NCBI GenBank assembly: GCA_038496445.1
Contig: JALMLS010000479.1
Coordinates: 124,001 to 188,000 of the forward strand
Source of the DNA: Trichosphaerium sp. ATCC 40318
Lineage: Eukaryota > Protista > Tubulinea
Direction of reading: 5' to 3'
Length of the DNA: 64,000 nucleotides
In this document: piece after piece, positions 1-64,000 of the stretch
Layout of the letters: every line of letters starts with the position of its first letter
Numbering within the stretch: the stretch's first letter is position 1
Notes under the pieces: generated by a model
What the model was told of the DNA's origin: nothing
Databases searched by the model: none
Seen by the model: only the letters and a program-made list of their open reading frames with translations
Translations under genes and position numbers: made by a program

Positions 1-165
1 TAAAATAGTGCGGTTCTTTTTTTATATTTTCGATGCGCTTTATTTGGCTAATTATTTTGTTTTTGTTTTTTTTCGGCTTCCTACACGTTTATTTGATTAA
101 CTAAACACGTGGTGGGAAAGTATTTATTATTATTAATACGTTATTAATAAAGTGGATCTTTGTAG

Positions 166-2139
166 GAAATTTTAAACTACAGACGAAACGGAGTTCCTTT
201 TTGGAACAGGTTGTCCATTTGGGGCGTATGCGCTGACTTGAAGCATCCAACTGAGATAAGTCACTACTTGGCTTGTATGAAAGATGTCACTATCAAAAGA
301 CAGTCTGTAACTATACCTAAACAATGGACATGTGAAGAAGTCGCCATGTGGGCTGGTACACGATACTTGAGACAAACGAGAATCCGAAAAAAAAAGCCTT
401 TAGTTGTCTCTTTTTTTTTTGGTGTTCAGCTATTGTCGTTGACAAACTCTTTCATAGACCGGCATGATTTTCACCACTATTCAAAAAACTTCATAGATCA
501 AAATATAGATGGCGCTGAGCTTTGCAGAATGGGTAATTGATCAATTAAAAACACTTAATTTTTTTTTTGAACATAGAAAAAAATCAAAAACATCTTGTAT
601 TTTACCGCCAAGTCTTAAAAAACGTTTTAGGTATTCCTGAGATACGTAAAAAAATAGGAATGGATAAACTCTCAGCAAAGGACTTACATATGAGCTTAAG
701 GAGGAAAAAGAAACGTGCGGTTAAATTCATTTTTTCAAAAAATCAAAAAAATCAAGTGACAATCTTTTCCCTCATTTCTCTTCTAGGAAAGGCATCATTA
801 CCTTCTACAATGCAACGTATGTTATTATTTGAGGGTTGAAACGGGTTTTTAAAACAAATTTATGTTTGATCAAATGGAGATTGTCACGTGATTCAAAATT
901 TTGTTTTAACCCATTTTTAGAGCGTTTCATTGTGAAGGTTGAATACGGAAAGGATGCAACCATGACAATATTATTTGCATTGGATACAAAGGAAGCACTA
1001 CTCAAACGGTTCGTTTTTTTTAATTTTTTTCGGGATCTAAATATAAAAATAAATAAAAATAAAACCTCTTTTTTTATCAAATCGTCTTCTTATTGCCCTA
1101 GGATACGCGCATCATGGCCAAAACAGATAAAAGCGAGACAAGTCGTTTTATTAGCAGTTGGACCTAACAAAGTGCCTATGGCTATAAATACAACGACAGA
1201 TATCAAGGGAGTAGTGTAAGCTTCATTTTCTTTTTTTTTTTTTGTAAACGAAAAATTTTTCGGTTTTTTTTTTGTGTTGATGCTCGTGAACTGTTATCTC
1301 TTTGAAAACCGCTCACGTGATTATTTAGAGATGAAATTAGAGCAGGAAAGGAATATCACTTTGTATTGACTACAAGCATAATGAAACAGGCTCTCGAGTT
1401 AGGGAAGGACTGTAAGATTGCTATAGCGGTTATTAACTCTAAAAACAAAATAACTTTTGTGAACAAAACGCTGTGCAAATTTTCCGGGTACGTCCGTTCA
1501 TCTCCTTAATTTTTTTTTTGCGCAACAATCAATGTGTACCGAAAAATTCGGAAGACACAACTTTTGACAAATAAAATCTCCTTCACTGGCATGTGTGTTA
1601 TAACCACTCACATTGATATTATCTATCTTTAGGTATGATGAATGTGACTTGATAGGCAAGCATTTTAATATTCTCTCCGACTCCACGTTATCAAAAAATA
1701 TGGAAGAATCAAGTGCGTTTCTCCCTTTTTTTTTGAAATCTTCAGAGACTGCAATGTCTGAAAAAACCTGTCTGCTCTGTGTCCTCTTTTTCCTGTTTTT
1801 TATTCGGTATTACAGAAGAAGAAATTGGTCTCAAAACTGCAAGCGGAGATACGTTACCTAATGTTATAGCAACAACGTCATGGATACCAAGAAGAGAAAT
1901 ATATCTTTGGACAGCAACAATGGCCGAAAAGGCTTCCATCCTCCTAGGGACTTTACACCGGCCTCAAAAACTTAAAACAAATAATGGTAGGCATCCCTGG
2001 AGAAGCTTCTCGATCGTGGGTAGTTCGAGAAGAGGTACGCACGTGACATTTTATATTTTATGACGATATTAATTGTATCTTTGTAGGAGGACAAAAACGA
2101 ACATCAAAAACGAAACAAAAAGCTGTGCAAACTAATTGA
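166..2139 (+). CDS. LOV/PAC-SAM-(PB1-like)-PAS multidomain signalling protein, 5'-truncated by window edge
   Basis: Exon from 166 reads EILNYRRNGVPFWNRLSIWGV...ISHYLACMKDVT (PAC half of a LOV-type PAS). Then SAM (WTCEEVAMW..FHHYSKNFIDQNIDGAELCRM), a PB1-like VKVEYGKD segment and a second PAS (ITFVNKTLCKFSG|YDECDLIGKHFNIL). Multiple GT-AG introns; 3' end approximate. Confidence 0.7.
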
Positions 2140-2862
2140 GACAAATGTCAATCCGCCTGTTGAACTGGAAACGAAGAAAAAAATATCAATATTTCGGAGA
2201 GGATTCGAGTTATTCAAAGCAATAGCACTAGAGATCAAGATAAGGGGGTTTTCTCAAAGTGCAGATTGAGAAGGCTTTATTTTTGGTTTGTTTAGTTTTA
2301 AATTGCTGTTTTTTTAAAAAATGAATCACATACCCACTGTCTACAGTGCTCATTGATAATGCCTATAAACAACGAGAGAACTACCCCAATATGTAATTTT
2401 GATTACCACCGTGTGGAGGATTTCCGATCTTATGACGTTACGTTGAAGAAAACATTGAGGCGAAACCTGCGAAGAAAAAAGAAAAAATATCACATTGGTT
2501 ATAACCATACTTTTTTATGTTACCTCCGATAACATTGACGCCTTTTTGGTTATATTGATCGATTTTCGTTCTTCTTGGTTGGCTTGATATTTTTGTGTAC
2601 TACTTCTTATTCTTATTTTGCCGTGTGTTGACGTTGACTACTTTTGTATGATAATAAAAAACTTGTATACTAAAAAAGAAGCCACCTTTCTTTTAGGTTT
2701 TTTTTTTTGTTGACGTTTCAGCTAGTTTCACGTGAATTTTTTTTTTAGATGACATTCCCCTCTTTATACAAAAAAGATAGGTTGAGGCTATGAAATGGAA
2801 GGGAATAAAAAAATTGTGTCGCAGTTTTATTTTTATTGATATTCTTACAATTTTTGTTTAGC

Positions 2863-3790
2863 CCCTAAGAAGTTTATGAAACATAGATACAGACGCCTAA
2901 CAGAGCATGCCCGATATATAACGCAAGTCCTGGCCCGAAACATATTCAGTTATGGTGATCTACTAAACCGACAATGCTCCGAAAAATGGTTTTATATAGA
3001 GCAAGGAAGGGTCAATTAAGCAACATATGATTTCCAAATAACAGCACTCACCTAAAAAAAGTCATTGTGATTTTTTTCATGAAGTTAGGTCTCTGAAGGT
3101 ATTATACAGACGCTTGTATCGATAGACGTCATCTTTGTTCTTGAAATAGTATTTTTTATTATTCGGCAAGGAAGACTGCGCAGTGACTCTGACTTAGTCT
3201 GTTTTACTGTGCAGTTTTTCGCCAAGGAGAAACCGTATTTGTGACACGTACATTGTCTTGATTTATTCATACAAACACAGCAACACCTCTTCCTAATACA
3301 ATAGAGACATGTCAATTCTTATCACTAGAAACCATCGTAAAGGACTATCTATTCATCAGCTTCTATGTACACCTATTAATCGTTCAACAAAGACAAAACA
3401 GCGGGCAATTGTACAAAAGAAACGTAAGATGAAGACAGCAATGAAACAATATGGTATGTTACTTGTAAACTATCTTTTTTCTTTTATTTTATGCTTTTTT
3501 TATTTTTTATATCGTTTTTCTCTCAAACCATCACGTGATTGGCCTTCTTTCATCATAGATTAGCTAACATAACTTTAGTAATGCGTTTCAGAGCGAAGGG
3601 TCCCATTGAGGAACAGAACGATAGCGATGCCCGACGACTACAAACCCTAAAGTCTTTACAACCAAAAGGCCCATTTCAACTCGATTTTGTGAGCCTAACA
3701 CGAAACTACAGCCCGTATTATTATAAACGCGAACAATACTGCAAAGAAACTTTCATAGTTTTAGAATTTGGGCCTGCGTCAGGCCCTTAA
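2863..3790 (+). CDS. hypothetical spliced gene, model uncertain
   Basis: Exon-like ORF pieces (3309-3454, ~3590-3790) separated by T-rich GT..AG intervals; no recognisable domain. Confidence 0.25.
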
Positions 3791-4676
3791 GACACTTGTA
3801 GTTAACACTAAAAACCCAAAACTGTACAATAAAAGAAGATTTTTGTAATACTAAATCTCATATTTTTTAACTTTAAAAAAAATCAGCTCTCCTACATCTC
3901 CATTGTCATAAAATATTTTTGTTTTGTTTTAGGACAAATAGCCAACGGTTTTTTTTTATATTCAAAATAAACCGCAACTTTAATACGATGACATGATGTG
4001 ATTTTGAGTGAGTGATTAGTTGTTTGTTGCGGAGTAAAGGACATGCATTTTTAGATGATTTTTCAAATTTCTGAAAAAGAGTAAAGAAAGCGACTTTTTA
4101 GGCGCCTATTTTAACCTAACGGTTTTTTATGTGTAAATCAAAATAATAGTATGTTATAAGTCAGATAAAACCGGTTTGAAAAGAAAACAATCACGTGATA
4201 ATAACCCAAAAAAATCTCCGCGTTTTACACCTCCAGCACTGCTCACTGCCGCTAAAAGTAGCGCTAGTAACGTCGAGCAAAATGAAAGAGAACTAGCGCA
4301 ACTTTTCTGAAAAAGGTATACGAATGTAAAGAACAACACAATTGCGCTATGACCCGCAGAAAAGTGCGTAGGTTTAAGTTTTCGTAAACAGATGATCTGA
4401 ACTGCAAAAAAGACTAGGGTTCTTTTGTGACATGTCCTATTGAAATGCACCAACAAATTTCGTATTGAAACCATTTAACTATTTCTTAGTGTGATTTCAT
4501 TGCGTGATTTAGCTTCAACTTTGTTCTTCAACACCACATGGTGACCAATAACCAACAAGCAGTTAGAACGAGTTGTGAAAACTAAGAACAAAACGTCTGT
4601 TGACCTAACCAACACTCTTTTACAACAGAACTATATTCAATCTTTGTAGCATTACTGCACATTATGAGCGGTGCGC

Positions 4677-5600
4677 ATGAAAACTGCGAAGGATATTATG
4701 GGTTTTCCAGGATTATTGACTGAAAAGATTACAAAAAAAAGAAAAAGTTCTCTTGGGACAACTCTCAGCGTATACAAAAACTATACACGTCTTAGTAATC
4801 CTTTATGTCGCAGAGGTTGTCCTTAACATATTGAGGATAAAAAGCGTACAAGAGAACGTAATAAAAACTTGGGTTGCTAATACCAATTGGCCCAATTTTG
4901 TTTGTGTTATGACTTTAGAGAACAACATATTTATCAAACAATATGCAATGACAGTTACCGAGGTGGCTGCAACGCTACAATATGAAGTTAAGCAACGAGA
5001 GAAGTAAAGTAAGCTTGTATGGGTAGCAATGAATAGGCATGCAAAAAAGAATAGAAACGTTTTGTGATGCTGGTCAAGTATTGGTTTTACATCTTCTATC
5101 TTATATTCAACAGGTGGATGCAAAGAGACTAATAGTGAGTAATGTAGGAGGTATTGATTGTCATATTCATTGTACACAGTTTGTTGCTATTGGATCAACG
5201 TATGGCTATTTAAGTAGTATTATTTTTCCTTGGTTGTAGCACGTGCAATTCGATTTTTCTTTTTCTTTTCCTGGTTAACCTTTTTCTTTAGTTGCATTTG
5301 TATGGATAATAGTTGATGGATCGATAACCATTTGCTCGTTTGTATTCCTTTATTGGTATTGTGTCGCAATATTCTTAATTTCAATAATGGGTAGACGCTA
5401 GGGATATCCTTTGCTTGAAGTAAAAGAGGTTTTTAAAATGAACTTTATTTACAAAATAGCAGTAAAGGATTAGGTTAACACGCTTTCCTTTACACTCGGT
5501 GTTGGATTGAACATGGCTAGGGTACACCGACCACATATTGGTAATAAAGAATGGTCGTAGTCAAGTTAGTGTCATACTTGTTTCGGCATTATCGTGTCAT
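4677..5600 (+). CDS. hypothetical membrane protein, model uncertain
   Basis: Exon-like ORFs with hydrophobic segments (LYVAEVVLNIL; FVFLYWYCVAIFLISI) between intron-like gaps. Confidence 0.3.
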
Positions 5601-6007
5601 CAATTCTACTTTCGAAGAAATGAAATCGCGAAATGACTGAAGTTGCTGATGGATACAAATCAATAAATTCAATCTTTTTACCCGAAAGGTGGCAGTTTTG
5701 TAGTGAAACGTCAGTTGATTACCTTTGTGATATTAGTTGTCTTCTGAACTTCTGAACAAAAGCGAGAATGTACTATTATGGAAGTCAAAATAATTATTTC
5801 CAGTTGTGGGGTAGATATATTGCAAAAAAATGTACGCCCAGAGCACCTTTTGTATCTAGTACGGTATGTGTAGCCATCTTGCCCATTGTTGAATTTACTA
5901 GTTGCGAGATACCCAAAAAGGAGGGGTTAGGTTAACATTCTTGTAATTAACGTAACCAGCAATTACTTGAACTGTCATTAAATTATTATTTTCTTCACCA
6001 CAAAGCA

Positions 6008-7114
6008 ATGCCACCTAAACGTGTTATACGTATAAAACGCAAGCGAAAGGCCACCACAAAGGGTATGCCACCTGCAAAAGTGGCAAAGCTTTCCAAACTG
6101 TCTACCGCCAAATTAAAAAAGATGAGCGACGCTGCGCTACAGGATGTCCTTAGTGGTACCAACGCGACGAAAGAGGCTTTGATACCACTTTCAGATCGAA
6201 TTGCGCGCATTTACGCTAAAAAGCTTTCTGAGAACCTCTTCAACCTCACGGTGCCTAATGCATCACTGGGACCACTACAGGACGATGCTGGCGTTAAAAG
6301 CGCTGTGTTAAATCATCTTCAGTTGGAAATAAAGAGCATGTCAAAGACGGAAACATTTCGAAAGGAGTTTGGTGATTGGATGGACAAGATGAAGCATGCG
6401 CTGTCTAGTGGAGAAAAAGAAGAAGCTTCGAATGAGTATACTATACTCTATCCAGACTCTGCGTGCGAAAACGAAGAGCAAATAGAACAACTGGAGGCAG
6501 TTGGTAGATGTATCAAGATTATTGACAAAGGCACGTGATACAAAATCGCCTTTTGTCAATAAGATTTTTTTGTTTTCTGTTTTTTTATTCTACTGCCGTC
6601 TTACATCCACCTAGTTTCTACGAGTTCTGATGCTGGAAGAGACTCCACCCATAAGATTACGGGGTTAGCAAAATTTGAGAGTGAAGAGGGATGCATATGT
6701 CTTGGGTTTTGTTACCTTTCTTTTTCTCCAAATCACGGTGAAGGCAGCACTTCGATTGCTTTGATCCAATACAATGATCCAGATGACGCTTGTGTTGGCG
6801 ATTTTGATTCTTATGACAACATATGTGACCACTTTGGTTGTGACTTCGCAGAGATTGTGTTCTATCTTCGTCATGACTTGAGAAATTATGGGTCATCGGA
6901 CAAATGGGAAGAACCTTTAAAGGCGTTACAATCTCGTGTTTTCTCTTTGATTAAAGGAAGCTTAACCAAAAAGAATGCCAAGATGGCTTTTAATGAGAAG
7001 CAATTTATGATTTTATTGTACATGATCTTTTCTGGCAAAAATACTGGCTTCTCGGAATTACTTAAAACGCATTTTTTGAGTTACTTTGAAGATGGTAATT
7101 GTATTGAAATTTAA
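6008..7114 (+). CDS. hypothetical protein with basic N-terminus (2 exons)
   Basis: ORFs 6008-6538 and 6761-7114 join in frame through a GC-AG intron 6531-6614; K/R-rich NLS-like start. Confidence 0.65.
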
Positions 7115-7497
7115 TAAATAAATTTGGTTTTTGTCAATCACATTGCACTTGTATCATTGCACTAACAACATCATCTTTATTTGAAACTATGAATTTTGAT
7201 ACCGAACTTATCTGCAGTAAATACATTACACTACAGCAAACTCTGACCTAAGGGTAAGCATTTGTGGTATTCCAGTTTTTTCGCTTTTCCTTTTTTTAAA
7301 GTTTTTTTGCTGTGCATCTTGTACTTCTGGATTGTACTCTTTAACGTACTATGCGATGTAGCGGTAGGCCATAAGAAAGGTTTTTTTTATAAACGCAAAG
7401 GTTGTGTTGGACTATTAATAAATGAGCTGTGTGGAACTAACTAATAAGCGAAAGCTCAGCTTTATTATCAGACTATTATTTTATGATAGAGTAACCT

Positions 7498-9647
7498 TTA
7501 TGATGGATTTTTATACGCTGGCACTGCTACAACTACAATCGAAATGATTATAGTAGTCATAACCAAGAGCCATGTTATGTAGCTATTCACTATACAATAG
7601 ACTATCAGAGAAAACAACCTACTCAGAAGAAAAACGATGATTATTACCTATTGCCATCCAAGATCCTAAATCACGTGATCCAAGTTTCCAGTGTGGCACA
7701 GCCACGAATAGAGGGCGATCTAATTACAAGTTTGTTGAAAGCAAAGAGTTTGTAGGAGGGTACCTATTTCATCACCTAAGCTTCCATCTTGCTCAGCCTG
7801 TCTAACCATTTTCCTGGCGATCATGTAAAGTATAAACGGGATTACAAAATTAATCCAGCCATTCACAATCAAGCTTTAAAACACTTGTTAACGTTGGGTG
7901 AAACAAGAATTTAATGTGGGATTGTTTGTTGTACCTTGTCCAGTTTAACACATCACCTAATCCGTTTCCTGTACAAAAAGGAATAGACACAAGCCACGGG
8001 AATATGACTCCCCAAAAATTAGCCCATGCTACAACGCTTTAGGTTAAACTAGTCTTGTAACAACTGAAGCATACCTTTTCCGCATACGTTGTTTTCAATG
8101 AGATTATATCTCACAATGATAGAAAATACAGGTATCCCTGAAAGGAGTACAACAATTGGGAAGAAATAAACGCAAATCTTGGCTATTATGTGCAATGCAC
8201 CATGTGGACTAAAACCCCATGTGTTAGTCTATTAAACGATATAAAACTATCATACAAAGCAGCGTTTGTAACGCTTAGAATATCATCATTTCCTGAGTAA
8301 GTGAATGCCCACCCACCTAATGACATTGTTACAAATTCAAAGTTGAGACCAAGCAAGTACCCATGAATCCCTACTTATTATAAGAAAGAAATAAGAAAAC
8401 TTTGGCAAGAAGAAAAGACGTCTTACTAGTATCAAGAACATTATGGTTGATACAACATTCGACCACCATACGGACTTGTTCACAGATACTTTTTCTTCTT
8501 TTTCATTTGCCCATGAAGGAACTGAGACAACAAAGGCGCTTACGAACAATAGGTGAGTATGGTAAATGACAACAAAGGCAGTGAATGAATGGCATACTAG
8601 TTGAATATGATATTACCCAATACTTGCGTTTGATTTTTACCATATACTGGAACCCTTTCAAAATGTACACCATCTCGGTGAAATATTATACCAAAATTAA
8701 CTAGCCACTCAAGCATTATGACAATCAAGAACAAAAAAGCACCTTAAAAAACAAACAAGTTGTTAAACAAAGCACGTGTACATTAACTAGCATACCAACT
8801 TGTACATAAATGTTGTCATCCAAGTTGAAGTATCCCATTGGAATAGTCGCAACTACACGTGGCTTATGTTAAAAAAAGAACTCGCAGAAGATCGTACTGA
8901 GGACTATAACGAAGCCAATGGAAAGAACATAAGATCCGTTCGGAAATGGAGAATCAGAAGTGGGTGTGCCAGAAACGTGAGCCCATCCTGGATGTGGGTA
9001 AGCTTCTAGAGCGCCAGTGTAGTTAAACACCTCAAGGAGAGCGTAATCCATAGTCTGAAACATATTTAGGAAGAAATATTGTAACCACAAACGTACTTGA
9101 GCAGATTCTATTATGGACGCTATGTTTATCGCTTGCAGAGCGACAACAAATAGAACAAACGTTAACCAAAAAGCCCAACGAGGAAATAACTTCTTTGCGA
9201 GGGTACACAGCTCGATACGCCCCTGAAAGTGTCGCCACAACGTTAAAATCGCTTGCTTTTGCTATGAACGTGCCTGAAACCTGTCATTGCCAGGTATACA
9301 AGCCATGGTCTCACAAAGCGCTGTTGACGCGAGAGAGCTTATGTACATAAACAACAACATCAGGAAAGTAGGTATGAGCCACCCAGACTGTTGAAAAACA
9401 ACAGGAATAGTCACCATTGCTAAAACGTGTCATTTATATTGTCACGTGTTCGTAAACGGTTTTTTTTACCAGGGCCTGTTATATTATTTACCAGGAGAGC
9501 GAAACCGCCAAAGAAAGAAATTTTCTTTTCTCCAAAGCTGCCATTAGGCTCTGCGTTTGATTTCCCGGTATGTATAAGCTCATCGTTTATGCCAAAATGT
9601 TCTGTAAGACTTTTCTCTTGTGCCTTCCCTTTACAGCAAGACAACAT
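7498..9647 (-). CDS. amino acid transporter (Aa_trans/AAAP family)
   Basis: KKISFFGGFALLVNNITGPG|MVTIPVVFQQSGW, IPGNDRFQ|GRIE, FVSAFVVSVPSWANEK; many TM segments over multiple exons. Confidence 0.85.
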
Positions 9648-9835
9648 GTTGCTGCCTAATCAAAAAAAAAAGCGAATGACATTTCTGGACGAAATCGAAC
9701 ATTTGCCGAAAACCAATGTCTTTCACAATATCACCTGAAATAGAAATGTTGCCTCTTGAACAAATTAACAAACAACAGGCATACTTCTAGTATTCAAAGA
9801 CGTTTAAGCTTTATTAAGATTACAAGAACAATAGT

Positions 9836-11782
9836 CTAACTAGTAGTCGCCTTGAGAACATCAGGGTTAGTGAGTGATCTCATTTCAAGAACGTCCTCTG
9901 AGGTTGTATGAGGCTGTGTAGTTTTGCGACTTCGCTTGTACAATAATAAAATTGCAAGTGCGACAACAGCAACAATTACGATACCTATTATACCAAACAG
10001 GACAACCCACCACCGCTGTTCTGTATCTGTACGCTTCTTCTCATCACTGATCTTATTTGGAAACACCTCACAGGATGTCCAATCAAACCCATACAATGTC
10101 TTTGTAGCTCCCTATAAATTCATGTTAAGCCATCCTCAACCCGCTTCGTTAGTAATATCGTACACGGATAGTATCAGAAGTAAACTTGACTTGACATATA
10201 TCTCTGGCTATCCACTGAGCGCTCCTCTCTACAATGATTGTAAGAGCATTAAAAAAACACGTGTTTCACTGCACCTCGAAGAGTTCCCTGAGTGACAATG
10301 CCTTCAATCTCTATATAAGCACGCCTCTTTACAGACATTGTAGGAAACCTCAATTGAAGGCGGTTCGATGCAACACCGATCTAGATGGGTGGTTAGCACC
10401 AATACAATTTTGCAGCACGTGCTTGGCTAGTAAGATAATCCACAAATTTATTTTCGACTGTAGCTTCAATATCACTTGGAAAGGGCTTCTCCAGGCTGAT
10501 CAAAAATTTTATGATAGTTTGAACGCCACACTGCCTCGTGCTCTTGGAGAGGGTGACTTGGCTTGATCCAAGATGCCATGTGTATGGCAGAGCATTCGTG
10601 GACATCTCTTCTAGTTCCAAAAAAGCGTGTCTACCAGGATGGATGATGTCACCAATACTAAAAGTAGCTGATTGAACCTCTTGCAGATGACAACTTTTTT
10701 TGCCAGCATAATTGTAGCCCAAAAATGCCTTTAAAACGGTTACAAACCAATTAAAAACACGAAACTTACTCTTGTTACTGATTGGCTACCAGCATCTTCA
10801 ATACACTCCACAATTGGTGTCAAAGATTGTGTGTCACATGCAGGAAGTACCTAGGGTGTGAATTAGAAAATATACATGTAAGTGGACTCATACAAATCCA
10901 TGTGGTGCTTGATCAACAGGCTGGCAATCCACTTTAAACTTTAACTTACTAAATCTAATCAACTTGTGCTTTGACAATTTCTAACTTACTTGTCTTCTCT
11001 GCTAACACAAGTCGAATCATCTTTTGTATTCGCGTATTCTACAGTGCAAATACGCAATCCACCGCTTCCTGAAATTTCTGGATGACCACTGTCATCCTCT
11101 GTGTCCAGATTGTAAGAAAAAAACCAGATAACAATGACCACTTACCAAAAACCAAACTGAGTGTTGCGTTCTCATAGGATAATAGCTCCGTTGTTGTGCC
11201 AATTTCAGGTGAATGACACATACCGTGTCGAATATACCCAGTGGCTGTTACGTTGGTATTAAGCAAGTGTTGACCTTGATTCAGCAATGAGATATTGCTG
11301 TAACTCATGCTGAAGCAATAATATCTTAATGCATCACTGCTAGTTGCATCGTATCCGAGCACTATCTTAACAGTGCCACCTATCTTGACCGTATTAGAGT
11401 TCGGGTCATAACTTAGCGCAACGCTCGCGCTGTCAGCTTCGAAATCGAATGCTACACTTCCTCCTGTCGCTGGGAATTGGGAGTAATCGTGTAGAAACAG
11501 ACCTATTTCAGTTTGTTTAGTTTTTTCGCGATTTAATGCCCGAAACTACAAACAAACGCACCATATTCTATTTCACCGCTTGTGTCACTTATATCGATGG
11601 CTCCATCGTTTAATAGTCCAAACGACACTGTTTTTGAAGTATTTTCGAGTATTGAGCGTGTACACGCAACCTCAGCGCGTATTAAACCACCTAAGCGTTA
11701 TTTTGTAAATAATTATTGCAAAAAACAGTTAACACTTACTCAAAACACAGAAAACTACAAAAACTACTGTAGAATGGTGCAT
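9836..11782 (-). CDS. type I single-pass membrane protein
   Basis: Signal-like N-terminus (MHHSTVVFVVFCVL), Cys/N-glycosylation-rich ectodomain, C-terminal TM WWVVLFGIIGIVIVAVVALAILLLY followed by KRSRK stop-transfer. Confidence 0.65.
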
Positions 11783-13202
11783 TTGTATTGTTGATTACGC
11801 TTTTATTGCGTTTAAAATATACACAAACTGGTTTTAGACAGTCAAAAACTTGCTATTTTTTAATTGGCTTCTTTGGGTGCAAAATTCTATTTGCGACTAG
11901 ATTCATTGTTTGGTTTTAACCTTGATATATTTAACGCACTAATGGTAAGTGTGAGGAAAACAATCAGGTGAATACCAACAAAATTGCAATTGTTCATTTG
12001 CCAACTGCTATTTTGAGGTCTATGTGTCAGTGTTGGTTCTAAACTCAGCGCACCATGCGATGATCCAACAAACAAAGAATTTCCTTTCTGCAACCTTGAG
12101 TTATCGTTCAGGGATCGCGTAAAAGATCTTGTCTCGAGGTACGCCATGCTCACGCTGCGACAACTTTTCATCAAACGCATAACATTGCACTCTTTGCACA
12201 CGCTGCTTCTGGAGTTCAAAGTCTTAAGATTCCATCGTATCAATGGTGGAATGAAGCTTTACATGGTGTAGCACGTGAGTGAGGAGAATTTTAGTATTTA
12301 TTTACTATTGATGTGCGCCCAAGTACCGACCACGTTGTTAGGATAATACAAAGAATTCCAAAGTCTCCGAGTGCTAGATGCAGAATGCCAGCAAATACTT
12401 GCGCATAGCCAAAATGCCAGCATGTGAAAAGTACAAGTATTTCAGATAGGAGCAACTTACAGCCTTGTTCAGTAGAGACATTTATATCAATACTGAAGTA
12501 TTGACAATATGAATACACCGCAAGCAGTGACTTTATGCAATGATTACAAATCCCTCGGCATGCTCGTGGACAATCTCGCAGGTTCAGGAAGCGCGTGAGC
12601 TCTACGTTGTAACCTCTAAACCTATGCTTCAGACGATTATTGTGGCGTCATCTTTGCTTCCGGTTATCATTTTTGTTGCGTTCTTAGTTCAACTGATACG
12701 TACATCGGAGAAACTTTAATCAACGAACGTGGTGCGAACGCTAACGCACTGCTTCGTTTCAAAATGGTTCGACGAAACGTGAAAAACGTAAAAGCACGTT
12801 TGCAAAGGTATCTAACGAGGTTTGAGTATAAGTAACAGCGTCATGATATAGCCATTTGTACTTTTTTTCCAATACTCCCCAACTATTGACTCACACCTCT
12901 CCTTGTAAGTTCGCGAACATTTTGATGAACAAGGATTAATACTGGCTGGTATTATTAGTACTTTGATTGCAAATACAATTGGAACTAGCGCTACCCTTCA
13001 ATAATCGATTAAAACATGCCAACATAACATGACGCTAGCAATGATTTCATAAAAACGTGGAGTAATACATGCCAAAAGGCGTAAAAGGAAAGAGAATTAA
13101 AAAAAAGGGGTTGACCGGTTTTTTGATGTCGAGCCTTGCACGTCAAAAAAAATGAAATTTCTTGTGTTACAAACCTTCAGAGTGCCACTACACCTTCGCA
13201 GT

Positions 13203-14516
13203 ATGACAGCTTCTCCTAAAAACGCAAAGAAATCGCTGATTCAGCTTAAAAAGAGGATTGATAACGCCAAAGAACCGTTTTGTACAGTAGATAATTGCGA
13301 AGCGCAGGATGCCCACTTCCTACGTTTCCTGAGACAGAAATCATACGATTACAAGGCAGCTTACAAAAAATTGGAGCGATACCACAAGTGGGTAGACAGT
13401 GGTGTATTAGATAAGCTCACAGTGGAGGAGCTAGAGCCACAGCTAAAAACACAAAAGCTCCAGTTGATGGGAAAAGATTTGGAGGTATTCCTCTTTTTTT
13501 TTTGTGAATAGACGCTAAACGACCACTGGTCAGGTCGTTTGGCGTTGTTTTTAATATTTCTTAACAACGTTTTCACTTTTTCGCCTTTCGCTCTAAATTT
13601 ATTTGTTTTGTCACTAAACCTCTCTAGGGTAGACCAATCTTACTTATTCGCTCCGCTTTACATCTCCCAGGGGAGTTTTCAACAGAGTCCACAATGCTCC
13701 TTATGGTAGCAACCATTTTTACAATGATAGCTCAAATGGACGATGACGTAGAACAAGCGCTGATCGTATGGGATTTGAAAGGGTAAGCAAACTTTTTTAT
13801 ACCCAGTGTCACATGACATTGTTACGAGTTAGCTTTTTTTTTGTTTTTCCACACTTTGATCCAGAAAAATTACTCCGTTATTCTTCTCCGACTCATGTAT
13901 TTTCTAAGATGGTCTCTAAAGAACCGTGACCCTGATCTTGTGAAGGCTGGTTCAGAACTCATTTCACAATATTTTCCACAACGTATTTACAAGGTTCTTA
14001 TTGTTAATGCACCGTTTATTGTTTGTGGTTTGTGGCGAGGTATGTAGAAAGTTGTTTTGTTAACAAAATAAAAAACAAAAAAAAAATCACAAAAAACATT
14101 TCGGAAAAATATTTATTGACACTTTCCATCTTTAGCGCTCAAACCTATGCTCCCGACTAGATACACATGTTTAGTATCTTTTCTTGCAAAACCAAAGGAG
14201 ATAAGAAAATACGTAGCTGAAAAAGAGTGCCCAAAACAATACGGTACGAATTCGTCCCAAACAGAAAAGATCTTCTTTTTTGAATTATTTTTCCTTTTCT
14301 GACTTATTCTTCTCAGGCGGTAAACTCGTTCTTGATGAGACTGACTGGATGAACGCAACGATCAAAGCAGTGACGAGCCACAAGGAGCCAATGCCACACT
14401 TGTACAATTTTTGCAAATTTTTTAAAGGTGACACTGTTTCTCCAGAAGAACTTGAAAAGCTTGATAATCTCGCTGACGAACCATCAAAAGTATTTGACGC
14501 TGTTTTTGACGAATAA
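13203..14516 (+). CDS. CRAL-TRIO / Sec14-like lipid-binding protein
   Basis: DAHFLRFLRQKSYD, GKDLE|GRPILLIR, IVWDLKG|WSLKN, YFPQRIYKVLIVNAP, PKQYG|GKL. Confidence 0.9.
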
Positions 14517-14993
14517 CTCTGGCCAAACCAGTATAACATTGTATTATAACCAACTCACAATCCTGACACCCTTCAACAATTGCGAAAAAGTGGATGAGCG
14601 AGCAAATGATTTCAAAAAGGGGTAAAACTTTTTGTACAGCCTCATATTGCGTACCTCACACACGTCACACTCAAAAAAAGAGCGTCCAGTGTGATCACAG
14701 TCGCTTGTCGTAGAAGAATAAAATGTACTTTAGCTTGCACTCAATTTGTACATGTTTATCTGAGCTCTCTTTGTACTTTTTGGAACTATCTCTCTTTTTT
14801 TTAGCCGATCGAAACTTCAACGGCTAAAGGCGTTAAACGTCCTACTCCAACTACCTCGTTAGGTGTTTGTTTTCTCCTTATGTTAATATTAGTCAATCAC
14901 GTTATGTTTTCAATCAGCGGCGATCCATCAAAAGTTACCGTAACACTTTTTGGTGAACGCACCTCTTGACAGTTTTCGTTATCATCATAAGCC

Positions 14994-17900
14994 ATGACCA
15001 CAACAGATGGTTCAGTACAGTCTCGTTTGGCGCAAGAGCACTTTACTTTTGTCAAAACGTTGAAACAACACCCAAACGGGTTTACGATGCGAGAACTCCA
15101 AGAGAACCTCGGTATTAAAATAACAGAGCCGCTGCTTGAACTATTAAAAGCAAACACCCAATTGGAGTATGATGAAAATACAGGTCATATCAAATACAAG
15201 CACAAGTACCGCATTGGTTGTAGCGACGATATAATGCAAATTTTGAAGCGAGAAAGGATAATGCAAGTGGACGAAGAAACAACTACGGCGTACCCGCAAA
15301 TCAAATCTATCTTATACGTAAGTTTGGTTTTTGCTGTCTGGCTGTTACGATAATGACGACTTTTCAGCGACTTTTCACCACTTTCTCTGGGAAATTTTTG
15401 GATGGTTTTTCCAACCTTTTTTTTCTTTTCACGTGTTGCATGTTATAATTAACGTGTTGTAGAATCTTCGCAATGAGCTTAAAGTACTCAACGTCGAGCA
15501 CAGTGTCAATAAGAATTTGGTACGAGCGACAAAGCGGTAATTGCAGTAAACTAACTAAACCTGATTAGATGGTATACTTGAGACCCTCTTTGAATCACGT
15601 AAACCCACCTATTGACCTTGAGACTCTACCAAAGAAAATACAAAGGCTATGGAATAACGTAGCCAAGGTAGATTTCGTAGACCTGAAACAGATATTATTG
15701 TACGCCAAGCAACAATGTGTTTTGCGTTTTGAGGTAACATAGCAACTAGAGACAACGACCGTCCGCTTTCAAAACTGGACTGCAATGTGCAACCAGATAT
15801 GTTTCAGGATGGAAAACAGAGGCGAAAGAAAGAGAAGCGCGATCAATCTGATGCCGACGCTGACTTGCAAGCGCTTGCAGCTATTCTTCGGTAGGTTGTT
15901 TCTACTTTTTAAACTAAGCAATCTTCAGAGGGGGACTTCAAAGCCAAGGTGGTGAAGAGTATGTTTTTAAGTTCGATACAGCATTCGATTTCTTGCCATC
16001 TTCAAAGGAGGAATCTGGAAAAAAGCTAAAGCGGGCCATACTGCACAATGGCGAAGCGAATCCAACTGAATTTGAAAAAATAGTGGATCTGATTGCAATC
16101 GTTGCCACGTGGTTTTATAGTCACGATAGCTTTGTCTTAACCCTTTACAAGTTTGTAGAGAAGAAATTGTACGCATACAATATTGTCAAACACGTGACTG
16201 CGTTGTTGGTATCATGTATTGACAAGATCTAATGTTATCTAATAGATTCTTCGAAAAAGATTTATGCACTGAATTACAGCTGCCAGCAAAGCAAGTCAAC
16301 AAAGCTTTATCTATCCTCGGTGGCCATAAGCTGATAACGAGGTAATTTAATATATTGAACTATTATGCAAACTTAATCTGTAAATAGACACGTGGTAGAA
16401 CCCAAAAAGAGGTCTTCTAGCAAGTATGCTAGGATGACTAATGTATGGACAATTGACTTGGACAAATTTGTGGATGCTGTACATTATCGTGTCCTTACTA
16501 TGGAGAAAGACCTCGTAGATGAAATTGAAAAGATGAAAGACGAAGTGCTTGTTTGTAGGCCATGTAAAAAAACATACAAGACGCTGCAAGTTGAAAGTGT
16601 CAAAAACAGAGCAACTGGAAAGTACCATTGTGATGTGATTGGATGCGATATTGAGTTGACCAGAACTAACAATCGCGCCTTGCTTCAAGAAAAAGAGTCA
16701 TTGCTAAAGGAGCTAAGAAGGGTAATGCAACCCCTCAAGGATAGAATAGATGACTTACTAAACCTCGATAAAAGAGGTAAGTACTAGATAACTGTTTCGA
16801 AACAAAAACTGAAAACGCCTTTAGGTAGGAATCCTAACCATAGATGCAACTTTCGCAAATCTGTGTCAACCTCCACACGCCGAGAAACTCGCTCAAGAAG
16901 ACGACGTTTGATTAAAAAGCCACCTGTAAAGCCTACCGGATCAACAAATAATCCTGAAAGCAAGGAGGAGGTATTTGTGCTTTTTGCCTTGGTTTAGGGT
17001 TGACATTTGTTTAGCCGAAAGCTGACATCGTTGAGTACTTTCAATGCCACCCTTTGCAGTATAGAGCAGTACAACCATTAATGACAGAGATATTGTTGCC
17101 TATAGTAAAACAACCACATGTCCTAAAACGTGAACATGGATTTGTGTTGGCTAAAGAGTTGCTTGACAACATAGCTCAATTCAAAAAAATCATAGAAGCA
17201 CGCTTCTACTTATACGAAATAACACCATTGTCCCTCTTTCTTGCGTACTCAAGAGGTATCACGATAATACACTCCAGCTGCCAGCTTCGTGTTCTTATTT
17301 TTTCTAGGATACAATGCCAAGGAGATTGTCAGATTAATAACTGAGCTGGGACAAAATGTAATACCAGATGACTTGCATAGACTTATAAGGAATTATACTT
17401 CAAATGCATACTACAAGATTGTACTTGTGTTGAGGTACGACTATCTAGTTTCGTTGCTACATATGCTTATTGTTTTGATTCAATAGGAACAACAAGTACT
17501 TCGTACAAACACCAAACGAAGACTTGTGTGATGCAGTAAAGGGTATAAAAGAGCTGAATGACTACTGTGCAAATTCAGTTATTTGTAAATATTATGGACC
17601 TGGTAACTGTTTTGATAAAAACCTAGTGTTCTTACCTTTGTGTACTTAGACAAGAAGGTGTGTTTCGGTTTCGAAATCGAACCTGAGCAGGCAGAGAATG
17701 TCAAGCGTATCTGTTATAAACATGGGTTTCCTATAATCGAAGAATTTCAAGTGGGTAGCTATACAGAGGCATCATCTATAAGGTAGCAAAACTAATCACT
17801 TACAACAACTCTAAACTTAATAAATATTTAGGATCAATATTCGTCCTGAGATCAAGTTGCGAGATTACCAACTCCACAGCAGCCACAGTCTTTTTTGGAA

Positions 17901-19565
17901 TGGTTACAAGATGCACTCAGGCATACTTGTGTTACCCTGTGGCGCTGGAAAGACACTGGTTGGTATCAACGCTGTTGCTATGTGCAAGGTACTCATCGAT
18001 GTTTGACAAAGTTTCTTACATGTATTTGTGTTTAGCTGAATGCAATTGTATTCTGTCAGTCTGCTCTTGCAGTAACACAGTGGAAAGAACAATTTAAGAA
18101 GTTCACCGATGTGCAAGACAAACAAATATCTCGGTTCGTATCCCTTCATAGGAGAGAGTGGAACGCGAAGTACGGTCATTACAAAAGCCATAAAAGTAAT
18201 CCAGATTAGTGCCGACATCGTTGTGACAACATACAGCATGTTCTCTTCTGAAAAAGGAAGGAAGCAAGATTCTCTTAGCACCATGAGGCAGTGTAAAGAT
18301 AGGGTATGGGGTATCATGATATTAGATGAAGTGCATCTCGCAACAGCAACAGTTTTTAGGCATGTTTTTTTTAATGTCAATTTGTGTATTGACTTACACG
18401 TACACCTATAGAAAAGTTACCAATCAAATTAAGAGTCACGTGAAAGTCGGATTAACCGCAACAATGGTTCGTGAGGACAATCTGATCCCTGAATTACCAT
18501 ACCTTGTTGGTCCAACGCTCTATGAGCTCGATATCTTCACGCTTCAGTACGACTTACCAGTTGTTATTATACTACTAACACGAACCTCCTTAGAATGCGT
18601 GGTCACATCGCGCCCGTACGTTGCCATGAGATTCACGTGCCAATGGCACAGAAATTCAAAGAAAGACATCAAATGTACTATCTATCTCTTTGGTTTTTAC
18701 TTACACTACGCTATTGCTCACTAAATCTACCTAGCTCTGATTATATGGAAGAACGACGATTGTTGTACATGTGTAATCCAAACAAGACACGCATTCTGTA
18801 TGAGCTAGTAATGAAGCATGCTATGGCAGGAAGCAAAGTCATCATTTTCTGTGATTCCATCTTCAGTTTGACATGGTATTCTCATCTCCTCAGTACGCTA
18901 ACCTCGAAAACAAACTCTCCACACTTGCTTCATAGCACTAACAACCATCGAAATATAGACTGGGACATGGTCCATGGAGATACAGCCCTAGCAGATCGTG
19001 CACATGTGTTGTCCAAGTTTAGAAGAGAAGGTCACAATAGCATCAACCGTATCCTCCTCAGTTCAGTAGGAGATCAGTCTATCGATCTCCCAAGTGCCGA
19101 CGTTGTTATTCAGCTTGGTTGTGGAGATGGGTCACGCATGCAAGAAGGACAACGGATAGGACGTGTTCAAAGACCTTACAAAAACAAAACAGAAGCTCAC
19201 TTTTACTCCCTTGTATCATCGGATACAGAGGAAGTCAAATACGCTGCCAAGCGTCGAAGCTTCTTGGAAGATCATGGATATGTTGTTAACGTTCAAGCGA
19301 ATGGTTCTTCGTACTTTACAGCTCGCACCAAGCAATACGTTGAGCTCAGGCATCAAGAGACGCTGACTGACGCCATTCGAAAGGAGCTTACTAGACGAAG
19401 AAAAGAGAAGGATAAGGTACCAAACCTCGGATCACAAGTCAGACGATCAGTCGCTCACCATTTTCCTAGCCTAAATCCCGCAATAACTTTCATAATGTAC
19501 GTGCAAAACGTAAGCAGACCACGCCCAGACAAGGCATGTTAAAGAAACTGAAAATGAGAAAATAA
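14994..19565 (+). CDS. putative TFIIE-beta / TFIIE-alpha / XPB(ERCC3-like) triple fusion protein, ~1,170 aa, 20 exons
   Basis: TFIIE-beta-like tandem winged helices (LLELLKANTQLEYD..HIKYKHKYRI; IQRLWNNV; basic tail). TFIIE-alpha-like WH plus Zn ribbon (KDLCTELQLPAKQVNKAL; WTIDLDKFVDAVHYRV; CRPC..CDVIGC). XPB NTD and helicase motifs (LRDYQ, LPCGAGKT, DEVH, GLTATMVRED, NPNK, SRMQEGQRIGRVQR). Intron phases checked by hand across both domain junctions. Confidence 0.75.
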
Positions 19566-19746
19566 CAACCGAGAAGTAACATAAATCTTGGCTGATTAAC
19601 TTCAGACCAACACCTAGTAATACCACCTCGTGTCCTACAATAAACACTCATTTTTAAGCGCACAACATTATTTGACACCTCACAGCCTCATTTGGTTTTT
19701 TTTTCTCTACAAGCTTGAGAGCTAAGCGAAACGAACAAGTATAGTG

Positions 19747-21847
19747 ATGTCGGATGAACTCGGCAGTTTTACGTTGGTCAAAACACGTTCAGCTTACTTA
19801 ATTTACATTCAACTCTAAACGAAGCTGTAACAATGGGTACGTTGTTAGAGTATGGTTAATACTCATTATTACGTAGAATCGTCTACCCTAGAATGTTTTA
19901 TCACAGATTGCACTGGCGTTGCCATTGCTTGGTGTTATGATTGTCAATCAGGTAAAATACTGGTTTTAAAGAAATTGCGCATTTTTTTACGTTGTTGTAA
20001 CCCTTCGTTTCAATTAGCCCTTTGCGTTAAATGCGATACGTACGTGCATTCAGAATTTCCAGAGAAGGTCCACCATCTTAGAGCGGGACTAGGTACGCTT
20101 TCTAGTAAACCATTACTTTACAATTACTGCACGCTAAGCGTGTAGCGTGTCTTACGCATTCTTACACTTTACAAATAAACCAACTGCTAACGTTATATCC
20201 TGTAGATACTTCTGCAGATTTCTTGTCTGGCACAGAGAATGACCAACTATTACCTCAAGACAATGGTAAGCCACCAGAAAAAAAAAACAAACCGAAAAAA
20301 TAGACTGAGACCAAACTAAACTGATCCCTTTGTAACCCAATCACATAGGTAATGGTCAAGGCAATAGCGCTTGCTGTGGATGCGCCTCCAACAACGTCAC
20401 GGTTTCTCCAATGGTTACTGATGGCCTTTACGCTTGTAGATGGCCAAATTGTAAACGTACGCATACAATTAAACCTTGCTGTACCTTTTTGAGGTCGCTA
20501 AAAGCCGTGAGGCTTATCACTGAAACAAACTCGATTTTTTCAAATCAAGGCTTTTTAATCGCCCATTTGTCCGTTCTAACAGTTTACTTGCTAGCGTTTC
20601 GTTTCGCTAGTGCACAAGACTTGGCGTGTCATGTTTCCCTCCATATTGCTTTAACAGTACAACGCGTACGATCATTGGTTTTGTTTTATTATTGATGCTT
20701 ATTCTAACATGTTGGTTTTAGCGTGGAACGCTTTCAATAGATAAGATTTGTGTCTTTTGCGGTGTTTGGTTTGATTCCACTGACGCAACGAGCAACCACC
20801 TCTTGAACCATACCGCACACTTTGTGGCCATGTTTGGTAACCTAGTAAGGGTTTTTTACGCGAAAAACAAATTAGATTATCGTGGCACTAATGAACAATA
20901 GGTCCCTTCTGCTGATTCTACAGCAACTGTACCAAAGACACACGCTGGTAGCGTACGTTTGCTGGGTTTTTCCGTTTCCTTTTTTTAAATGCTTAGCAAC
21001 TGCCATAGTCAACTCAAAAGCGAGGTGTTAAACGAAAGCACGAAACTGAGCCAGATGACAGGTGCGTAGACGAATTAAAAAAAAAAAGATGTCACCTCGT
21101 CACCATCCACGTACAAATAGTCTAAATACTGAATCTAGGCCCTTCTCATGCGATACCACCGGATGCAAAAAAACATTCAAACGCAAAGGTCACTTGAAGC
21201 GACACAAACAAATTCACTTGCCTCAGAACAAGGTAAACAATTAAAAACAATCAGAAAAACCTTGCCTTAGGTCTTTGTTGTTATTCTTTCTCCATGCTAA
21301 ACATACACTTTAGCGCAATCGCTTCTTTTGTGGTGAGAGTGGGTGTAACAAGTCTTATTCAACAAAGTACGATCTTAACGCTCATATGAGACAGGTGCAT
21401 CAAGGACAAAATGTCTATAAATGTGACACCAAAGTACGTCGTATTCAAACAACTTTGAGTGATGTGTTGACTTTTAAAAAGGGATGTGGTCGACGATTTG
21501 TACAAGAGAAATCCCTTGAGAAGCACCTATCGGCTTGTGATAAGAAAAACGATCCAAATAGCATCGGACGGGACAACGGACAAAAACAGGGGCAGCATGG
21601 GCAGCAAGGACAGCACGGGCAGCATGGGCAGCAAGGGCAGCATGGGCAGCAACAGCAGCAACAGCATCAACAGCATCAACAACATCAACAACATCAACAT
21701 CAGCACCAAAATATTCTCCTCCCAACCCATGGAGATCACGGTGGCGCTGGTAACACTAGTGCACCAGTGTTGGAATCTACGGTGCCTCTTTTAGAGTCAC
21801 CAACAATCTCGTATGTTGCTAAGCAGCTGAGTTTACCCTCTCTCTAA
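19747..21847 (+). CDS. B-box plus C2H2 zinc-finger transcription factor with Q/H-rich tail
   Basis: CFITDCTGVAIAWCYDCQS|ALCVKCDTYVH (B-box); RPFSCDTTGCKKTFKRKGHLKRHKQIH, CGESGCNKSYSTKYDLNAHMRQVH and further C2H2 fingers; start approximate. Confidence 0.8.
21587..21709 (+). repeat. coding low-complexity repeat (GQH/GQQ then poly Q/H)
   Basis: gggcagcat/gggcagcaa 9-mers followed by caacagcat/caacat runs. Confidence 0.9.
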
Positions 21848-22086
21848 TCCATCCAGCCAATAAACCAATTAAAAATCCTAAATTAAAAACAACCCATTGT
21901 AATTTAAAAGAATAAATACGTAGCTGACTTGGTGCATACTGCTTCCGAATAAAAAATAAGGTGACATTCAAGCCCTTCCAAAAACAAACAAAAAAAAACC
22001 GGAAATTCAGTTTTGCCCTCTCGTCACGTGTTGAATATTTTGCGATTGTGATGATGATAATACAAAATATGTTTTCTTTTTTATTC

Positions 22087-23597
22087 CTACACTACTAGTT
22101 GGTTTGGGAAACACTTTTGCTTCCACGCTCGTATTTCTTGCTCAACCCTACTTAAAAACCACAAATGCTTTAAAGAATTGTGTAATTGTGCGTTTGGACG
22201 AGTGCGTAATACATTGTACTGGGTTACAAGTCAGTAATTTAATTTGGGATATAAAATAAAACCAAAAAAAGGATTTGGTGCACAACAGTTCGTTAGTCTA
22301 GTACGTACCATGTAAGCAGCCCTGTTTTCAAAAGTCTTAAACTCCTCTAAACTAACGTTGCCTACTTTAAAAGAATCGTTTGCCCATTGGACAACCAAAT
22401 CCAGGTCTCGTATAAGCGGTTGACACTCTTCCCACTACATAATTAAATTACAAAAGTGGGTAAATAAATACAGCCAATCGGACAGAATAAGAAAAAAAAT
22501 TAGAAGAAACTGCAGATTTCAAAAAAAAAAAAGAAACAACAAAATCGGAAGTGTACCTTATCCAAAATCAGTTTAGCGTTCTCTAACTCACGCTTTGTTA
22601 ATTGTTTGGGTTGTAACAATTGTGTTTGTTGCTCAGGAGGTTGTTGTTGTACAGGAGTCATTGGTGCTGTGGGGTATGAGATTAGCCACGTTTAAATAGA
22701 ATAAAAAATGAGTTGGCATACCATCATGCACTATCACTTTGATTGGAGGACCAGTGAGCTTTTGTTGGTCGTAATTTCCTGTTCGCATTGGTGTACTTTG
22801 CTGTGCGTACCCATTTTCTAACTTTACACGCTTGAATTGTGGCTCTGAGAAGTTTTGTCGTGCTAGCAATTCAGAAATAAGCCATAAAAAAAAAAAATAA
22901 AGCAAAATGAAACCGAAATTTATCAATCATTTCCTATCAAACACATACAAAAAATGCGTTGTGAGATAAAAATAAATTTTTTAGATTGGGATTGTTTAAA
23001 TCAAAAATTTTCTGTCCCCCATCAGCGCGTACGGTCCAGTGTTTCTGCGGACACGGGATCTATTGTGCCGCGCAAGTAATGCAGGAGGTTACTTTCTTCA
23101 TTAGTGAGCGTTGGTGGTGCTGTCGAATTAACGACAATTGGTTGAGACAACGGATCATCTAAATGTGTTTGATATACAGTGTTGTTGTCGTGGAGGTCGC
23201 TAAAGCCCAAAATTAAAAAAAAATGTGTGAAAATGCCGTGAAACGCGCAATTCGGCTGTGCGTTACGAAAAACACGTAAAATAGCCGCACACGCGCCGTT
23301 GAGCGCGTAAATGAGAATTGCAGCAAAACTTGCGATATTGCGAACCTTGTATTGTCGTTTGCGCCTTCTAAGCTCCCCATGAGGTCTAGATCCATAAAAT
23401 CGGAGCCAAAGCATTGATCCGAACCGAAAGAAGAAAAAAAGTCGTTTATGGATGCCCTTTTACATTGTAAGCGGATTATATGCGATAATAGCGTATAAGC
23501 GTGCCTGTTAAGACCAACTGAACTTTCCTCTAAAGACGTCCGCATGGTATGCAAGTCCATGTTGTCCAACATGTCCAAAGAGCTACACATCATGGTG
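22087..23597 (-). CDS. hypothetical multi-exon protein
   Basis: Exon pieces (SDLHDNNTVYQTHLDDPLSQP; ARQNFSEPQFKRVKLENG; EECQPLIRDLDLVVQWAND; ...KCFPNQLVV*) bounded by GT/AG; start uncertain. Confidence 0.5.
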
Positions 23598-24062
23598 TTG
23601 GATATAGTTCTGTCTGAATCGCTGAGAGAATAGAGTTTGACTTGGACATGCCGTATTAATTGCCTAAAACAAGCAATGGAGCTCGGAGCACACCTTTTGG
23701 TGAAAGGTGCAAACACTTTACGTACCTTTTAACGCCGCCTGTTGCAATTCTACCAAAAGTGATAAGTCTAAAACAAAAAAGAGGAAAAGAACACCCGTTT
23801 TGTTCTAGCGAAACAACAAGACGGCGAAAGTGAATACGAAGAAATTTTCCAATATTCTCCTCTCAAGAAAATCGGCACTAGAAGCCAAAAAAAAACTTGC
23901 CACAACGATTTTATCTCAACGTTGAGTTGTTTCAACACTTGTCTCAAACGACTACGCTATAAGTACGACAGTGGAGTGGACGTTGACTGCCAGGGCTGCA
24001 ATTTTTACTACAAGGAAATCAAAGATCAATGTGAATTCTCCCTAGCCTCGACCACACCCCAC

Positions 24063-26943
24063 ATGACAAACCCGGAACCCGCTGAAGACTTTGTAGCGGT
24101 ATTTTTATATGTATTAACAAATTCTAAAGTGTAATGTAGAAGCTCAGACTGATTTGCGATGAATTGAGAGCAAATAACAAGTTATGTACGAGATTGAGGC
24201 TTCCTGACAAGCGTTTGGGCGATACAGAGATTTTACTATTAGCAAGGTACCTATAGCTCTGTTTAGGTTAATAATTGTAATACCGCTCTTAAAATAGCGC
24301 CTCCACGTGGTGCAGACCGGTTTTTCGCAAACTACAACAAACGAGCCAAAAAAAAAAAACCGATTGTACATTTCTTATTTTCATCACGTGCAAGGCGGCG
24401 TATTAAAGCTGTTTCTCACGTGTTTTTGTTCACCAACTTTTTTTGTAACATTCTGCGTAGTGCTCTTCGCTTCAACAAGACATTACTCTTTCTAGACCTC
24501 AGCAATAATGTAATCGGTGATAATGGCGCAACACAGCTTGCAAACGGTACTACGAAGCTCCGGTTTAGAGCATTAGCGAATATACGCTTTACAATTATTA
24601 CATTTTTGTTGACTCCAACTTTTTAGCGCTGAGCACCAACACTACGCTTCGAAAACTGGATTTGAGCAATAACATGATTGGTAATCCAGGCGTTTACGCC
24701 CTATCTCGCTCGTTATCGAATAACACTACTATAACTACGGTTAATTTGAGTGGGAACGTCATCTTTGGACAACAGGTACGTGTTAGGTCGCGGTTTCAAC
24801 TAAACACCCTAAAATTAAAAAAAAATCAGCGTATTCTTCAAAACCGTTTTTTTACATTGCTTAACCATTTTAAAAAACAGGGACTAGCATCTTTGGAAGT
24901 GGTATCACGAGCAGTAAATGGTACGTTTGTATATGCAGTTGTACTAGCGCCAGCCGTGTGGGTAACTGTTTGATAGCCAACTTGTCACGGTATATGAAAC
25001 TGAGAAGAAGTCTTCCTACCTCTCTCAAAAAGAATATTGAAATGGTTGAGAGCAGGGATGGTAGACCAAGATTTGTTACTACAAATACAAAAAAATCATC
25101 AAAAAAAGGATTCCCCAAGATGCCAAAGCCTGGCAAGATGCCACGTGGTAAATTCCCTCCACCGCTTAAAAACCCAACACCTGAGCAAGTGAGAGCGCTA
25201 TTGGGAAAGTCTAGCGTAAAGAAGAATCCAAGCAGGCCGCCAAAGGCCATGTCCAAACCAGATGTAAAACCATATGTTAAAGCACCTCCAAAGAATCCTC
25301 AAAGGGCATGGAGAGCGTCAAGGCCATCTGAAAGGAACATGATGTCGCGAACACCAACAGGGACAACTGTAAGAAAGACGCATAGCAAAACAAACGGCGT
25401 TGATGCGCATCCAGCAAAGGTACACAACCACGAACACATTTTTGCGCCATTATTCGCTAACAAAGTGGGTCGTATCAATAAGGTTCATAAAAGAAAGCGA
25501 TCTCATTCTGCTGGTATCCCAAAATCAAGTAAGGAAGACAAAACACAGAAAAAACAAACAAAATCACGTGAAAAGAAAGCAAACAGTGCAGAGAGCGGTG
25601 AGCACAGTAAAGTGACTAAAAAGACACAATATAAAAAAGCAGTAATTGAAGACGGTTCGTTTTGATCTTTTTTTTGAAACAAACTGCCTTCAACTAATAA
25701 TCATTTTGTAGTCATAGGAGCATCCTCAGAATACGCAAAGTACTGGGAGGTGACAGAAGATGAGTTGGAGTATGAGACCAGAGATGTTAAAGGAAAATTG
25801 AAGCGTATAATATTGGGCACTGGTGGGTATGCATCTCTAGTTTTTGTTGTTCGCTGGTTCTCTCGCTAAAAGTGTGTAGCTTTGGTAAAGTTTACTTGGC
25901 CACATACAAGGGCACCTATGTTGCTGTAAAGCGCATAAGATTAGACTATGAGGAAGACGCCAAGAGAGAGAAATCAAAGCGCGAATTTATAAGGGAGATG
26001 GATATGTGCATGCGATTACACCATCCACACATTGTACACCTTACTCCGTTTATGCCTCCATATATGTAATTAACGTTTTAACCAAGGTATTGTTCATGGG
26101 TGGCAGCACTGACGTCGATAATTTGTTTTTCTTGTCAGAGTACGCACTCTACACCTAATATCAGCTTGCTAACTCGGTAGGTATATGTCCGTAGGCAATC
26201 TATGGCGGGTTATAGAAAAGCAAGAGCTGTTTGTAAGATGGGAAGAAAAGGGTACCTTTTGGTTATTTTGGATAAATTGGGTTATTTTGACCGTTTAACA
26301 ATAATAGGTAAATATATTATGCACGATATTGGTTCTGGCCTCTGTTATTTACACGAAAGCGAAATAATGCATAGAGATATCAAAAGCCCTAATATATTGA
26401 TTGGGCGAGGTGGTATTGCCAAGGCAAAACATTTTTTTTATTTTTTTTCAACAATTTACAAACGCTAATAATCACGTGATTTTCTAATCTAAAAATAGCT
26501 GGCTGACTTTGGACTCTCCAAAACAAAAGAGACTGCAACAACAGCAGATCCTTCGCTAAGTCTTCAATGGGCTGCACCGGAGCAATTTTCTCGAACAAAG
26601 AAAGTCACCGAAAAGGCTGACATTTACAGGCACACAAACTTTATTTTTACTCTGTGCGAAACGATTCCTCATACGTCCTCGTAGTTTTGGTGTTCTATTG
26701 TGGGAAGTGGTTGCGCATTCTCACCCATGGCCCGATCAGGACCCTCTAGACATAATGATGTCGATATCACAAGGACGCACAAATGTTGTGCCAAACCATT
26801 GGTCTGCCAATGTTAAAACACTCTTACGCGTTTGTTGGAATAAAGATCCTGCAAGGAGACCAGATGCAAAACAAATAATAAGAATTCTTCGCGCAATGAT
26901 AAAGCACCAAGAGTTGGAGAGCGAAGAAAACCAAGGCCAATAA
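24063..26943 (+). CDS. RNI-type LRR plus tyrosine-kinase-like (TKL) protein kinase
   Basis: LDLSNNVIGDNGATQLA LRRs, P/K-rich linker, kinase motifs GTG|SFGKVY, VAVK, HRDIKSPN, LADFG, WAAPE, ADIYSFG, CWNKDPARRP. Confidence 0.9.
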
Positions 26944-27234
26944 CAAATAATAATAATAAAGAAAATTTGAATGTGAAATCGCCAATGTAATGAAGTTCTA
27001 ACACGCAATTGACATATTTATTCATTGCACGCCTGACGTTGTGGTTTGTTTAAAATTACACTTCAAGTGACTTTACAGACAATTGTCAGTAAACCAACAA
27101 ACATGACCAAGCACAACACCATGCTCAGTGACATCCCGTCGAACCAAACTTTAATACCAAACTAAAACTATACCGCGAGCTCTGTGAGCAAACGCACTTT
27201 TATGACGTGTGATGGCACAACATTTACAAATAGT

Positions 27235-30478
<3,244 letters not shown>

Positions 30479-30865
30479 TTTGTGCTCTGTTGAGATGTGT
30501 AGGCTGTTATTCGAGCAAAAATACTCAATTTAGGCGCACTTAACGCTAAACGCGATTCTCTTAATACACAACTGTCTTTGCAATGTCACCCAACAGGCGT
30601 GGTGCTACCTATGCGACACAAAACAGGATTTTCTATGTAATGCTATTTGGTGAATACGATGTTGGTAACACAGTTCAAAGACTATTACACCATGACCACT
30701 GTTTTTGTGCAGTTTTTCATAAAACAGAGAACTGCGTTACTGGTTATTTTGAGCGCTCCATCAAGTTTTCTTGATTTCCAAAGTTTATTCACGTGCTGAT
30801 TTGACGTTGGTGCTTGGAGTTTTTTTTTATGTACATCGTGTTTGTATTTGTTGTTAGCGTGTGGT

Positions 30866-33752
30866 TCATGTCCCTGGCCAATTGTGACTGAAGACTAAAT
30901 CTCGCATTTTCGACAATTCGCTTTCACGAACACCTTCATTAACGCCTTCGTCAACGCCTTCGCCACTATCACTCTCATCTGAAGGAGCCATTGAACTTGT
31001 ACTCGTTTCTAACCCCTCTGTCTTGTGAAGTATGCTGGTCAGAGCGAGGCTGAGATCGCCTGGCAAGAAGAGATCATCATCTATTGGCAGACTAGAATTC
31101 TCCTCTGAAGCTTCCAGAGCGCCTACTACTTCTTTGGCTGTCTTACCGTTTGCTCCTAGCATTGGCGGCGGTGGTGGCGCTGGTGCTTGCGTTGGTGAGA
31201 TGTCCTCATCCTGAATGTCGTCGTCAAGAACTAAGCCTTCTGGGTTTCTGATAGCATAGCGTTTGCGTTTTACAGAGTCACGCATCCTGTGCTTGTACGC
31301 AGGTGGTGGCATGGGAATGGGCAATTTGTTCTTTACGGATGGCGGAGGGGATGGCGGAGGGGGTGGCGTAGGAATAGGCACTAGCTCTGGGGCGATTGGT
31401 GTCTTTTTCTGTTGAACTGGTGGAATCGGAGCTGGTGCAATAAAGGTGTCTTTTCTTGGTTTAATATACAACACTAGAAAACAAGCGACATTAATGGGTG
31501 CTTGCTAAATCGTTCAAATTTGAGTGGCGCCATCGTACCATAACGTGGAAGCATTTGAAATTCATGATTAATATACAATTCAGAATACGTCTGGGAACCA
31601 ACGCTATCGTCTTCAATGATGGGTGGCACCGTTATGGGCACCCCTAGAGAATCGACTGAAAAAAGTGAGAAATAACGAGATAATGAGATGCGTCTATTTT
31701 AAATTCACGCTGCACGTGCCTACACTAAACTGCGAATTGTACGGCTTTTTAATCCTGCTTGCCTTAGCCTTTGACCCAACATACGGGAAGACAGTGCCTG
31801 GTGCGATGTAGTTTATACTAATAACTCTCTCCCCATCGGCGTTTGGGATGCAGAATCTGTTGATTGCCTGGGTGGCATTGCTGAGAAGGTGCATACCTAG
31901 CAGTTGTTAGGAGGCCCGATAGGCATTAAAAAGAATATGTGGTAGTAATCGCTTGCTTGAGTGTTTTGAGAGCCTGTTTGGTTGTGTTTGTTGCCACACG
32001 ATATCTTCTTTGTTGCCAAAAACCATCGGAATAACGGGCATCTATGAGCCGCAGGTGAGAGAGGGAGACTTGACTTTTGGTTACCTTGCGATGTACGTTC
32101 CAATCGTATGATCCTACCAGGTCCTCGTACTTTTCGTACACATACAACCGCAAATTGTAGTCCTTAGCAGTCTGTTTGGCGCGCCATCCACTCTTTTTTT
32201 TAGATTTTCCTTGCTTCTCACGCGCAATCAAGTCGTTTCGCAACTATGAACAACATTAACACGCCATATTTTGGAAGTAGTTAGTTCGTAGTGTACCAGG
32301 TTGAGATTGCTCTCAAAGTTAGTCAGCATCGCGTGATTCTGAACTGCGAATATCTTTCATAGGTTAGCACATGTGTACATGCACGTATGTTATTGCACCT
32401 TTGTGACCTGTACACCTTCACCTTCGAGGCTGGATTCGAATATTTCCATGACAGTCTCTAACCGAGAAAACAAGTTAAAATTGCGAGAAGGGTGCACAGC
32501 TCATTTCTACAAAATCTACTTTGTCTGTCGTACCTGCCAAAGGCTCCAAAAAATCAGGATCATCTTCCTGTGGACGTAAGTATGCGTCAAATGAATGTTT
32601 GAAAAGTTTTTTTTTTGTTGTGGATTGTAACTAGCGTGCCAGTGCATCAAAAATCTTCAACTTCTTGGTATCTCTGTTCTTTAGCGTCCTTTGTGCCTCA
32701 ACTGGTTCCCATTCATTCTCGTTTATAAAGTCCTGCGAAAAGGTCCAAGTACTAGTAAAAGCGCGTTAAAAGTGCAAAGTTGTTGCTGTTGTTCATGCCT
32801 GGAAAGATTTATTTGATTCACTTTTATGACAATACTCTTCAAGTTTAATCCCTCAAAACTCGTCAACAGCTTAAAGTTTGTGTTCGGATCATCTTGGTAT
32901 CTACGTGTTGTACAATTGGTAAAGTGTTTTTTTCAAAAAAAAAGGATCTGGGTGCCTTGCATTAAATCCAAAAAACAAAAACTCAAATAAAAATGTGGAT
33001 TGTAACAAAGTGTTTTGTGTAATAGGGAAGGAGGTGTACTTGAGTTGTATAGTCGCTTTCTTTAATCCAAATTTGTTCGCGATGTGTTTTTTGGCTCTTT
33101 GCGCTGATGTAATTGGCAGTGCAACGTATGTCTTTATGCCTTCAGGGTACTCTGTAACAAAAGCGGCATTTCAACTTTTGTTTACAAAAAAACTACTAAA
33201 ATCACGTGATGTTTTATGTTCCACACTTACCGACGAGTATTGAGGCTATGTCGCTATCGCGGTCGCTAGGGTCGTAAGACTGGACTCGCGGTTTTCTAGA
33301 GTCTCCAATTTTTTTTCTCGGCTATGTAACAAAAGGAAGGTTTAGCAACGACCGGATCCTTCAAGGTTACGGTACCAAAGCAGACGCGGAAATGCGTTTC
33401 TTCCACGATTTAAACATTGAACGTTTAGCATCTGATTGGGACCGCTGATGGGATGATCCGTTCGATTCTTGTGTTTGTTGCGCTATGTTGACTAGTATGG
33501 CGGTAAATTCATCACACAAGCATACGGCTTCACTTATCCACGCAGAAAACCGCATGCACAGTTATGAAAAAAAAGAAAGGATGAACGAATCAACTTTTTC
33601 GTAATTGTCACGAGATGCGTACCGTGCTTCGTTTCAGGCGAAATATCATGCTTCATCATCTTTGAAGAAGAGTTCCAACGATTAAGACGCTTTTTTTGTT
33701 TGCCTGCATCCACATGCGACACAAATCTTCTGTGCGTCTTGGGCTCGGACAT
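30866..33752 (-). CDS. hypothetical multi-exon protein with proline-rich C-terminus (possible RA/ubiquitin-like folds)
   Basis: Long terminal ORF with poly-Pro runs; many upstream exons with canonical or GC donors; domain identity not certain. Confidence 0.55.
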
Positions 33753-34456
33753 TTAACTCGGAGCACGTGTTACGTCTCGAAGTAAAGGGGTTGTTTTTTG
33801 GGTTATTTGTGGACACTCTTCGCGAACTTAACAAACTACAGAATGTGAACACGCTGTTAAACGCGCTGGCTTACATTGGGTAGTAGCCCTACAAGGCACT
33901 TAGACCACGCGCTGGTTTTCTCTAATTTTAAGTGGTTCGCTACAAATAAAGACAGTACGCGCAGTGTTCCTCAGTTTGCGTATGAGATTTTTTTAGTAGT
34001 ATCTAAACAAGCAACGTAGCGAGAGCACACAAGTTGAATTTTTGGGTCGCTATTATTTCCGGTTGGCTTGGTACTTGCAAAAGGCTAACTAGACCGCTAC
34101 TTACGCCGGGAGGGGCAATGGTGTATAAGGCCTATATCCACAAGCATTGACCATAAAAAGCGTGCATCATGTTGGCGGCTCCGCTTTGAAGCGTAACCAT
34201 ATGCTTCAACTTGTGATGTAGCAATATGGTTTGTGTCCTGCTTGGATTTGCAGTTACGTTAACTTTTAGAAGCTACGTTTCATTGAACGATATCTCTCGT
34301 GTCTATTGCACGTGTGTTGGCACGGCAGGTTAGTTGCGTTTACTCGCAGTATTAAAATAAATTGACATCTTTCGAATACCACCACAGTGTACTATTTAAA
34401 AAAGTGTCTATTGTACAACGAACCGTCCACTACATATCAGTTGCTATTATTATAAT

Positions 34457-35295
34457 CTAGTCCGTGTCAGAAGCTTCCGATGACTCGTCTGATAGGCCTT
34501 CCACTTCTGGGAGTTCTAGTTCTTCTAGCGCTACGCGGCATGTCAGCTGTCATTGAGCTGTGACGAGTAAATCTTACCTAGCCTTAATCCCTCTGGTAAA
34601 ACGCCAGTGCCCTCCTGTAACACCACGCCAACATCTTTTCAAAGTTAACGGCTATCACGCTATAAATCGTTTACGCACCGACTTCACGAACTAAATCGAT
34701 TGGACGTTTACCATGTCTGTTTCGTATAGTGGCGTCTGTCCCGGCTTCAACCAGTACTCTACAAACTTCAACGTGGCTACGCCATACTGCCTGTCGGCCA
34801 AAAAGTTAGTCAATTCCATTGATCGCAGTTTGGTAATAACGCAGTTGTGATGGCGCTAGTGATTTTATATTTGGCTTCGCTTTACAAAAAAAATAAAAAT
34901 GTACCCGATGTAATGGCGTATCGCCTAGTAGGTTCTGCGCGTTAACGTCAGATCCTTTCTCTACTAAAAATTTGACAGCTGGCAAATGACCAGCACCAGC
35001 AGCCCAATGGAGCGGTATGTTCTTGCACGCATCATTTTCGTTTATGTCATGCGTTTCTAGTTGCTCTTTTCGAAAGTGGTTAACACCCAATCGAAAAACC
35101 TTACAATGGCGTCTGAAGCCTCGAAAACGCACCCTCTAACCTTCTAATATTCCCTTTAGCTCCTGCGTCGTGTATTGGTGAGATCAGGTCACATTTCAGC
35201 AAAGTGGCTCGTTTAAACCAGTTCTCCTCCAGCTTCTGCAGAGCACCTTGTAAACCGTCGTTTTCTTCGTTAATGTCATCTGCAAAGTTCTCCAT
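34457..35295 (-). CDS. small ankyrin-repeat protein
   Basis: SPIHDAGAKGN, IPLHWAAGAGHLPAVKFLVEKGSDVNAQNLLGDTPLHR|AVWRSH. Confidence 0.9.
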
Positions 35296-35437
35296 TGTGC
35301 TACAAGAGTGTAAAAAAAGAGTGTATTTTTTGAGAGGTAGAATTCTCACCTATTTTACCTGTACATTGACCGACATGGTTTTCAAATTATAATAATTGCA
35401 ACGTAGTTACGACCACCCTCAACCCGTGACATTTTAA

Positions 35438-37055
35438 ATGGAAAAGGACGTTGAAAACGGTCAAGCAACTGTTTCATGGGCTGGAAATTTTGATCTGTCC
35501 TCTTGGTCCAACCCGCTGGCTGACATTGGCCCTGGCTCAAAGATTTTAGCGTGTTTGATGGTTACACTGTACTTACTCGGGCAAATATCCCCAATGTTCA
35601 TTGACATATTCGCGCTTGTGCCTGGCTAGTACGTTACTACTCGTGTGGTATTAATTTTGAACACTATTTGTACATAACTGCCACAGCCGTCGCAAACCTC
35701 TCTTTAATGCTTGATAGCACTTTCCCACCTCATATGTATATGTGGAACGTATTGACGTGCAGTTTCTTCAACGTGTCATTGTTAAAAGTGCGTCAAAATG
35801 CAAAACACGCCCTCTAATAGTAGTATTAAATAGGTTCTGTTGTCTGTCGCTATTGTTGTATTTGCAGGCAAATTTTTAGAGGCGTTGTGGGGCACAACAG
35901 AGTTTATCAAATTTGTAGTCCTCACCACCACAATTGCGTCGTTGTGCATGGTCTTTGCCTTTTTTATAGGCTATTATGCTACCTCAAATGAGGACTTTTT
36001 GTGAGTGCTACATCCAAATCGAGAAAAGGCTTTGAGAAAATGCAATAATTAGCATGTTTTTTTTTATGCAAAAACTTTGTATGTCAAGCAATCGCAACTG
36101 ATACTTTACACTAGGTTCCCTCCCATCATAACTGGCACCAAGATATTGAACACCGAAAAGCAAATGGTTACAGGACGTTTTGGTATGTAGCTAGCAGCAC
36201 AGAGTTGAATCAGTCACGCATTTTATATTTTTTTTACCATTTGTACAAAAATGGTGATTGTCAATGGGCAACATTTTATTATACTGTGTATAACTTATTT
36301 CTGTTTCTAAAGGATACATGGGATTTCATGGCGGATATGGCGCAATGACTGTGGCATTGAAGCAGTTGGCGGCAGATGTAGTGCCAATAAGCGCTCTTCC
36401 ATTTTTACGTGGTCAAGTACGTCTGCATCACTCAAAACAACCTTTAGCGTACGACGTCCGTTCTGATAGACTCATGTACCGTTCTAGCATTTACCTCTAT
36501 ACGTGTTGTGTTTGGAGGTGTTGTGCGGCGTGTTTGGCATTGTACAATTTTTTCAAGTGGTGGAGGTCTTCGCAGCAATGGCCACTGCTTGGGTCTACCT
36601 ACGCTGGTTTCAACAACGTCAAGGCGTTGTAGGCGATGCATCTGATGGATTCTCATTCGCTAATTTCTTTCCAATGCCGATGCAGTACGTGTCGCTCAAT
36701 AGAGTGTCAACACCTTTTTTGTAATTCAACACGTTGACATATATATTTTAGACCGGCAATGGGACGCTTGGCAGGATTGTGTGGTCTGTTGTGTTGTTGT
36801 AGCTCCCCAAAACCTTCTTCAAAAGCTACCAGCGGTAACGCATCGTTTTTGAATCAGTTGCCTGTGTTGTCTTCGAATCCACAAGAAGCGGAAAAGAGGA
36901 GGTACGCTCACCATTAGTATAGGCCTATATTCGTTAATGTCGGTTCGTGCTGACACTGTTCAAGGCAAATAGCACTCGAAGCATTAGAAGAGCGGCTGAA
37001 ACAGATGGACAAGCTACCTACGGCATCAAAACCCAAGGGTACAGAGAACGTGTAA
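35438..37055 (+). CDS. TMEM115: TMEM115-like (DUF1751, rhomboid-fold) membrane protein
   Basis: MYMWNVLTCSF, GKFLEALWGTTEFIKF, GFHGGYGAMTVALKQL, WVYLRWFQ..GDASDGFSFANFFP, EAEKRR|QIALEALEERL. Confidence 0.85.
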
Positions 37056-37681
37056 ATATATTGAATTGAATCAATTCATTCGTACAAATTTGTTGATTGA
37101 GATTGGGAAGAAACTGTCAAAAACTCCAAAAATTCAACTACTGCCTCGGTGCATTTTAGTAGCAAGTTTAGGGTTACATGCCATGCGCTATCAAAATGAT
37201 ACTGGTGAAAGGGGACAACATAGAACTGAAAGAGAAACGAGTACTTGAGACCATTTCAATATCAGCTAACTGTTGAACGCTATTATTTTTCCCTTTGCAA
37301 CTCAGCTTTTTTGAGGTCGCCATAAACTACACATTGCCAAGTTGTTCTAATACCCCCATTACAGCCCATCACAAAACAGTAATGAAGCTGGCTACAAATA
37401 CATTGCTAGCAAGCACTATCGCCATGGTTGATCATGTAGGACAAACATAACTGTGGCGCAGTGCGTTGTAGCAAAAAGGTGTAGACAGAAAGCTGTCACG
37501 TTTTGCAAAAGGGTTCTCGCAACACGAAACAATAATCCGTTAACACCACTTATTTGCTAGCCTATTGTATGGTAACAGCGGATCTCGGCCGCAATCAATA
37601 GCACAAAGTGGGCTAAGTTCGTCAACAAGAGTCAGGTCGATATTAAATATTGTAAAATCTTTTCACAGGCAGGTGATAACA

Positions 37682-38740
37682 ATGAGTGATTTGGATGTTT
37701 CGAAATTAACAGTGGTTCAACTGCGTGAGGAGCTCAAAAAACGAAAAAAGCCAACAAGCGGCTTAAAAAATGTCCTCCAAGAGCGCCTACGCACCGCAAT
37801 CGAGGAAGAGCTTATGATGGACGACGAAGAACTGAGTTTGGGAGAAGATGAACACAAGGTACGCTTAATTTTCATTTTTAAGCACTCACACGCGATCAAG
37901 GAGGATGAAAAACCGGTAGAAACACCTAAAGCAGAAAACGGCAAAGCAAAAGTTGAAAGTAAACAACCGACCGCTCTTACTCGCCTTGGCGTACCTTTCA
38001 GAGGTAGTGGTGCATCAAATGCTGCATCTGACGCCGAGAAAAAAAGGAAGAGGTGCGTGGATAGCTAACACTCCAAACATTCTTCAATAAAACGTGTGGC
38101 TTACCGTACGTTGTAGAGCTGAAAGATTTGGCTTACCTGCGGCTGCTCCAACAGCTGAGGACGAAAACGCCAAACGTGCAAAACGGTACGTTAACAGCAA
38201 TTGATTTTATTGTACAAAGATGCAAAGTTTTCAAGTGCTGCGTGTAAAATGCATTTCATTGTTTGACATGCGTTTTTTAAACAACAGGTTGAAGCGATTC
38301 AATCTCACTACACCAGAAGATGAAGATTCCAAGAGAAAGAAGAGAGCTGAGCGATTCGGCACACAAGGTCGTGCAGGAGCTAAGGTAAGGGTTTACGCAC
38401 GTGCTGTCGCATAAAATGACATTATTGATGACAGTAATGATGATGATTGTTAATGGTAATGTATGTTAATCCGACAAATGTAGGTTGCTGTAAAGGATGG
38501 CGCTGCACAAAAACGCTTGAAACGGTTTGGTCTTGCCCTAGGCAAAGAACCTGCAGCAAAACAATCACCAAAAACAGCAGTATCTGAAGAAGAACTCGCA
38601 AGAAGGAAAAAACGTGCAGAGAGGTACAAATCCCATCATTTTGATGATTCCAGGCTGACACGCTTTTGTTTAGGTTTAATCTTAACGACAAGGGTGAACC
38701 TATAGATCGCCGTGTCAAAGTACAATGGGGTGGCAAGTAG
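37682..38740 (+). CDS. SAP-domain ribonucleoprotein (Tho1/SARNP/MOS11-like)
   Basis: SAP domain SKLTVVQLREELKKRKKPTSGLKNVLQERL and repeated KKRAERFG motifs. Confidence 0.85.
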
Positions 38741-38934
38741 CTATAGTATTTACTGCGACCACACGCTGTTCGGCTCCCACAAGGTAACGGAGGTTGTACA
38801 TTATCAATAACAATTCTTGACACGGTATTTGGTACCTGTGTATAACATAAAAAAAAACACAAAAAAAAATTTCAAATTTCAGCCAAAGCATTAATTAAAG
38901 CAAGTCACGTGATATTTTAGTGATCTAAGTTTGC

Positions 38935-41584
38935 CTACAATTTGGCTAGTTTGTCTGTGTAAAAGAGGTTTGACCATTCTTTTGGCACATCTACCTCCAT
39001 CGACAAGACCATTTGTGCATATGTTTTTCCTTGTCTGTCAATGTTCAAAGAACCTAAAGATACAATTAATACAATACATATTAATAGAGGTTGCAAGGTG
39101 GCACATACGTAAACCACCACCGCCAAGGGCTTGGGTGCATTGGAAGTTAAAGGCATGTATGCCAGGTAGAGCATATCTAGACACGGTGCCTTGTATCAAG
39201 TGTGCCATGTACTGCTTTATCTTAGCTGCTGTCAAAGTGGATCCCAGCCATGAGTAAAACTTTGGGTGTCTGGCTCTGTTTCAAGGAATTGCGAGTAAGC
39301 AAACTGTATCCCACAACATGTTCCACCCGAGCGTACCTGATACCAATATTGGCGCTGTCTCCTTTGTCTCCGCTACGACCGTGACAGAGTAGTACGAGCG
39401 GAACGCGCACTGTAGGTCCTGAAAAATTGAATGTAGACAATTTTGGCAATTCCCTAGTTTCCTGTCAGATGTACGAACGTCTAGGGCATACAATGTTGGC
39501 GTACAAGGGTTCCTCCAACGATGGTAGAGTTGGTGCATGTTCTGTCAGAGTGATGGGTTTATGGTCGCCTATGATGATGCGAGAAGGTACCTGTTGTTGG
39601 CGGTTAAAGTGTCATATTAATTGTGGCAATGTGTGCTTACCTTGTTCTTGTCAACGAGAGCGGATAAAAATAATATATTTGGACCAGCACGTGGTCTGCC
39701 GCCACCAGCGCCTGTGATTCCTGGGGCCATGCTTGTTGCGGTTGGTGCGAGCTCCTTGCCTATAATGCGAAGTGCTCTTGGATCGGCGTGTACGACTACC
39801 AAGCGTAGGACAACTTCTCGAGCGTGGTGGAGTTTGGCATGTGGTCCATAAGCTTGTTGCAAACAACGATTAGTCACGTAACAATCAAAAGAGCTGTGTA
39901 CTGTGTTCAGAGCCAATCATCTCGATATTGTAATCGCTAAAATCGGCAAGTCCCGCAGCTTTAAGAAGCTTTCTACTTTTTGCAAGTACTGTCTTGCCGA
40001 CTGCATACGCCTTCTCTCTGGCTTCAATGCCACCAATGAGAAGTGATGCATCGAGTTTGTATCCATCAAAGAAACAAGCGGAGCACTTGTAGTATGGTGT
40101 TGGCGATGTGCCCCTCACACCTGTGACTGACACGCGTCCAGTACCTAAGCACTTGTGATTAGTGGCTGTCGTAGGAGGCTCACTTGTCAACAGTTGACAA
40201 AGCGGCGTGATGGCGCTTGGGTATCTCTCTTACCTACTTGCTCGAGATGCACTTGTCTCATGTCTACAATCACGTCTGGCAAGATGTACGCGCCAGGGTC
40301 TCCAATTTCGTACAATATCTGTTCTGCAACGGACTTGACATTGACAATGCCACCCGTGCCTTTTGGTTTTGTTACTATGAAGGATCCGTCGGATTTGACC
40401 TCAGCGATTGGAAATCCAGGGTCTTCCCATCCTACGTAGATGATTGATATGCGCCTACAGGCATCAAATTAACTAGTTTGTACCTCCTCGGTAAGATTCA
40501 CGCCAATCTGTGTAGTTTCCACCGGTTGCTAGTTTGAGTAAGTCCACGTGACATTGACTACAAAAAACAAGGGAACATCAGAAATAAGGATTTTACCTTG
40601 ACAACCACATTCAATAATGTGACCTGCAAGACTGCCGCATGCCATCAAGTCATAATTGCTGGTGTTCCACCCGAACTCGTGGATGAGTGGTGCAAGTACA
40701 AGGGCGCTGTCAGTGCATCTGCCTAAAATAACAATGAGCAAGGAGGTTAACTGCTTTAATATAAAGATTGTGAATGTGACACGTGTCAATCGCATTGGGT
40801 AAAACGTACCTGTCACAACAATTTGTGCGCCTTGTTTCAGCGCTCTAACGATAGGTGCAGCACCAAAATATGCATTCAAGCTCATCATGAATTTATCCTC
40901 CGGGATCTCTTCTACAACGTCCTCTGGGTAGTTGTAAGATTTGGATTTGGGATTGATTGTTTTTAAGACCATTTTTTTTAACAATGTGTCTCATTTTGTT
41001 TAAAACCGGTGTTTTGCGTGCCGTTTTGGAATGGATGGAGGTGCCCTTGTTTCTTGAGTTGTTGCCAGCCATTGGCAATGTCGTCTCCGTCCACACTAGC
41101 GACTACAACGTTTATACCGGCTTCCTTGGCAATCTCCTCTATTGCTAATTTACAGCCGTGTGGATTCAACCCTATGCGTCGTTAGTGCGTGAGGTACGTG
41201 TTGGCCAAGATGGGACAAGCGCACATACCACCAGCATTTGTAACAATTTTAATATTGCGTTTAACGATTTGATGCATCAACGGCTTCCAAATACTCTTTA
41301 CAAACTCGGCTACATAACCACCTTCGCCCATACCTCCTTTAACTTGCTTTTTCGTCTACGTAGAGTAAATTCAGGCGGTGTAACGTGTTGGTCGTTGGCG
41401 TAGTGAAAAACTTTCTCACCTTGTTTTTGGAGCGTGCTAAAATACCCATGGTCACTTCAGATAGATAGTCTCCTACAATATAATCGATATCAGGCGTTTT
41501 ATTTACCAATTGTGCAGCGCCATGTAGGGAATCACCCCAGAAGCCAGACCAACACCCAATTTTTACTTGACGTTGCGCAGACAT
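38935..41584 (-). CDS. AtuA-like acyclic terpene utilisation protein (DUF1446)
   Basis: [79 protein letters not shown]. Confidence 0.92.
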
Positions 41585-41811
41585 TGGTAGTTGACGTTTT
41601 ACCGGCTGTACACAAATGTAAAATAATAAACCAACGCAGAAAATGTCAATTCATTTCTTTTGATGACCTGATAAATAAATGCACAGGCATTTAAAACTAA
41701 ACATCTTCACTTCTCACAACCTCAAAATAACAACAAGAATAGTAAACGGCTAACACGTTTTTATTGAATTCATTCACATGTTGCTTTGCTTGCGCTTGCT
41801 ACACTGACGAC

Positions 41812-42680
41812 TTAGTTGGACAAGTGAACGCCAGACTTCAAGTAGTAAATCTCGTCCTTCTTGTTGACGCCCCATACGTGTCCTTGGCATCCAATATCAA
41901 TCTGCTTAAGACCACCTGAGATTTTAGACCATGATCCTTTGCCAAGAGGTTTCCAGTAGATGTCGCTGTCCTTTTGAACACCGAAAAAGCCGTGGTTGGA
42001 AGCGGACATGTGGCTAAAGCTCTTGTCGAGTTTCTTCCAGGATGTACCGGTTGGTTTGTCCGCTGTCACACCCTCACGAATGTACAAATCATCGTTCTTG
42101 TTGGTACCAATGACGCTGTTGTTGTGCATTACAGTCAAGTTTTTGAGAAGACCGTCGATCTACAACCAGAGCGAGTTAGGTTTTTGGAATTTATCAAAAA
42201 ACTTCTGAAGCTTTTTCAACGTACCTTTTGCCACTTGCCTTGAAGGCCGTTGCGGTAGTAAATCTCGTCTTTGGCGTTACAACCCCAAACGCGACCGTCT
42301 GCTCCTACAGAGACGTATTTCAAACCGCCATCAACCTTTTGCCAGCCATGACCAAGTGGGTTCTCAGTCTGGAATACACGTGTCAAATCAAAATGTAAAG
42401 TTTTCGAGACTGTTTTGGTAAAAGCGAAATAAAACAAACGAAGGCGAAGGCGTACGCTAGCACCGTTGCGGAAGTAAATCTCGTCTTTGGCGTTACAGCC
42501 CCAAACGTGCCCATTAGCGCCGACGCTAACTTGCTTCAATAGACCATCGACTTTCGTCCATCCAGCAGCGTTTAGCTCAGGGCGGTGGTATATTTCGTCT
42601 TTTGTATTGACTCCCCAGGTGGTACCGTTAGGGCCAACAGAAATATGAACAAGGAGACCGTCTACTTTTTGCCAGGACAT
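41812..42680 (-). CDS. tectonin (beta-propeller lectin, ~6 repeats)
   Basis: Tandem W-KVDG-LK-VSVG--G-VWG-NAKDEIY-R repeats; 3 exons. Confidence 0.9.
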
Positions 42681-43245
42681 GTTGTTGCGTTTGTTGTGGA
42701 TGAAAGTGTTTGAACCGTTTTTTTTTGGTTTACACAACTTTTGTGCGTCGGTTAAAATGTGTAAAACGTCGTTCCACTGTGCTCTGGTATCGTCACAGAG
42801 AATTCAGCATGGATTGATAGTGACAAGTCAAAATAAAGACTAAAGACCGAACTTGATATGGAGCTACCTTAGTTTGGCCTTTATTGGCCTACACGTGCTA
42901 GAAAAACGTTTGGAAAAAAATGTTGAACTTTTGTGCAGTTTCTCTGGAACGCGTCGCATTGTTTTTGGATTCAGCCACTTGCGTGTTAAATACGTTTTCT
43001 GCAATACCCAAACAAGTTTGGGTAATCGGGTTAAGTTTTGTGTTACACACTTTCCTTTTGTATTCGTTATGCATACCTGATTAATTTGAGTGCCCTGACA
43101 GGTTGTTATTATTGTTTTTTAAAACTGTGTCACAGGGTGCATTGTAACAAACCTCTTGTTGTAACATCAATAAACATATCCAAACAAAAACACTGGGCAA
43201 GGTGTCATAAATTAATGCCAATAAACATTTATTGAAATTGATTCA

Positions 43246-43348
43246 CAGTACTGTAATTGGGATTTTGACACATACAAAACATATACATGCCAGTACTTTT
43301 GGCACATACAAAACACATCCTTCACATGTACTTTTGATTTCACTACTG
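43246..43348. mobile_element. decayed ~100-bp miniature derivative of the element-C family
   Basis: Begins cagtactgtaattgggattttgac (element C right end reversed: cagtactggaatcgggattttgac) and ends gatttcactactg; CpGs eroded; TSD not intact. Confidence 0.5.
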
Positions 43349-43399
43349 TCATTTCAAGCAACAAAAATATAACAAAAAAAGTTTGTTAAATGGCCTCTC

Positions 43400-44215
43400 A
43401 CACTACAAGCAATGATAGATAAAAAGTGGAATGTCCCCAAGATTCTTAAATCAATTAGTTCTCTTAGAGGTATTAATAGGCCACATGACATTCTTTGGAG
43501 ATTTATGCTCAAACTGCTTCCTGTCTGACATACTGATAGCCAATATCCACTTCAGTGCCACTGTTTATTCTTTGAGTGGGATTATGCCAAAGCTATTGGA
43601 AATATGCTTATTAAATATGTTTCACCAGATCTGAAAGGATGGTTTGAAAACATTATCAAATATTCAAACAACAAAGAAAAAGCAATACATATCAGCTCTA
43701 TTATGCATTGTATATGGAAATGCAGGAATTCTTTCCTTTTTGATGAAGAGATTCCATCCACTCACAAAGTAGTGTTTTGGCACCAACAAAACATATTTGT
43801 TGCTTTTAATATAGATAATTCTTAATGTGAATCTATACCAAATGAAGAAAAGTTTACAAAAATAGAAAATTATTGGAAAGCCTCCAACTGGATTGCTGAT
43901 TTCAAAGATACATGGGAAGATTGGGGTGCAGGTTTGCCTCCACCGCCAGATCCCCCTCCTTTACCACCTATTTACCCCAAAAATACTTATATTAACAAAC
44001 TAATTAGTGCACTAACCCCACCACCCACATGTAGGTCAAGTAGGCAAAGACATAACTATTATTCAGATAATGAAAGCTCAGATGATTGGGATGAAGATCT
44101 CTATTTTGAACTATGAAAATCATCATGTAAAAAAAATGCACGTGGTTATTGTTGTCCACAGCACAATAAACCCACCTTTTTTGAAAAAAAACAAAAAAAA
44201 AAAAAAAACAAAAAA
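43400..44215 (+). mobile_element. decayed non-LTR retrotransposon 3' fragment (L1/Tx1-like ORF2 C-terminus), copy 1
   Basis: DILWRFMLKLLPV*..HCLFFEWDYAKAI..IMHCIWKCRNSFLFD resembles the zf-RVT/C-terminal region; in-frame stops; ends in a stem-loop, CCACCTTTTTT and an A-rich tail. Confidence 0.65.
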
Positions 44216-44385
44216 GTTTCTTTATTGTGAAGTTTTTTCATTTGTTCAATTAGGAGATATTTAGTGACAAATAACTTAAACCCACCTTTTTTAAAAAAAA
44301 AATAATATTACACATCAACACAACAAACTAACATCAAATGGAAAACCCTGGAAACTTACTTGCAAGATTACTGGATATCAAACAT

Positions 44386-45608
44386 CAGTAGTAAAATCGG
44401 GAGTACGGATAATGTACAGGTAGAGTATGGGTCAAAAAGTATGGATTCCGTACAGGTTTTGTACGGGTTGAAAGTACGGGTTACGTACGGGTTGAAAGTA
44501 CGGGTTACGTACAGGTTTAATCCGGGTCAAAAGTACGGAACCCGTACGGGTTGAGTACGGGTCAAAAGTACGGGTTCTGTACGGGTTGAGTATGGGTCAA
44601 AAGTATGGGTTCTGTACGGGTTTTGTACGGGTCAAAAGTACGGAACCTGTACGGATTAGGTATGGGTCAAAATATGTGTCGGCAGTTATAATTGTGTACA
44701 CAAAATAGTAAAAACGATGGATTGGTTTATTGTTTTCTTAACTATTACAAGTACATTTACATTACAACACATTACAATACATTACATTACATTACAACCC
44801 CATTACCACTAAATGACCATGTTTTTGACCTGTTTGAGGAGATATTTTAGACATCATGCCTTAATTGTCCTAAAACCCAACTTAATATCCACAACTTAAC
44901 GACTACTTCAAAAAAATGCTTGAAACCCATAATTGCCTTTAAAAAGTGGTTTAATAGAGCTATTAGGCCATAATATCCTTAAACTACTCCAAATACATAT
45001 TTTCTGTCGTTTTTGCCTAAAAATGGTGAGTTGATCCCCAAACCATCATGAAACCATGCATTGTACCTAAATATACCTAATGCTACATTTTCTGAGCAGT
45101 TCGTACAGTCAGACCAAAGTTATTCAATAAAACAACAAAATTCAGCAAAAAGCTGCATTTTGCACTTTATTAAGTTTTCTCCTCTACTTTTTAAGTAAAT
45201 GCCCTAATAACCTTAAAACACCCTCATCTATTAATAATACATGTTTTTGTACTTACGATTACAAGCTGCCATTTAATTGCAGTAATTTTTTTTTGGATTT
45301 TTTGATCGCCAAATCCAAACAAAATTTGATGGCCAAATTTTTTTTTTGATTGCAAGTGTATACTGATGGTTGTGGTTTTGGCACACATGTGATATATGTG
45401 TACACATACATTGTATGGAAAAAGAGGAGTATATTCTGTATCCAATTTTTCATATTATTTAATTGTACTCTACCCGTATGGATCCCGTACGTAACCCGTA
45501 CAGGTAGAGTACAGGTCAACAATACGGAACCCGTACGAGTTAAGTACAGGTCAAAAGTACGGGTTCCGTACGGGTTTAGTACGGGTCAAAATCCCGATTC
45601 CAGTACTG
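44386..45608. mobile_element. non-autonomous TIR DNA transposon, element C (1,223 bp, AT target duplication)
   Basis: Imperfect TIRs cagtagtaaaatcggga / tcccgattccagtactg, flanked by AT on both sides; GTACGGG subterminal arrays at ~44400-44670 and ~45470-45590; no ORF. Confidence 0.85.
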
Positions 45609-46083
45609 ATACGCTAAGGTTTTATAATTACCAAGGTTCTTGATTAATCAGGAGAAGCAAGTACTTCAAACAGCCAAAGTACAAACATCAACAATATATT
45701 ACCAATCTAGCAAAAGACTTGAGGCTCATCCTCTTGAGATTGCTAGACTCAAGTTTGAGATATTCAAGAGAAAGTCAAAAGTGACAGGTACTTTTTTTTT
45801 TTGGTCTTGCATAATTTTCTTATTGTGGTTCATTTATGCTCCTTTTATTTTTTTACTGTGCATTTATTATTCTATGTTTTTTTTTTTTTTTTTTGCAAAA
45901 AAGGTGGATTTATTGTGCTGTGGATGACAATAACCACATGCACTGTTTGTTACATTTTGTGTTTTCACGTGTGCAATTTTAGTACAGGAGTTACATTGTT
46001 AGAATAAATGGTTTAAATCCCATTTTTCTGAGCTATCACCATCTGAGCTTTCATAGTCTGAATAATATTTATATCTTTTTCTA

Positions 46084-47122
46084 CAGTGGTGGAATCGGAC
46101 AGAACGCAAATCGCACGTTTTGGACACGTTTTGGGCACGTTTTTTTTCCACACAAAAGGCACATTTCTCTTCCACATGCTGGCCACGCAAATCGCACGTT
46201 TTGACACGTTTATTATCTACGTTTTGGGCACGTTTTAGGCATGTTTATTTTCCACGTTTTGTAGGCAATTTTGGGCATGCATATTTGCCACGCATATCAT
46301 ACGTTTTGGGCACACATAAAACACCACTTATAGAGGAAAAGAAAATAACAGTTTATGATACATAACATAATGATTACAGAGGTTTTGTACAATTATTACA
46401 AACTTTACATAAAACTATCCCCACATAAACGATACCCAGTGGAGTTGGTTAAGTGTTAAGACCAACTCCATGTTTTTGCCATTTTACCTGCTTTTTCACC
46501 AATCCTGCCTTATCGTAAATACTTTGCAAGAACTTACCTAATTAGGCAAAATCTCAATCCATCGTCTTTAAAAAGGGGTTTAATGGAGAATGAGCCATAA
46601 TATCCTTAATCTACCCTAAATACCTATTTTCTATTGTTTTTGCCTTTAAAAAATGGCACCGAATCCCAAACCACCACGAAACCATGCACCGTACCTAATA
46701 GTGGGCCATACTTCGTTTTTTAAAGGATTCGTACTAGTAGACCTGAGTTATTCACAAAAAATAGAAAATCAAGAAATTGTTGGTTTTTGGGTATTTTTAG
46801 ATTTACATCTACTTAGAGCCATGCTGATACAAACCTAACTACTGCTTACTTGGGTGAAAATACATGTTTTATTGTTGATGATTGAGGTGATCGGCTTTGG
46901 GGTGAGATAGTTGAGTTTTGAGTTTGTCAATTTTTTTATTTTGAATTTTTCTCCAAATTTCTATTAAGGACAGGTCATGGTTAAAAACAACACAATGGCA
47001 CGTTTGGGCACGTTTATTGCAAATATACAATATGCAAATGGCATGTTTTGGGCACGTTTTGGGCACTTATTTTCCACACAAATGGCATGTTTTAGTGTGT
47101 ATTTTGTCTGATTCCACCACTG
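46084..47122. mobile_element. non-autonomous TIR DNA transposon, element A (1,039 bp, TA duplication)
   Basis: TIRs cagtggtggaatcggaca / tgtctgattccaccactg; TA on both flanks; GGCACGTTTT subterminal arrays. Confidence 0.88.
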
Positions 47123-47560
47123 TATAGATTTGAGTTACAGGAGATTGGTGAAGTGGGCATGATAGTATTGATTTGAGTTTTAGGAGTTGTTGTGGGTAGT
47201 GGAGAAGGCTCAGGTGGAGGAGGTAGGCCAGCACCCCAGTCTTCCCAGAAGTCTTTAAAGTCTGATAGCCAGTTAGTTGATTTCAATAGTCACCAGTACG
47301 AACAAACTTGGCTTCATCTAAGGGCCAATCACATTGTGAGTTATCAATATTGAGAGCCACCAATAGATTTTGCTGGTGCCAAAATGCAACTTGTTGCATT
47401 TAAGGTAAATCATCATCAAATAAAACTGAATTTCTAACTTTCCAGACAGTGCATAATAGAAGATATGTGGATAGTTGTATCTTTATTAGTGGCGAGCTTG
47501 AGTATATTGTATGACCAAGTGTAAAGACCTACAGATAGATGCTTAGCTAACATTTTACCA

Positions 47561-48659
47561 CAGTGGTGGAATCGGACAAAATACGCGTGCCTAAAACGTG
47601 CCATTTGCGTGGTAAATAAACGTGTCCAAAACGTGCCCAAAACGTGCCATTTGCGTGTTGTATATTTGCATAAACATGCCCAAAACGTGTCATTTATGTT
47701 TTAACCATGGCTTGTCCTTATAGAAATTTGGCCAAAAATTCAAAATAAAAATTGACAAACTCAAAACTCAACCATCTCACCCCAAAGCCGATCACCTAAT
47801 CGTCAACAATAAAACATGTATTTTCACCCAAGTAAGCAGTAGTTAGGTTTGTATTGCCATGGCTCTAAAAGTAGGCGAAAAATCTAAAATACCCAAAAAC
47901 CAACAATTTCTTGATTTTTCTATTTTTCGTGAATAACTCAGGTCTACTAGTACAAATCCTTTAAAATGAAGTATGGCCCACTATTAGGTACAATGCATGG
48001 TTTCGTGGTGGTTTGGGGTTCGGTGCCTCTTTTTAAGGCAAAAACGATAGAAAATAGATATTTAGGGTAGATTAAGGATATTATGGCTCATTAACTCCAT
48101 TAAACCCCTTTTTAAAGATGATTATTGGATTTGAGAATTTTTGCCTAATTAGGTAAGTTCTTGCTTAAGTATTTACGATAAGGCAGGATTGGTGAAAAAG
48201 GCAGGTAAAATGGCAAAAACATGAAGTTGGTTGATATAAACTGGGTATCGTTTATGTGGGGATAGTTTTATGTAAAGTTTGTAATAATTGTACCAAACCT
48301 CTTTGTAATCGTTATGTGTTATGTATCGTAATAAACTGTTATTTTCTTTTCCTCTATAAAGTGGTGTTTTATGCGTGCCCAAAACGTGTGATATGCGTGG
48401 CAAATATGCGTGCCCAAAACGTGCCCAAAACGTGGAAAATAAACGTGCCTAAAACGTGTCCAAAACGTAGATAATAAACGCCCAAAACGTGTCCAAAACG
48501 TGTGATTTGCGTGGCCAGCATGTGGAAGAGAAACGTGCCTTTTGTGTGGAAAAAAAACATGCCCAAAACGTGTCCAAAACGTGTCTTTTGCGTGGAAAAT
48601 AAACGTGCCCAAAACGTGCCCAAAACGTGCGATTTGCGTTCTGTCCGATTCCACCACTG
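47561..48659. mobile_element. non-autonomous TIR DNA transposon, element B (1,099 bp, CA duplication), inverted copy of A
   Basis: Perfect 18-bp TIR cagtggtggaatcggaca; CA on both flanks; AAAACGTGCCC arrays; reverse-complement similar to A along its length. Confidence 0.9.
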
Positions 48660-49374
48660 CAATAGCTATAGCATAATCCCATTCGAAAAATAAACAATGT
48701 CTATGTAAAGGATAGGAAAGATCAGAGTGTTTTACAGATAATAACTTTAAAAGGTACTGCCACAAAATGTCTCTAGGTTTATTAATATCCCCCAGGGTAC
48801 TAACGCTTTTAAGCATTTTGTGGACTTTTCAACCATCATTGATCATAGATTGTATGGTAGGTGGCCACATTACGATCTTCAGGTTTGGAAGTATTAAATT
48901 TAACAATGTCAGAAACCTTAACATACTTTTGGGTTGGTGGAAATTTAATACTTGAAGCTGATTTAATCATAATAACCATAAAATAAAAACCAATTAACAA
49001 CATTTTGCCATTGGGTGTCAATGTTGTGAGGAATTTATTATCCTATGTTAATAGATTTCACTTTAGATAATGGATGTACTAAGTGTTAGCAAGGGAACTG
49101 ATGACACTGGTTACTTTAGGGCTAAGTTCATGGGCAGTGATACAAGATGCATCACCTAGCAATGTATTGTAAAGGTGGGTTCATCATTTACTCAAAAGAG
49201 AAAGGTTTCACTGGAGATGATAAATGTTATTGGTATGGATTAAATAGAACCAAGATTGATTGCAGCCATCTCTGTCACAATAAGATGTGCTGGAATTGTG
49301 CTCACCTTTGAACCTGCTGCCATTAATATCAGCAGGAATACATGTCTTAAAATGAGAGGTGCACTGGTCATAGC

Positions 49375-49729
49375 TACATGACACATACTTTTCACATGTA
49401 CATTATACATACGTGCCATGTACTTTTCACATGGATGAAATATGTATGTGGCATGTATTTTGACATGTACAATATATGTATGTGCCATGTACTTTTTCAC
49501 ACGTACAATATATGTACTTATGTATCAAAATGCACACATGGTTATTGGCAGCCACAACACCCACCTTTTTTGAAAAAAAAGATTGTTTCAAGCACAAATG
49601 GTATATGTGATAAAAACCAACACATTTAAAAGCTTTCATGACTTGGAATATACCTTGTACAGATGTATTTTTGACCTGTATCTGCCATACTATTCCTGTA
49701 CATTACCCACAGTCTCAATTTTACCATTG
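49375..49729. repeat. decayed element-C-family end with a short LINE-type 3' tail (49531-49580)
   Basis: Reverse complement of ~49657-49729 (caatggtaaaattgaga..taatgtacagg) matches the element C left end; catgtacttttcac repeats; ggttattg..cccaccttttttgaaaaaaaa tail. Confidence 0.55.
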
Positions 49730-49795
49730 ATGGAAGGCTATCATTTCTTTAACCCCTTTTTATCTCAATCAACAAATACAGTTTCTCAATTTTAT

Positions 49796-50414
49796 TTATA
49801 TATTGTAACTGTTGTATTTAGTTATACATTTTACAACTTTACTTTTTAATTGTATTGTATAGTTATCAGTTGCTGACATCAACATTGGTAAATGAGTTTG
49901 AGACATTGTTTGTATTAATTGTTGTAACTTTTCATTTTTATCATTAATTGCAGAATTAGGTTCAAAGTGTTCAAATTCCACATTGTCCATTGAAACACTT
50001 TCAAACAAATCATCACTGCTTTTATTTACCATATTTGTTATGTCATCATTAAATAATTCTGCACATAAAGCTTGCTACTTGAAGTTAATAAATAACAATA
50101 AAACAAACATACAGCTGATTTAAGGGTACTTTCAATGATTGGAAACATTTCATGCAATGGAGATGAAACTCTGGGTTGTTGAACATTAGTGGTGGTTTGT
50201 TGTGAGGGTTGGGGTGATTTTTGTCTTTCTCTAATTGCAAGAAATTTAGCAGCACGAGTGCAACTTGGATCAGATAAGGTTTTTATAACTAAAATCAAAA
50301 ATTAGTTGTAGATATACTCATGTTAATACATGTCAAAAACTCAGTTATCATGGCTGTGTCAATATTCAAAGTGGATTTAGTAGCTCGTGATCGTTTATTC
50401 AGCTGTGCTACCAT
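49796..50414 (-). CDS. hypothetical ~180-aa spliced ORF inside the repeat island
   Basis: Three ORF pieces join in frame via two short GT-AG introns; CpG-poor; no known domain. Confidence 0.35.
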
Positions 50415-50994
50415 GTCTGGAACATGCTGTAAACGTGTTAATACATGTGCATGAACAACAACGTGTACCTGCACGAGACGACGCTGCCATCCTTTGTGAC
50501 GACCATACATCCACTCTGTAGTTTGCCACGCTAACCAACGCACCTTTTTCAATGTAAGAAATCACGTGAAATAGTAGTTTGTCGTTACTTGAGGTTTTGA
50601 GCTTCCAAGCTCTGCAACGAGGGTATCAAACGCGTAATTCAAAGTTGTAATGCTTCGGTGAGCCTTGAGTTCGGATTTGAGCGCCTTTACACGTATTAAC
50701 GCAAGCGGCATGTACACAAAATGTAAAAGTTACCAACTTTTACAACGCACCTCCAAATCGCACTTATTTGGTCGATTATACTTTGTGTGGTGCGTAATCT
50801 TCTCTATTAACGCATTTATTCGTTTTCTGACTTCCACATCCATAATCTCGACAAATACACCGTGTCAGCGAAACCACTGCATCAACGATTAACGTGCTTC
50901 ACACAATACAAGGGATGGGCGAGAGTTAAGTGTACATTGTTTAATTTGTTTGCCAGTTAAGTGATTTTTGTACGCTTGTAGTTAACGTGACACG

Positions 50995-53375
50995 ATGAGC
51001 AGCACCAGGGACTTTGATTACTACGTACACAAGGCAGCACATCTCGTAAAACAAAACAAGCTACGCCAAGCCGTTCATTATTACGTGAAGGCAGAGAGCC
51101 CCAACAACGTAGATGAACAGAGCCTGAAGATATTTACGGAAAGGGGCGGTATGGTTTTTGTACAAAATGTCAACTTGGAAAAGTAAACGTAATATAGCAC
51201 TGTACCATAAGCTTGGAGAGTACGACAAGGCCATCACAGACTTCGACAGCGCACTTGAAATTAGGTACGCGCAATATTACTGCATTTTTTTATGGATTGG
51301 TTGTCTTAACATGCGCTAACCGCACCGCAACGCAGCGAGAACAATGCCAGCTTATTAAATTTACGAGGCTACGCACGATCAGCCAAAGGAGACTTCGAAG
51401 AGGCGCTGCATGATTTTGAACAGCAAACAGTGGTGGATGACAAGTGCGTGTCACGTTTTTGTTGCCAAATTAAGCGAACCGTCATAATTTATTCAAATGA
51501 CGCTCGTCGACCCTTCCTTCTTTCCTTTCTAAGTCTATAGAGATCAAAATGCTTGGTCTTCACTGGGTCTTACCTATTTCTCCCTTGGACAGTATCAAAA
51601 GTCATTGGAGTGCTTCACCAAAGGTTTGTAACCATAAAAAAAATTATACCAAAAGCACATTTTGTTGACTACAACGTACAGCTGTTGAATTGGACATGTA
51701 CAACAGAACTGTACTTGCCAATCGCGCCAATGTGTACCTCAGTCTTGGCGAGTGGGAAAAGGCACTCAAAGACTTGGACAATGCCGGTAAAATAAGGCCA
51801 CATCCGTTCGACATAGGGAAGCGTGCAATCGCACAAGCAGGCACGCCCGCACAATACAAACAAAAAAAGGAGTTACTAAATCTTGTTATATTTCAGGGAT
51901 AGGAAATGCCACACTAGCCAACACGCATATAAGCAATGCTGCGCGTGCTCTCAACTCACCTAAATTTAAGACTTCCCTTGAGTATGTCGTACGACAATGA
52001 CATGACTTGTGTCTAACCAGTACGTTGCAGGTACTACCGTGGTCGTGTCAACCTCCAATTAAAGTCATACAAGAAAGCTGCGCGAAATTTTAATAGAGCG
52101 TGGACAGCTGATAGCTCAAGGTACCCGATCTTCAAATATGTTGCTTCATGTCCTAACGCTGGTTAAAGACGCAATGTAGTCAAGTTGGCATACAGAGGCT
52201 ATGCTAAATGGCGACGAGGAGAAAACAAGGCCGCACTAGACGATCTCGATAAAGGTGCCAATAATAAAATATCATCACCCGCTTCCTACCACAATCATCA
52301 ACACTTTGCTAACCTTTCCAAAGCGTTAACCTTTGTGCCATGTCATGACGAGTGGCTAAAGTGGAGAAACCAGATATCTGCAGAGCTAAGAAAGGCTGAT
52401 GTGATTAGCAGTGACGATGTTAAAATCAATGATTCCGACGACAGCGAGACAGCAGAAGACCCTGACGATATAAACGGTACGTTACAATAATAAATAACTT
52501 GTACATCTGATAATGGTTGCAGTGCTTGAATCCACGTCTCATCAATCCAGCGGCGGGACCAGCATGGCAGGTACATTACTTTTTAAAGTGATATAGACCG
52601 TTTGGCATGATTTGTTAAGGTTGAATTGCTTTATTTAACACAACCATTAGTTGTGGCGGACAGGTTGATCAAAGACAACGCCAGCTTGAAGGAAGAGATA
52701 GGTCAGCTTCAGGGAGAGCTAGAACATCTACAACAAGTTGAGCAAGAAAAAGAGAGCCTTGAAGAACAGCTAGAAGCATTGAAGACTGAGCTCTTTCAAT
52801 CAAAGGAAATGCACACACAGACTTTGCAACAGCAACGAGACATGTACGAAGAGAAGCTTGAGTTGGAATATCAGAACGTGGAAGCACTGAAGGAGCAGCT
52901 CAATGAACTGAGAGACTCTTACGAACAAAAGCTGGAAGATAAAAATACAGAGATAGCTCAAGTGGGCGATGAGATGCAACGCAAGGAACAAGAACACAAC
53001 CTAGGTATGAGGACGTTCCACAAAGAGAACAACAAAAGAATAGATGATCTGAAGCGTATGCTGATCAACACAAAAACTGAATTTAATCAAATGATGGCAT
53101 CGTGTGTTGAACACATTGACCAAGGTATTAACCCTGAAGCTAAGATATTTGACATTGAAACTACGCAATATGCACTGCAACAACAGCAACTGCAACAGCG
53201 CCAAAGAACGGAAGAAGAATCTGGAACCAGTACAGAAACAGCTGAATTCCACAGCGGGTCAGCCTCCCTCAGCGGCGAGCCCAACGGTAATGAGGTAGAC
53301 AATGATAGCAACGATAGTGGTATGGACCACAACCACACAAATGCTAGCATCCATGATGATGACGAGTTGGAGTAG
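50995..53375 (+). CDS. TPR-repeat protein with C-terminal coiled coil
   Basis: LANRANVYLSLGEWEKALKDLDNA, YRGYAKWRRGENKAALDDLDKA; E/Q/K-rich heptads 52650-53100. Confidence 0.85.
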
Positions 53376-53502
53376 TCAAATGGGAATCGAGTGCTGTAAC
53401 ACTTGATTATTTTTTTTCTTTGTACAGTTATTTTTGCAGTGTGTTTAATATGCACAAACAGCAGCATACGACCACTGCAACAGTAAAATTGTTTGTAAGT
53501 AA

Positions 53503-54932
53503 TCATCTAGACTCTCGTATTGGCTCTATTGGCGTAGACTCAGCCTCATCAATATCATACATAAGTAGGTTAGAGCCATCTTCAATGACCAGAATGTGAT
53601 TTCTAGGCACCGGTACCCTACAACCACAAAAATCAGTTTTATCATGTCGCAACAAACTGTGCACTACGTACCACTCGCGCTTGTTCTCTGTAAGAGGTTC
53701 TGATGCAATAATGTGACAGAAGTGACGTCTATCGTGTTGCGTCATATGGTACCAAAACTGGGAGGGAGTTAACATCACTGCAACCAAACGAATAAAACGT
53801 TTTATATTTTTCAAATTAAAAAACGTGTATCCAACCCATACCTGCTCTCCAGTGCGCTCCTTGCACTCAAACTTACTTCCTGACGCATAATATAGAGACG
53901 CTGGTTCCTGACGCATAAACCATGAGCTTGTGTTGCAGTAAAGCTTCAGTGAGGCGTACGTTCTCTGGATGATCTATAAATCGTGTAGCAACTATCGAAT
54001 ATCCGTCGCTAACCACGAAATTTAGCATGGAGCAATCTCCAGTACCCAGCTCTCTAGCCCATTTACCCAGTACGCGAACAGTTCCAACCATAGCCTGTTC
54101 CAATTGCTCAACAGGATACCGTTTGTGCTTGCTAATCTCCAGAGCTTCAGCATCAGCTAGTAGTTGAAGAAATAAAGCGAAGCAATGCTCGGAGTCGGTG
54201 CTGCCTGCATTGTTTTGGTTAGCGTAAAATCACACGTGCGATTACTCAACAAGTAGACAAAAAGGGTTATGCGCGGATAGACGCCTTGAGGTGCGCACCT
54301 TGGACGCCATTGAAGATGTCATCACTCAACACAGACAGGAGTCGCCTTTTTAGTTTAGCAAAGTTGTGTACAGCGCCATTGTGCATGAATAGTAGATTCT
54401 GGAATTTGAACGGGTGGCAGTTAGCTGAATGACACCATTAGCATGCTTGACAAAACGTGTTTAGGTCAATGCTTGCCTTGGGAGGTTATGGATCCTGGCG
54501 AAGCGGCTCTGACATGTGCAAACACCAATCGTGAATAAATAGTCTCGCAGAGGCGATGCAAGTTCATGTTATTCCATGCAGGTGTCACGCTCAAAAATAT
54601 ACACGGTGACGCGACCTTAATCTTCTGTCAGCGTTTACTACATGTAAAATACGTGCCTCACCCTGTTCGTTACCTGTTTTAGGAGGATACCAACCAATAC
54701 CAAACCCATCTCCGTTCATGCATGGATTTAAGCCTGTTAGGCGTAGTTTACTATTGTAACTCTACAAAATTAGTAACTATTGTCTGAATAAAACCCAAAC
54801 AATAACGTCTGTACAATTTAATTCGAAAATACGTACTTGGTGTATAATAGAATGTGTAGGACGCGTAATGAGGTCCGCCAAACGAATAAGTACACTATTC
54901 GTGTTTCCAAAGTATACAACGAATCTGCACAT
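53503..54932 (-). CDS. class II glutamine amidotransferase (Dug3/EgtC-like Ntn hydrolase)
   Basis: N-terminal MCRF nucleophile, MNGDGFGIGWY, PAWNNMNL, FAHVRAA, ANCHPF, FMHNG, GSTDSEH, IIASEPLT. Confidence 0.92.
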
Positions 54933-55069
54933 GCCTGTAAGAGCGAGGTTTAATAGTAACTCGTAATTCTGGGCTTAGCAATGGCAAGTCAACTAAGTTC
55001 TTATCTTTAAATACTTCCCGCCCTCTGCAGCTGTAGCAATACCAATTTATTCTGCTTAGGTGTGGCATT

Positions 55070-56007
55070 ATGTCAACTACGCGCAGAAAACCAAAAGTGT
55101 ACAAACGGCGAAAAGATGTAAGCGCGGATAAAGAGAATAAAAGCAATGCCCTGCGAGCTCCAATGCGATTCAAGCTCACAGGCGCTACAAAACGTAACGC
55201 ATCAAAAAAAAAGGGTCTACTCGTGCGAAACAAGCCCGCACCAAAGAAGAGATCGCGCAAAGCGGCAAAAAAGGTGCGGTTGTCAAGTAGAAGCTGCCCA
55301 TTTTATGTAGAAAATTTTGAAAACCGCCGTTAATTTTTTTGGATTACAGGCACCACAATATGATGCAACATACTTTAAAGATCTAAATGACGAATTTGAT
55401 GACTTGGAAGGGTTTTCACTGTGCTCAGCGTCGCCTTCACCAGCCAAAAAAAAGACAGAAAAGAAGAGGAAGAACAAGAAACACAAGAAACGAGGGCGTG
55501 TTAAAGATGAAATTGAAAGCAGTTTAGTGGATGAAATTATTACACCACCAGAAGTACAGCCAGACGAGCCCAATGCACAAAACTTTAGCGCAGACACTCC
55601 AATAACGCCTGGTACTGCCTTGGTGCAACACCTTCGCTGACAGTTGTTACAGATATTTTAGATGAGATACCTCTACCTGATGAATTGGATGAGGACAGCG
55701 CAGGCGAGTTGTCAATATCAATTTCTATAGACGAGGAGGAAATGGCGATGCTTGCTGAATTATCGGATGCCTCCATTGAGTTGTCCTTTGAAGAAATCAC
55801 TGACAGCGAGGAGGAACTAATAGGAGGCGATCATGTTGTAAATGCCGCAGACCCACGCGTCAAAGAGCTTTTGACCATGCTGGAAGAATGTAAATAGAAC
55901 CTAATTGTAAATAATCACCGTACATTAAAAAAAAAAGTACGCCGCAGCTAGGAGTTATATGTTCGTTAAAGCGGCTCAAAAGCTGATAAATCCATTTGTC
56001 GACTAGT
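55070..56007 (+). CDS. basic/acidic low-complexity protein, or N-terminal extension of the Roco gene
   Basis: K/R-rich then D/E-rich exons join in frame; I could not splice it convincingly into the downstream gene. Confidence 0.45.
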
Positions 56008-56578
56008 TGCCATTGATGGCAGCGATTGAGACAATTTTTTAGTGAGGATTGCACATTGAACGCCGCGTAATGATGTAATTAAGGTGATTGCACTGCGAAC
56101 ATTCACCAAGAAACTTGACACTTAGTTAGTAAATTATAAAAGCCATCAAACTCACCTTGAGTCAAATCTTATTGTGCCTGAGACCGTGTTAGGGCTATAT
56201 TGCATCAAGTCTATGTTTATGCAAGTGGCTGAAATGCCAAACATGTCTAACAACAGTAAGGTACGCTTTTTTAGCTTGTATTAACCTCTCACGGCATTGT
56301 CGATTGCCTGTTTGAAGTCTTCTGCACTACATCGCATCTTTTTCGCGTCACTGAACGTGTTATAGGATAATTGGTATCACTTAGCATACCTCGTCACTTG
56401 TAGGCTCATGTAGCAAAATTTAGGGTGAATGGTCGTACGCCTGAAATCTGTGTTGTCCTCCTTCTCCATTGCTTGCCACTAGTATATTCAAATATTTAAA
56501 AGCACTTTTTAGCTTCGTGACTTGTCTTGAATTGGTTTATGCCAAATACAGTTGTTTTTTTGTAAAACGTACTTTCAG

Positions 56579-59500
56579 TACACCACACACGAACTGCTAC
56601 AGCCATTTGGCTACGTGCCGATAAGTAACGCGTAGCGCAACCACTTTTATACCACAGGCAACCCATGTATTGACGAATCAAGGTTTGACACTAATGGCTA
56701 ATGTACCAGTAAGTCTACAGCTTCACCTGGCCCATATTATATTTTTACCGGCGTATTTACAGTTCAAATGCATTGCTGGAGAGGTCGACACAATATTGGA
56801 GGGTGTAACGTGCACGCATGATGCAAATGTAAAGACAAAAGTAATTGGAGAGCTGCATCTCACCAATTATCGCATTGCTTTTACTTCGAGCGACACAAGC
56901 GTACGTGGATGTCTGTCGGTGTTTCAAAAAGTTAGCAAATGTACCACTCCACGTTAACGCTTTTATTAGGCTCCTTTGGCTTTTAGAAGATGGAGCGTAC
57001 CAATAGGCGCTATAGTTCATTTTTCTAAACCGCGATTGCACAATCCTGTTGGCAGTTTGGTCAAGTCCCTCGGCAAATGTACGTCATAGGTGTTAACTGA
57101 CACGCAACACTATTTGTGTTATTGTTTTGATCTTGTGGTTCCACAAGCGCTGGTTTGAAACTAACTTTGAGGTTCCATTTTAGCGCCATTGACAGTCAAG
57201 CCTAAAACCTTGCAATTTATATCAAGACCATTCTGTAAACGCGTATTGGGCTTTCCTGGCAACACCAACCACAGCAGAACAGTGAGTCAGTTTTTAACAA
57301 AAAACACTCTCTCAAAGACTGTCAACAATGGTCTTTTTTGCTTCTCAAATAGAGAAGTCATACAAGTACGTCTTGGCCAAATACTACCCTTTTTGTGCTA
57401 GTTAACGCGAAGACATGATTAACAAGGATTTAGAGCGCTATAAATGGATGGTACTTGTACAATGTAGCTTCTGAGATAAAACGGATGCGACTCTTTCCAT
57501 CTGACAATTGGCGTCTGTGTGTTGTAAGTACTTTCAATTTTCGAGCTTGACCATGCGCTGCACGACCTTGACGTGTGCACAGCCACCTAATACACTTTTT
57601 TTTATGTTAGAAAGCTGACGTGATATCATCTTACTACCCCAACACCGTAATTGTACCTAATTCTGTAACTGATGCACAACTTCAAAGTACGCCTTGCATT
57701 GGGTTGATGTGCTGTTATTGATACCCCTTTAGCTGCTGCTTCTGCTCGCGGTGGTGAGTTCCCTCACGTGGTTTGGGGATCAACAGTTCATGAAGGGTTG
57801 CTATTGCGAGCTGGAGAACCAGTAGATTGGAGCGCTGACATGAGCCATGATGCTGCCATTTGCAATGTACACAACCGAAAGTTATTATAAAACTATTCTT
57901 AACGCCAAAACCAGGCCATTGCTATCAAGAACTCAGATACGATAAAAGTATTTAGCGCTTCTGGGATGTCAAGGAAGGTACCTTCGTACTACAACGACTG
58001 CTTTACTTGGTATTGGTGCGTGGTGGTTCATTGACTATGTTTATGAAAAAAAAAGGTAACCTTGCCTAACTAACCTCTCCATAAGGATGGACCTCAACGA
58101 ATCAGTCGCAACGCTGTATCAAGACATTGACAAATTACACACATTGATCGACGGCACCAACACGCTACCTGACCTATCCGATTTGAGTTGGTACGTGTGT
58201 TCACCTCACCCCTAAGAAAAGGAAAAAAAAGTCAAATATCTATTAACCGCGCTCAAGGATACAATATTGTCAGCGCATTATCCAACTGGTAATGGGCATT
58301 GTTATGTTAGTAGAAAAAGAGAACTTTGTACTCGTGCAGGTAATTTACACGTTGCCGTCCGATTAAATGTCAACAAGAGTTAACATCATGCTTTTTTAGG
58401 GGTCAAGGAGGAATTTAACGTATTATGCGGTGATATCACTCGCACAATTCGTACTCGATCCAACGTACAGAACGGTGGAAGGATTTATCAGATTGATTGA
58501 GAAGGATTGGATACGCTACAGTTATCCCTTCTATGACGCCATGGCCCACAAGGACAAAATCCGTCCTCATTTCGAACTATTCATGACATGTGTTTGGGTG
58601 CGCTGCTGTTTAACACTTCACTTTACTTTACTACTTTCATTCGTCGTCTTAACAATACTGTTTGTAGCTCATTTGGAACGAGTTCTCGGCGCAGTGCGAG
58701 TTCAACGAGGAACTGATCATATTCCTGATGAAGCACCAGTTCTCGTGTAGGTATGGCTCCTTCTGCTTTAATAATCAAACCGAAAAGCTGGAGTTTGAGT
58801 TTATCAACAAATCTCCTTCCGTCTGGAATCACGTGCTTCTCAATCGCACTGATTTCATTAACGGCGCATACCTTCCAGATAAGCGCGTTCTCAATGTGGT
58901 ACGTCTACATAAGTGCCTAATGGAACACATGTGCTTTGTCTCCACAACAGAGTAAGCGTACTAATGCAAGGATAATTAGGTATTGTCTACAAGAGTTCCC
59001 TATGTTTTTTTCAGCTATTTCATGCAAGGACATGCGCACCATTGTTTGTCGCAATCAGCTGCTTTGGCAGCCCTCGATTTCAGTGACACATTGTCGGTAG
59101 CTTCTCAAGTCTCGCTGAATTTGAGCAAGATGGGATTATTGGCTGCTCCTCATCAAATTTTTACTTGTCACCAACTTAAAGAGTTGGACTTGTCTCACAA
59201 CCTCTTACAGAATCTCCCTCAAAAGATTTGGTGTTTTACAGGTGCGCCCTTGAATTGTGTAAAACATTATTAGTATCATCATCACTTGTGTATTCCTGAC
59301 ACTCTCAAAAGGGCTTCAAGTACTGAACATGTCCAACAATCCATTGTACATGGTGTCCAAAGATCGAATGCAGATGCTAAAGAAACTGACCTGCTTGCAA
59401 GTTCTTAAACTTGACACGTGCGCACAACCTTGGCTCAAGAATTGTTTATCACTTATTCATGTACTAGCACACTCATTCGCTCTTTTCCAATGTCAGCTTT

Positions 59501-62500
59501 ATCCATGACCTCTCTACGAGAGCTATCCCTCAACAATATAAAAGGTATCACCACAAATACTAGCATCATTGTCATTTACTAACAGCATTGTGATTAGACC
59601 TCAGGTTGCCTACTAAGTTCCCAGAAAACAATCATCTTCTGAGGTTTTCGTTTCGCGGCGGATCTCTGCAACATATTCCTGCCTACCTCAAATCCTTGCG
59701 CGCTCTAGAGGTTATTGACGTGGGCAACAATGACATGACTTCGATTGACATGGAACTACTATCGGTCTGGCAGCTCCGGTCGTTGAAACTAGATCGCAAC
59801 AAAATCAAAAAGATTCCATCTGATTTGGGTAACTACAAGTGCGTTCTTTTTATCCATACCATCAAGGTTTTTACTTACTTGTATCTCGTAGTACCCTTGA
59901 GATACTGAACATATCTGGAAATTGCTTCGCAAAGTTACCACCATCTCTGTGCAACCTAGTCAACTTGAAGGAACTCTTTCTTGCAAACAACGAGCTCAGC
60001 AAACTGCCCAAAGGCTTATTGGCAAGCTTAACTAACCTGCAAGTCCTTGACATCAGCCACAACCACTTTGGCGACTGTCCACAACAAATATCGCATCTCA
60101 CCAAACTTGTGACGCTAAAAGCAAATAATAACAAGTTTACAACACTGCGGGCAGACATCCTCATGTTGACCAACTTGCGGACTTTAGGTAACTTTCTTTT
60201 AATTAATGGCGCCTCTGTCATGTCAATTACTTTTTTTTAATTAACGTGAATCAATAGACATCAAGCACAATCAAATCAGGGATTTGCCAGTTGCAATAGG
60301 GAGCTTGACTACATTGCAAAGCTTAGATATTTCGTCAAACAAGTTACAGTTTATTCCACCTACAATAGTACGTACTAGCTCTTCTTTTTCAGCAATTCAC
60401 CATACGCGCAGGGAGGGCTTTACGGTAGGCTTGACACATTCCGCTTCAAGGGTAACCCGCTATCGGAACACGAACTGCCAGAGGCCATACTCGATGGAGA
60501 TCCACAAGACATGCTCGCTTTTTTAAATGCTCTGCTTGGTGGTGATAAACCAGTGTATCGCATAAAGCTCATGTTGGTCGGTGAGGAGAATGTAGGCAAA
60601 ACTACTCTGGTAAAGGCTTTAACAGCACAATGGCGTACACCTGCCGACGCCAATGGAGCCATCAATGCACAAACCCTGAAACAAGGGCAAGTCAACACAG
60701 AAAACTTCTCTACGGACGGGATAGATATCACCACTGCTGAATTTGATTTTAACATCAAAAAGAAAAACAGCAAAAGCGAGAAAAAGGTTACAATGACGAT
60801 CAACTTTTGGGACTTTGCAGGCCAAGATGTGTACTATCCAACACATCAATTTTTCTTGTCCAATCACGCGGTTTATTTGGTTGTTTGGAACATTACAAAG
60901 CCGCCTGAAGCCTCTCGCATAGAGTATTGGCTCTATAATATTCAAGCCAAGGTGCAAAAGGCCAATGTTCTTCTCGTTGCAACACATTTGGATGAAGCTA
61001 ATATTACAAAAGATCAAGTGCAAGGTGCGCAAAAATTATATATTTCATTAGGTATCACTTTCACGTTGCTAAAAACGATGGTGTTAATAATAGGCATGTT
61101 CACGCCAATGAAGGCACAGTACAAAAAGAAGTTTCCTTTGTTTGTGTTCAGCATGGCCGCTGTTAGCTGTGAAGACGGAACTGGTGTTCCAGCGCTGACT
61201 AAACAGCTTGAGAAGTTCATCATGAAACAAAAGGTGGTGGGACAGCGCTATCCCAAGTCCTATGTGCTCCTTGAAAAGCTAATCGAGGAAGAACGCTTCG
61301 TTGTTAGTCCACCAATTATATCACTGGACGCTTTCATACACATGGGCAAGCTGTGTCGTATTGATTCAGAAGAGGATATACTCAGAGCTGCAAAGCTACT
61401 ACACGAGCTTGGATCTGTAATATACTTTCAAAATGGTAAGTCAAAAAAACTAGTTGTAGTCTTACACACGTCCATCTAACCACCCAACCCGCCTAGATCC
61501 CAAACTGCGCGATTATGTCATTCTTTCACCCCAATGGTTGCCACAGATGTTGTCCACGTTAATTACAACCAAACACCGCTTCTTAAAGCAAGGCATACTG
61601 CAGCACAAAGGTACAACTATATACATGTGTTAGGAAACGTCAATACTAAAAGATACCTTCACAAGATGTACCATTCATTTGGAAGCCACCAGCGTACCCA
61701 GAGAAGCTTCACCGACACTTGTTTATGCTACTCGAAAAGTTTGAAATTACGTACAATCTAGTATCCAACAAAGGGAAGACTATCATACCGCTACAAGATC
61801 AAGACGGTCAATTGAGGGCGCTCAGAGCATTGGTATTCCAGCTACAACATTATATCATGGCTGTTTTTCGCTAATTATACATCTCTAGATGCTGGTAGCT
61901 CGCGAAATTAATAAGAGACCATGCCACACTGGCTTTTATAGGGACCCTGTAAATATCGCAGGCGAACACACTGACGAGGTGAGCAAATCATTTGCATTTT
62001 AAAATGATAGGTTGAAATCTAATGTGTTGTGCAAATAGCGCAAGCCAGGGCGAGCTACAATATCATCGCCTAAGACCAACAGATTTAGAAAAGAGCGTGC
62101 CCCTCTACCTCATCGTCGCGTTTTATCGGAAGTGAACAATGAACGAAGCAAAGAACCCAAAGCAGCGCGTAGAATGGTTTCAGAATTAGCGTTAAGTTCA
62201 AGGTCTGAGCAAAGCATAAGACTGGAGCGTCACAAATCAGCTAGAGGTCCATTTCAAAAGCCAACGTACACAACCAGAAAGTGGCTACCTGACACCAAGG
62301 CTGAATTTGTAGCTGAAATGCTAGGGAAGAGACAAGATACAGCTCTATCCGAACTGTCTTTAGTACCTTGCATGCTACCAAAGGTAGAGCATCCAGCATT
62401 GAAAGCTGAGCTCTGGGAGAAATTTCCTGAATCGCTAGAACTTACGCGACTCTATGTGTATGGCCTACTTTTTTCTGGTATGAAGAGGCGCTTACCACTT

Positions 62501-64000
62501 TCTTGATAGGTTCCGATTTGTGCCTACAGGATTGTTCAGTAGACTGATGATACGTGTTTTGAACTTGTACAGAGATGATGAGCATGGCATCACGTTGTAT
62601 TGGCGTGATGGTATCTTTCTTGCTACAGGTAATTCACATACATTCACAGATTTTTACTGGCTAGCCAATAGCTCATTATTTGTCTAGCTGTTAACGGCAC
62701 TGTTATTAAAATCATGATACGTCTCGGAGAAAGAGGTTCGCTACTTTATCTAATCACAGTTGTGTTGACACAGTCGTATTACTTTTTAGATCTGAACGTG
62801 GTGGTAAGGGGCGACTATTTCAAGGATTTATCTCCGCTGTTTTCGGGTCTGGTGGAGGCAATTGAATGCCTTCTAGACGAGTGGCCTAACATAGATGTTT
62901 ACCGCTTAGTAAAGTGCACGTCTTGCAGGAGCAAGCAAATTGTACGGTCCACTAGCGCATATCTTCAAAACCGCTGACGCAACGATTAGGAACCTGCTAA
63001 GACATTTACCCTTGATGAACTGAACGAGATTTCTAGATTGGGCAAAGTAGTCGTATCATGCAATATATGCAAATGCGACAGTGTACAACTACAACAACTC
63101 ACACCTGATCAACAGCTTGTATTCCTGCGTGTACGCATGATGACAATGCAGTCTAGTACAAACAAGTCTAACTCTGGTGCTAGGGAAACAAAATAGAATT
63201 CTCAGACATTACAATCGAAAAGAAGATTGGCAGAGGTGGTTTCGCTACAGTCTACAAAGGTATGATCCCTTTTCAGGTTCTGTGGTGTTTGAGCTTGATG
63301 CTTCATGCATTTACCTTACTCATGCAACACCAGGTATATACAACAGAGAGCCTGTTGCTGTGAAGGAATTGGAGGTATCCAAAAACGAGGGTCCTCAGCA
63401 CAAGTTGAAAATGGATAAAGTCTTTAACGAATTTCGAAAGGAGGTGTTGGTCATGAGGTGAGTCAGACTTTGTATATCGCGTGTGTGCTAATGCTTCGTT
63501 TCTCCCATTTGCAGTGGCCTACAACATCCAAATTGCGTAAAGTTGATAGGCGTCTGCACTGACCCGTACTGTATTATAACTGAACTCATACCTCACGGCA
63601 ACCTATTCGAGTTTGTACATAACAAAGACAACGTGATTGATTGGGACTTTACAATTAAAATATGCTTGGACATTGCGAACGGCATGAAGTAAGAACCCCG
63701 CACCTGCCTCCTCGATATTTGTGTTGGTACTAACAGCAGACACAGGTTTTTGCACAACGCATCACCGCCAATCATACACAACGACTTGAAGAGTCCAAAC
63801 ATTTTAATGAGTTCGCTGGACAAGAATGCTCCCGTCTGCTGCAAAATCACAGATTTCGGGCTATCGATGCAAGGTTTGCCGACCATGTATAGACGCTTCG
63901 TTGACTGTCCCGTCTGGCTTGCACCTGAAGTCATGAAAGCCAATGCATACAATGAACGTGTAGATATATACAGCTTTGCTGTGATCATGTACGAGGTATT
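56579..64000 (+). CDS. Roco protein (GRAM-myotubularin-like-LRR-Roc-COR-kinase), Pats1-like; 3'-truncated, start uncertain
   Basis: GELHLTNYRIAF (GRAM), SLAQFVLDPTYRTVEGFIRLIEKDW (myotubularin), LRRs, Roc GEENVGKT/WDFAGQ/ATHLD, COR LLHELGSVIYF, kinase IGRGGFATVY, VAVK, HNDLKSPN, DFG, WLAPE. Confidence 0.92.

What the first reader, a model, noticed from the sequence alone, without database searches (positions are those of the whole stretch)
14994..19565. Single gene fusing TFIIE-beta, TFIIE-alpha and an XPB translocase: candidate one-chain promoter-opening factor
Seen: one frame can be spliced across 19 introns. The beta/alpha junction uses intron 15891-15928 (GT..ctaag..cag, phase 2), and the alpha part has no in-frame ATG of its own before its winged helix. 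The alpha/XPB junction uses introns 16777-16824 and 16971-17014, flanking an open 49-codon basic linker. Established: TFIIE is normally a heterodimer from two genes that recruits TFIIH and stimulates XPB/Ssl2 to open Pol II promoters; XPB is a separate TFIIH subunit. Inference: this organism covalently links the three, possibly as a specialised or partly TFIIH-independent initiation module. I know of no described protein with this architecture, but could not search.
Basis: partly seen in the sequence, partly recalled or inferred. Interest (0 to 1): 0.95.

Follow-up and report, generated by a model that had tools for sequence, protein, structure and literature searches.

The report
One-gene TFIIE-beta/alpha–XPB fusion protein
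This intron-rich gene joins both subunits of the transcription factor TFIIE to a copy of the DNA motor XPB in one 1169-residue protein. The same undescribed fusion is found in several amoebae, so it is an old, conserved design rather than an annotation accident.

Summary
A 19-intron model (CDS 14994..19565, + strand) gives one stop-free 1169-aa protein. It has TFIIE-beta (two winged helices and a basic tail), TFIIE-alpha (winged helix, linker helix, 4-Cys zinc ribbon), a basic low-complexity tether, then a complete XPB translocase with all ATPase motifs.

No RNA run was listed for this genome, so the splices were not seen directly. The fused order is nevertheless shared by at least seven lineages less than 50% identical to each other:
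- Trinity transcripts of three named amoebae (Vermamoeba, Rhizamoeba, Nolandella).
- Two genomic contigs in which both junctions lie inside one uninterrupted exon.

Profiles built from these relatives alone hit the window model at 3e-34 (beta), 2e-54 (alpha) and 1e-189 (helicase). The relatives also corrected two of my introns.

The fused helicases form their own strongly supported clade. It lies apart from the clade holding labelled canonical XPBs, which suggests a specialised paralogue.

Five full-text searches found no description of this architecture. It sits unremarked in databases as "uncharacterized" or "ERCC-3".

A role as a self-contained, possibly TFIIH-independent promoter opener is inferred, not shown.

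The parts
14994..19565 (+). Whole coding region of the fusion gene: 20 exons, 19 introns, 1169 aa, about 136 kDa, pI 9.4. Introns: 15318-15462, 15520-15568, 15700-15749, 15891-15928, 16169-16245, 16342-16387, 16777-16824, 16971-17014, 17256-17307, 17435-17486, 17603-17649, 17783-17831, 17989-18035, 18170-18209, 18360-18411, 18547-18593, 18675-18734, 18893-18958, 19417-19469.
   Evidence: Model built and translated. It is collinear with relatives.
14994..15890 (+). TFIIE-beta module (exons 1-4, aa 1-218): winged helix 1, winged helix 2, the conserved PLSKLDCN motif (15763-15786) and a basic C-terminal helix region.
   Evidence: Pfam TFIIE_beta 2.3e-8 on exon 1. Family beta profile 3e-34 over aa 15-215. 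Family profile against yeast Tfa2 residues 130-312, 6.8e-15.
15318..15462 (+). Intron 1 (145 nt, phase 0), at a position shared with two relatives.
   Evidence: Same aligned position and phase in L001 (307-467) and L004 (9633-9904).
15891..15928 (+). Beta/alpha junction intron: 38 nt, GTAGGT...ACTAAG...CAG, phase 2. If retained, the frame stops at TAG 15892.
   Evidence: The spliced join ...AAILRG/GLQ... aligns without a gap to relatives. A homology-checked 40-nt intron in the same gene shows that such short introns occur.
15929..16776 (+). TFIIE-alpha module (exons 5-7, aa 218-460). It holds a short linker, the conserved HNGEANP motif (16044-16064), the extended winged helix, a linker helix, the zinc ribbon (CRPC 16554-16565, HCDVIGC 16626-16646) and a following helix. 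There is no acidic C-terminal domain.
   Evidence: Family alpha profile 2e-54 over aa 258-450. Family profile against human GTF2E1 residues 14-192, 7.8e-25. The four cysteines are invariant in the family. No in-frame ATG lies before the winged helix.
16777..16824 (+). First alpha/XPB junction intron: 48 nt, GTAAGT...TAG, in frame, holds TAG 16785.
   Evidence: It lies in a non-conserved linker, so it is predicted only from splice signals and the frame.
16825..16970 (+). Tether exon (aa 460-508): basic and Ser/Thr/Pro-rich, with RSRRRR at 16890-16907 (possible nuclear localisation or DNA-contact patch).
   Evidence: The frame is open with no ATG. Relatives have a low-complexity tether of 70-275 aa at this place, several with a basic patch. 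The AF2 model of an ortholog is disordered here.
16971..17014 (+). Second alpha/XPB junction intron: 44 nt, GTATTT...TAG, shifts the frame from 0 to 2.
17015..19565 (+). XPB module (exons 9-20, aa 509-1169). It holds the conserved entry motif FQCHPLQY (17039-17062), the N-terminal and damage-recognition-type domains, both RecA lobes and a basic tail ending at the stop 19563-19565. Motifs: GAGKT 17941-17955, DEVH 18325-18336, GLTAT 18449-18463, VRED 18467-18478, GSRMQEGQRIGR 19129-19164.
   Evidence: Pfam ResIII and ERCC3_RAD25_C. PDB XPB chains 1e-22. Family profiles 5e-44 and 1.4e-189. Motif table. The ortholog model superposes on human and yeast XPB at TM 0.87.
18360..18411 (+). GC-AG intron (52 nt), the only non-GT donor in the gene.
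   Evidence: Only this splice keeps the conserved ...VFR/KVTN... join seen in all relatives.
19639..19644 (+). AATAAA, the only canonical poly(A)-signal hexamer found in the three stretches scanned: the two junction regions and the 3' end. It lies 74 nt after the stop.
   Evidence: There is none at the beta/alpha junction, and only the weak variants ATTAAA (16911) and AATAAT (16947) inside the tether exon.

Best explanation
The region 14994-19565 is one gene. Its mRNA, after removal of 19 short introns, encodes a single 1169-aa chain. In order, the chain holds TFIIE-beta without its N-terminal tail, TFIIE-alpha residues about 1-190 without its acidic TFIIH-binding tail, a flexible basic tether, and a complete, catalytically competent XPB-type dsDNA translocase. 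It belongs to an old family that has kept this order in several amoebozoan lineages.

Inferred mechanism:
- The two TFIIE parts fold back on each other like the normal heterodimer and dock on the polymerase clamp/stalk and upstream promoter DNA.
- The tether (70-275 residues in the family) lets the XPB motor reach downstream DNA and pump it toward the active site to open the promoter.
- Recruitment of XPB, normally achieved by the TFIIE-alpha tail binding TFIIH p62, is replaced by a covalent link.

Because the fused helicases form a clade of their own, the protein is most likely a specialised paralogue working beside the ordinary TFIIE and TFIIH. Whether it still joins a TFIIH core is open.

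Shown: architecture, family membership, conservation, intact motifs. Inferred: splicing in this organism, the intramolecular TFIIE fold-back, the polymerase served, and independence from TFIIH.
For: Gene model:
- One stop-free ORF across 19 introns. 18 of 19 donors start GTA, and 18 acceptors are TAG and one CAG.

Domains:
- Pfam TFIIE_beta, ResIII and ERCC3_RAD25_C on window exons.
- Profiles built from relatives without the window hit the model at 3e-34, 2e-54, 5e-44 and 1.4e-189.
- Family profiles (alignments that include one window exon each) hit solved TFIIE-beta (6.8e-15) and TFIIE-alpha (7.8e-25). This is far better than archaeal TFE (1.8e-5) or Pol III RPC3 (0.2).
- AF2 models of an ortholog match TFIIE-alpha, TFIIE-beta and XPB chains.

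Fusion is real in relatives:
- Trinity transcripts of Vermamoeba vermiformis (1213 aa), Nolandella sp. (1169 aa) and Rhizamoeba saxonica (996 aa).
- In the Vermamoeba and Nolandella transcripts, Pfam finds TFIIE-beta winged-helix and XPB domains in one ORF. TFIIE_alpha is also hit in Vermamoeba. In Nolandella the alpha part is seen by the family alpha profile, of whose alignment it is a member (6e-69).
- L001 and L004 carry both junctions in one uninterrupted exon.
- P0153 is a continuous ORF on 9 contigs, seen in at least five samples.
- Intron 1 position and phase are shared by three lineages.

Against separate genes:
- No start codon for alpha. Conserved coding sequence lies upstream of the only possible XPB start. 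No poly(A) hexamer at the first junction.
- Neighbouring genes are 270-475 nt away, whereas a three-gene reading would leave no spacer at the first junction and about 290 nt of open, ATG-less frame before the only possible XPB start at the second.

Activity:
- All helicase motifs and the four zinc-ribbon cysteines are conserved.

Paralogue:
- The fused helicases form one clade (SH-aLRT 100, stem 0.57), apart from the clade with Tritrichomonas, Vitrella and Intoshia XPB.
Against: - No transcript evidence from this organism: no RNA run was listed.
- The two introns of the alpha/XPB junction lie in a non-conserved tether. They rest only on splice signals and the frame.
- The 38-nt junction intron is the shortest in the gene and the only one with a CAG acceptor.
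- Both junction introns carry an early in-frame stop, so retention would give shorter products.
- I could not check whether this genome, or any relative, also has canonical TFIIE and XPB.
- The separate clade could be a long-branch effect. The tree is midpoint-rooted and only a few rows carry names.
- No inter-domain contacts could be read from the AF2 model (pTM 0.61). The TFIIE fold-back and the reach of the tether are therefore inferences from published PIC structures.
Confidence: 0.8

Rival explanations
1. Three adjacent, separately expressed genes (TFIIE-beta-like, TFIIE-alpha-like, XPB-like) have been wrongly joined by taking short intergenic spacers for introns.
For: Unspliced, the beta frame ends at TAG 15892, close to where canonical TFIIE-beta ends. 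The alpha frame ends at TAG 16785. An ATG at 17081 could start an XPB lacking only its N-terminal extension.
Against: - The alpha part has no in-frame ATG.
- Sequence upstream of ATG 17081 encodes a family-conserved motif.
- The first junction would leave no room for a promoter or a 3' end, and the stretch before ATG 17081 is an open frame without an ATG. True neighbours sit 270-475 nt away.
- Relatives carry both junctions inside single exons and single transcripts.
Confidence: 0.04
2. The fusion gene is real, but regulated retention of the junction introns also yields shorter products: beta alone (stop at 15892) and beta-alpha (stop at 16785). The locus would then supply both a TFIIE-like factor and the tethered motor.
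For: Both junction introns place a stop within the first three codons after the donor. The first junction intron is unusually short and has the only CAG acceptor. The beta stop would fall near the natural beta C-terminus.
Against: Nearly any retained intron brings a stop, so this is not special. In L001 and L004 there is no intron at either junction, so the family does not depend on such a switch. There are no RNA data.
Confidence: 0.12
3. The fused protein is not a specialised paralogue. It is these organisms' only TFIIE and XPB: the general factors themselves, fused, and still assembling with the TFIIH core.
For: The XPB part keeps the whole canonical fold, including the N-terminal domain that binds p52 in TFIIH. 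The ortholog model superposes at TM 0.87 over about 610 residues. No canonical copy was seen here, but none could be searched for.
Against: - The fused helicases are only 33-37% identical to canonical XPBs. They sit on a long stem outside a clade that spans parabasalid, alveolate and animal XPBs.
- They carry clade-specific changes in motif VI.
- From my own knowledge, not tested here: other Amoebozoa such as Dictyostelium have an ordinary XPB (repB) and ordinary TFIIE genes.
Confidence: 0.15
4. The protein works outside transcription initiation. For example, it could be a DNA-repair or chromatin translocase that uses TFIIE-type winged helices only as DNA-binding or dimerisation modules.
For: From my own knowledge, XPB paralogues with repair-only roles exist (trypanosomatid XPB-R), and archaeal XPB works with the nuclease Bax1 outside any TFIIH (PDB hits). 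Winged helices are generic DNA binders.
Against: Both TFIIE subunits are kept together, in order, with the polymerase-docking zinc ribbon invariant. They match TFIIE far better than any other winged-helix family. That is hard to explain without a polymerase partner.
Confidence: 0.1

Closest known systems
TFIIE heterodimer (TFIIE-alpha/GTF2E1/Tfa1 with TFIIE-beta/GTF2E2/Tfa2)
   Same: The beta part has WH1, WH2 and the basic C-terminal helices (aligns to Tfa2 130-312). The alpha part has the extended winged helix, linker helix and 4-Cys zinc ribbon (aligns to human GTF2E1 14-192). The folds match chains W and X of PIC structures.
   Different: The two subunits are one chain, in the order beta then alpha. 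The beta N-terminal Ser-rich tail and the whole alpha C-terminal half are absent, including the acidic p62-binding domain (Pfam TFIIE-A_C). A tether to XPB stands in their place.
XPB / Ssl2 / ERCC3, translocase subunit of TFIIH
   Same: The full domain set is present (Helicase_C_3 N-terminal region, ResIII, ERCC3_RAD25_C). Walker A and B, the RED motif and motif VI are kept. The ortholog model superposes on human and yeast XPB at rmsd about 3 A.
   Different: About 510 residues of TFIIE are fused in front and the N-terminal extension is missing. It forms a separate clade at 33-37% identity to canonical XPBs, with its own motif VI variant (GSRMQEGQRIGRVQRP against GSRRQEAQRLGRILRP). Membership of a TFIIH complex is unknown.
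Lineage-specific XPB paralogues (trypanosomatid XPB-R, Arabidopsis XPB1/XPB2); recalled from my own knowledge, not tested here
   Same: A second XPB-type gene with a presumably specialised role.
   Different: Those paralogues carry no TFIIE domains.
RNA polymerase III subcomplex RPC82/RPC34/RPC31 and Pol I A49: TFIIE-like modules permanently attached to a polymerase
   Same: Both illustrate the same evolutionary trend, turning a transient TFIIE-type interaction into a permanent one.
   Different: There the TFIIE-like parts are bound to the polymerase, not to a motor. The family profile matches RPC3 only at E = 0.2, against 1e-24 for TFIIE-alpha.
Archaeal TFE-alpha/beta and archaeal XPB-Bax1
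   Same: They share the same ancestral parts. Archaeal XPB shows that an XPB motor can act without a TFIIH core.
   Different: The matches are weaker (TFE 1.8e-5, archaeal XPB about 20% identity). The parts are separate genes, not fused.

Membership tests
TFIIE-beta (GTF2E2/Tfa2) | First winged helix (Pfam PF02186 TFIIE_beta core domain) | tested here: met
   Window exon 1: 34.6 bits, E 2.3e-8, above the 28.1 cut-off.
TFIIE-beta (GTF2E2/Tfa2) | Second winged helix (PF18121 TFA2_Winged_2) and basic C-terminal helices | tested here: met
   The domain is split by introns in the window, so it was tested through the family. Nolandella ortholog: 28.4 bits, above the cut-off of 26. The beta profile built without the window hits the model at 3e-34 over aa 15-215. 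The family profile aligns to yeast Tfa2 130-312 at 6.8e-15.
TFIIE-alpha (GTF2E1/Tfa1) | Extended winged helix plus linker helix (PF02002 TFIIE_alpha) | tested here: met
   A window exon alone gives only 14.2 bits, because it holds part of the domain. Orthologs reach up to 47.7 bits. The model against the family alpha profile gives 2e-54. The family profile against human GTF2E1 14-192 gives 7.8e-25. Fold match is rmsd 2.9 A over 185 residues.
TFIIE-alpha (GTF2E1/Tfa1) | Four-cysteine zinc ribbon | tested here: met
   CRPC at 16554-16565 and C-x4-C at 16629-16646. The four Cys are invariant in 11 family members.
TFIIE-alpha (GTF2E1/Tfa1) | Acidic C-terminal domain that binds TFIIH p62 (PF11521 TFIIE-A_C) | tested here: not met
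   No Pfam hit in any family member. After the helix that follows the ribbon comes a basic low-complexity tether. The protein is therefore a truncated TFIIE-alpha module, not a full-length member.
XPB / ERCC3 / Ssl2 | ERCC3_RAD25_C and ResIII helicase lobes with Walker A, Walker B, RED motif and motif VI | tested here: met
   Pfam 3.5e-36 and 4.7e-5 on window exons. Motifs at 17941-17955, 18325-18336, 18467-18478 and 19129-19164. PDB XPB chains 1e-22.
XPB / ERCC3 / Ssl2 | XPB-specific N-terminal domain (PF13625 Helicase_C_3 region) | tested here: met
   Orthologs score above the cut-off. The model against the family profile gives 5e-44 over aa 533-691. The ortholog model covers nearly the whole solved XPB chain at TM 0.87. 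Single window exons gave no Pfam hit.
XPB / ERCC3 / Ssl2 | Orthology with canonical eukaryotic XPB | tested here: not met
   The fused sequences form a separate clade (SH-aLRT 100), outside the clade that holds labelled XPBs of Tritrichomonas, Vitrella and Intoshia. Caveats: midpoint root, quick search, long stem.
TFIIH complex subunit | Assembly with p52, p8 and the TFIIH core | not testable with these tools
   Needs co-purification, or complex prediction with the organism's own p52 and p8, which were not available.

The most novel reading that the evidence does not exclude
Amoebozoa carry a self-sufficient, single-chain promoter-opening machine. TFIIE and an XPB motor are covalently coupled and act on a polymerase without the TFIIH core, at all or a subset of promoters. 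This would be a natural demonstration that the XPB-TFIIE pair is the minimal DNA-opening unit of eukaryotic initiation.
Probability: 0.25. Interest if true: 0.9.

Novelty: new variant of a known kind. Interest (0 to 1): 0.74.

Why it matters
TFIIE and XPB are textbook separate factors. TFIIE recruits TFIIH and stimulates XPB, and how the two are coupled is still studied by cryo-EM and single-molecule work.

A conserved natural fusion of both TFIIE subunits to an XPB motor has several consequences:
- It is a 'Rosetta stone' showing that this trio is the functional core of promoter opening.
- It offers a simple, single-polypeptide reagent for biochemistry and structure.
- It raises the testable question of whether XPB can work in initiation without the rest of TFIIH.
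- It adds an unrecognised general-transcription-factor paralogue to Amoebozoa.
- It shows that database entries labelled 'ERCC-3' or 'uncharacterized protein', including one filed under a locust, hide this architecture.

Tried and rejected

Word-index searches (search for homologous proteins) with Vermamoeba residues 1-540, with P0013 residues 1-620, and with an 11-sequence alignment returned only near-identical proteins. They added nothing on distribution.

ESM Atlas searches by features and by shape found ordinary TFIIE-alpha clusters only, and no cluster with the fused architecture. Only clusters of 50 or more members are searched there, so this says little.

My first intron 3 (15734-15807) and intron 14 (18138-18204) were rejected after alignment to relatives. 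I had considered an alpha gene starting at ATG 15799. That ATG turned out to be an internal Met of the conserved beta tail.

I considered a giant-virus origin because P0012 sits in a dense intronless contig. The fused genes themselves have cellular neighbours: Med12, sortilin and cathepsin in one contig, PP4R3 and ASF1 in another. The window gene has 19 spliceosomal introns.

Attempts to show canonical XPB in the same samples as fused genes gave different samples. Cluster look-ups of short top hits gave only unnamed metagenome fragments.

The bacterial promoter/terminator scan is irrelevant to a eukaryote and was ignored.


Full report
WHAT IS IN THE SEQUENCE

Between 14994 and 19565 on the + strand there is a run of short open segments in alternating frames, separated by 38-145 nt spacers. 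Eighteen spacers begin GTA and one begins GC. Eighteen end TAG and one ends CAG. Joining the segments gives one ORF with no stop.

- 15891-15928: 38 nt, GTAGGT...ACTAAG...CAG, phase 2.
- 16777-16824: 48 nt, in frame.
- 16971-17014: 44 nt.

The last two flank an open, basic exon, 16825-16970. Unspliced, the frame would stop at TAG 15892 and at TAG 16785.

There is no in-frame ATG for the alpha part. The only ATG that could start a separate XPB is at 17081.

WHAT THE PARTS ARE

Pfam on single exons gives:
- TFIIE_beta, 2.3e-8 (above the cut-off).
- A partial TFIIE_alpha match, 0.04.
- ResIII.
- ERCC3_RAD25_C, 3.5e-36.

The late exon 18959-19416 matches solved human and yeast XPB at about 1e-22.

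RELATIVES

An exhaustive profile search with 18595-19416 returned 1470 proteins. The best hits are unusually long, 996-1341 aa, with the helicase at the C-terminal end.

Pfam finds TFIIE_alpha plus the XPB helicase domains in one chain in five of the eight tested. In one of these it also finds TFA2_Winged_2.

Cluster look-ups name three of them as Trinity transcripts from EukProt:
- Vermamoeba vermiformis, 1213 aa.
- Rhizamoeba saxonica, 996 aa.
- Nolandella sp., 1169 aa.

All three are Amoebozoa, Tubulinea.

A fourth is RefSeq XP_049848955.1, 'uncharacterized protein' of the locust Schistocerca gregaria. It sits on a 342-kb contig with ordinary eukaryotic neighbours. I take that contig for a protist contaminant, which I did not test.

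The Vermamoeba transcript has these domains in one ORF: TFIIE_beta (12-63), TFA2_Winged_2 (69-124), TFIIE_alpha (264-366), Helicase_C_3 (561-666), ResIII and ERCC3_RAD25_C.

THE FUSION IS NOT A GENE-CALLING ARTEFACT

Genomic contig L001 is 99% identical to the Vermamoeba transcript. It has one intron after the first winged helix (307-467). One uninterrupted exon then runs from 468 to 3806, through the rest of beta, alpha, the tether and XPB.

The transcript joins exon 1 to exon 2 exactly at that predicted splice.

Contig L004 comes from another organism, with Med12, sortilin and cathepsin as neighbours. It has the same layout: exon 9303-9632, intron 9633-9904, then an ORF to 13513.

That first intron lies at the same aligned position and phase as intron 1 of the window.

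L002 carries a 1238-aa fused ORF without any intron. P0153 (1301 aa) is a continuous ORF on nine contigs, seen in at least five samples.

THE WINDOW GENE IS A MEMBER

BLASTP aligns my model to the Vermamoeba-type protein in a single 1126-column alignment that crosses both junctions.

Profiles built only from the relatives hit the window model. Against my first model the scores were 6e-24, 7e-52 and 2e-41.

Alignment then showed that two of my introns were wrong. The old intron 3 hid a conserved PLSKLDCN motif, and the old intron 14 hid a conserved EWN motif.

With introns 15700-15749 and 18170-18209 the model is 1169 aa. It has no gap against relatives at any exon junction in the conserved regions. 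Its scores rise to 3e-34 (beta), 2e-54 (alpha), 5e-44 (XPB N-terminal region) and 1.4e-189 (helicase).

The corrected intron 14 is 40 nt. The 38-nt junction intron is therefore not out of range for this gene.

The basic C-terminal tail encoded after the last intron (...KKLKMRK) matches the tails of relatives.

The sequence upstream of ATG 17081 encodes the family motif F-x-x-x-P-[ILV]-x-[FY], which argues against a separate XPB start.

True neighbours are well spaced. A Sec14-like gene ends near 14519 and a B-box gene starts at 19834. That is 475 and 270 nt away. A three-gene reading would leave no spacer at the first junction. At the second it would leave only an open, ATG-less frame before ATG 17081.

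In the three stretches scanned (both junction regions and the 3' end), the only AATAAA is at 19639, after the final stop.

FAMILY-LEVEL HOMOLOGY AND FOLD

- The beta-part profile hits yeast Tfa2 at 6.8e-15, residues 130-312.
- The alpha-part profile hits human GTF2E1 at 7.8e-25, residues 14-192.
- The same alpha profile hits yeast Tfa1 at 1e-19, archaeal TFE at 1.8e-5 and Pol III RPC3 at only 0.2.

AF2 of the full-length Nolandella ortholog gives pLDDT 85.6. There are two disordered stretches exactly at the two junction linkers.

Its XPB part superposes on human and yeast XPB at TM 0.87 and rmsd about 3 A over about 610 residues. A model of the N-terminal 470 residues matches TFIIE-alpha chains (8.6e-11, rmsd 2.9 A) and TFIIE-beta chains (1.9e-5) of PIC structures.

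These models are of an ortholog, not of the window protein. The spliced window protein cannot be passed to the tools by reference.

WHAT IS KEPT AND WHAT IS LOST

Kept in all members and in the window:
- The four zinc-ribbon cysteines.
- Walker A, DEVH, GLTAT, VRED and motif VI.

Lost:
- The TFIIE-beta N-terminal tail.
- Everything in TFIIE-alpha beyond about residue 190, including the acidic p62-binding domain. No TFIIE-A_C hit appears anywhere.
- The XPB N-terminal extension.

In place of the alpha tail there is a low-complexity tether of 70-275 residues, 82 residues in the window, often with a basic patch.

PARALOGUE OR ORTHOLOGUE

In a tree of 101 helicase regions the fused proteins form one clade with SH-aLRT 100 and a stem of 0.57. 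The clade also holds two truncated isoforms and one unfused protein.

It lies apart from a 72-row clade that holds labelled XPBs of a parabasalid, an alveolate and an animal.

Identity to canonical XPBs is 33-37%. The clade has its own motif VI variant.

This points to a distinct, old paralogue. However, the tree is a quick search with a midpoint root. I also could not check whether canonical TFIIE and XPB exist in the same genomes.

HOW IT PROBABLY WORKS (INFERENCE)

In solved PICs, TFIIE sits on the clamp and stalk over the upstream edge of the bubble. XPB sits on downstream DNA. TFIIE recruits TFIIH through its acidic tail and stimulates XPB (established knowledge; also the review PMC13024598).

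In this protein the recruiting tail is replaced by a covalent tether long enough to span that distance. The simplest reading is that the TFIIE modules dock on a polymerase and hold their own XPB motor on downstream DNA.

The TFIIE parts resemble TFIIE much more than the Pol III or archaeal relatives do. I therefore expect Pol II to be the partner.

Whether the motor still needs p52, p8 and the TFIIH core is open.

NOVELTY

Five full-text searches found no paper that describes a TFIIE-XPB fusion. One review and one comparative paper were opened and do not mention it.

The proteins exist in public collections under uninformative names. The scan's own index holds one related note on this window (s1-397337), which agrees with my reading, and nothing on other DNA.

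LIMITS

- There is no RNA from this organism.
- The two tether introns are predictions.
- The organism is unidentified. It is probably an amoebozoan, judged from the relatives of this gene. Another agent's note calls it a marine protist, which I did not test.
- Function is untested.

Noticed in passing
L003:3186-5435 (protein P0012, Logan SRR22746111): A 749-aa XPB-like protein nests inside the fused clade, sister to P0010 with support 99. It has no TFIIE part anywhere on its 7.3-kb contig. The contig is densely packed with intronless ORFs, one carrying a YqaJ-like viral recombinase domain. It may be a giant-virus capture of the helicase part, or a secondary loss of the TFIIE part.
   Followed up: partly
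L001:4-306 against L001:468-3806: In the Vermamoeba-type gene, exon 1 is 37% G+C and the 3.3-kb second exon is 54-60% G+C. Intron and flanks are 34-39%. The Trinity transcript joins the two exons, so the contig is not chimeric. The sharp shift within one gene is unexplained.
   Followed up: partly
window 18360-18411: This is a GC-AG intron, the only non-GT donor among the 19 introns. It is required to keep a join that is conserved in all relatives.
   Followed up: yes
protein P0007 = XP_049848955.1, GCA_023897955.2: A fused TFIIE-XPB protein is filed in RefSeq as an uncharacterized protein of the locust Schistocerca gregaria. It lies on a 342-kb contig whose genes have almost no introns (3814 nt for 1227 aa). 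This is probably a protist contaminant or symbiont in the insect assembly.
   Followed up: no
window 15892-15894 and 16785-16787: Both junction introns bring an in-frame TAG within three codons of the donor. Intron retention would therefore yield a beta-only or a beta-alpha-only protein. Whether this is used could not be tested.
   Followed up: no
window 13152-14519 (+) and 19834 onward (+): Neighbours on the same strand are a Sec14/CRAL-TRIO-like gene upstream and a B-box-type zinc-finger gene downstream. The spacers, 475 and 270 nt, show how compact this region is.
   Followed up: no
window 42216-42737 (-) and 59839-61479 (+): There is a tectonin-like repeat ORF and a leucine-rich-repeat plus Roc-GTPase (Roco-type) gene. 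Both kinds are common in Amoebozoa, which fits the relatives of the fusion gene.
   Followed up: no

What the first reader, a model, noticed from the sequence alone, without database searches (positions are those of the whole stretch)
16388..17014. TFIIE-alpha moiety stops after the Zn ribbon and helix; the TFIIH-binding acidic tail is replaced by a tether to XPB
Seen: after CRPC...CDVIGC and the ..MQPLKDRIDDLL helix comes an R/K-rich linker (RRETRSRRRRLIKKPP), then directly the XPB NTD. The second Zn knuckle is CxxxxC rather than CxxC. Established: the acidic C-terminal region of TFIIE-alpha binds the p62/Tfb1 PH domain of TFIIH. Inference: the covalent link may substitute for that recruitment contact, a mechanistic rationale arguing that the fusion is selected rather than accidental.
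Basis: partly seen in the sequence, partly recalled or inferred. Interest (0 to 1): 0.7.

Follow-up and report, generated by a model that had tools for sequence, protein, structure and literature searches.

The report
Truncated TFIIE-alpha tethered to XPB
In this amoeba, one gene appears to join the core of the transcription-start factor TFIIE to the DNA-opening motor XPB through a floppy linker that stands where TFIIE's usual TFIIH-binding tail would be; at least five other amoeba genera share the layout, and I found no paper describing it.

Summary
Window 16388-17014 holds exon 7 (16388-16776), a 48-nt intron, exon 8 (16825-16970) and a 44-nt intron. Exon 7 encodes the end of the TFIIE-alpha winged helix, a four-cysteine Zn ribbon (CRPC...CDVIGC) and a long helix. 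Exon 8 encodes a 56-residue linker of net charge +12. Exon 9 then starts the XPB N-terminal domain.

The stretch belongs to a 20-exon gene (14994-19565) encoding TFIIE-beta, TFIIE-alpha and XPB in one frame. The join is not a gene-model artefact:
- The same layout occurs in transcripts of five Tubulinea amoebae (Vermamoeba, Rhizamoeba, Amoeba, Arcella, Nolandella).
- It also occurs as uninterrupted genomic ORFs on two environmental contigs.

In all 25 proteins compared, TFIIE-alpha stops at the equivalent of human residue about 193. The whole TFIIH-contacting C-terminal half is absent, not only the acidic tail. The linker is 38-261 residues, unconserved and predicted disordered. Its basic character and the CX4C knuckle are lineage-specific.

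The reading that the tether replaces recruitment through p62 is plausible but untested. I obtained no RNA evidence for this locus. I could not check whether p62 is present or whether a second, ordinary XPB exists.

The scan noted the same kind of gene on another piece of this genome. I found no paper describing the fusion.

The parts
14994..15890 (+). Exons 1-4 (14994-15317, 15463-15519, 15569-15733, 15808-15890): TFIIE-beta moiety. It gives context for the finding. It joins the alpha part through a 38-nt intron (15891-15928). If that intron is kept, an in-frame TAG follows at 15892.
   Evidence: Pfam TFIIE_beta at E=2.3e-8 on exon 1. The model aligns end to end with full-length relatives across this junction.
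15929..16341 (+). Exons 5-6 (15929-16168, 16246-16341): N-terminal part of the TFIIE-alpha extended winged helix. Exon 5 has no in-frame ATG.
   Evidence: Profile A1, which includes these exons, hits GTF2E1 residues 12-193 at E=3e-29.
16388..16776 (+). Exon 7: end of the winged helix, the long helix, the Zn ribbon and the first linker helix of TFIIE-alpha. This is the last TFIIE-alpha sequence in the gene.
   Evidence: AlphaFold mean pLDDT 89. The top 16 Foldseek PDB matches are Tfa1/GTF2E1 chains. Alignment A4.
16554..16646 (+). Zn ribbon. Cysteine codons lie at 16554, 16563 (CRPC) and 16629, 16644 (CDVIGC, a CX4C knuckle).
   Evidence: All four Cys are invariant in 24 family sequences. Second-knuckle spacing is CX2C in 17, CX3C in 5 and CX4C in 2. 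pLDDT is about 95.
16674..16772 (+). Helix after the Zn ribbon (NNRALLQEKESLLKELRRVMQPLKDRIDDLLNLDK). It is the equivalent of human GTF2E1 residues about 165-193.
   Evidence: AlphaFold helix at residues 96-128 of exon 7, pLDDT 94-98. HMM alignment to GTF2E1.
16777..16824 (+). 48-nt GT-AG intron. If it is retained, an in-frame TAG follows at 16785-16787 and the product ends ...LDKRGKY without XPB.
16825..16970 (+). Exon 8: most of the 56-residue linker (protein residues 449-504). It has 18 K/R and 6 D/E, net charge +12.
   Evidence: Only one frame is open, and only this exon keeps exons 7 and 9 in frame. Composition. The equivalent linker in the Rhizamoeba protein has pLDDT below 50.
16878..16919 (+). 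Basic cluster RRETRSRRRRLIKK. It looks like a nuclear import signal, which is an inference.
   Evidence: Comparable clusters, at least 4 K/R in 7 residues, occur in 10 of 23 family linkers and at the N-termini of ordinary XPBs.
16971..17014 (+). 44-nt GT-AG intron between the linker exon and the first XPB exon.
17015..17782 (+). Exons 9-12 (17015-17255, 17308-17434, 17487-17602, 17650-17782): XPB N-terminal domain. It starts at the motif YFQCHPLQY, which aligns with the DYSxLxLKxDHxxRPLW motif of ordinary XPBs.
   Evidence: Profile A2 hits human XPB from residue about 93 and yeast Ssl2 from residue 152, E=2e-21. MAFFT alignment with ordinary XPBs.
17832..19565 (+). Exons 13-20: XPB helicase lobes and a basic C-terminal tail. 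Exon coordinates are 17832-17988, 18036-18169, 18210-18359, 18412-18546, 18594-18674, 18735-18892, 18959-19416 and 19470-19565. The motifs GAGKT, DEVH, TATMVRED and QEGQRIGRVQR are present. The stop is TAA at 19563.
   Evidence: Pfam ERCC3_RAD25_C at E=7.9e-46. Alignments. The intron 18360-18411 is GC-AG.

Best explanation
The stretch encodes the junction of a natural single-chain TFIIE-XPB protein.

Shown:
- The TFIIE-alpha part is cut down to its RNA-polymerase-binding core: the extended winged helix, a C4 Zn ribbon and the first linker helix, equal to human residues about 12-193.
- This core is joined in frame to the start of the XPB N-terminal domain through a 56-residue, basic, low-complexity linker.
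- The linker is predicted disordered in a relative.
- TFIIE-beta lies upstream in the same frame.
- The layout is conserved across Tubulinea amoebae.

Inferred:
- The covalent tether keeps TFIIE and the XPB translocase together one to one.
- That would make the non-covalent contacts of the missing TFIIE-alpha C-terminal half dispensable. These are the acidic domain and E-dock with the p62 PH domain, the E-floater with p62 BSD1, and the E-bridge with p62 BSD2 and XPB lobe 2.
- The core would still sit on the polymerase clamp and stalk while XPB works on downstream DNA.
- The linker most likely descends from XPB's own basic-then-acidic N-terminal extension and probably carries the nuclear import signal.
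For: Gene model: 19 introns of 38-145 nt, 18 GT-AG and 1 GC-AG, keep one frame of 1161 codons.

Colinearity: single BLAST alignments run from the beta part to the XPB C-terminus against full-length relatives.

The fusion is on one mRNA or ORF elsewhere:
- Trinity transcripts of Vermamoeba, Rhizamoeba, Amoeba proteus, Arcella and Nolandella.
- Uninterrupted genomic ORFs of 1193 and 1170 codons on L001 and L002.
- Pfam finds TFIIE_alpha together with XPB families in relatives.

Extent of the alpha part: profile A1 matches GTF2E1 residues 12-193 of 439 and Tfa1 residues 9-191 of 482. No relative shows any TFIIE-alpha C-terminal family.

Fold: AlphaFold and Foldseek on the window's exon 7, and on the Rhizamoeba alpha-linker-XPB segment, give TFIIE-alpha and XPB chains. 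The linker has pLDDT below 50 and pTM is 0.46.

One clade: the fused XPB parts group with SH-aLRT 100.

Known contacts of the missing half: PMC5980561, PMC7111264, PMC2275666.
Against: - I have no RNA evidence for this locus. No RNA run was listed, and the protein collection holds no ORF of the same species.
- The joins at 16777-16824 and 16971-17014 rest on splice signals, frame and homology.
- The linker is not conserved, so nothing in it argues for a specific function.
- Several relatives keep an acidic and aromatic patch before the XPB domain that could still bind p62.
- I do not know whether p62 and the other TFIIH core subunits exist in this genome, or whether a separate TFIIE or XPB does.
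- I did not measure the distance between the end of the TFIIE-alpha helix and the XPB N-terminus in initiation-complex structures. A 38-56 residue linker reaches at most about 135-200 A fully stretched, and about 45-55 A on average. That is my own estimate.
Confidence: 0.6

Rival explanations
1. The fused gene is an extra copy. These amoebae would also keep ordinary separate TFIIE and XPB genes, and the single-chain protein would serve a special task, such as a subset of promoters or only transcription while another XPB serves DNA repair. It might even work outside the TFIIH core.
For: The fused XPB parts form a long-stemmed clade apart from all ordinary XPBs sampled. That pattern fits either an old duplicate or fast evolution after fusion. 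From my own knowledge, not checked in a paper here, trypanosomes are reported to keep two XPB copies with divided roles. An XPB permanently tied to TFIIE would be odd in excision repair.
Against: No second XPB from any of the five named amoebae appeared among the listed hits, although those lists are cut off and cannot prove absence. The N-terminal domain that pairs with p52 in ordinary TFIIH is retained and modelled with high confidence. All helicase motifs are intact.
Confidence: 0.25
2. The tether has no special role. After a head-to-tail fusion of neighbouring genes, the TFIIE-alpha C-terminal half decayed. What remains between the domains is XPB's own N-terminal extension, with its import signal and acidic patch. 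TFIIH would still be contacted through p62 by other acidic segments.
For: Ordinary XPBs begin with a basic stretch (MPPKRK-like), followed by an acidic stretch and then the conserved motif. The fused proteins' linkers show the same order of features. Linker length and charge vary widely. Relatives carry patches such as EEAAEEDEFNLDDFEDF just before the XPB domain.
Against: In this window's protein the acidic patch is weak (ESKEEPKADIVEY). Every one of the 25 proteins compared has lost all known TFIIH-contacting elements of TFIIE-alpha, which suggests the covalent link made them unnecessary. The two views are partly compatible.
Confidence: 0.3
3. Regulated intron retention yields two products: a stand-alone single-chain TFIIE ending ...LDKRGKY when intron 16777-16824 is kept, and the fused protein when it is spliced.
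For: An in-frame TAG lies three codons into the intron.
Against: Relatives with uninterrupted ORFs have no intron at this place, so this cannot be a family feature. Stops early in short introns are expected by chance in DNA of 39% G+C. There are no RNA data.
Confidence: 0.1
4. The fusion is a gene-model artefact, and two or three adjacent genes were joined by mistake.
For: No RNA data exist for this locus. The 38-48 nt introns are short.
Against: - The alpha exon 5 has no in-frame ATG.
- The gaps between the modules are 38, 48 and 44 nt, too short for a promoter and untranslated regions.
- The same fusion occurs in transcripts of five genera and as unbroken genomic ORFs.
- Relatives align across every junction.
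Confidence: 0.03

Closest known systems
Ordinary TFIIE-alpha (human GTF2E1, yeast Tfa1) in the RNA polymerase II pre-initiation complex
   Same: It has the extended winged helix, the four-cysteine Zn ribbon and the following helix. The profile E-values are 3e-29 and 4e-21, and Foldseek TM-scores normalised to the target reach 0.79. It also partners with TFIIE-beta.
   Different: It ends at the equivalent of human residue about 193 of 439. It lacks the E-dock, E-bridge, E-floater and the acidic domain that binds the p62 PH domain. It is covalently joined to TFIIE-beta upstream and to XPB downstream. In this sequence the second Zn knuckle is CX4C.
Ordinary XPB/ERCC3/Ssl2, the translocase of TFIIH
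   Same: The N-terminal domain, both helicase lobes and all motifs are present. Pfam gives ERCC3_RAD25_C at E=7.9e-46, and the PDB profile gives E=2e-21.
   Different: Its N-terminus is not free but continues from TFIIE-alpha. The fused XPBs form their own long-branched clade and are about 36-38% identical to ordinary XPBs.
Trypanosome TFIIH with the stably bound subunits TSP1 and TSP2, thought to be TFIIE
   Same: TFIIE-like proteins are permanently associated with TFIIH and interact with XPB (PMC5829719).
   Different: In trypanosomes the association is non-covalent and the proteins are separate genes. Here the link is a peptide bond.
Archaeal TFE-alpha
   Same: It has the same short layout of a winged helix plus a Zn ribbon with no long C-terminal half. 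The family profile also hits archaeal TFE, at E=1.5e-8.
   Different: The amoeba sequence is much closer to eukaryotic TFIIE-alpha. Archaeal TFE is not fused to a translocase.

Membership tests
TFIIE-alpha (GTF2E1/Tfa1) | N-terminal extended winged-helix domain | tested here: met
   Profile A1, which includes window exons 5-7, matches GTF2E1 residues 12-193 at E=3e-29 and Tfa1 residues 9-191 at E=4e-21. On single exons of the window, Pfam TFIIE_alpha reaches only E=0.04, but it is significant in relatives, down to 1.5e-12.
TFIIE-alpha (GTF2E1/Tfa1) | C4 Zn ribbon after the winged helix | tested here: met
   Four Cys are invariant in 24 sequences. The AlphaFold model of window exon 7 has pLDDT about 95 over the ribbon, and its top 16 PDB matches are TFIIE-alpha chains. 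The second-knuckle spacing is CX4C here.
TFIIE-alpha (GTF2E1/Tfa1) | C-terminal half with the TFIIH-binding elements, including the acidic domain that binds the p62 PH domain | tested here: not met
   The match to solved TFIIE-alpha chains ends at human residue 193 and yeast residue 191. A 56-residue basic linker follows, then XPB. No relative shows a C-terminal TFIIE-alpha family.
TFIIE-alpha (GTF2E1/Tfa1) | Partnership with TFIIE-beta | tested here: met
   TFIIE_beta at E=2.3e-8 on exon 1 of the same frame. TFA2_Winged_2 is found in the relative P0011. The partnership is covalent here rather than a heterodimer.
XPB/ERCC3/Ssl2 | XPB-type N-terminal domain | tested here: met
   Profile A2 matches human XPB and yeast Ssl2 at E=2e-21 to 2e-19. 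Foldseek on the relative's model finds XPB chains.
XPB/ERCC3/Ssl2 | SF2 helicase lobes with motifs I-VI, the RED motif and the ERCC3/RAD25 C-terminal region | tested here: met
   GAGKT, DEVH, TATMVRED and QEGQRIGRVQR can be read in the translation. Pfam gives ERCC3_RAD25_C at E=7.9e-46 and Helicase_C at E=2.5e-13.
XPB/ERCC3/Ssl2 | Subunit of the TFIIH core, bound to p52 and p8 | not testable with these tools
   Only this 64-kb window of the genome can be read, and I had no query for p52, p8 or p62.
Archaeal TFE-alpha | Closest sequence relatives are archaeal TFE | tested here: not met
   Archaeal TFE chains score E=1.5e-8 and weaker, against 3e-29 for human TFIIE-alpha.

The most novel reading that the evidence does not exclude
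In Tubulinea amoebae the single-chain TFIIE-beta/TFIIE-alpha/XPB protein would be the only TFIIE and the only XPB. Recruitment of the promoter-opening motor would then have been hard-wired by a peptide tether. The whole TFIIH-binding half of TFIIE-alpha, and perhaps recruitment through the p62 PH domain, would have become dispensable. That would be a natural minimal promoter-opening module, and it would also carry TFIIE into DNA repair complexes.
Probability: 0.35. Interest if true: 0.8.

Novelty: new variant of a known kind. Interest (0 to 1): 0.65.

Why it matters
TFIIE recruits TFIIH and stimulates XPB through several weak contacts whose individual importance is still debated. A lineage that replaced all of them with one covalent tether is a natural experiment.

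It says which parts of TFIIE-alpha are needed once proximity is guaranteed: the polymerase-binding core. It gives a ready-made single-chain construct for structural and single-molecule work on promoter opening.

It also raises testable questions:
- How does TFIIE leave at promoter escape if it is tied to XPB?
- How does excision repair cope with an XPB that carries TFIIE?

As a fusion of proteins known to touch each other, it supports the TFIIE-XPB contact seen in cryo-EM structures from an independent direction.

Tried and rejected

2. A word search with exon 7 for ORFs of the same species found nothing. This genome therefore seems to be absent from the protein collection.

3. Scan notes on TFIIH subunits in this genome. 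'TFIIH' and 'Tubulinea' occur in no note, and a look-up by sequence was blank.

4. Intron models that I corrected:
   - My first intron at 18876-18935 was wrong. Alignment with relatives shows 18893-18958.
   - Between exons 14 and 15, the 40-nt intron 18170-18209 fits relatives better than a 67-nt alternative.
   - The intron 18360-18411 works only as GC-AG.

5. Whether the unfused XPB P0012 has TFIIE just upstream on its contig. The upstream ORF shows no likeness to the alpha profile (hhalign probability 0.1%).

6. Whether short Trinity isoforms (P0009, P0281, P0284, P0287) show a stand-alone XPB or TFIIE. They are fragments that start or end inside domains, so they are not evidence.

7. Papers. 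Four searches that combined TFIIE with XPB or ERCC3 and fusion, with Amoebozoa, or with TFIIH and Acanthamoeba found no description of the fusion. The 'gene fusion' hit in PMC13024598 concerns MYB.

8. The careful tree search did not finish in the time allowed. The quick IQ-TREE result is the one reported. Three rows (P0161, P0154, P0026) dropped out because my Walker-A anchor did not match them.
Full report
**What is in the sequence**

The window is eukaryotic DNA of about 39-41% G+C around the finding, with short GT-AG introns. By hand and by translation I built a 20-exon model on the + strand from the ATG at 14994 to the TAA at 19563-19565. It encodes 1161 residues. Its 19 introns measure 38-145 nt. 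Eighteen are GT-AG and one, 18360-18411, is GC-AG.

The finding covers four features:
- exon 7, 16388-16776
- a 48-nt intron, 16777-16824
- exon 8, 16825-16970
- a 44-nt intron, 16971-17014

Exon 7 encodes the end of a winged helix, a long helix, CRPC...(21 residues)...CDVIGC, and the helix NNRALLQEKESLLKELRRVMQPLKDRIDDLLNLDK. Exon 8 encodes a basic, proline- and serine-rich stretch containing RRETRSRRRRLIKKPP. Exon 9 begins the XPB N-terminal domain.

Only one frame of exon 8 is open. Leaving the exon out, or using the neighbouring AG as acceptor, runs into a stop. The two introns leave no room for a hidden exon that could encode an acidic tail.

**Is the join real?**

I could get no RNA evidence for this locus. 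No RNA run was listed, and a word search with exon 7 found no ORF of the same species. The evidence is therefore comparative, and it is strong.

A full HMMER scan with the last large XPB exon put long proteins of 996-1341 residues at the top, each with XPB at the C-terminal end. Pfam finds TFIIE_alpha together with the XPB families in them, and TFIIE-beta's second winged helix in one.

Cluster look-ups name Trinity transcripts from five amoebae, all of which I take to be Tubulinea:
- Vermamoeba vermiformis
- Rhizamoeba saxonica
- Amoeba proteus
- Arcella intermedia
- Nolandella sp.

Two environmental genomic contigs carry the alpha-linker-XPB arrangement as unbroken ORFs of 1193 and 1170 codons (L001 and L002). 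No splicing assumption is needed there.

The window's model aligns from the beta part to the XPB C-terminus in single BLAST alignments with full-length relatives, at 34-41% identity to the named Tubulinea proteins. Those alignments also support the 38-nt intron at the beta-alpha junction and the 40-nt intron 18170-18209. They corrected one of my introns to 18893-18958.

The alpha exon 5 has no in-frame ATG. The gaps between the modules are 38, 48 and 44 nt, too short for separate promoters. I rate the artefact reading at about 3%.

**How much of TFIIE-alpha is there?**

A profile of the alpha segment from 18 relatives plus the window's three exons matches human GTF2E1 residues 12-193 (of 439) at E=3e-29. 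It matches yeast Tfa1 residues 9-191 (of 482) at E=4e-21, and archaeal TFE only at E=1.5e-8 or weaker.

An AlphaFold model of the window's own exon 7 has mean pLDDT 89, about 95 over the Zn ribbon, and a helix at residues 96-128. Its top 16 PDB matches are all Tfa1/GTF2E1 chains from pre-initiation complexes.

The four cysteines are invariant in 24 family sequences. The second knuckle is CX2C in 17, CX3C in 5 and CX4C in 2, namely this window and P0013. The CX4C spacing is real, but it is a lineage quirk inside a confidently modelled ribbon.

Everything after human residue about 193 is missing in all 25 proteins compared. According to the reviews and the paper I read, that missing half holds:
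- the E-dock, which binds the p62/Tfb1 PH domain in yeast and BSD2 in human
- the E-bridge, which binds p62 BSD2 and XPB lobe 2
- the E-floater, which binds p62 BSD1
- the acidic domain, which binds the p62 PH domain

The sources are PMC5980561, PMC7111264 and PMC2275666. The first linker helix is retained. In ordinary complexes the linker helices touch the MAT1/Tfb3 RING domain (PMC7111264).

**The linker**

By alignment, the segment between the alpha helix and the first conserved XPB motif is 56 residues here and 38-261 residues in the family. It shows no sequence conservation.

Here it has 18 K/R against 6 D/E, a net charge of +12. This is the most basic for its length among the 23 linkers compared, where net charge runs from -5 to +14. 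A cluster of at least 4 K/R in 7 residues occurs in 10 of the 23 linkers.

In an AlphaFold model of the Rhizamoeba alpha-linker-XPB segment, both domains have pLDDT above 90. Forty-two linker residues fall below 50, and pTM is 0.46. That is two well-folded domains with no fixed mutual position. Foldseek finds TFIIE-alpha chains for the first domain and XPB chains for the second.

**Where XPB starts**

The N-terminal-domain profile matches human XPB from residue about 93 and yeast Ssl2 from residue 152. A MAFFT alignment with twelve unfused XPBs places the family motif (D/E)F(N/D)xxP(I/L)xF, here EYFQCHPLQY, on the ordinary motif DYSxLxLKxDHxxRPLW. That motif opens the ordinary domain.

Ordinary XPBs carry a basic stretch before that motif, followed by an acidic stretch. 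The fused proteins' linkers show the same order. Several relatives keep an acidic and aromatic patch just before the motif, for example EEAAEEDEFNLDDFEDF in Rhizamoeba. In this window the patch is weak (ESKEEPKADIVEY).

I therefore think the linker descends from XPB's own N-terminal extension rather than being a new element. A residual contact with p62 cannot be excluded for the family.

**Mechanism**

The following are shown:
- a TFIIE-alpha core, a flexible linker and a complete XPB lie in one frame
- TFIIE-beta lies upstream in the same frame
- the layout is conserved over deep divergence
- the XPB parts form one clade (SH-aLRT 100 in a quick IQ-TREE run)

The following is inferred. The tether guarantees proximity and one-to-one stoichiometry of TFIIE and the translocase, so the multivalent non-covalent contacts of the missing half became dispensable. 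This fits the ordinary architecture, in which the alpha chain runs from the polymerase clamp toward TFIIH anyway.

By my own estimate, a linker of 38-56 residues spans about 45-55 A on average and at most about 135-200 A. I could not measure the required distance because no tool gives coordinates.

The closest known system is the trypanosome TFIIH. It carries the TFIIE-like proteins TSP1 and TSP2 as stable, non-covalent subunits that interact with XPB (PMC5829719).

**Open points**

- Whether this amoeba has p62 and the rest of the TFIIH core.
- Whether it has a second, ordinary XPB or TFIIE. The long stem of the fused clade fits either fast evolution after fusion or an old duplicate. My samples held no ordinary amoebozoan XPB for comparison.
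- Whether retention of intron 16777-16824, which has an in-frame TAG after three codons, is used to make a stand-alone TFIIE. Relatives with no intron at that place argue against this as a family feature.

**Novelty**

Four full-text searches found no description of a TFIIE-XPB fusion. Notes of this scan record the same kind of gene on another piece of this genome. A follow-up there likewise found that related amoebae share the layout and found no paper (s1-390467, s1-390957).

I class it as a new variant of known kinds: a new architecture built from well-known families.

Noticed in passing
window 18360-18411: The only GC-AG intron in the gene (AG|GCATGT...CCTATAG). With it, the translation TATVFRKVTNQIKSHVKVGLTAT matches relatives residue for residue in length. 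No GT donor keeps the frame.
   Followed up: partly
window 15891-15928 and 18170-18209: Two very short introns of 38 and 40 nt. Both are supported by alignment with relatives. The first joins TFIIE-beta to TFIIE-alpha, and an in-frame TAG follows at 15892 if it is retained.
   Followed up: partly
L003:3186-5435 (protein P0012, Logan run SRR22746111): An unfused 749-residue XPB nests inside the fused clade, next to P0010. It lies 141 nt downstream of a 530-residue ORF with a weak YqaJ-type match and no likeness to TFIIE. It could be a secondary split of the fusion, or a capture of the XPB part by another genome, perhaps a giant virus of amoebae.
   Followed up: partly
protein P0007 (XP_049848955.1, labelled Schistocerca gregaria, 342,834-nt contig): A full beta-alpha-XPB fusion annotated as a desert-locust protein groups with the amoeba and environmental sequences in the tree. 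The contig is probably from an amoeba-like organism within the locust assembly, not from the insect.
   Followed up: no
window 16776-16787: An in-frame TAG lies three codons into the intron after exon 7. Retaining the intron would give a TFIIE-beta/alpha protein ending ...LDKRGKY without XPB.
   Followed up: no
proteins P0011, P0165, P0164 and P0013 (environmental contigs): One sub-clade has very long linkers of 136-261 residues, rich in proline, serine and threonine. The tether length is clearly not constrained to a narrow range.
   Followed up: partly
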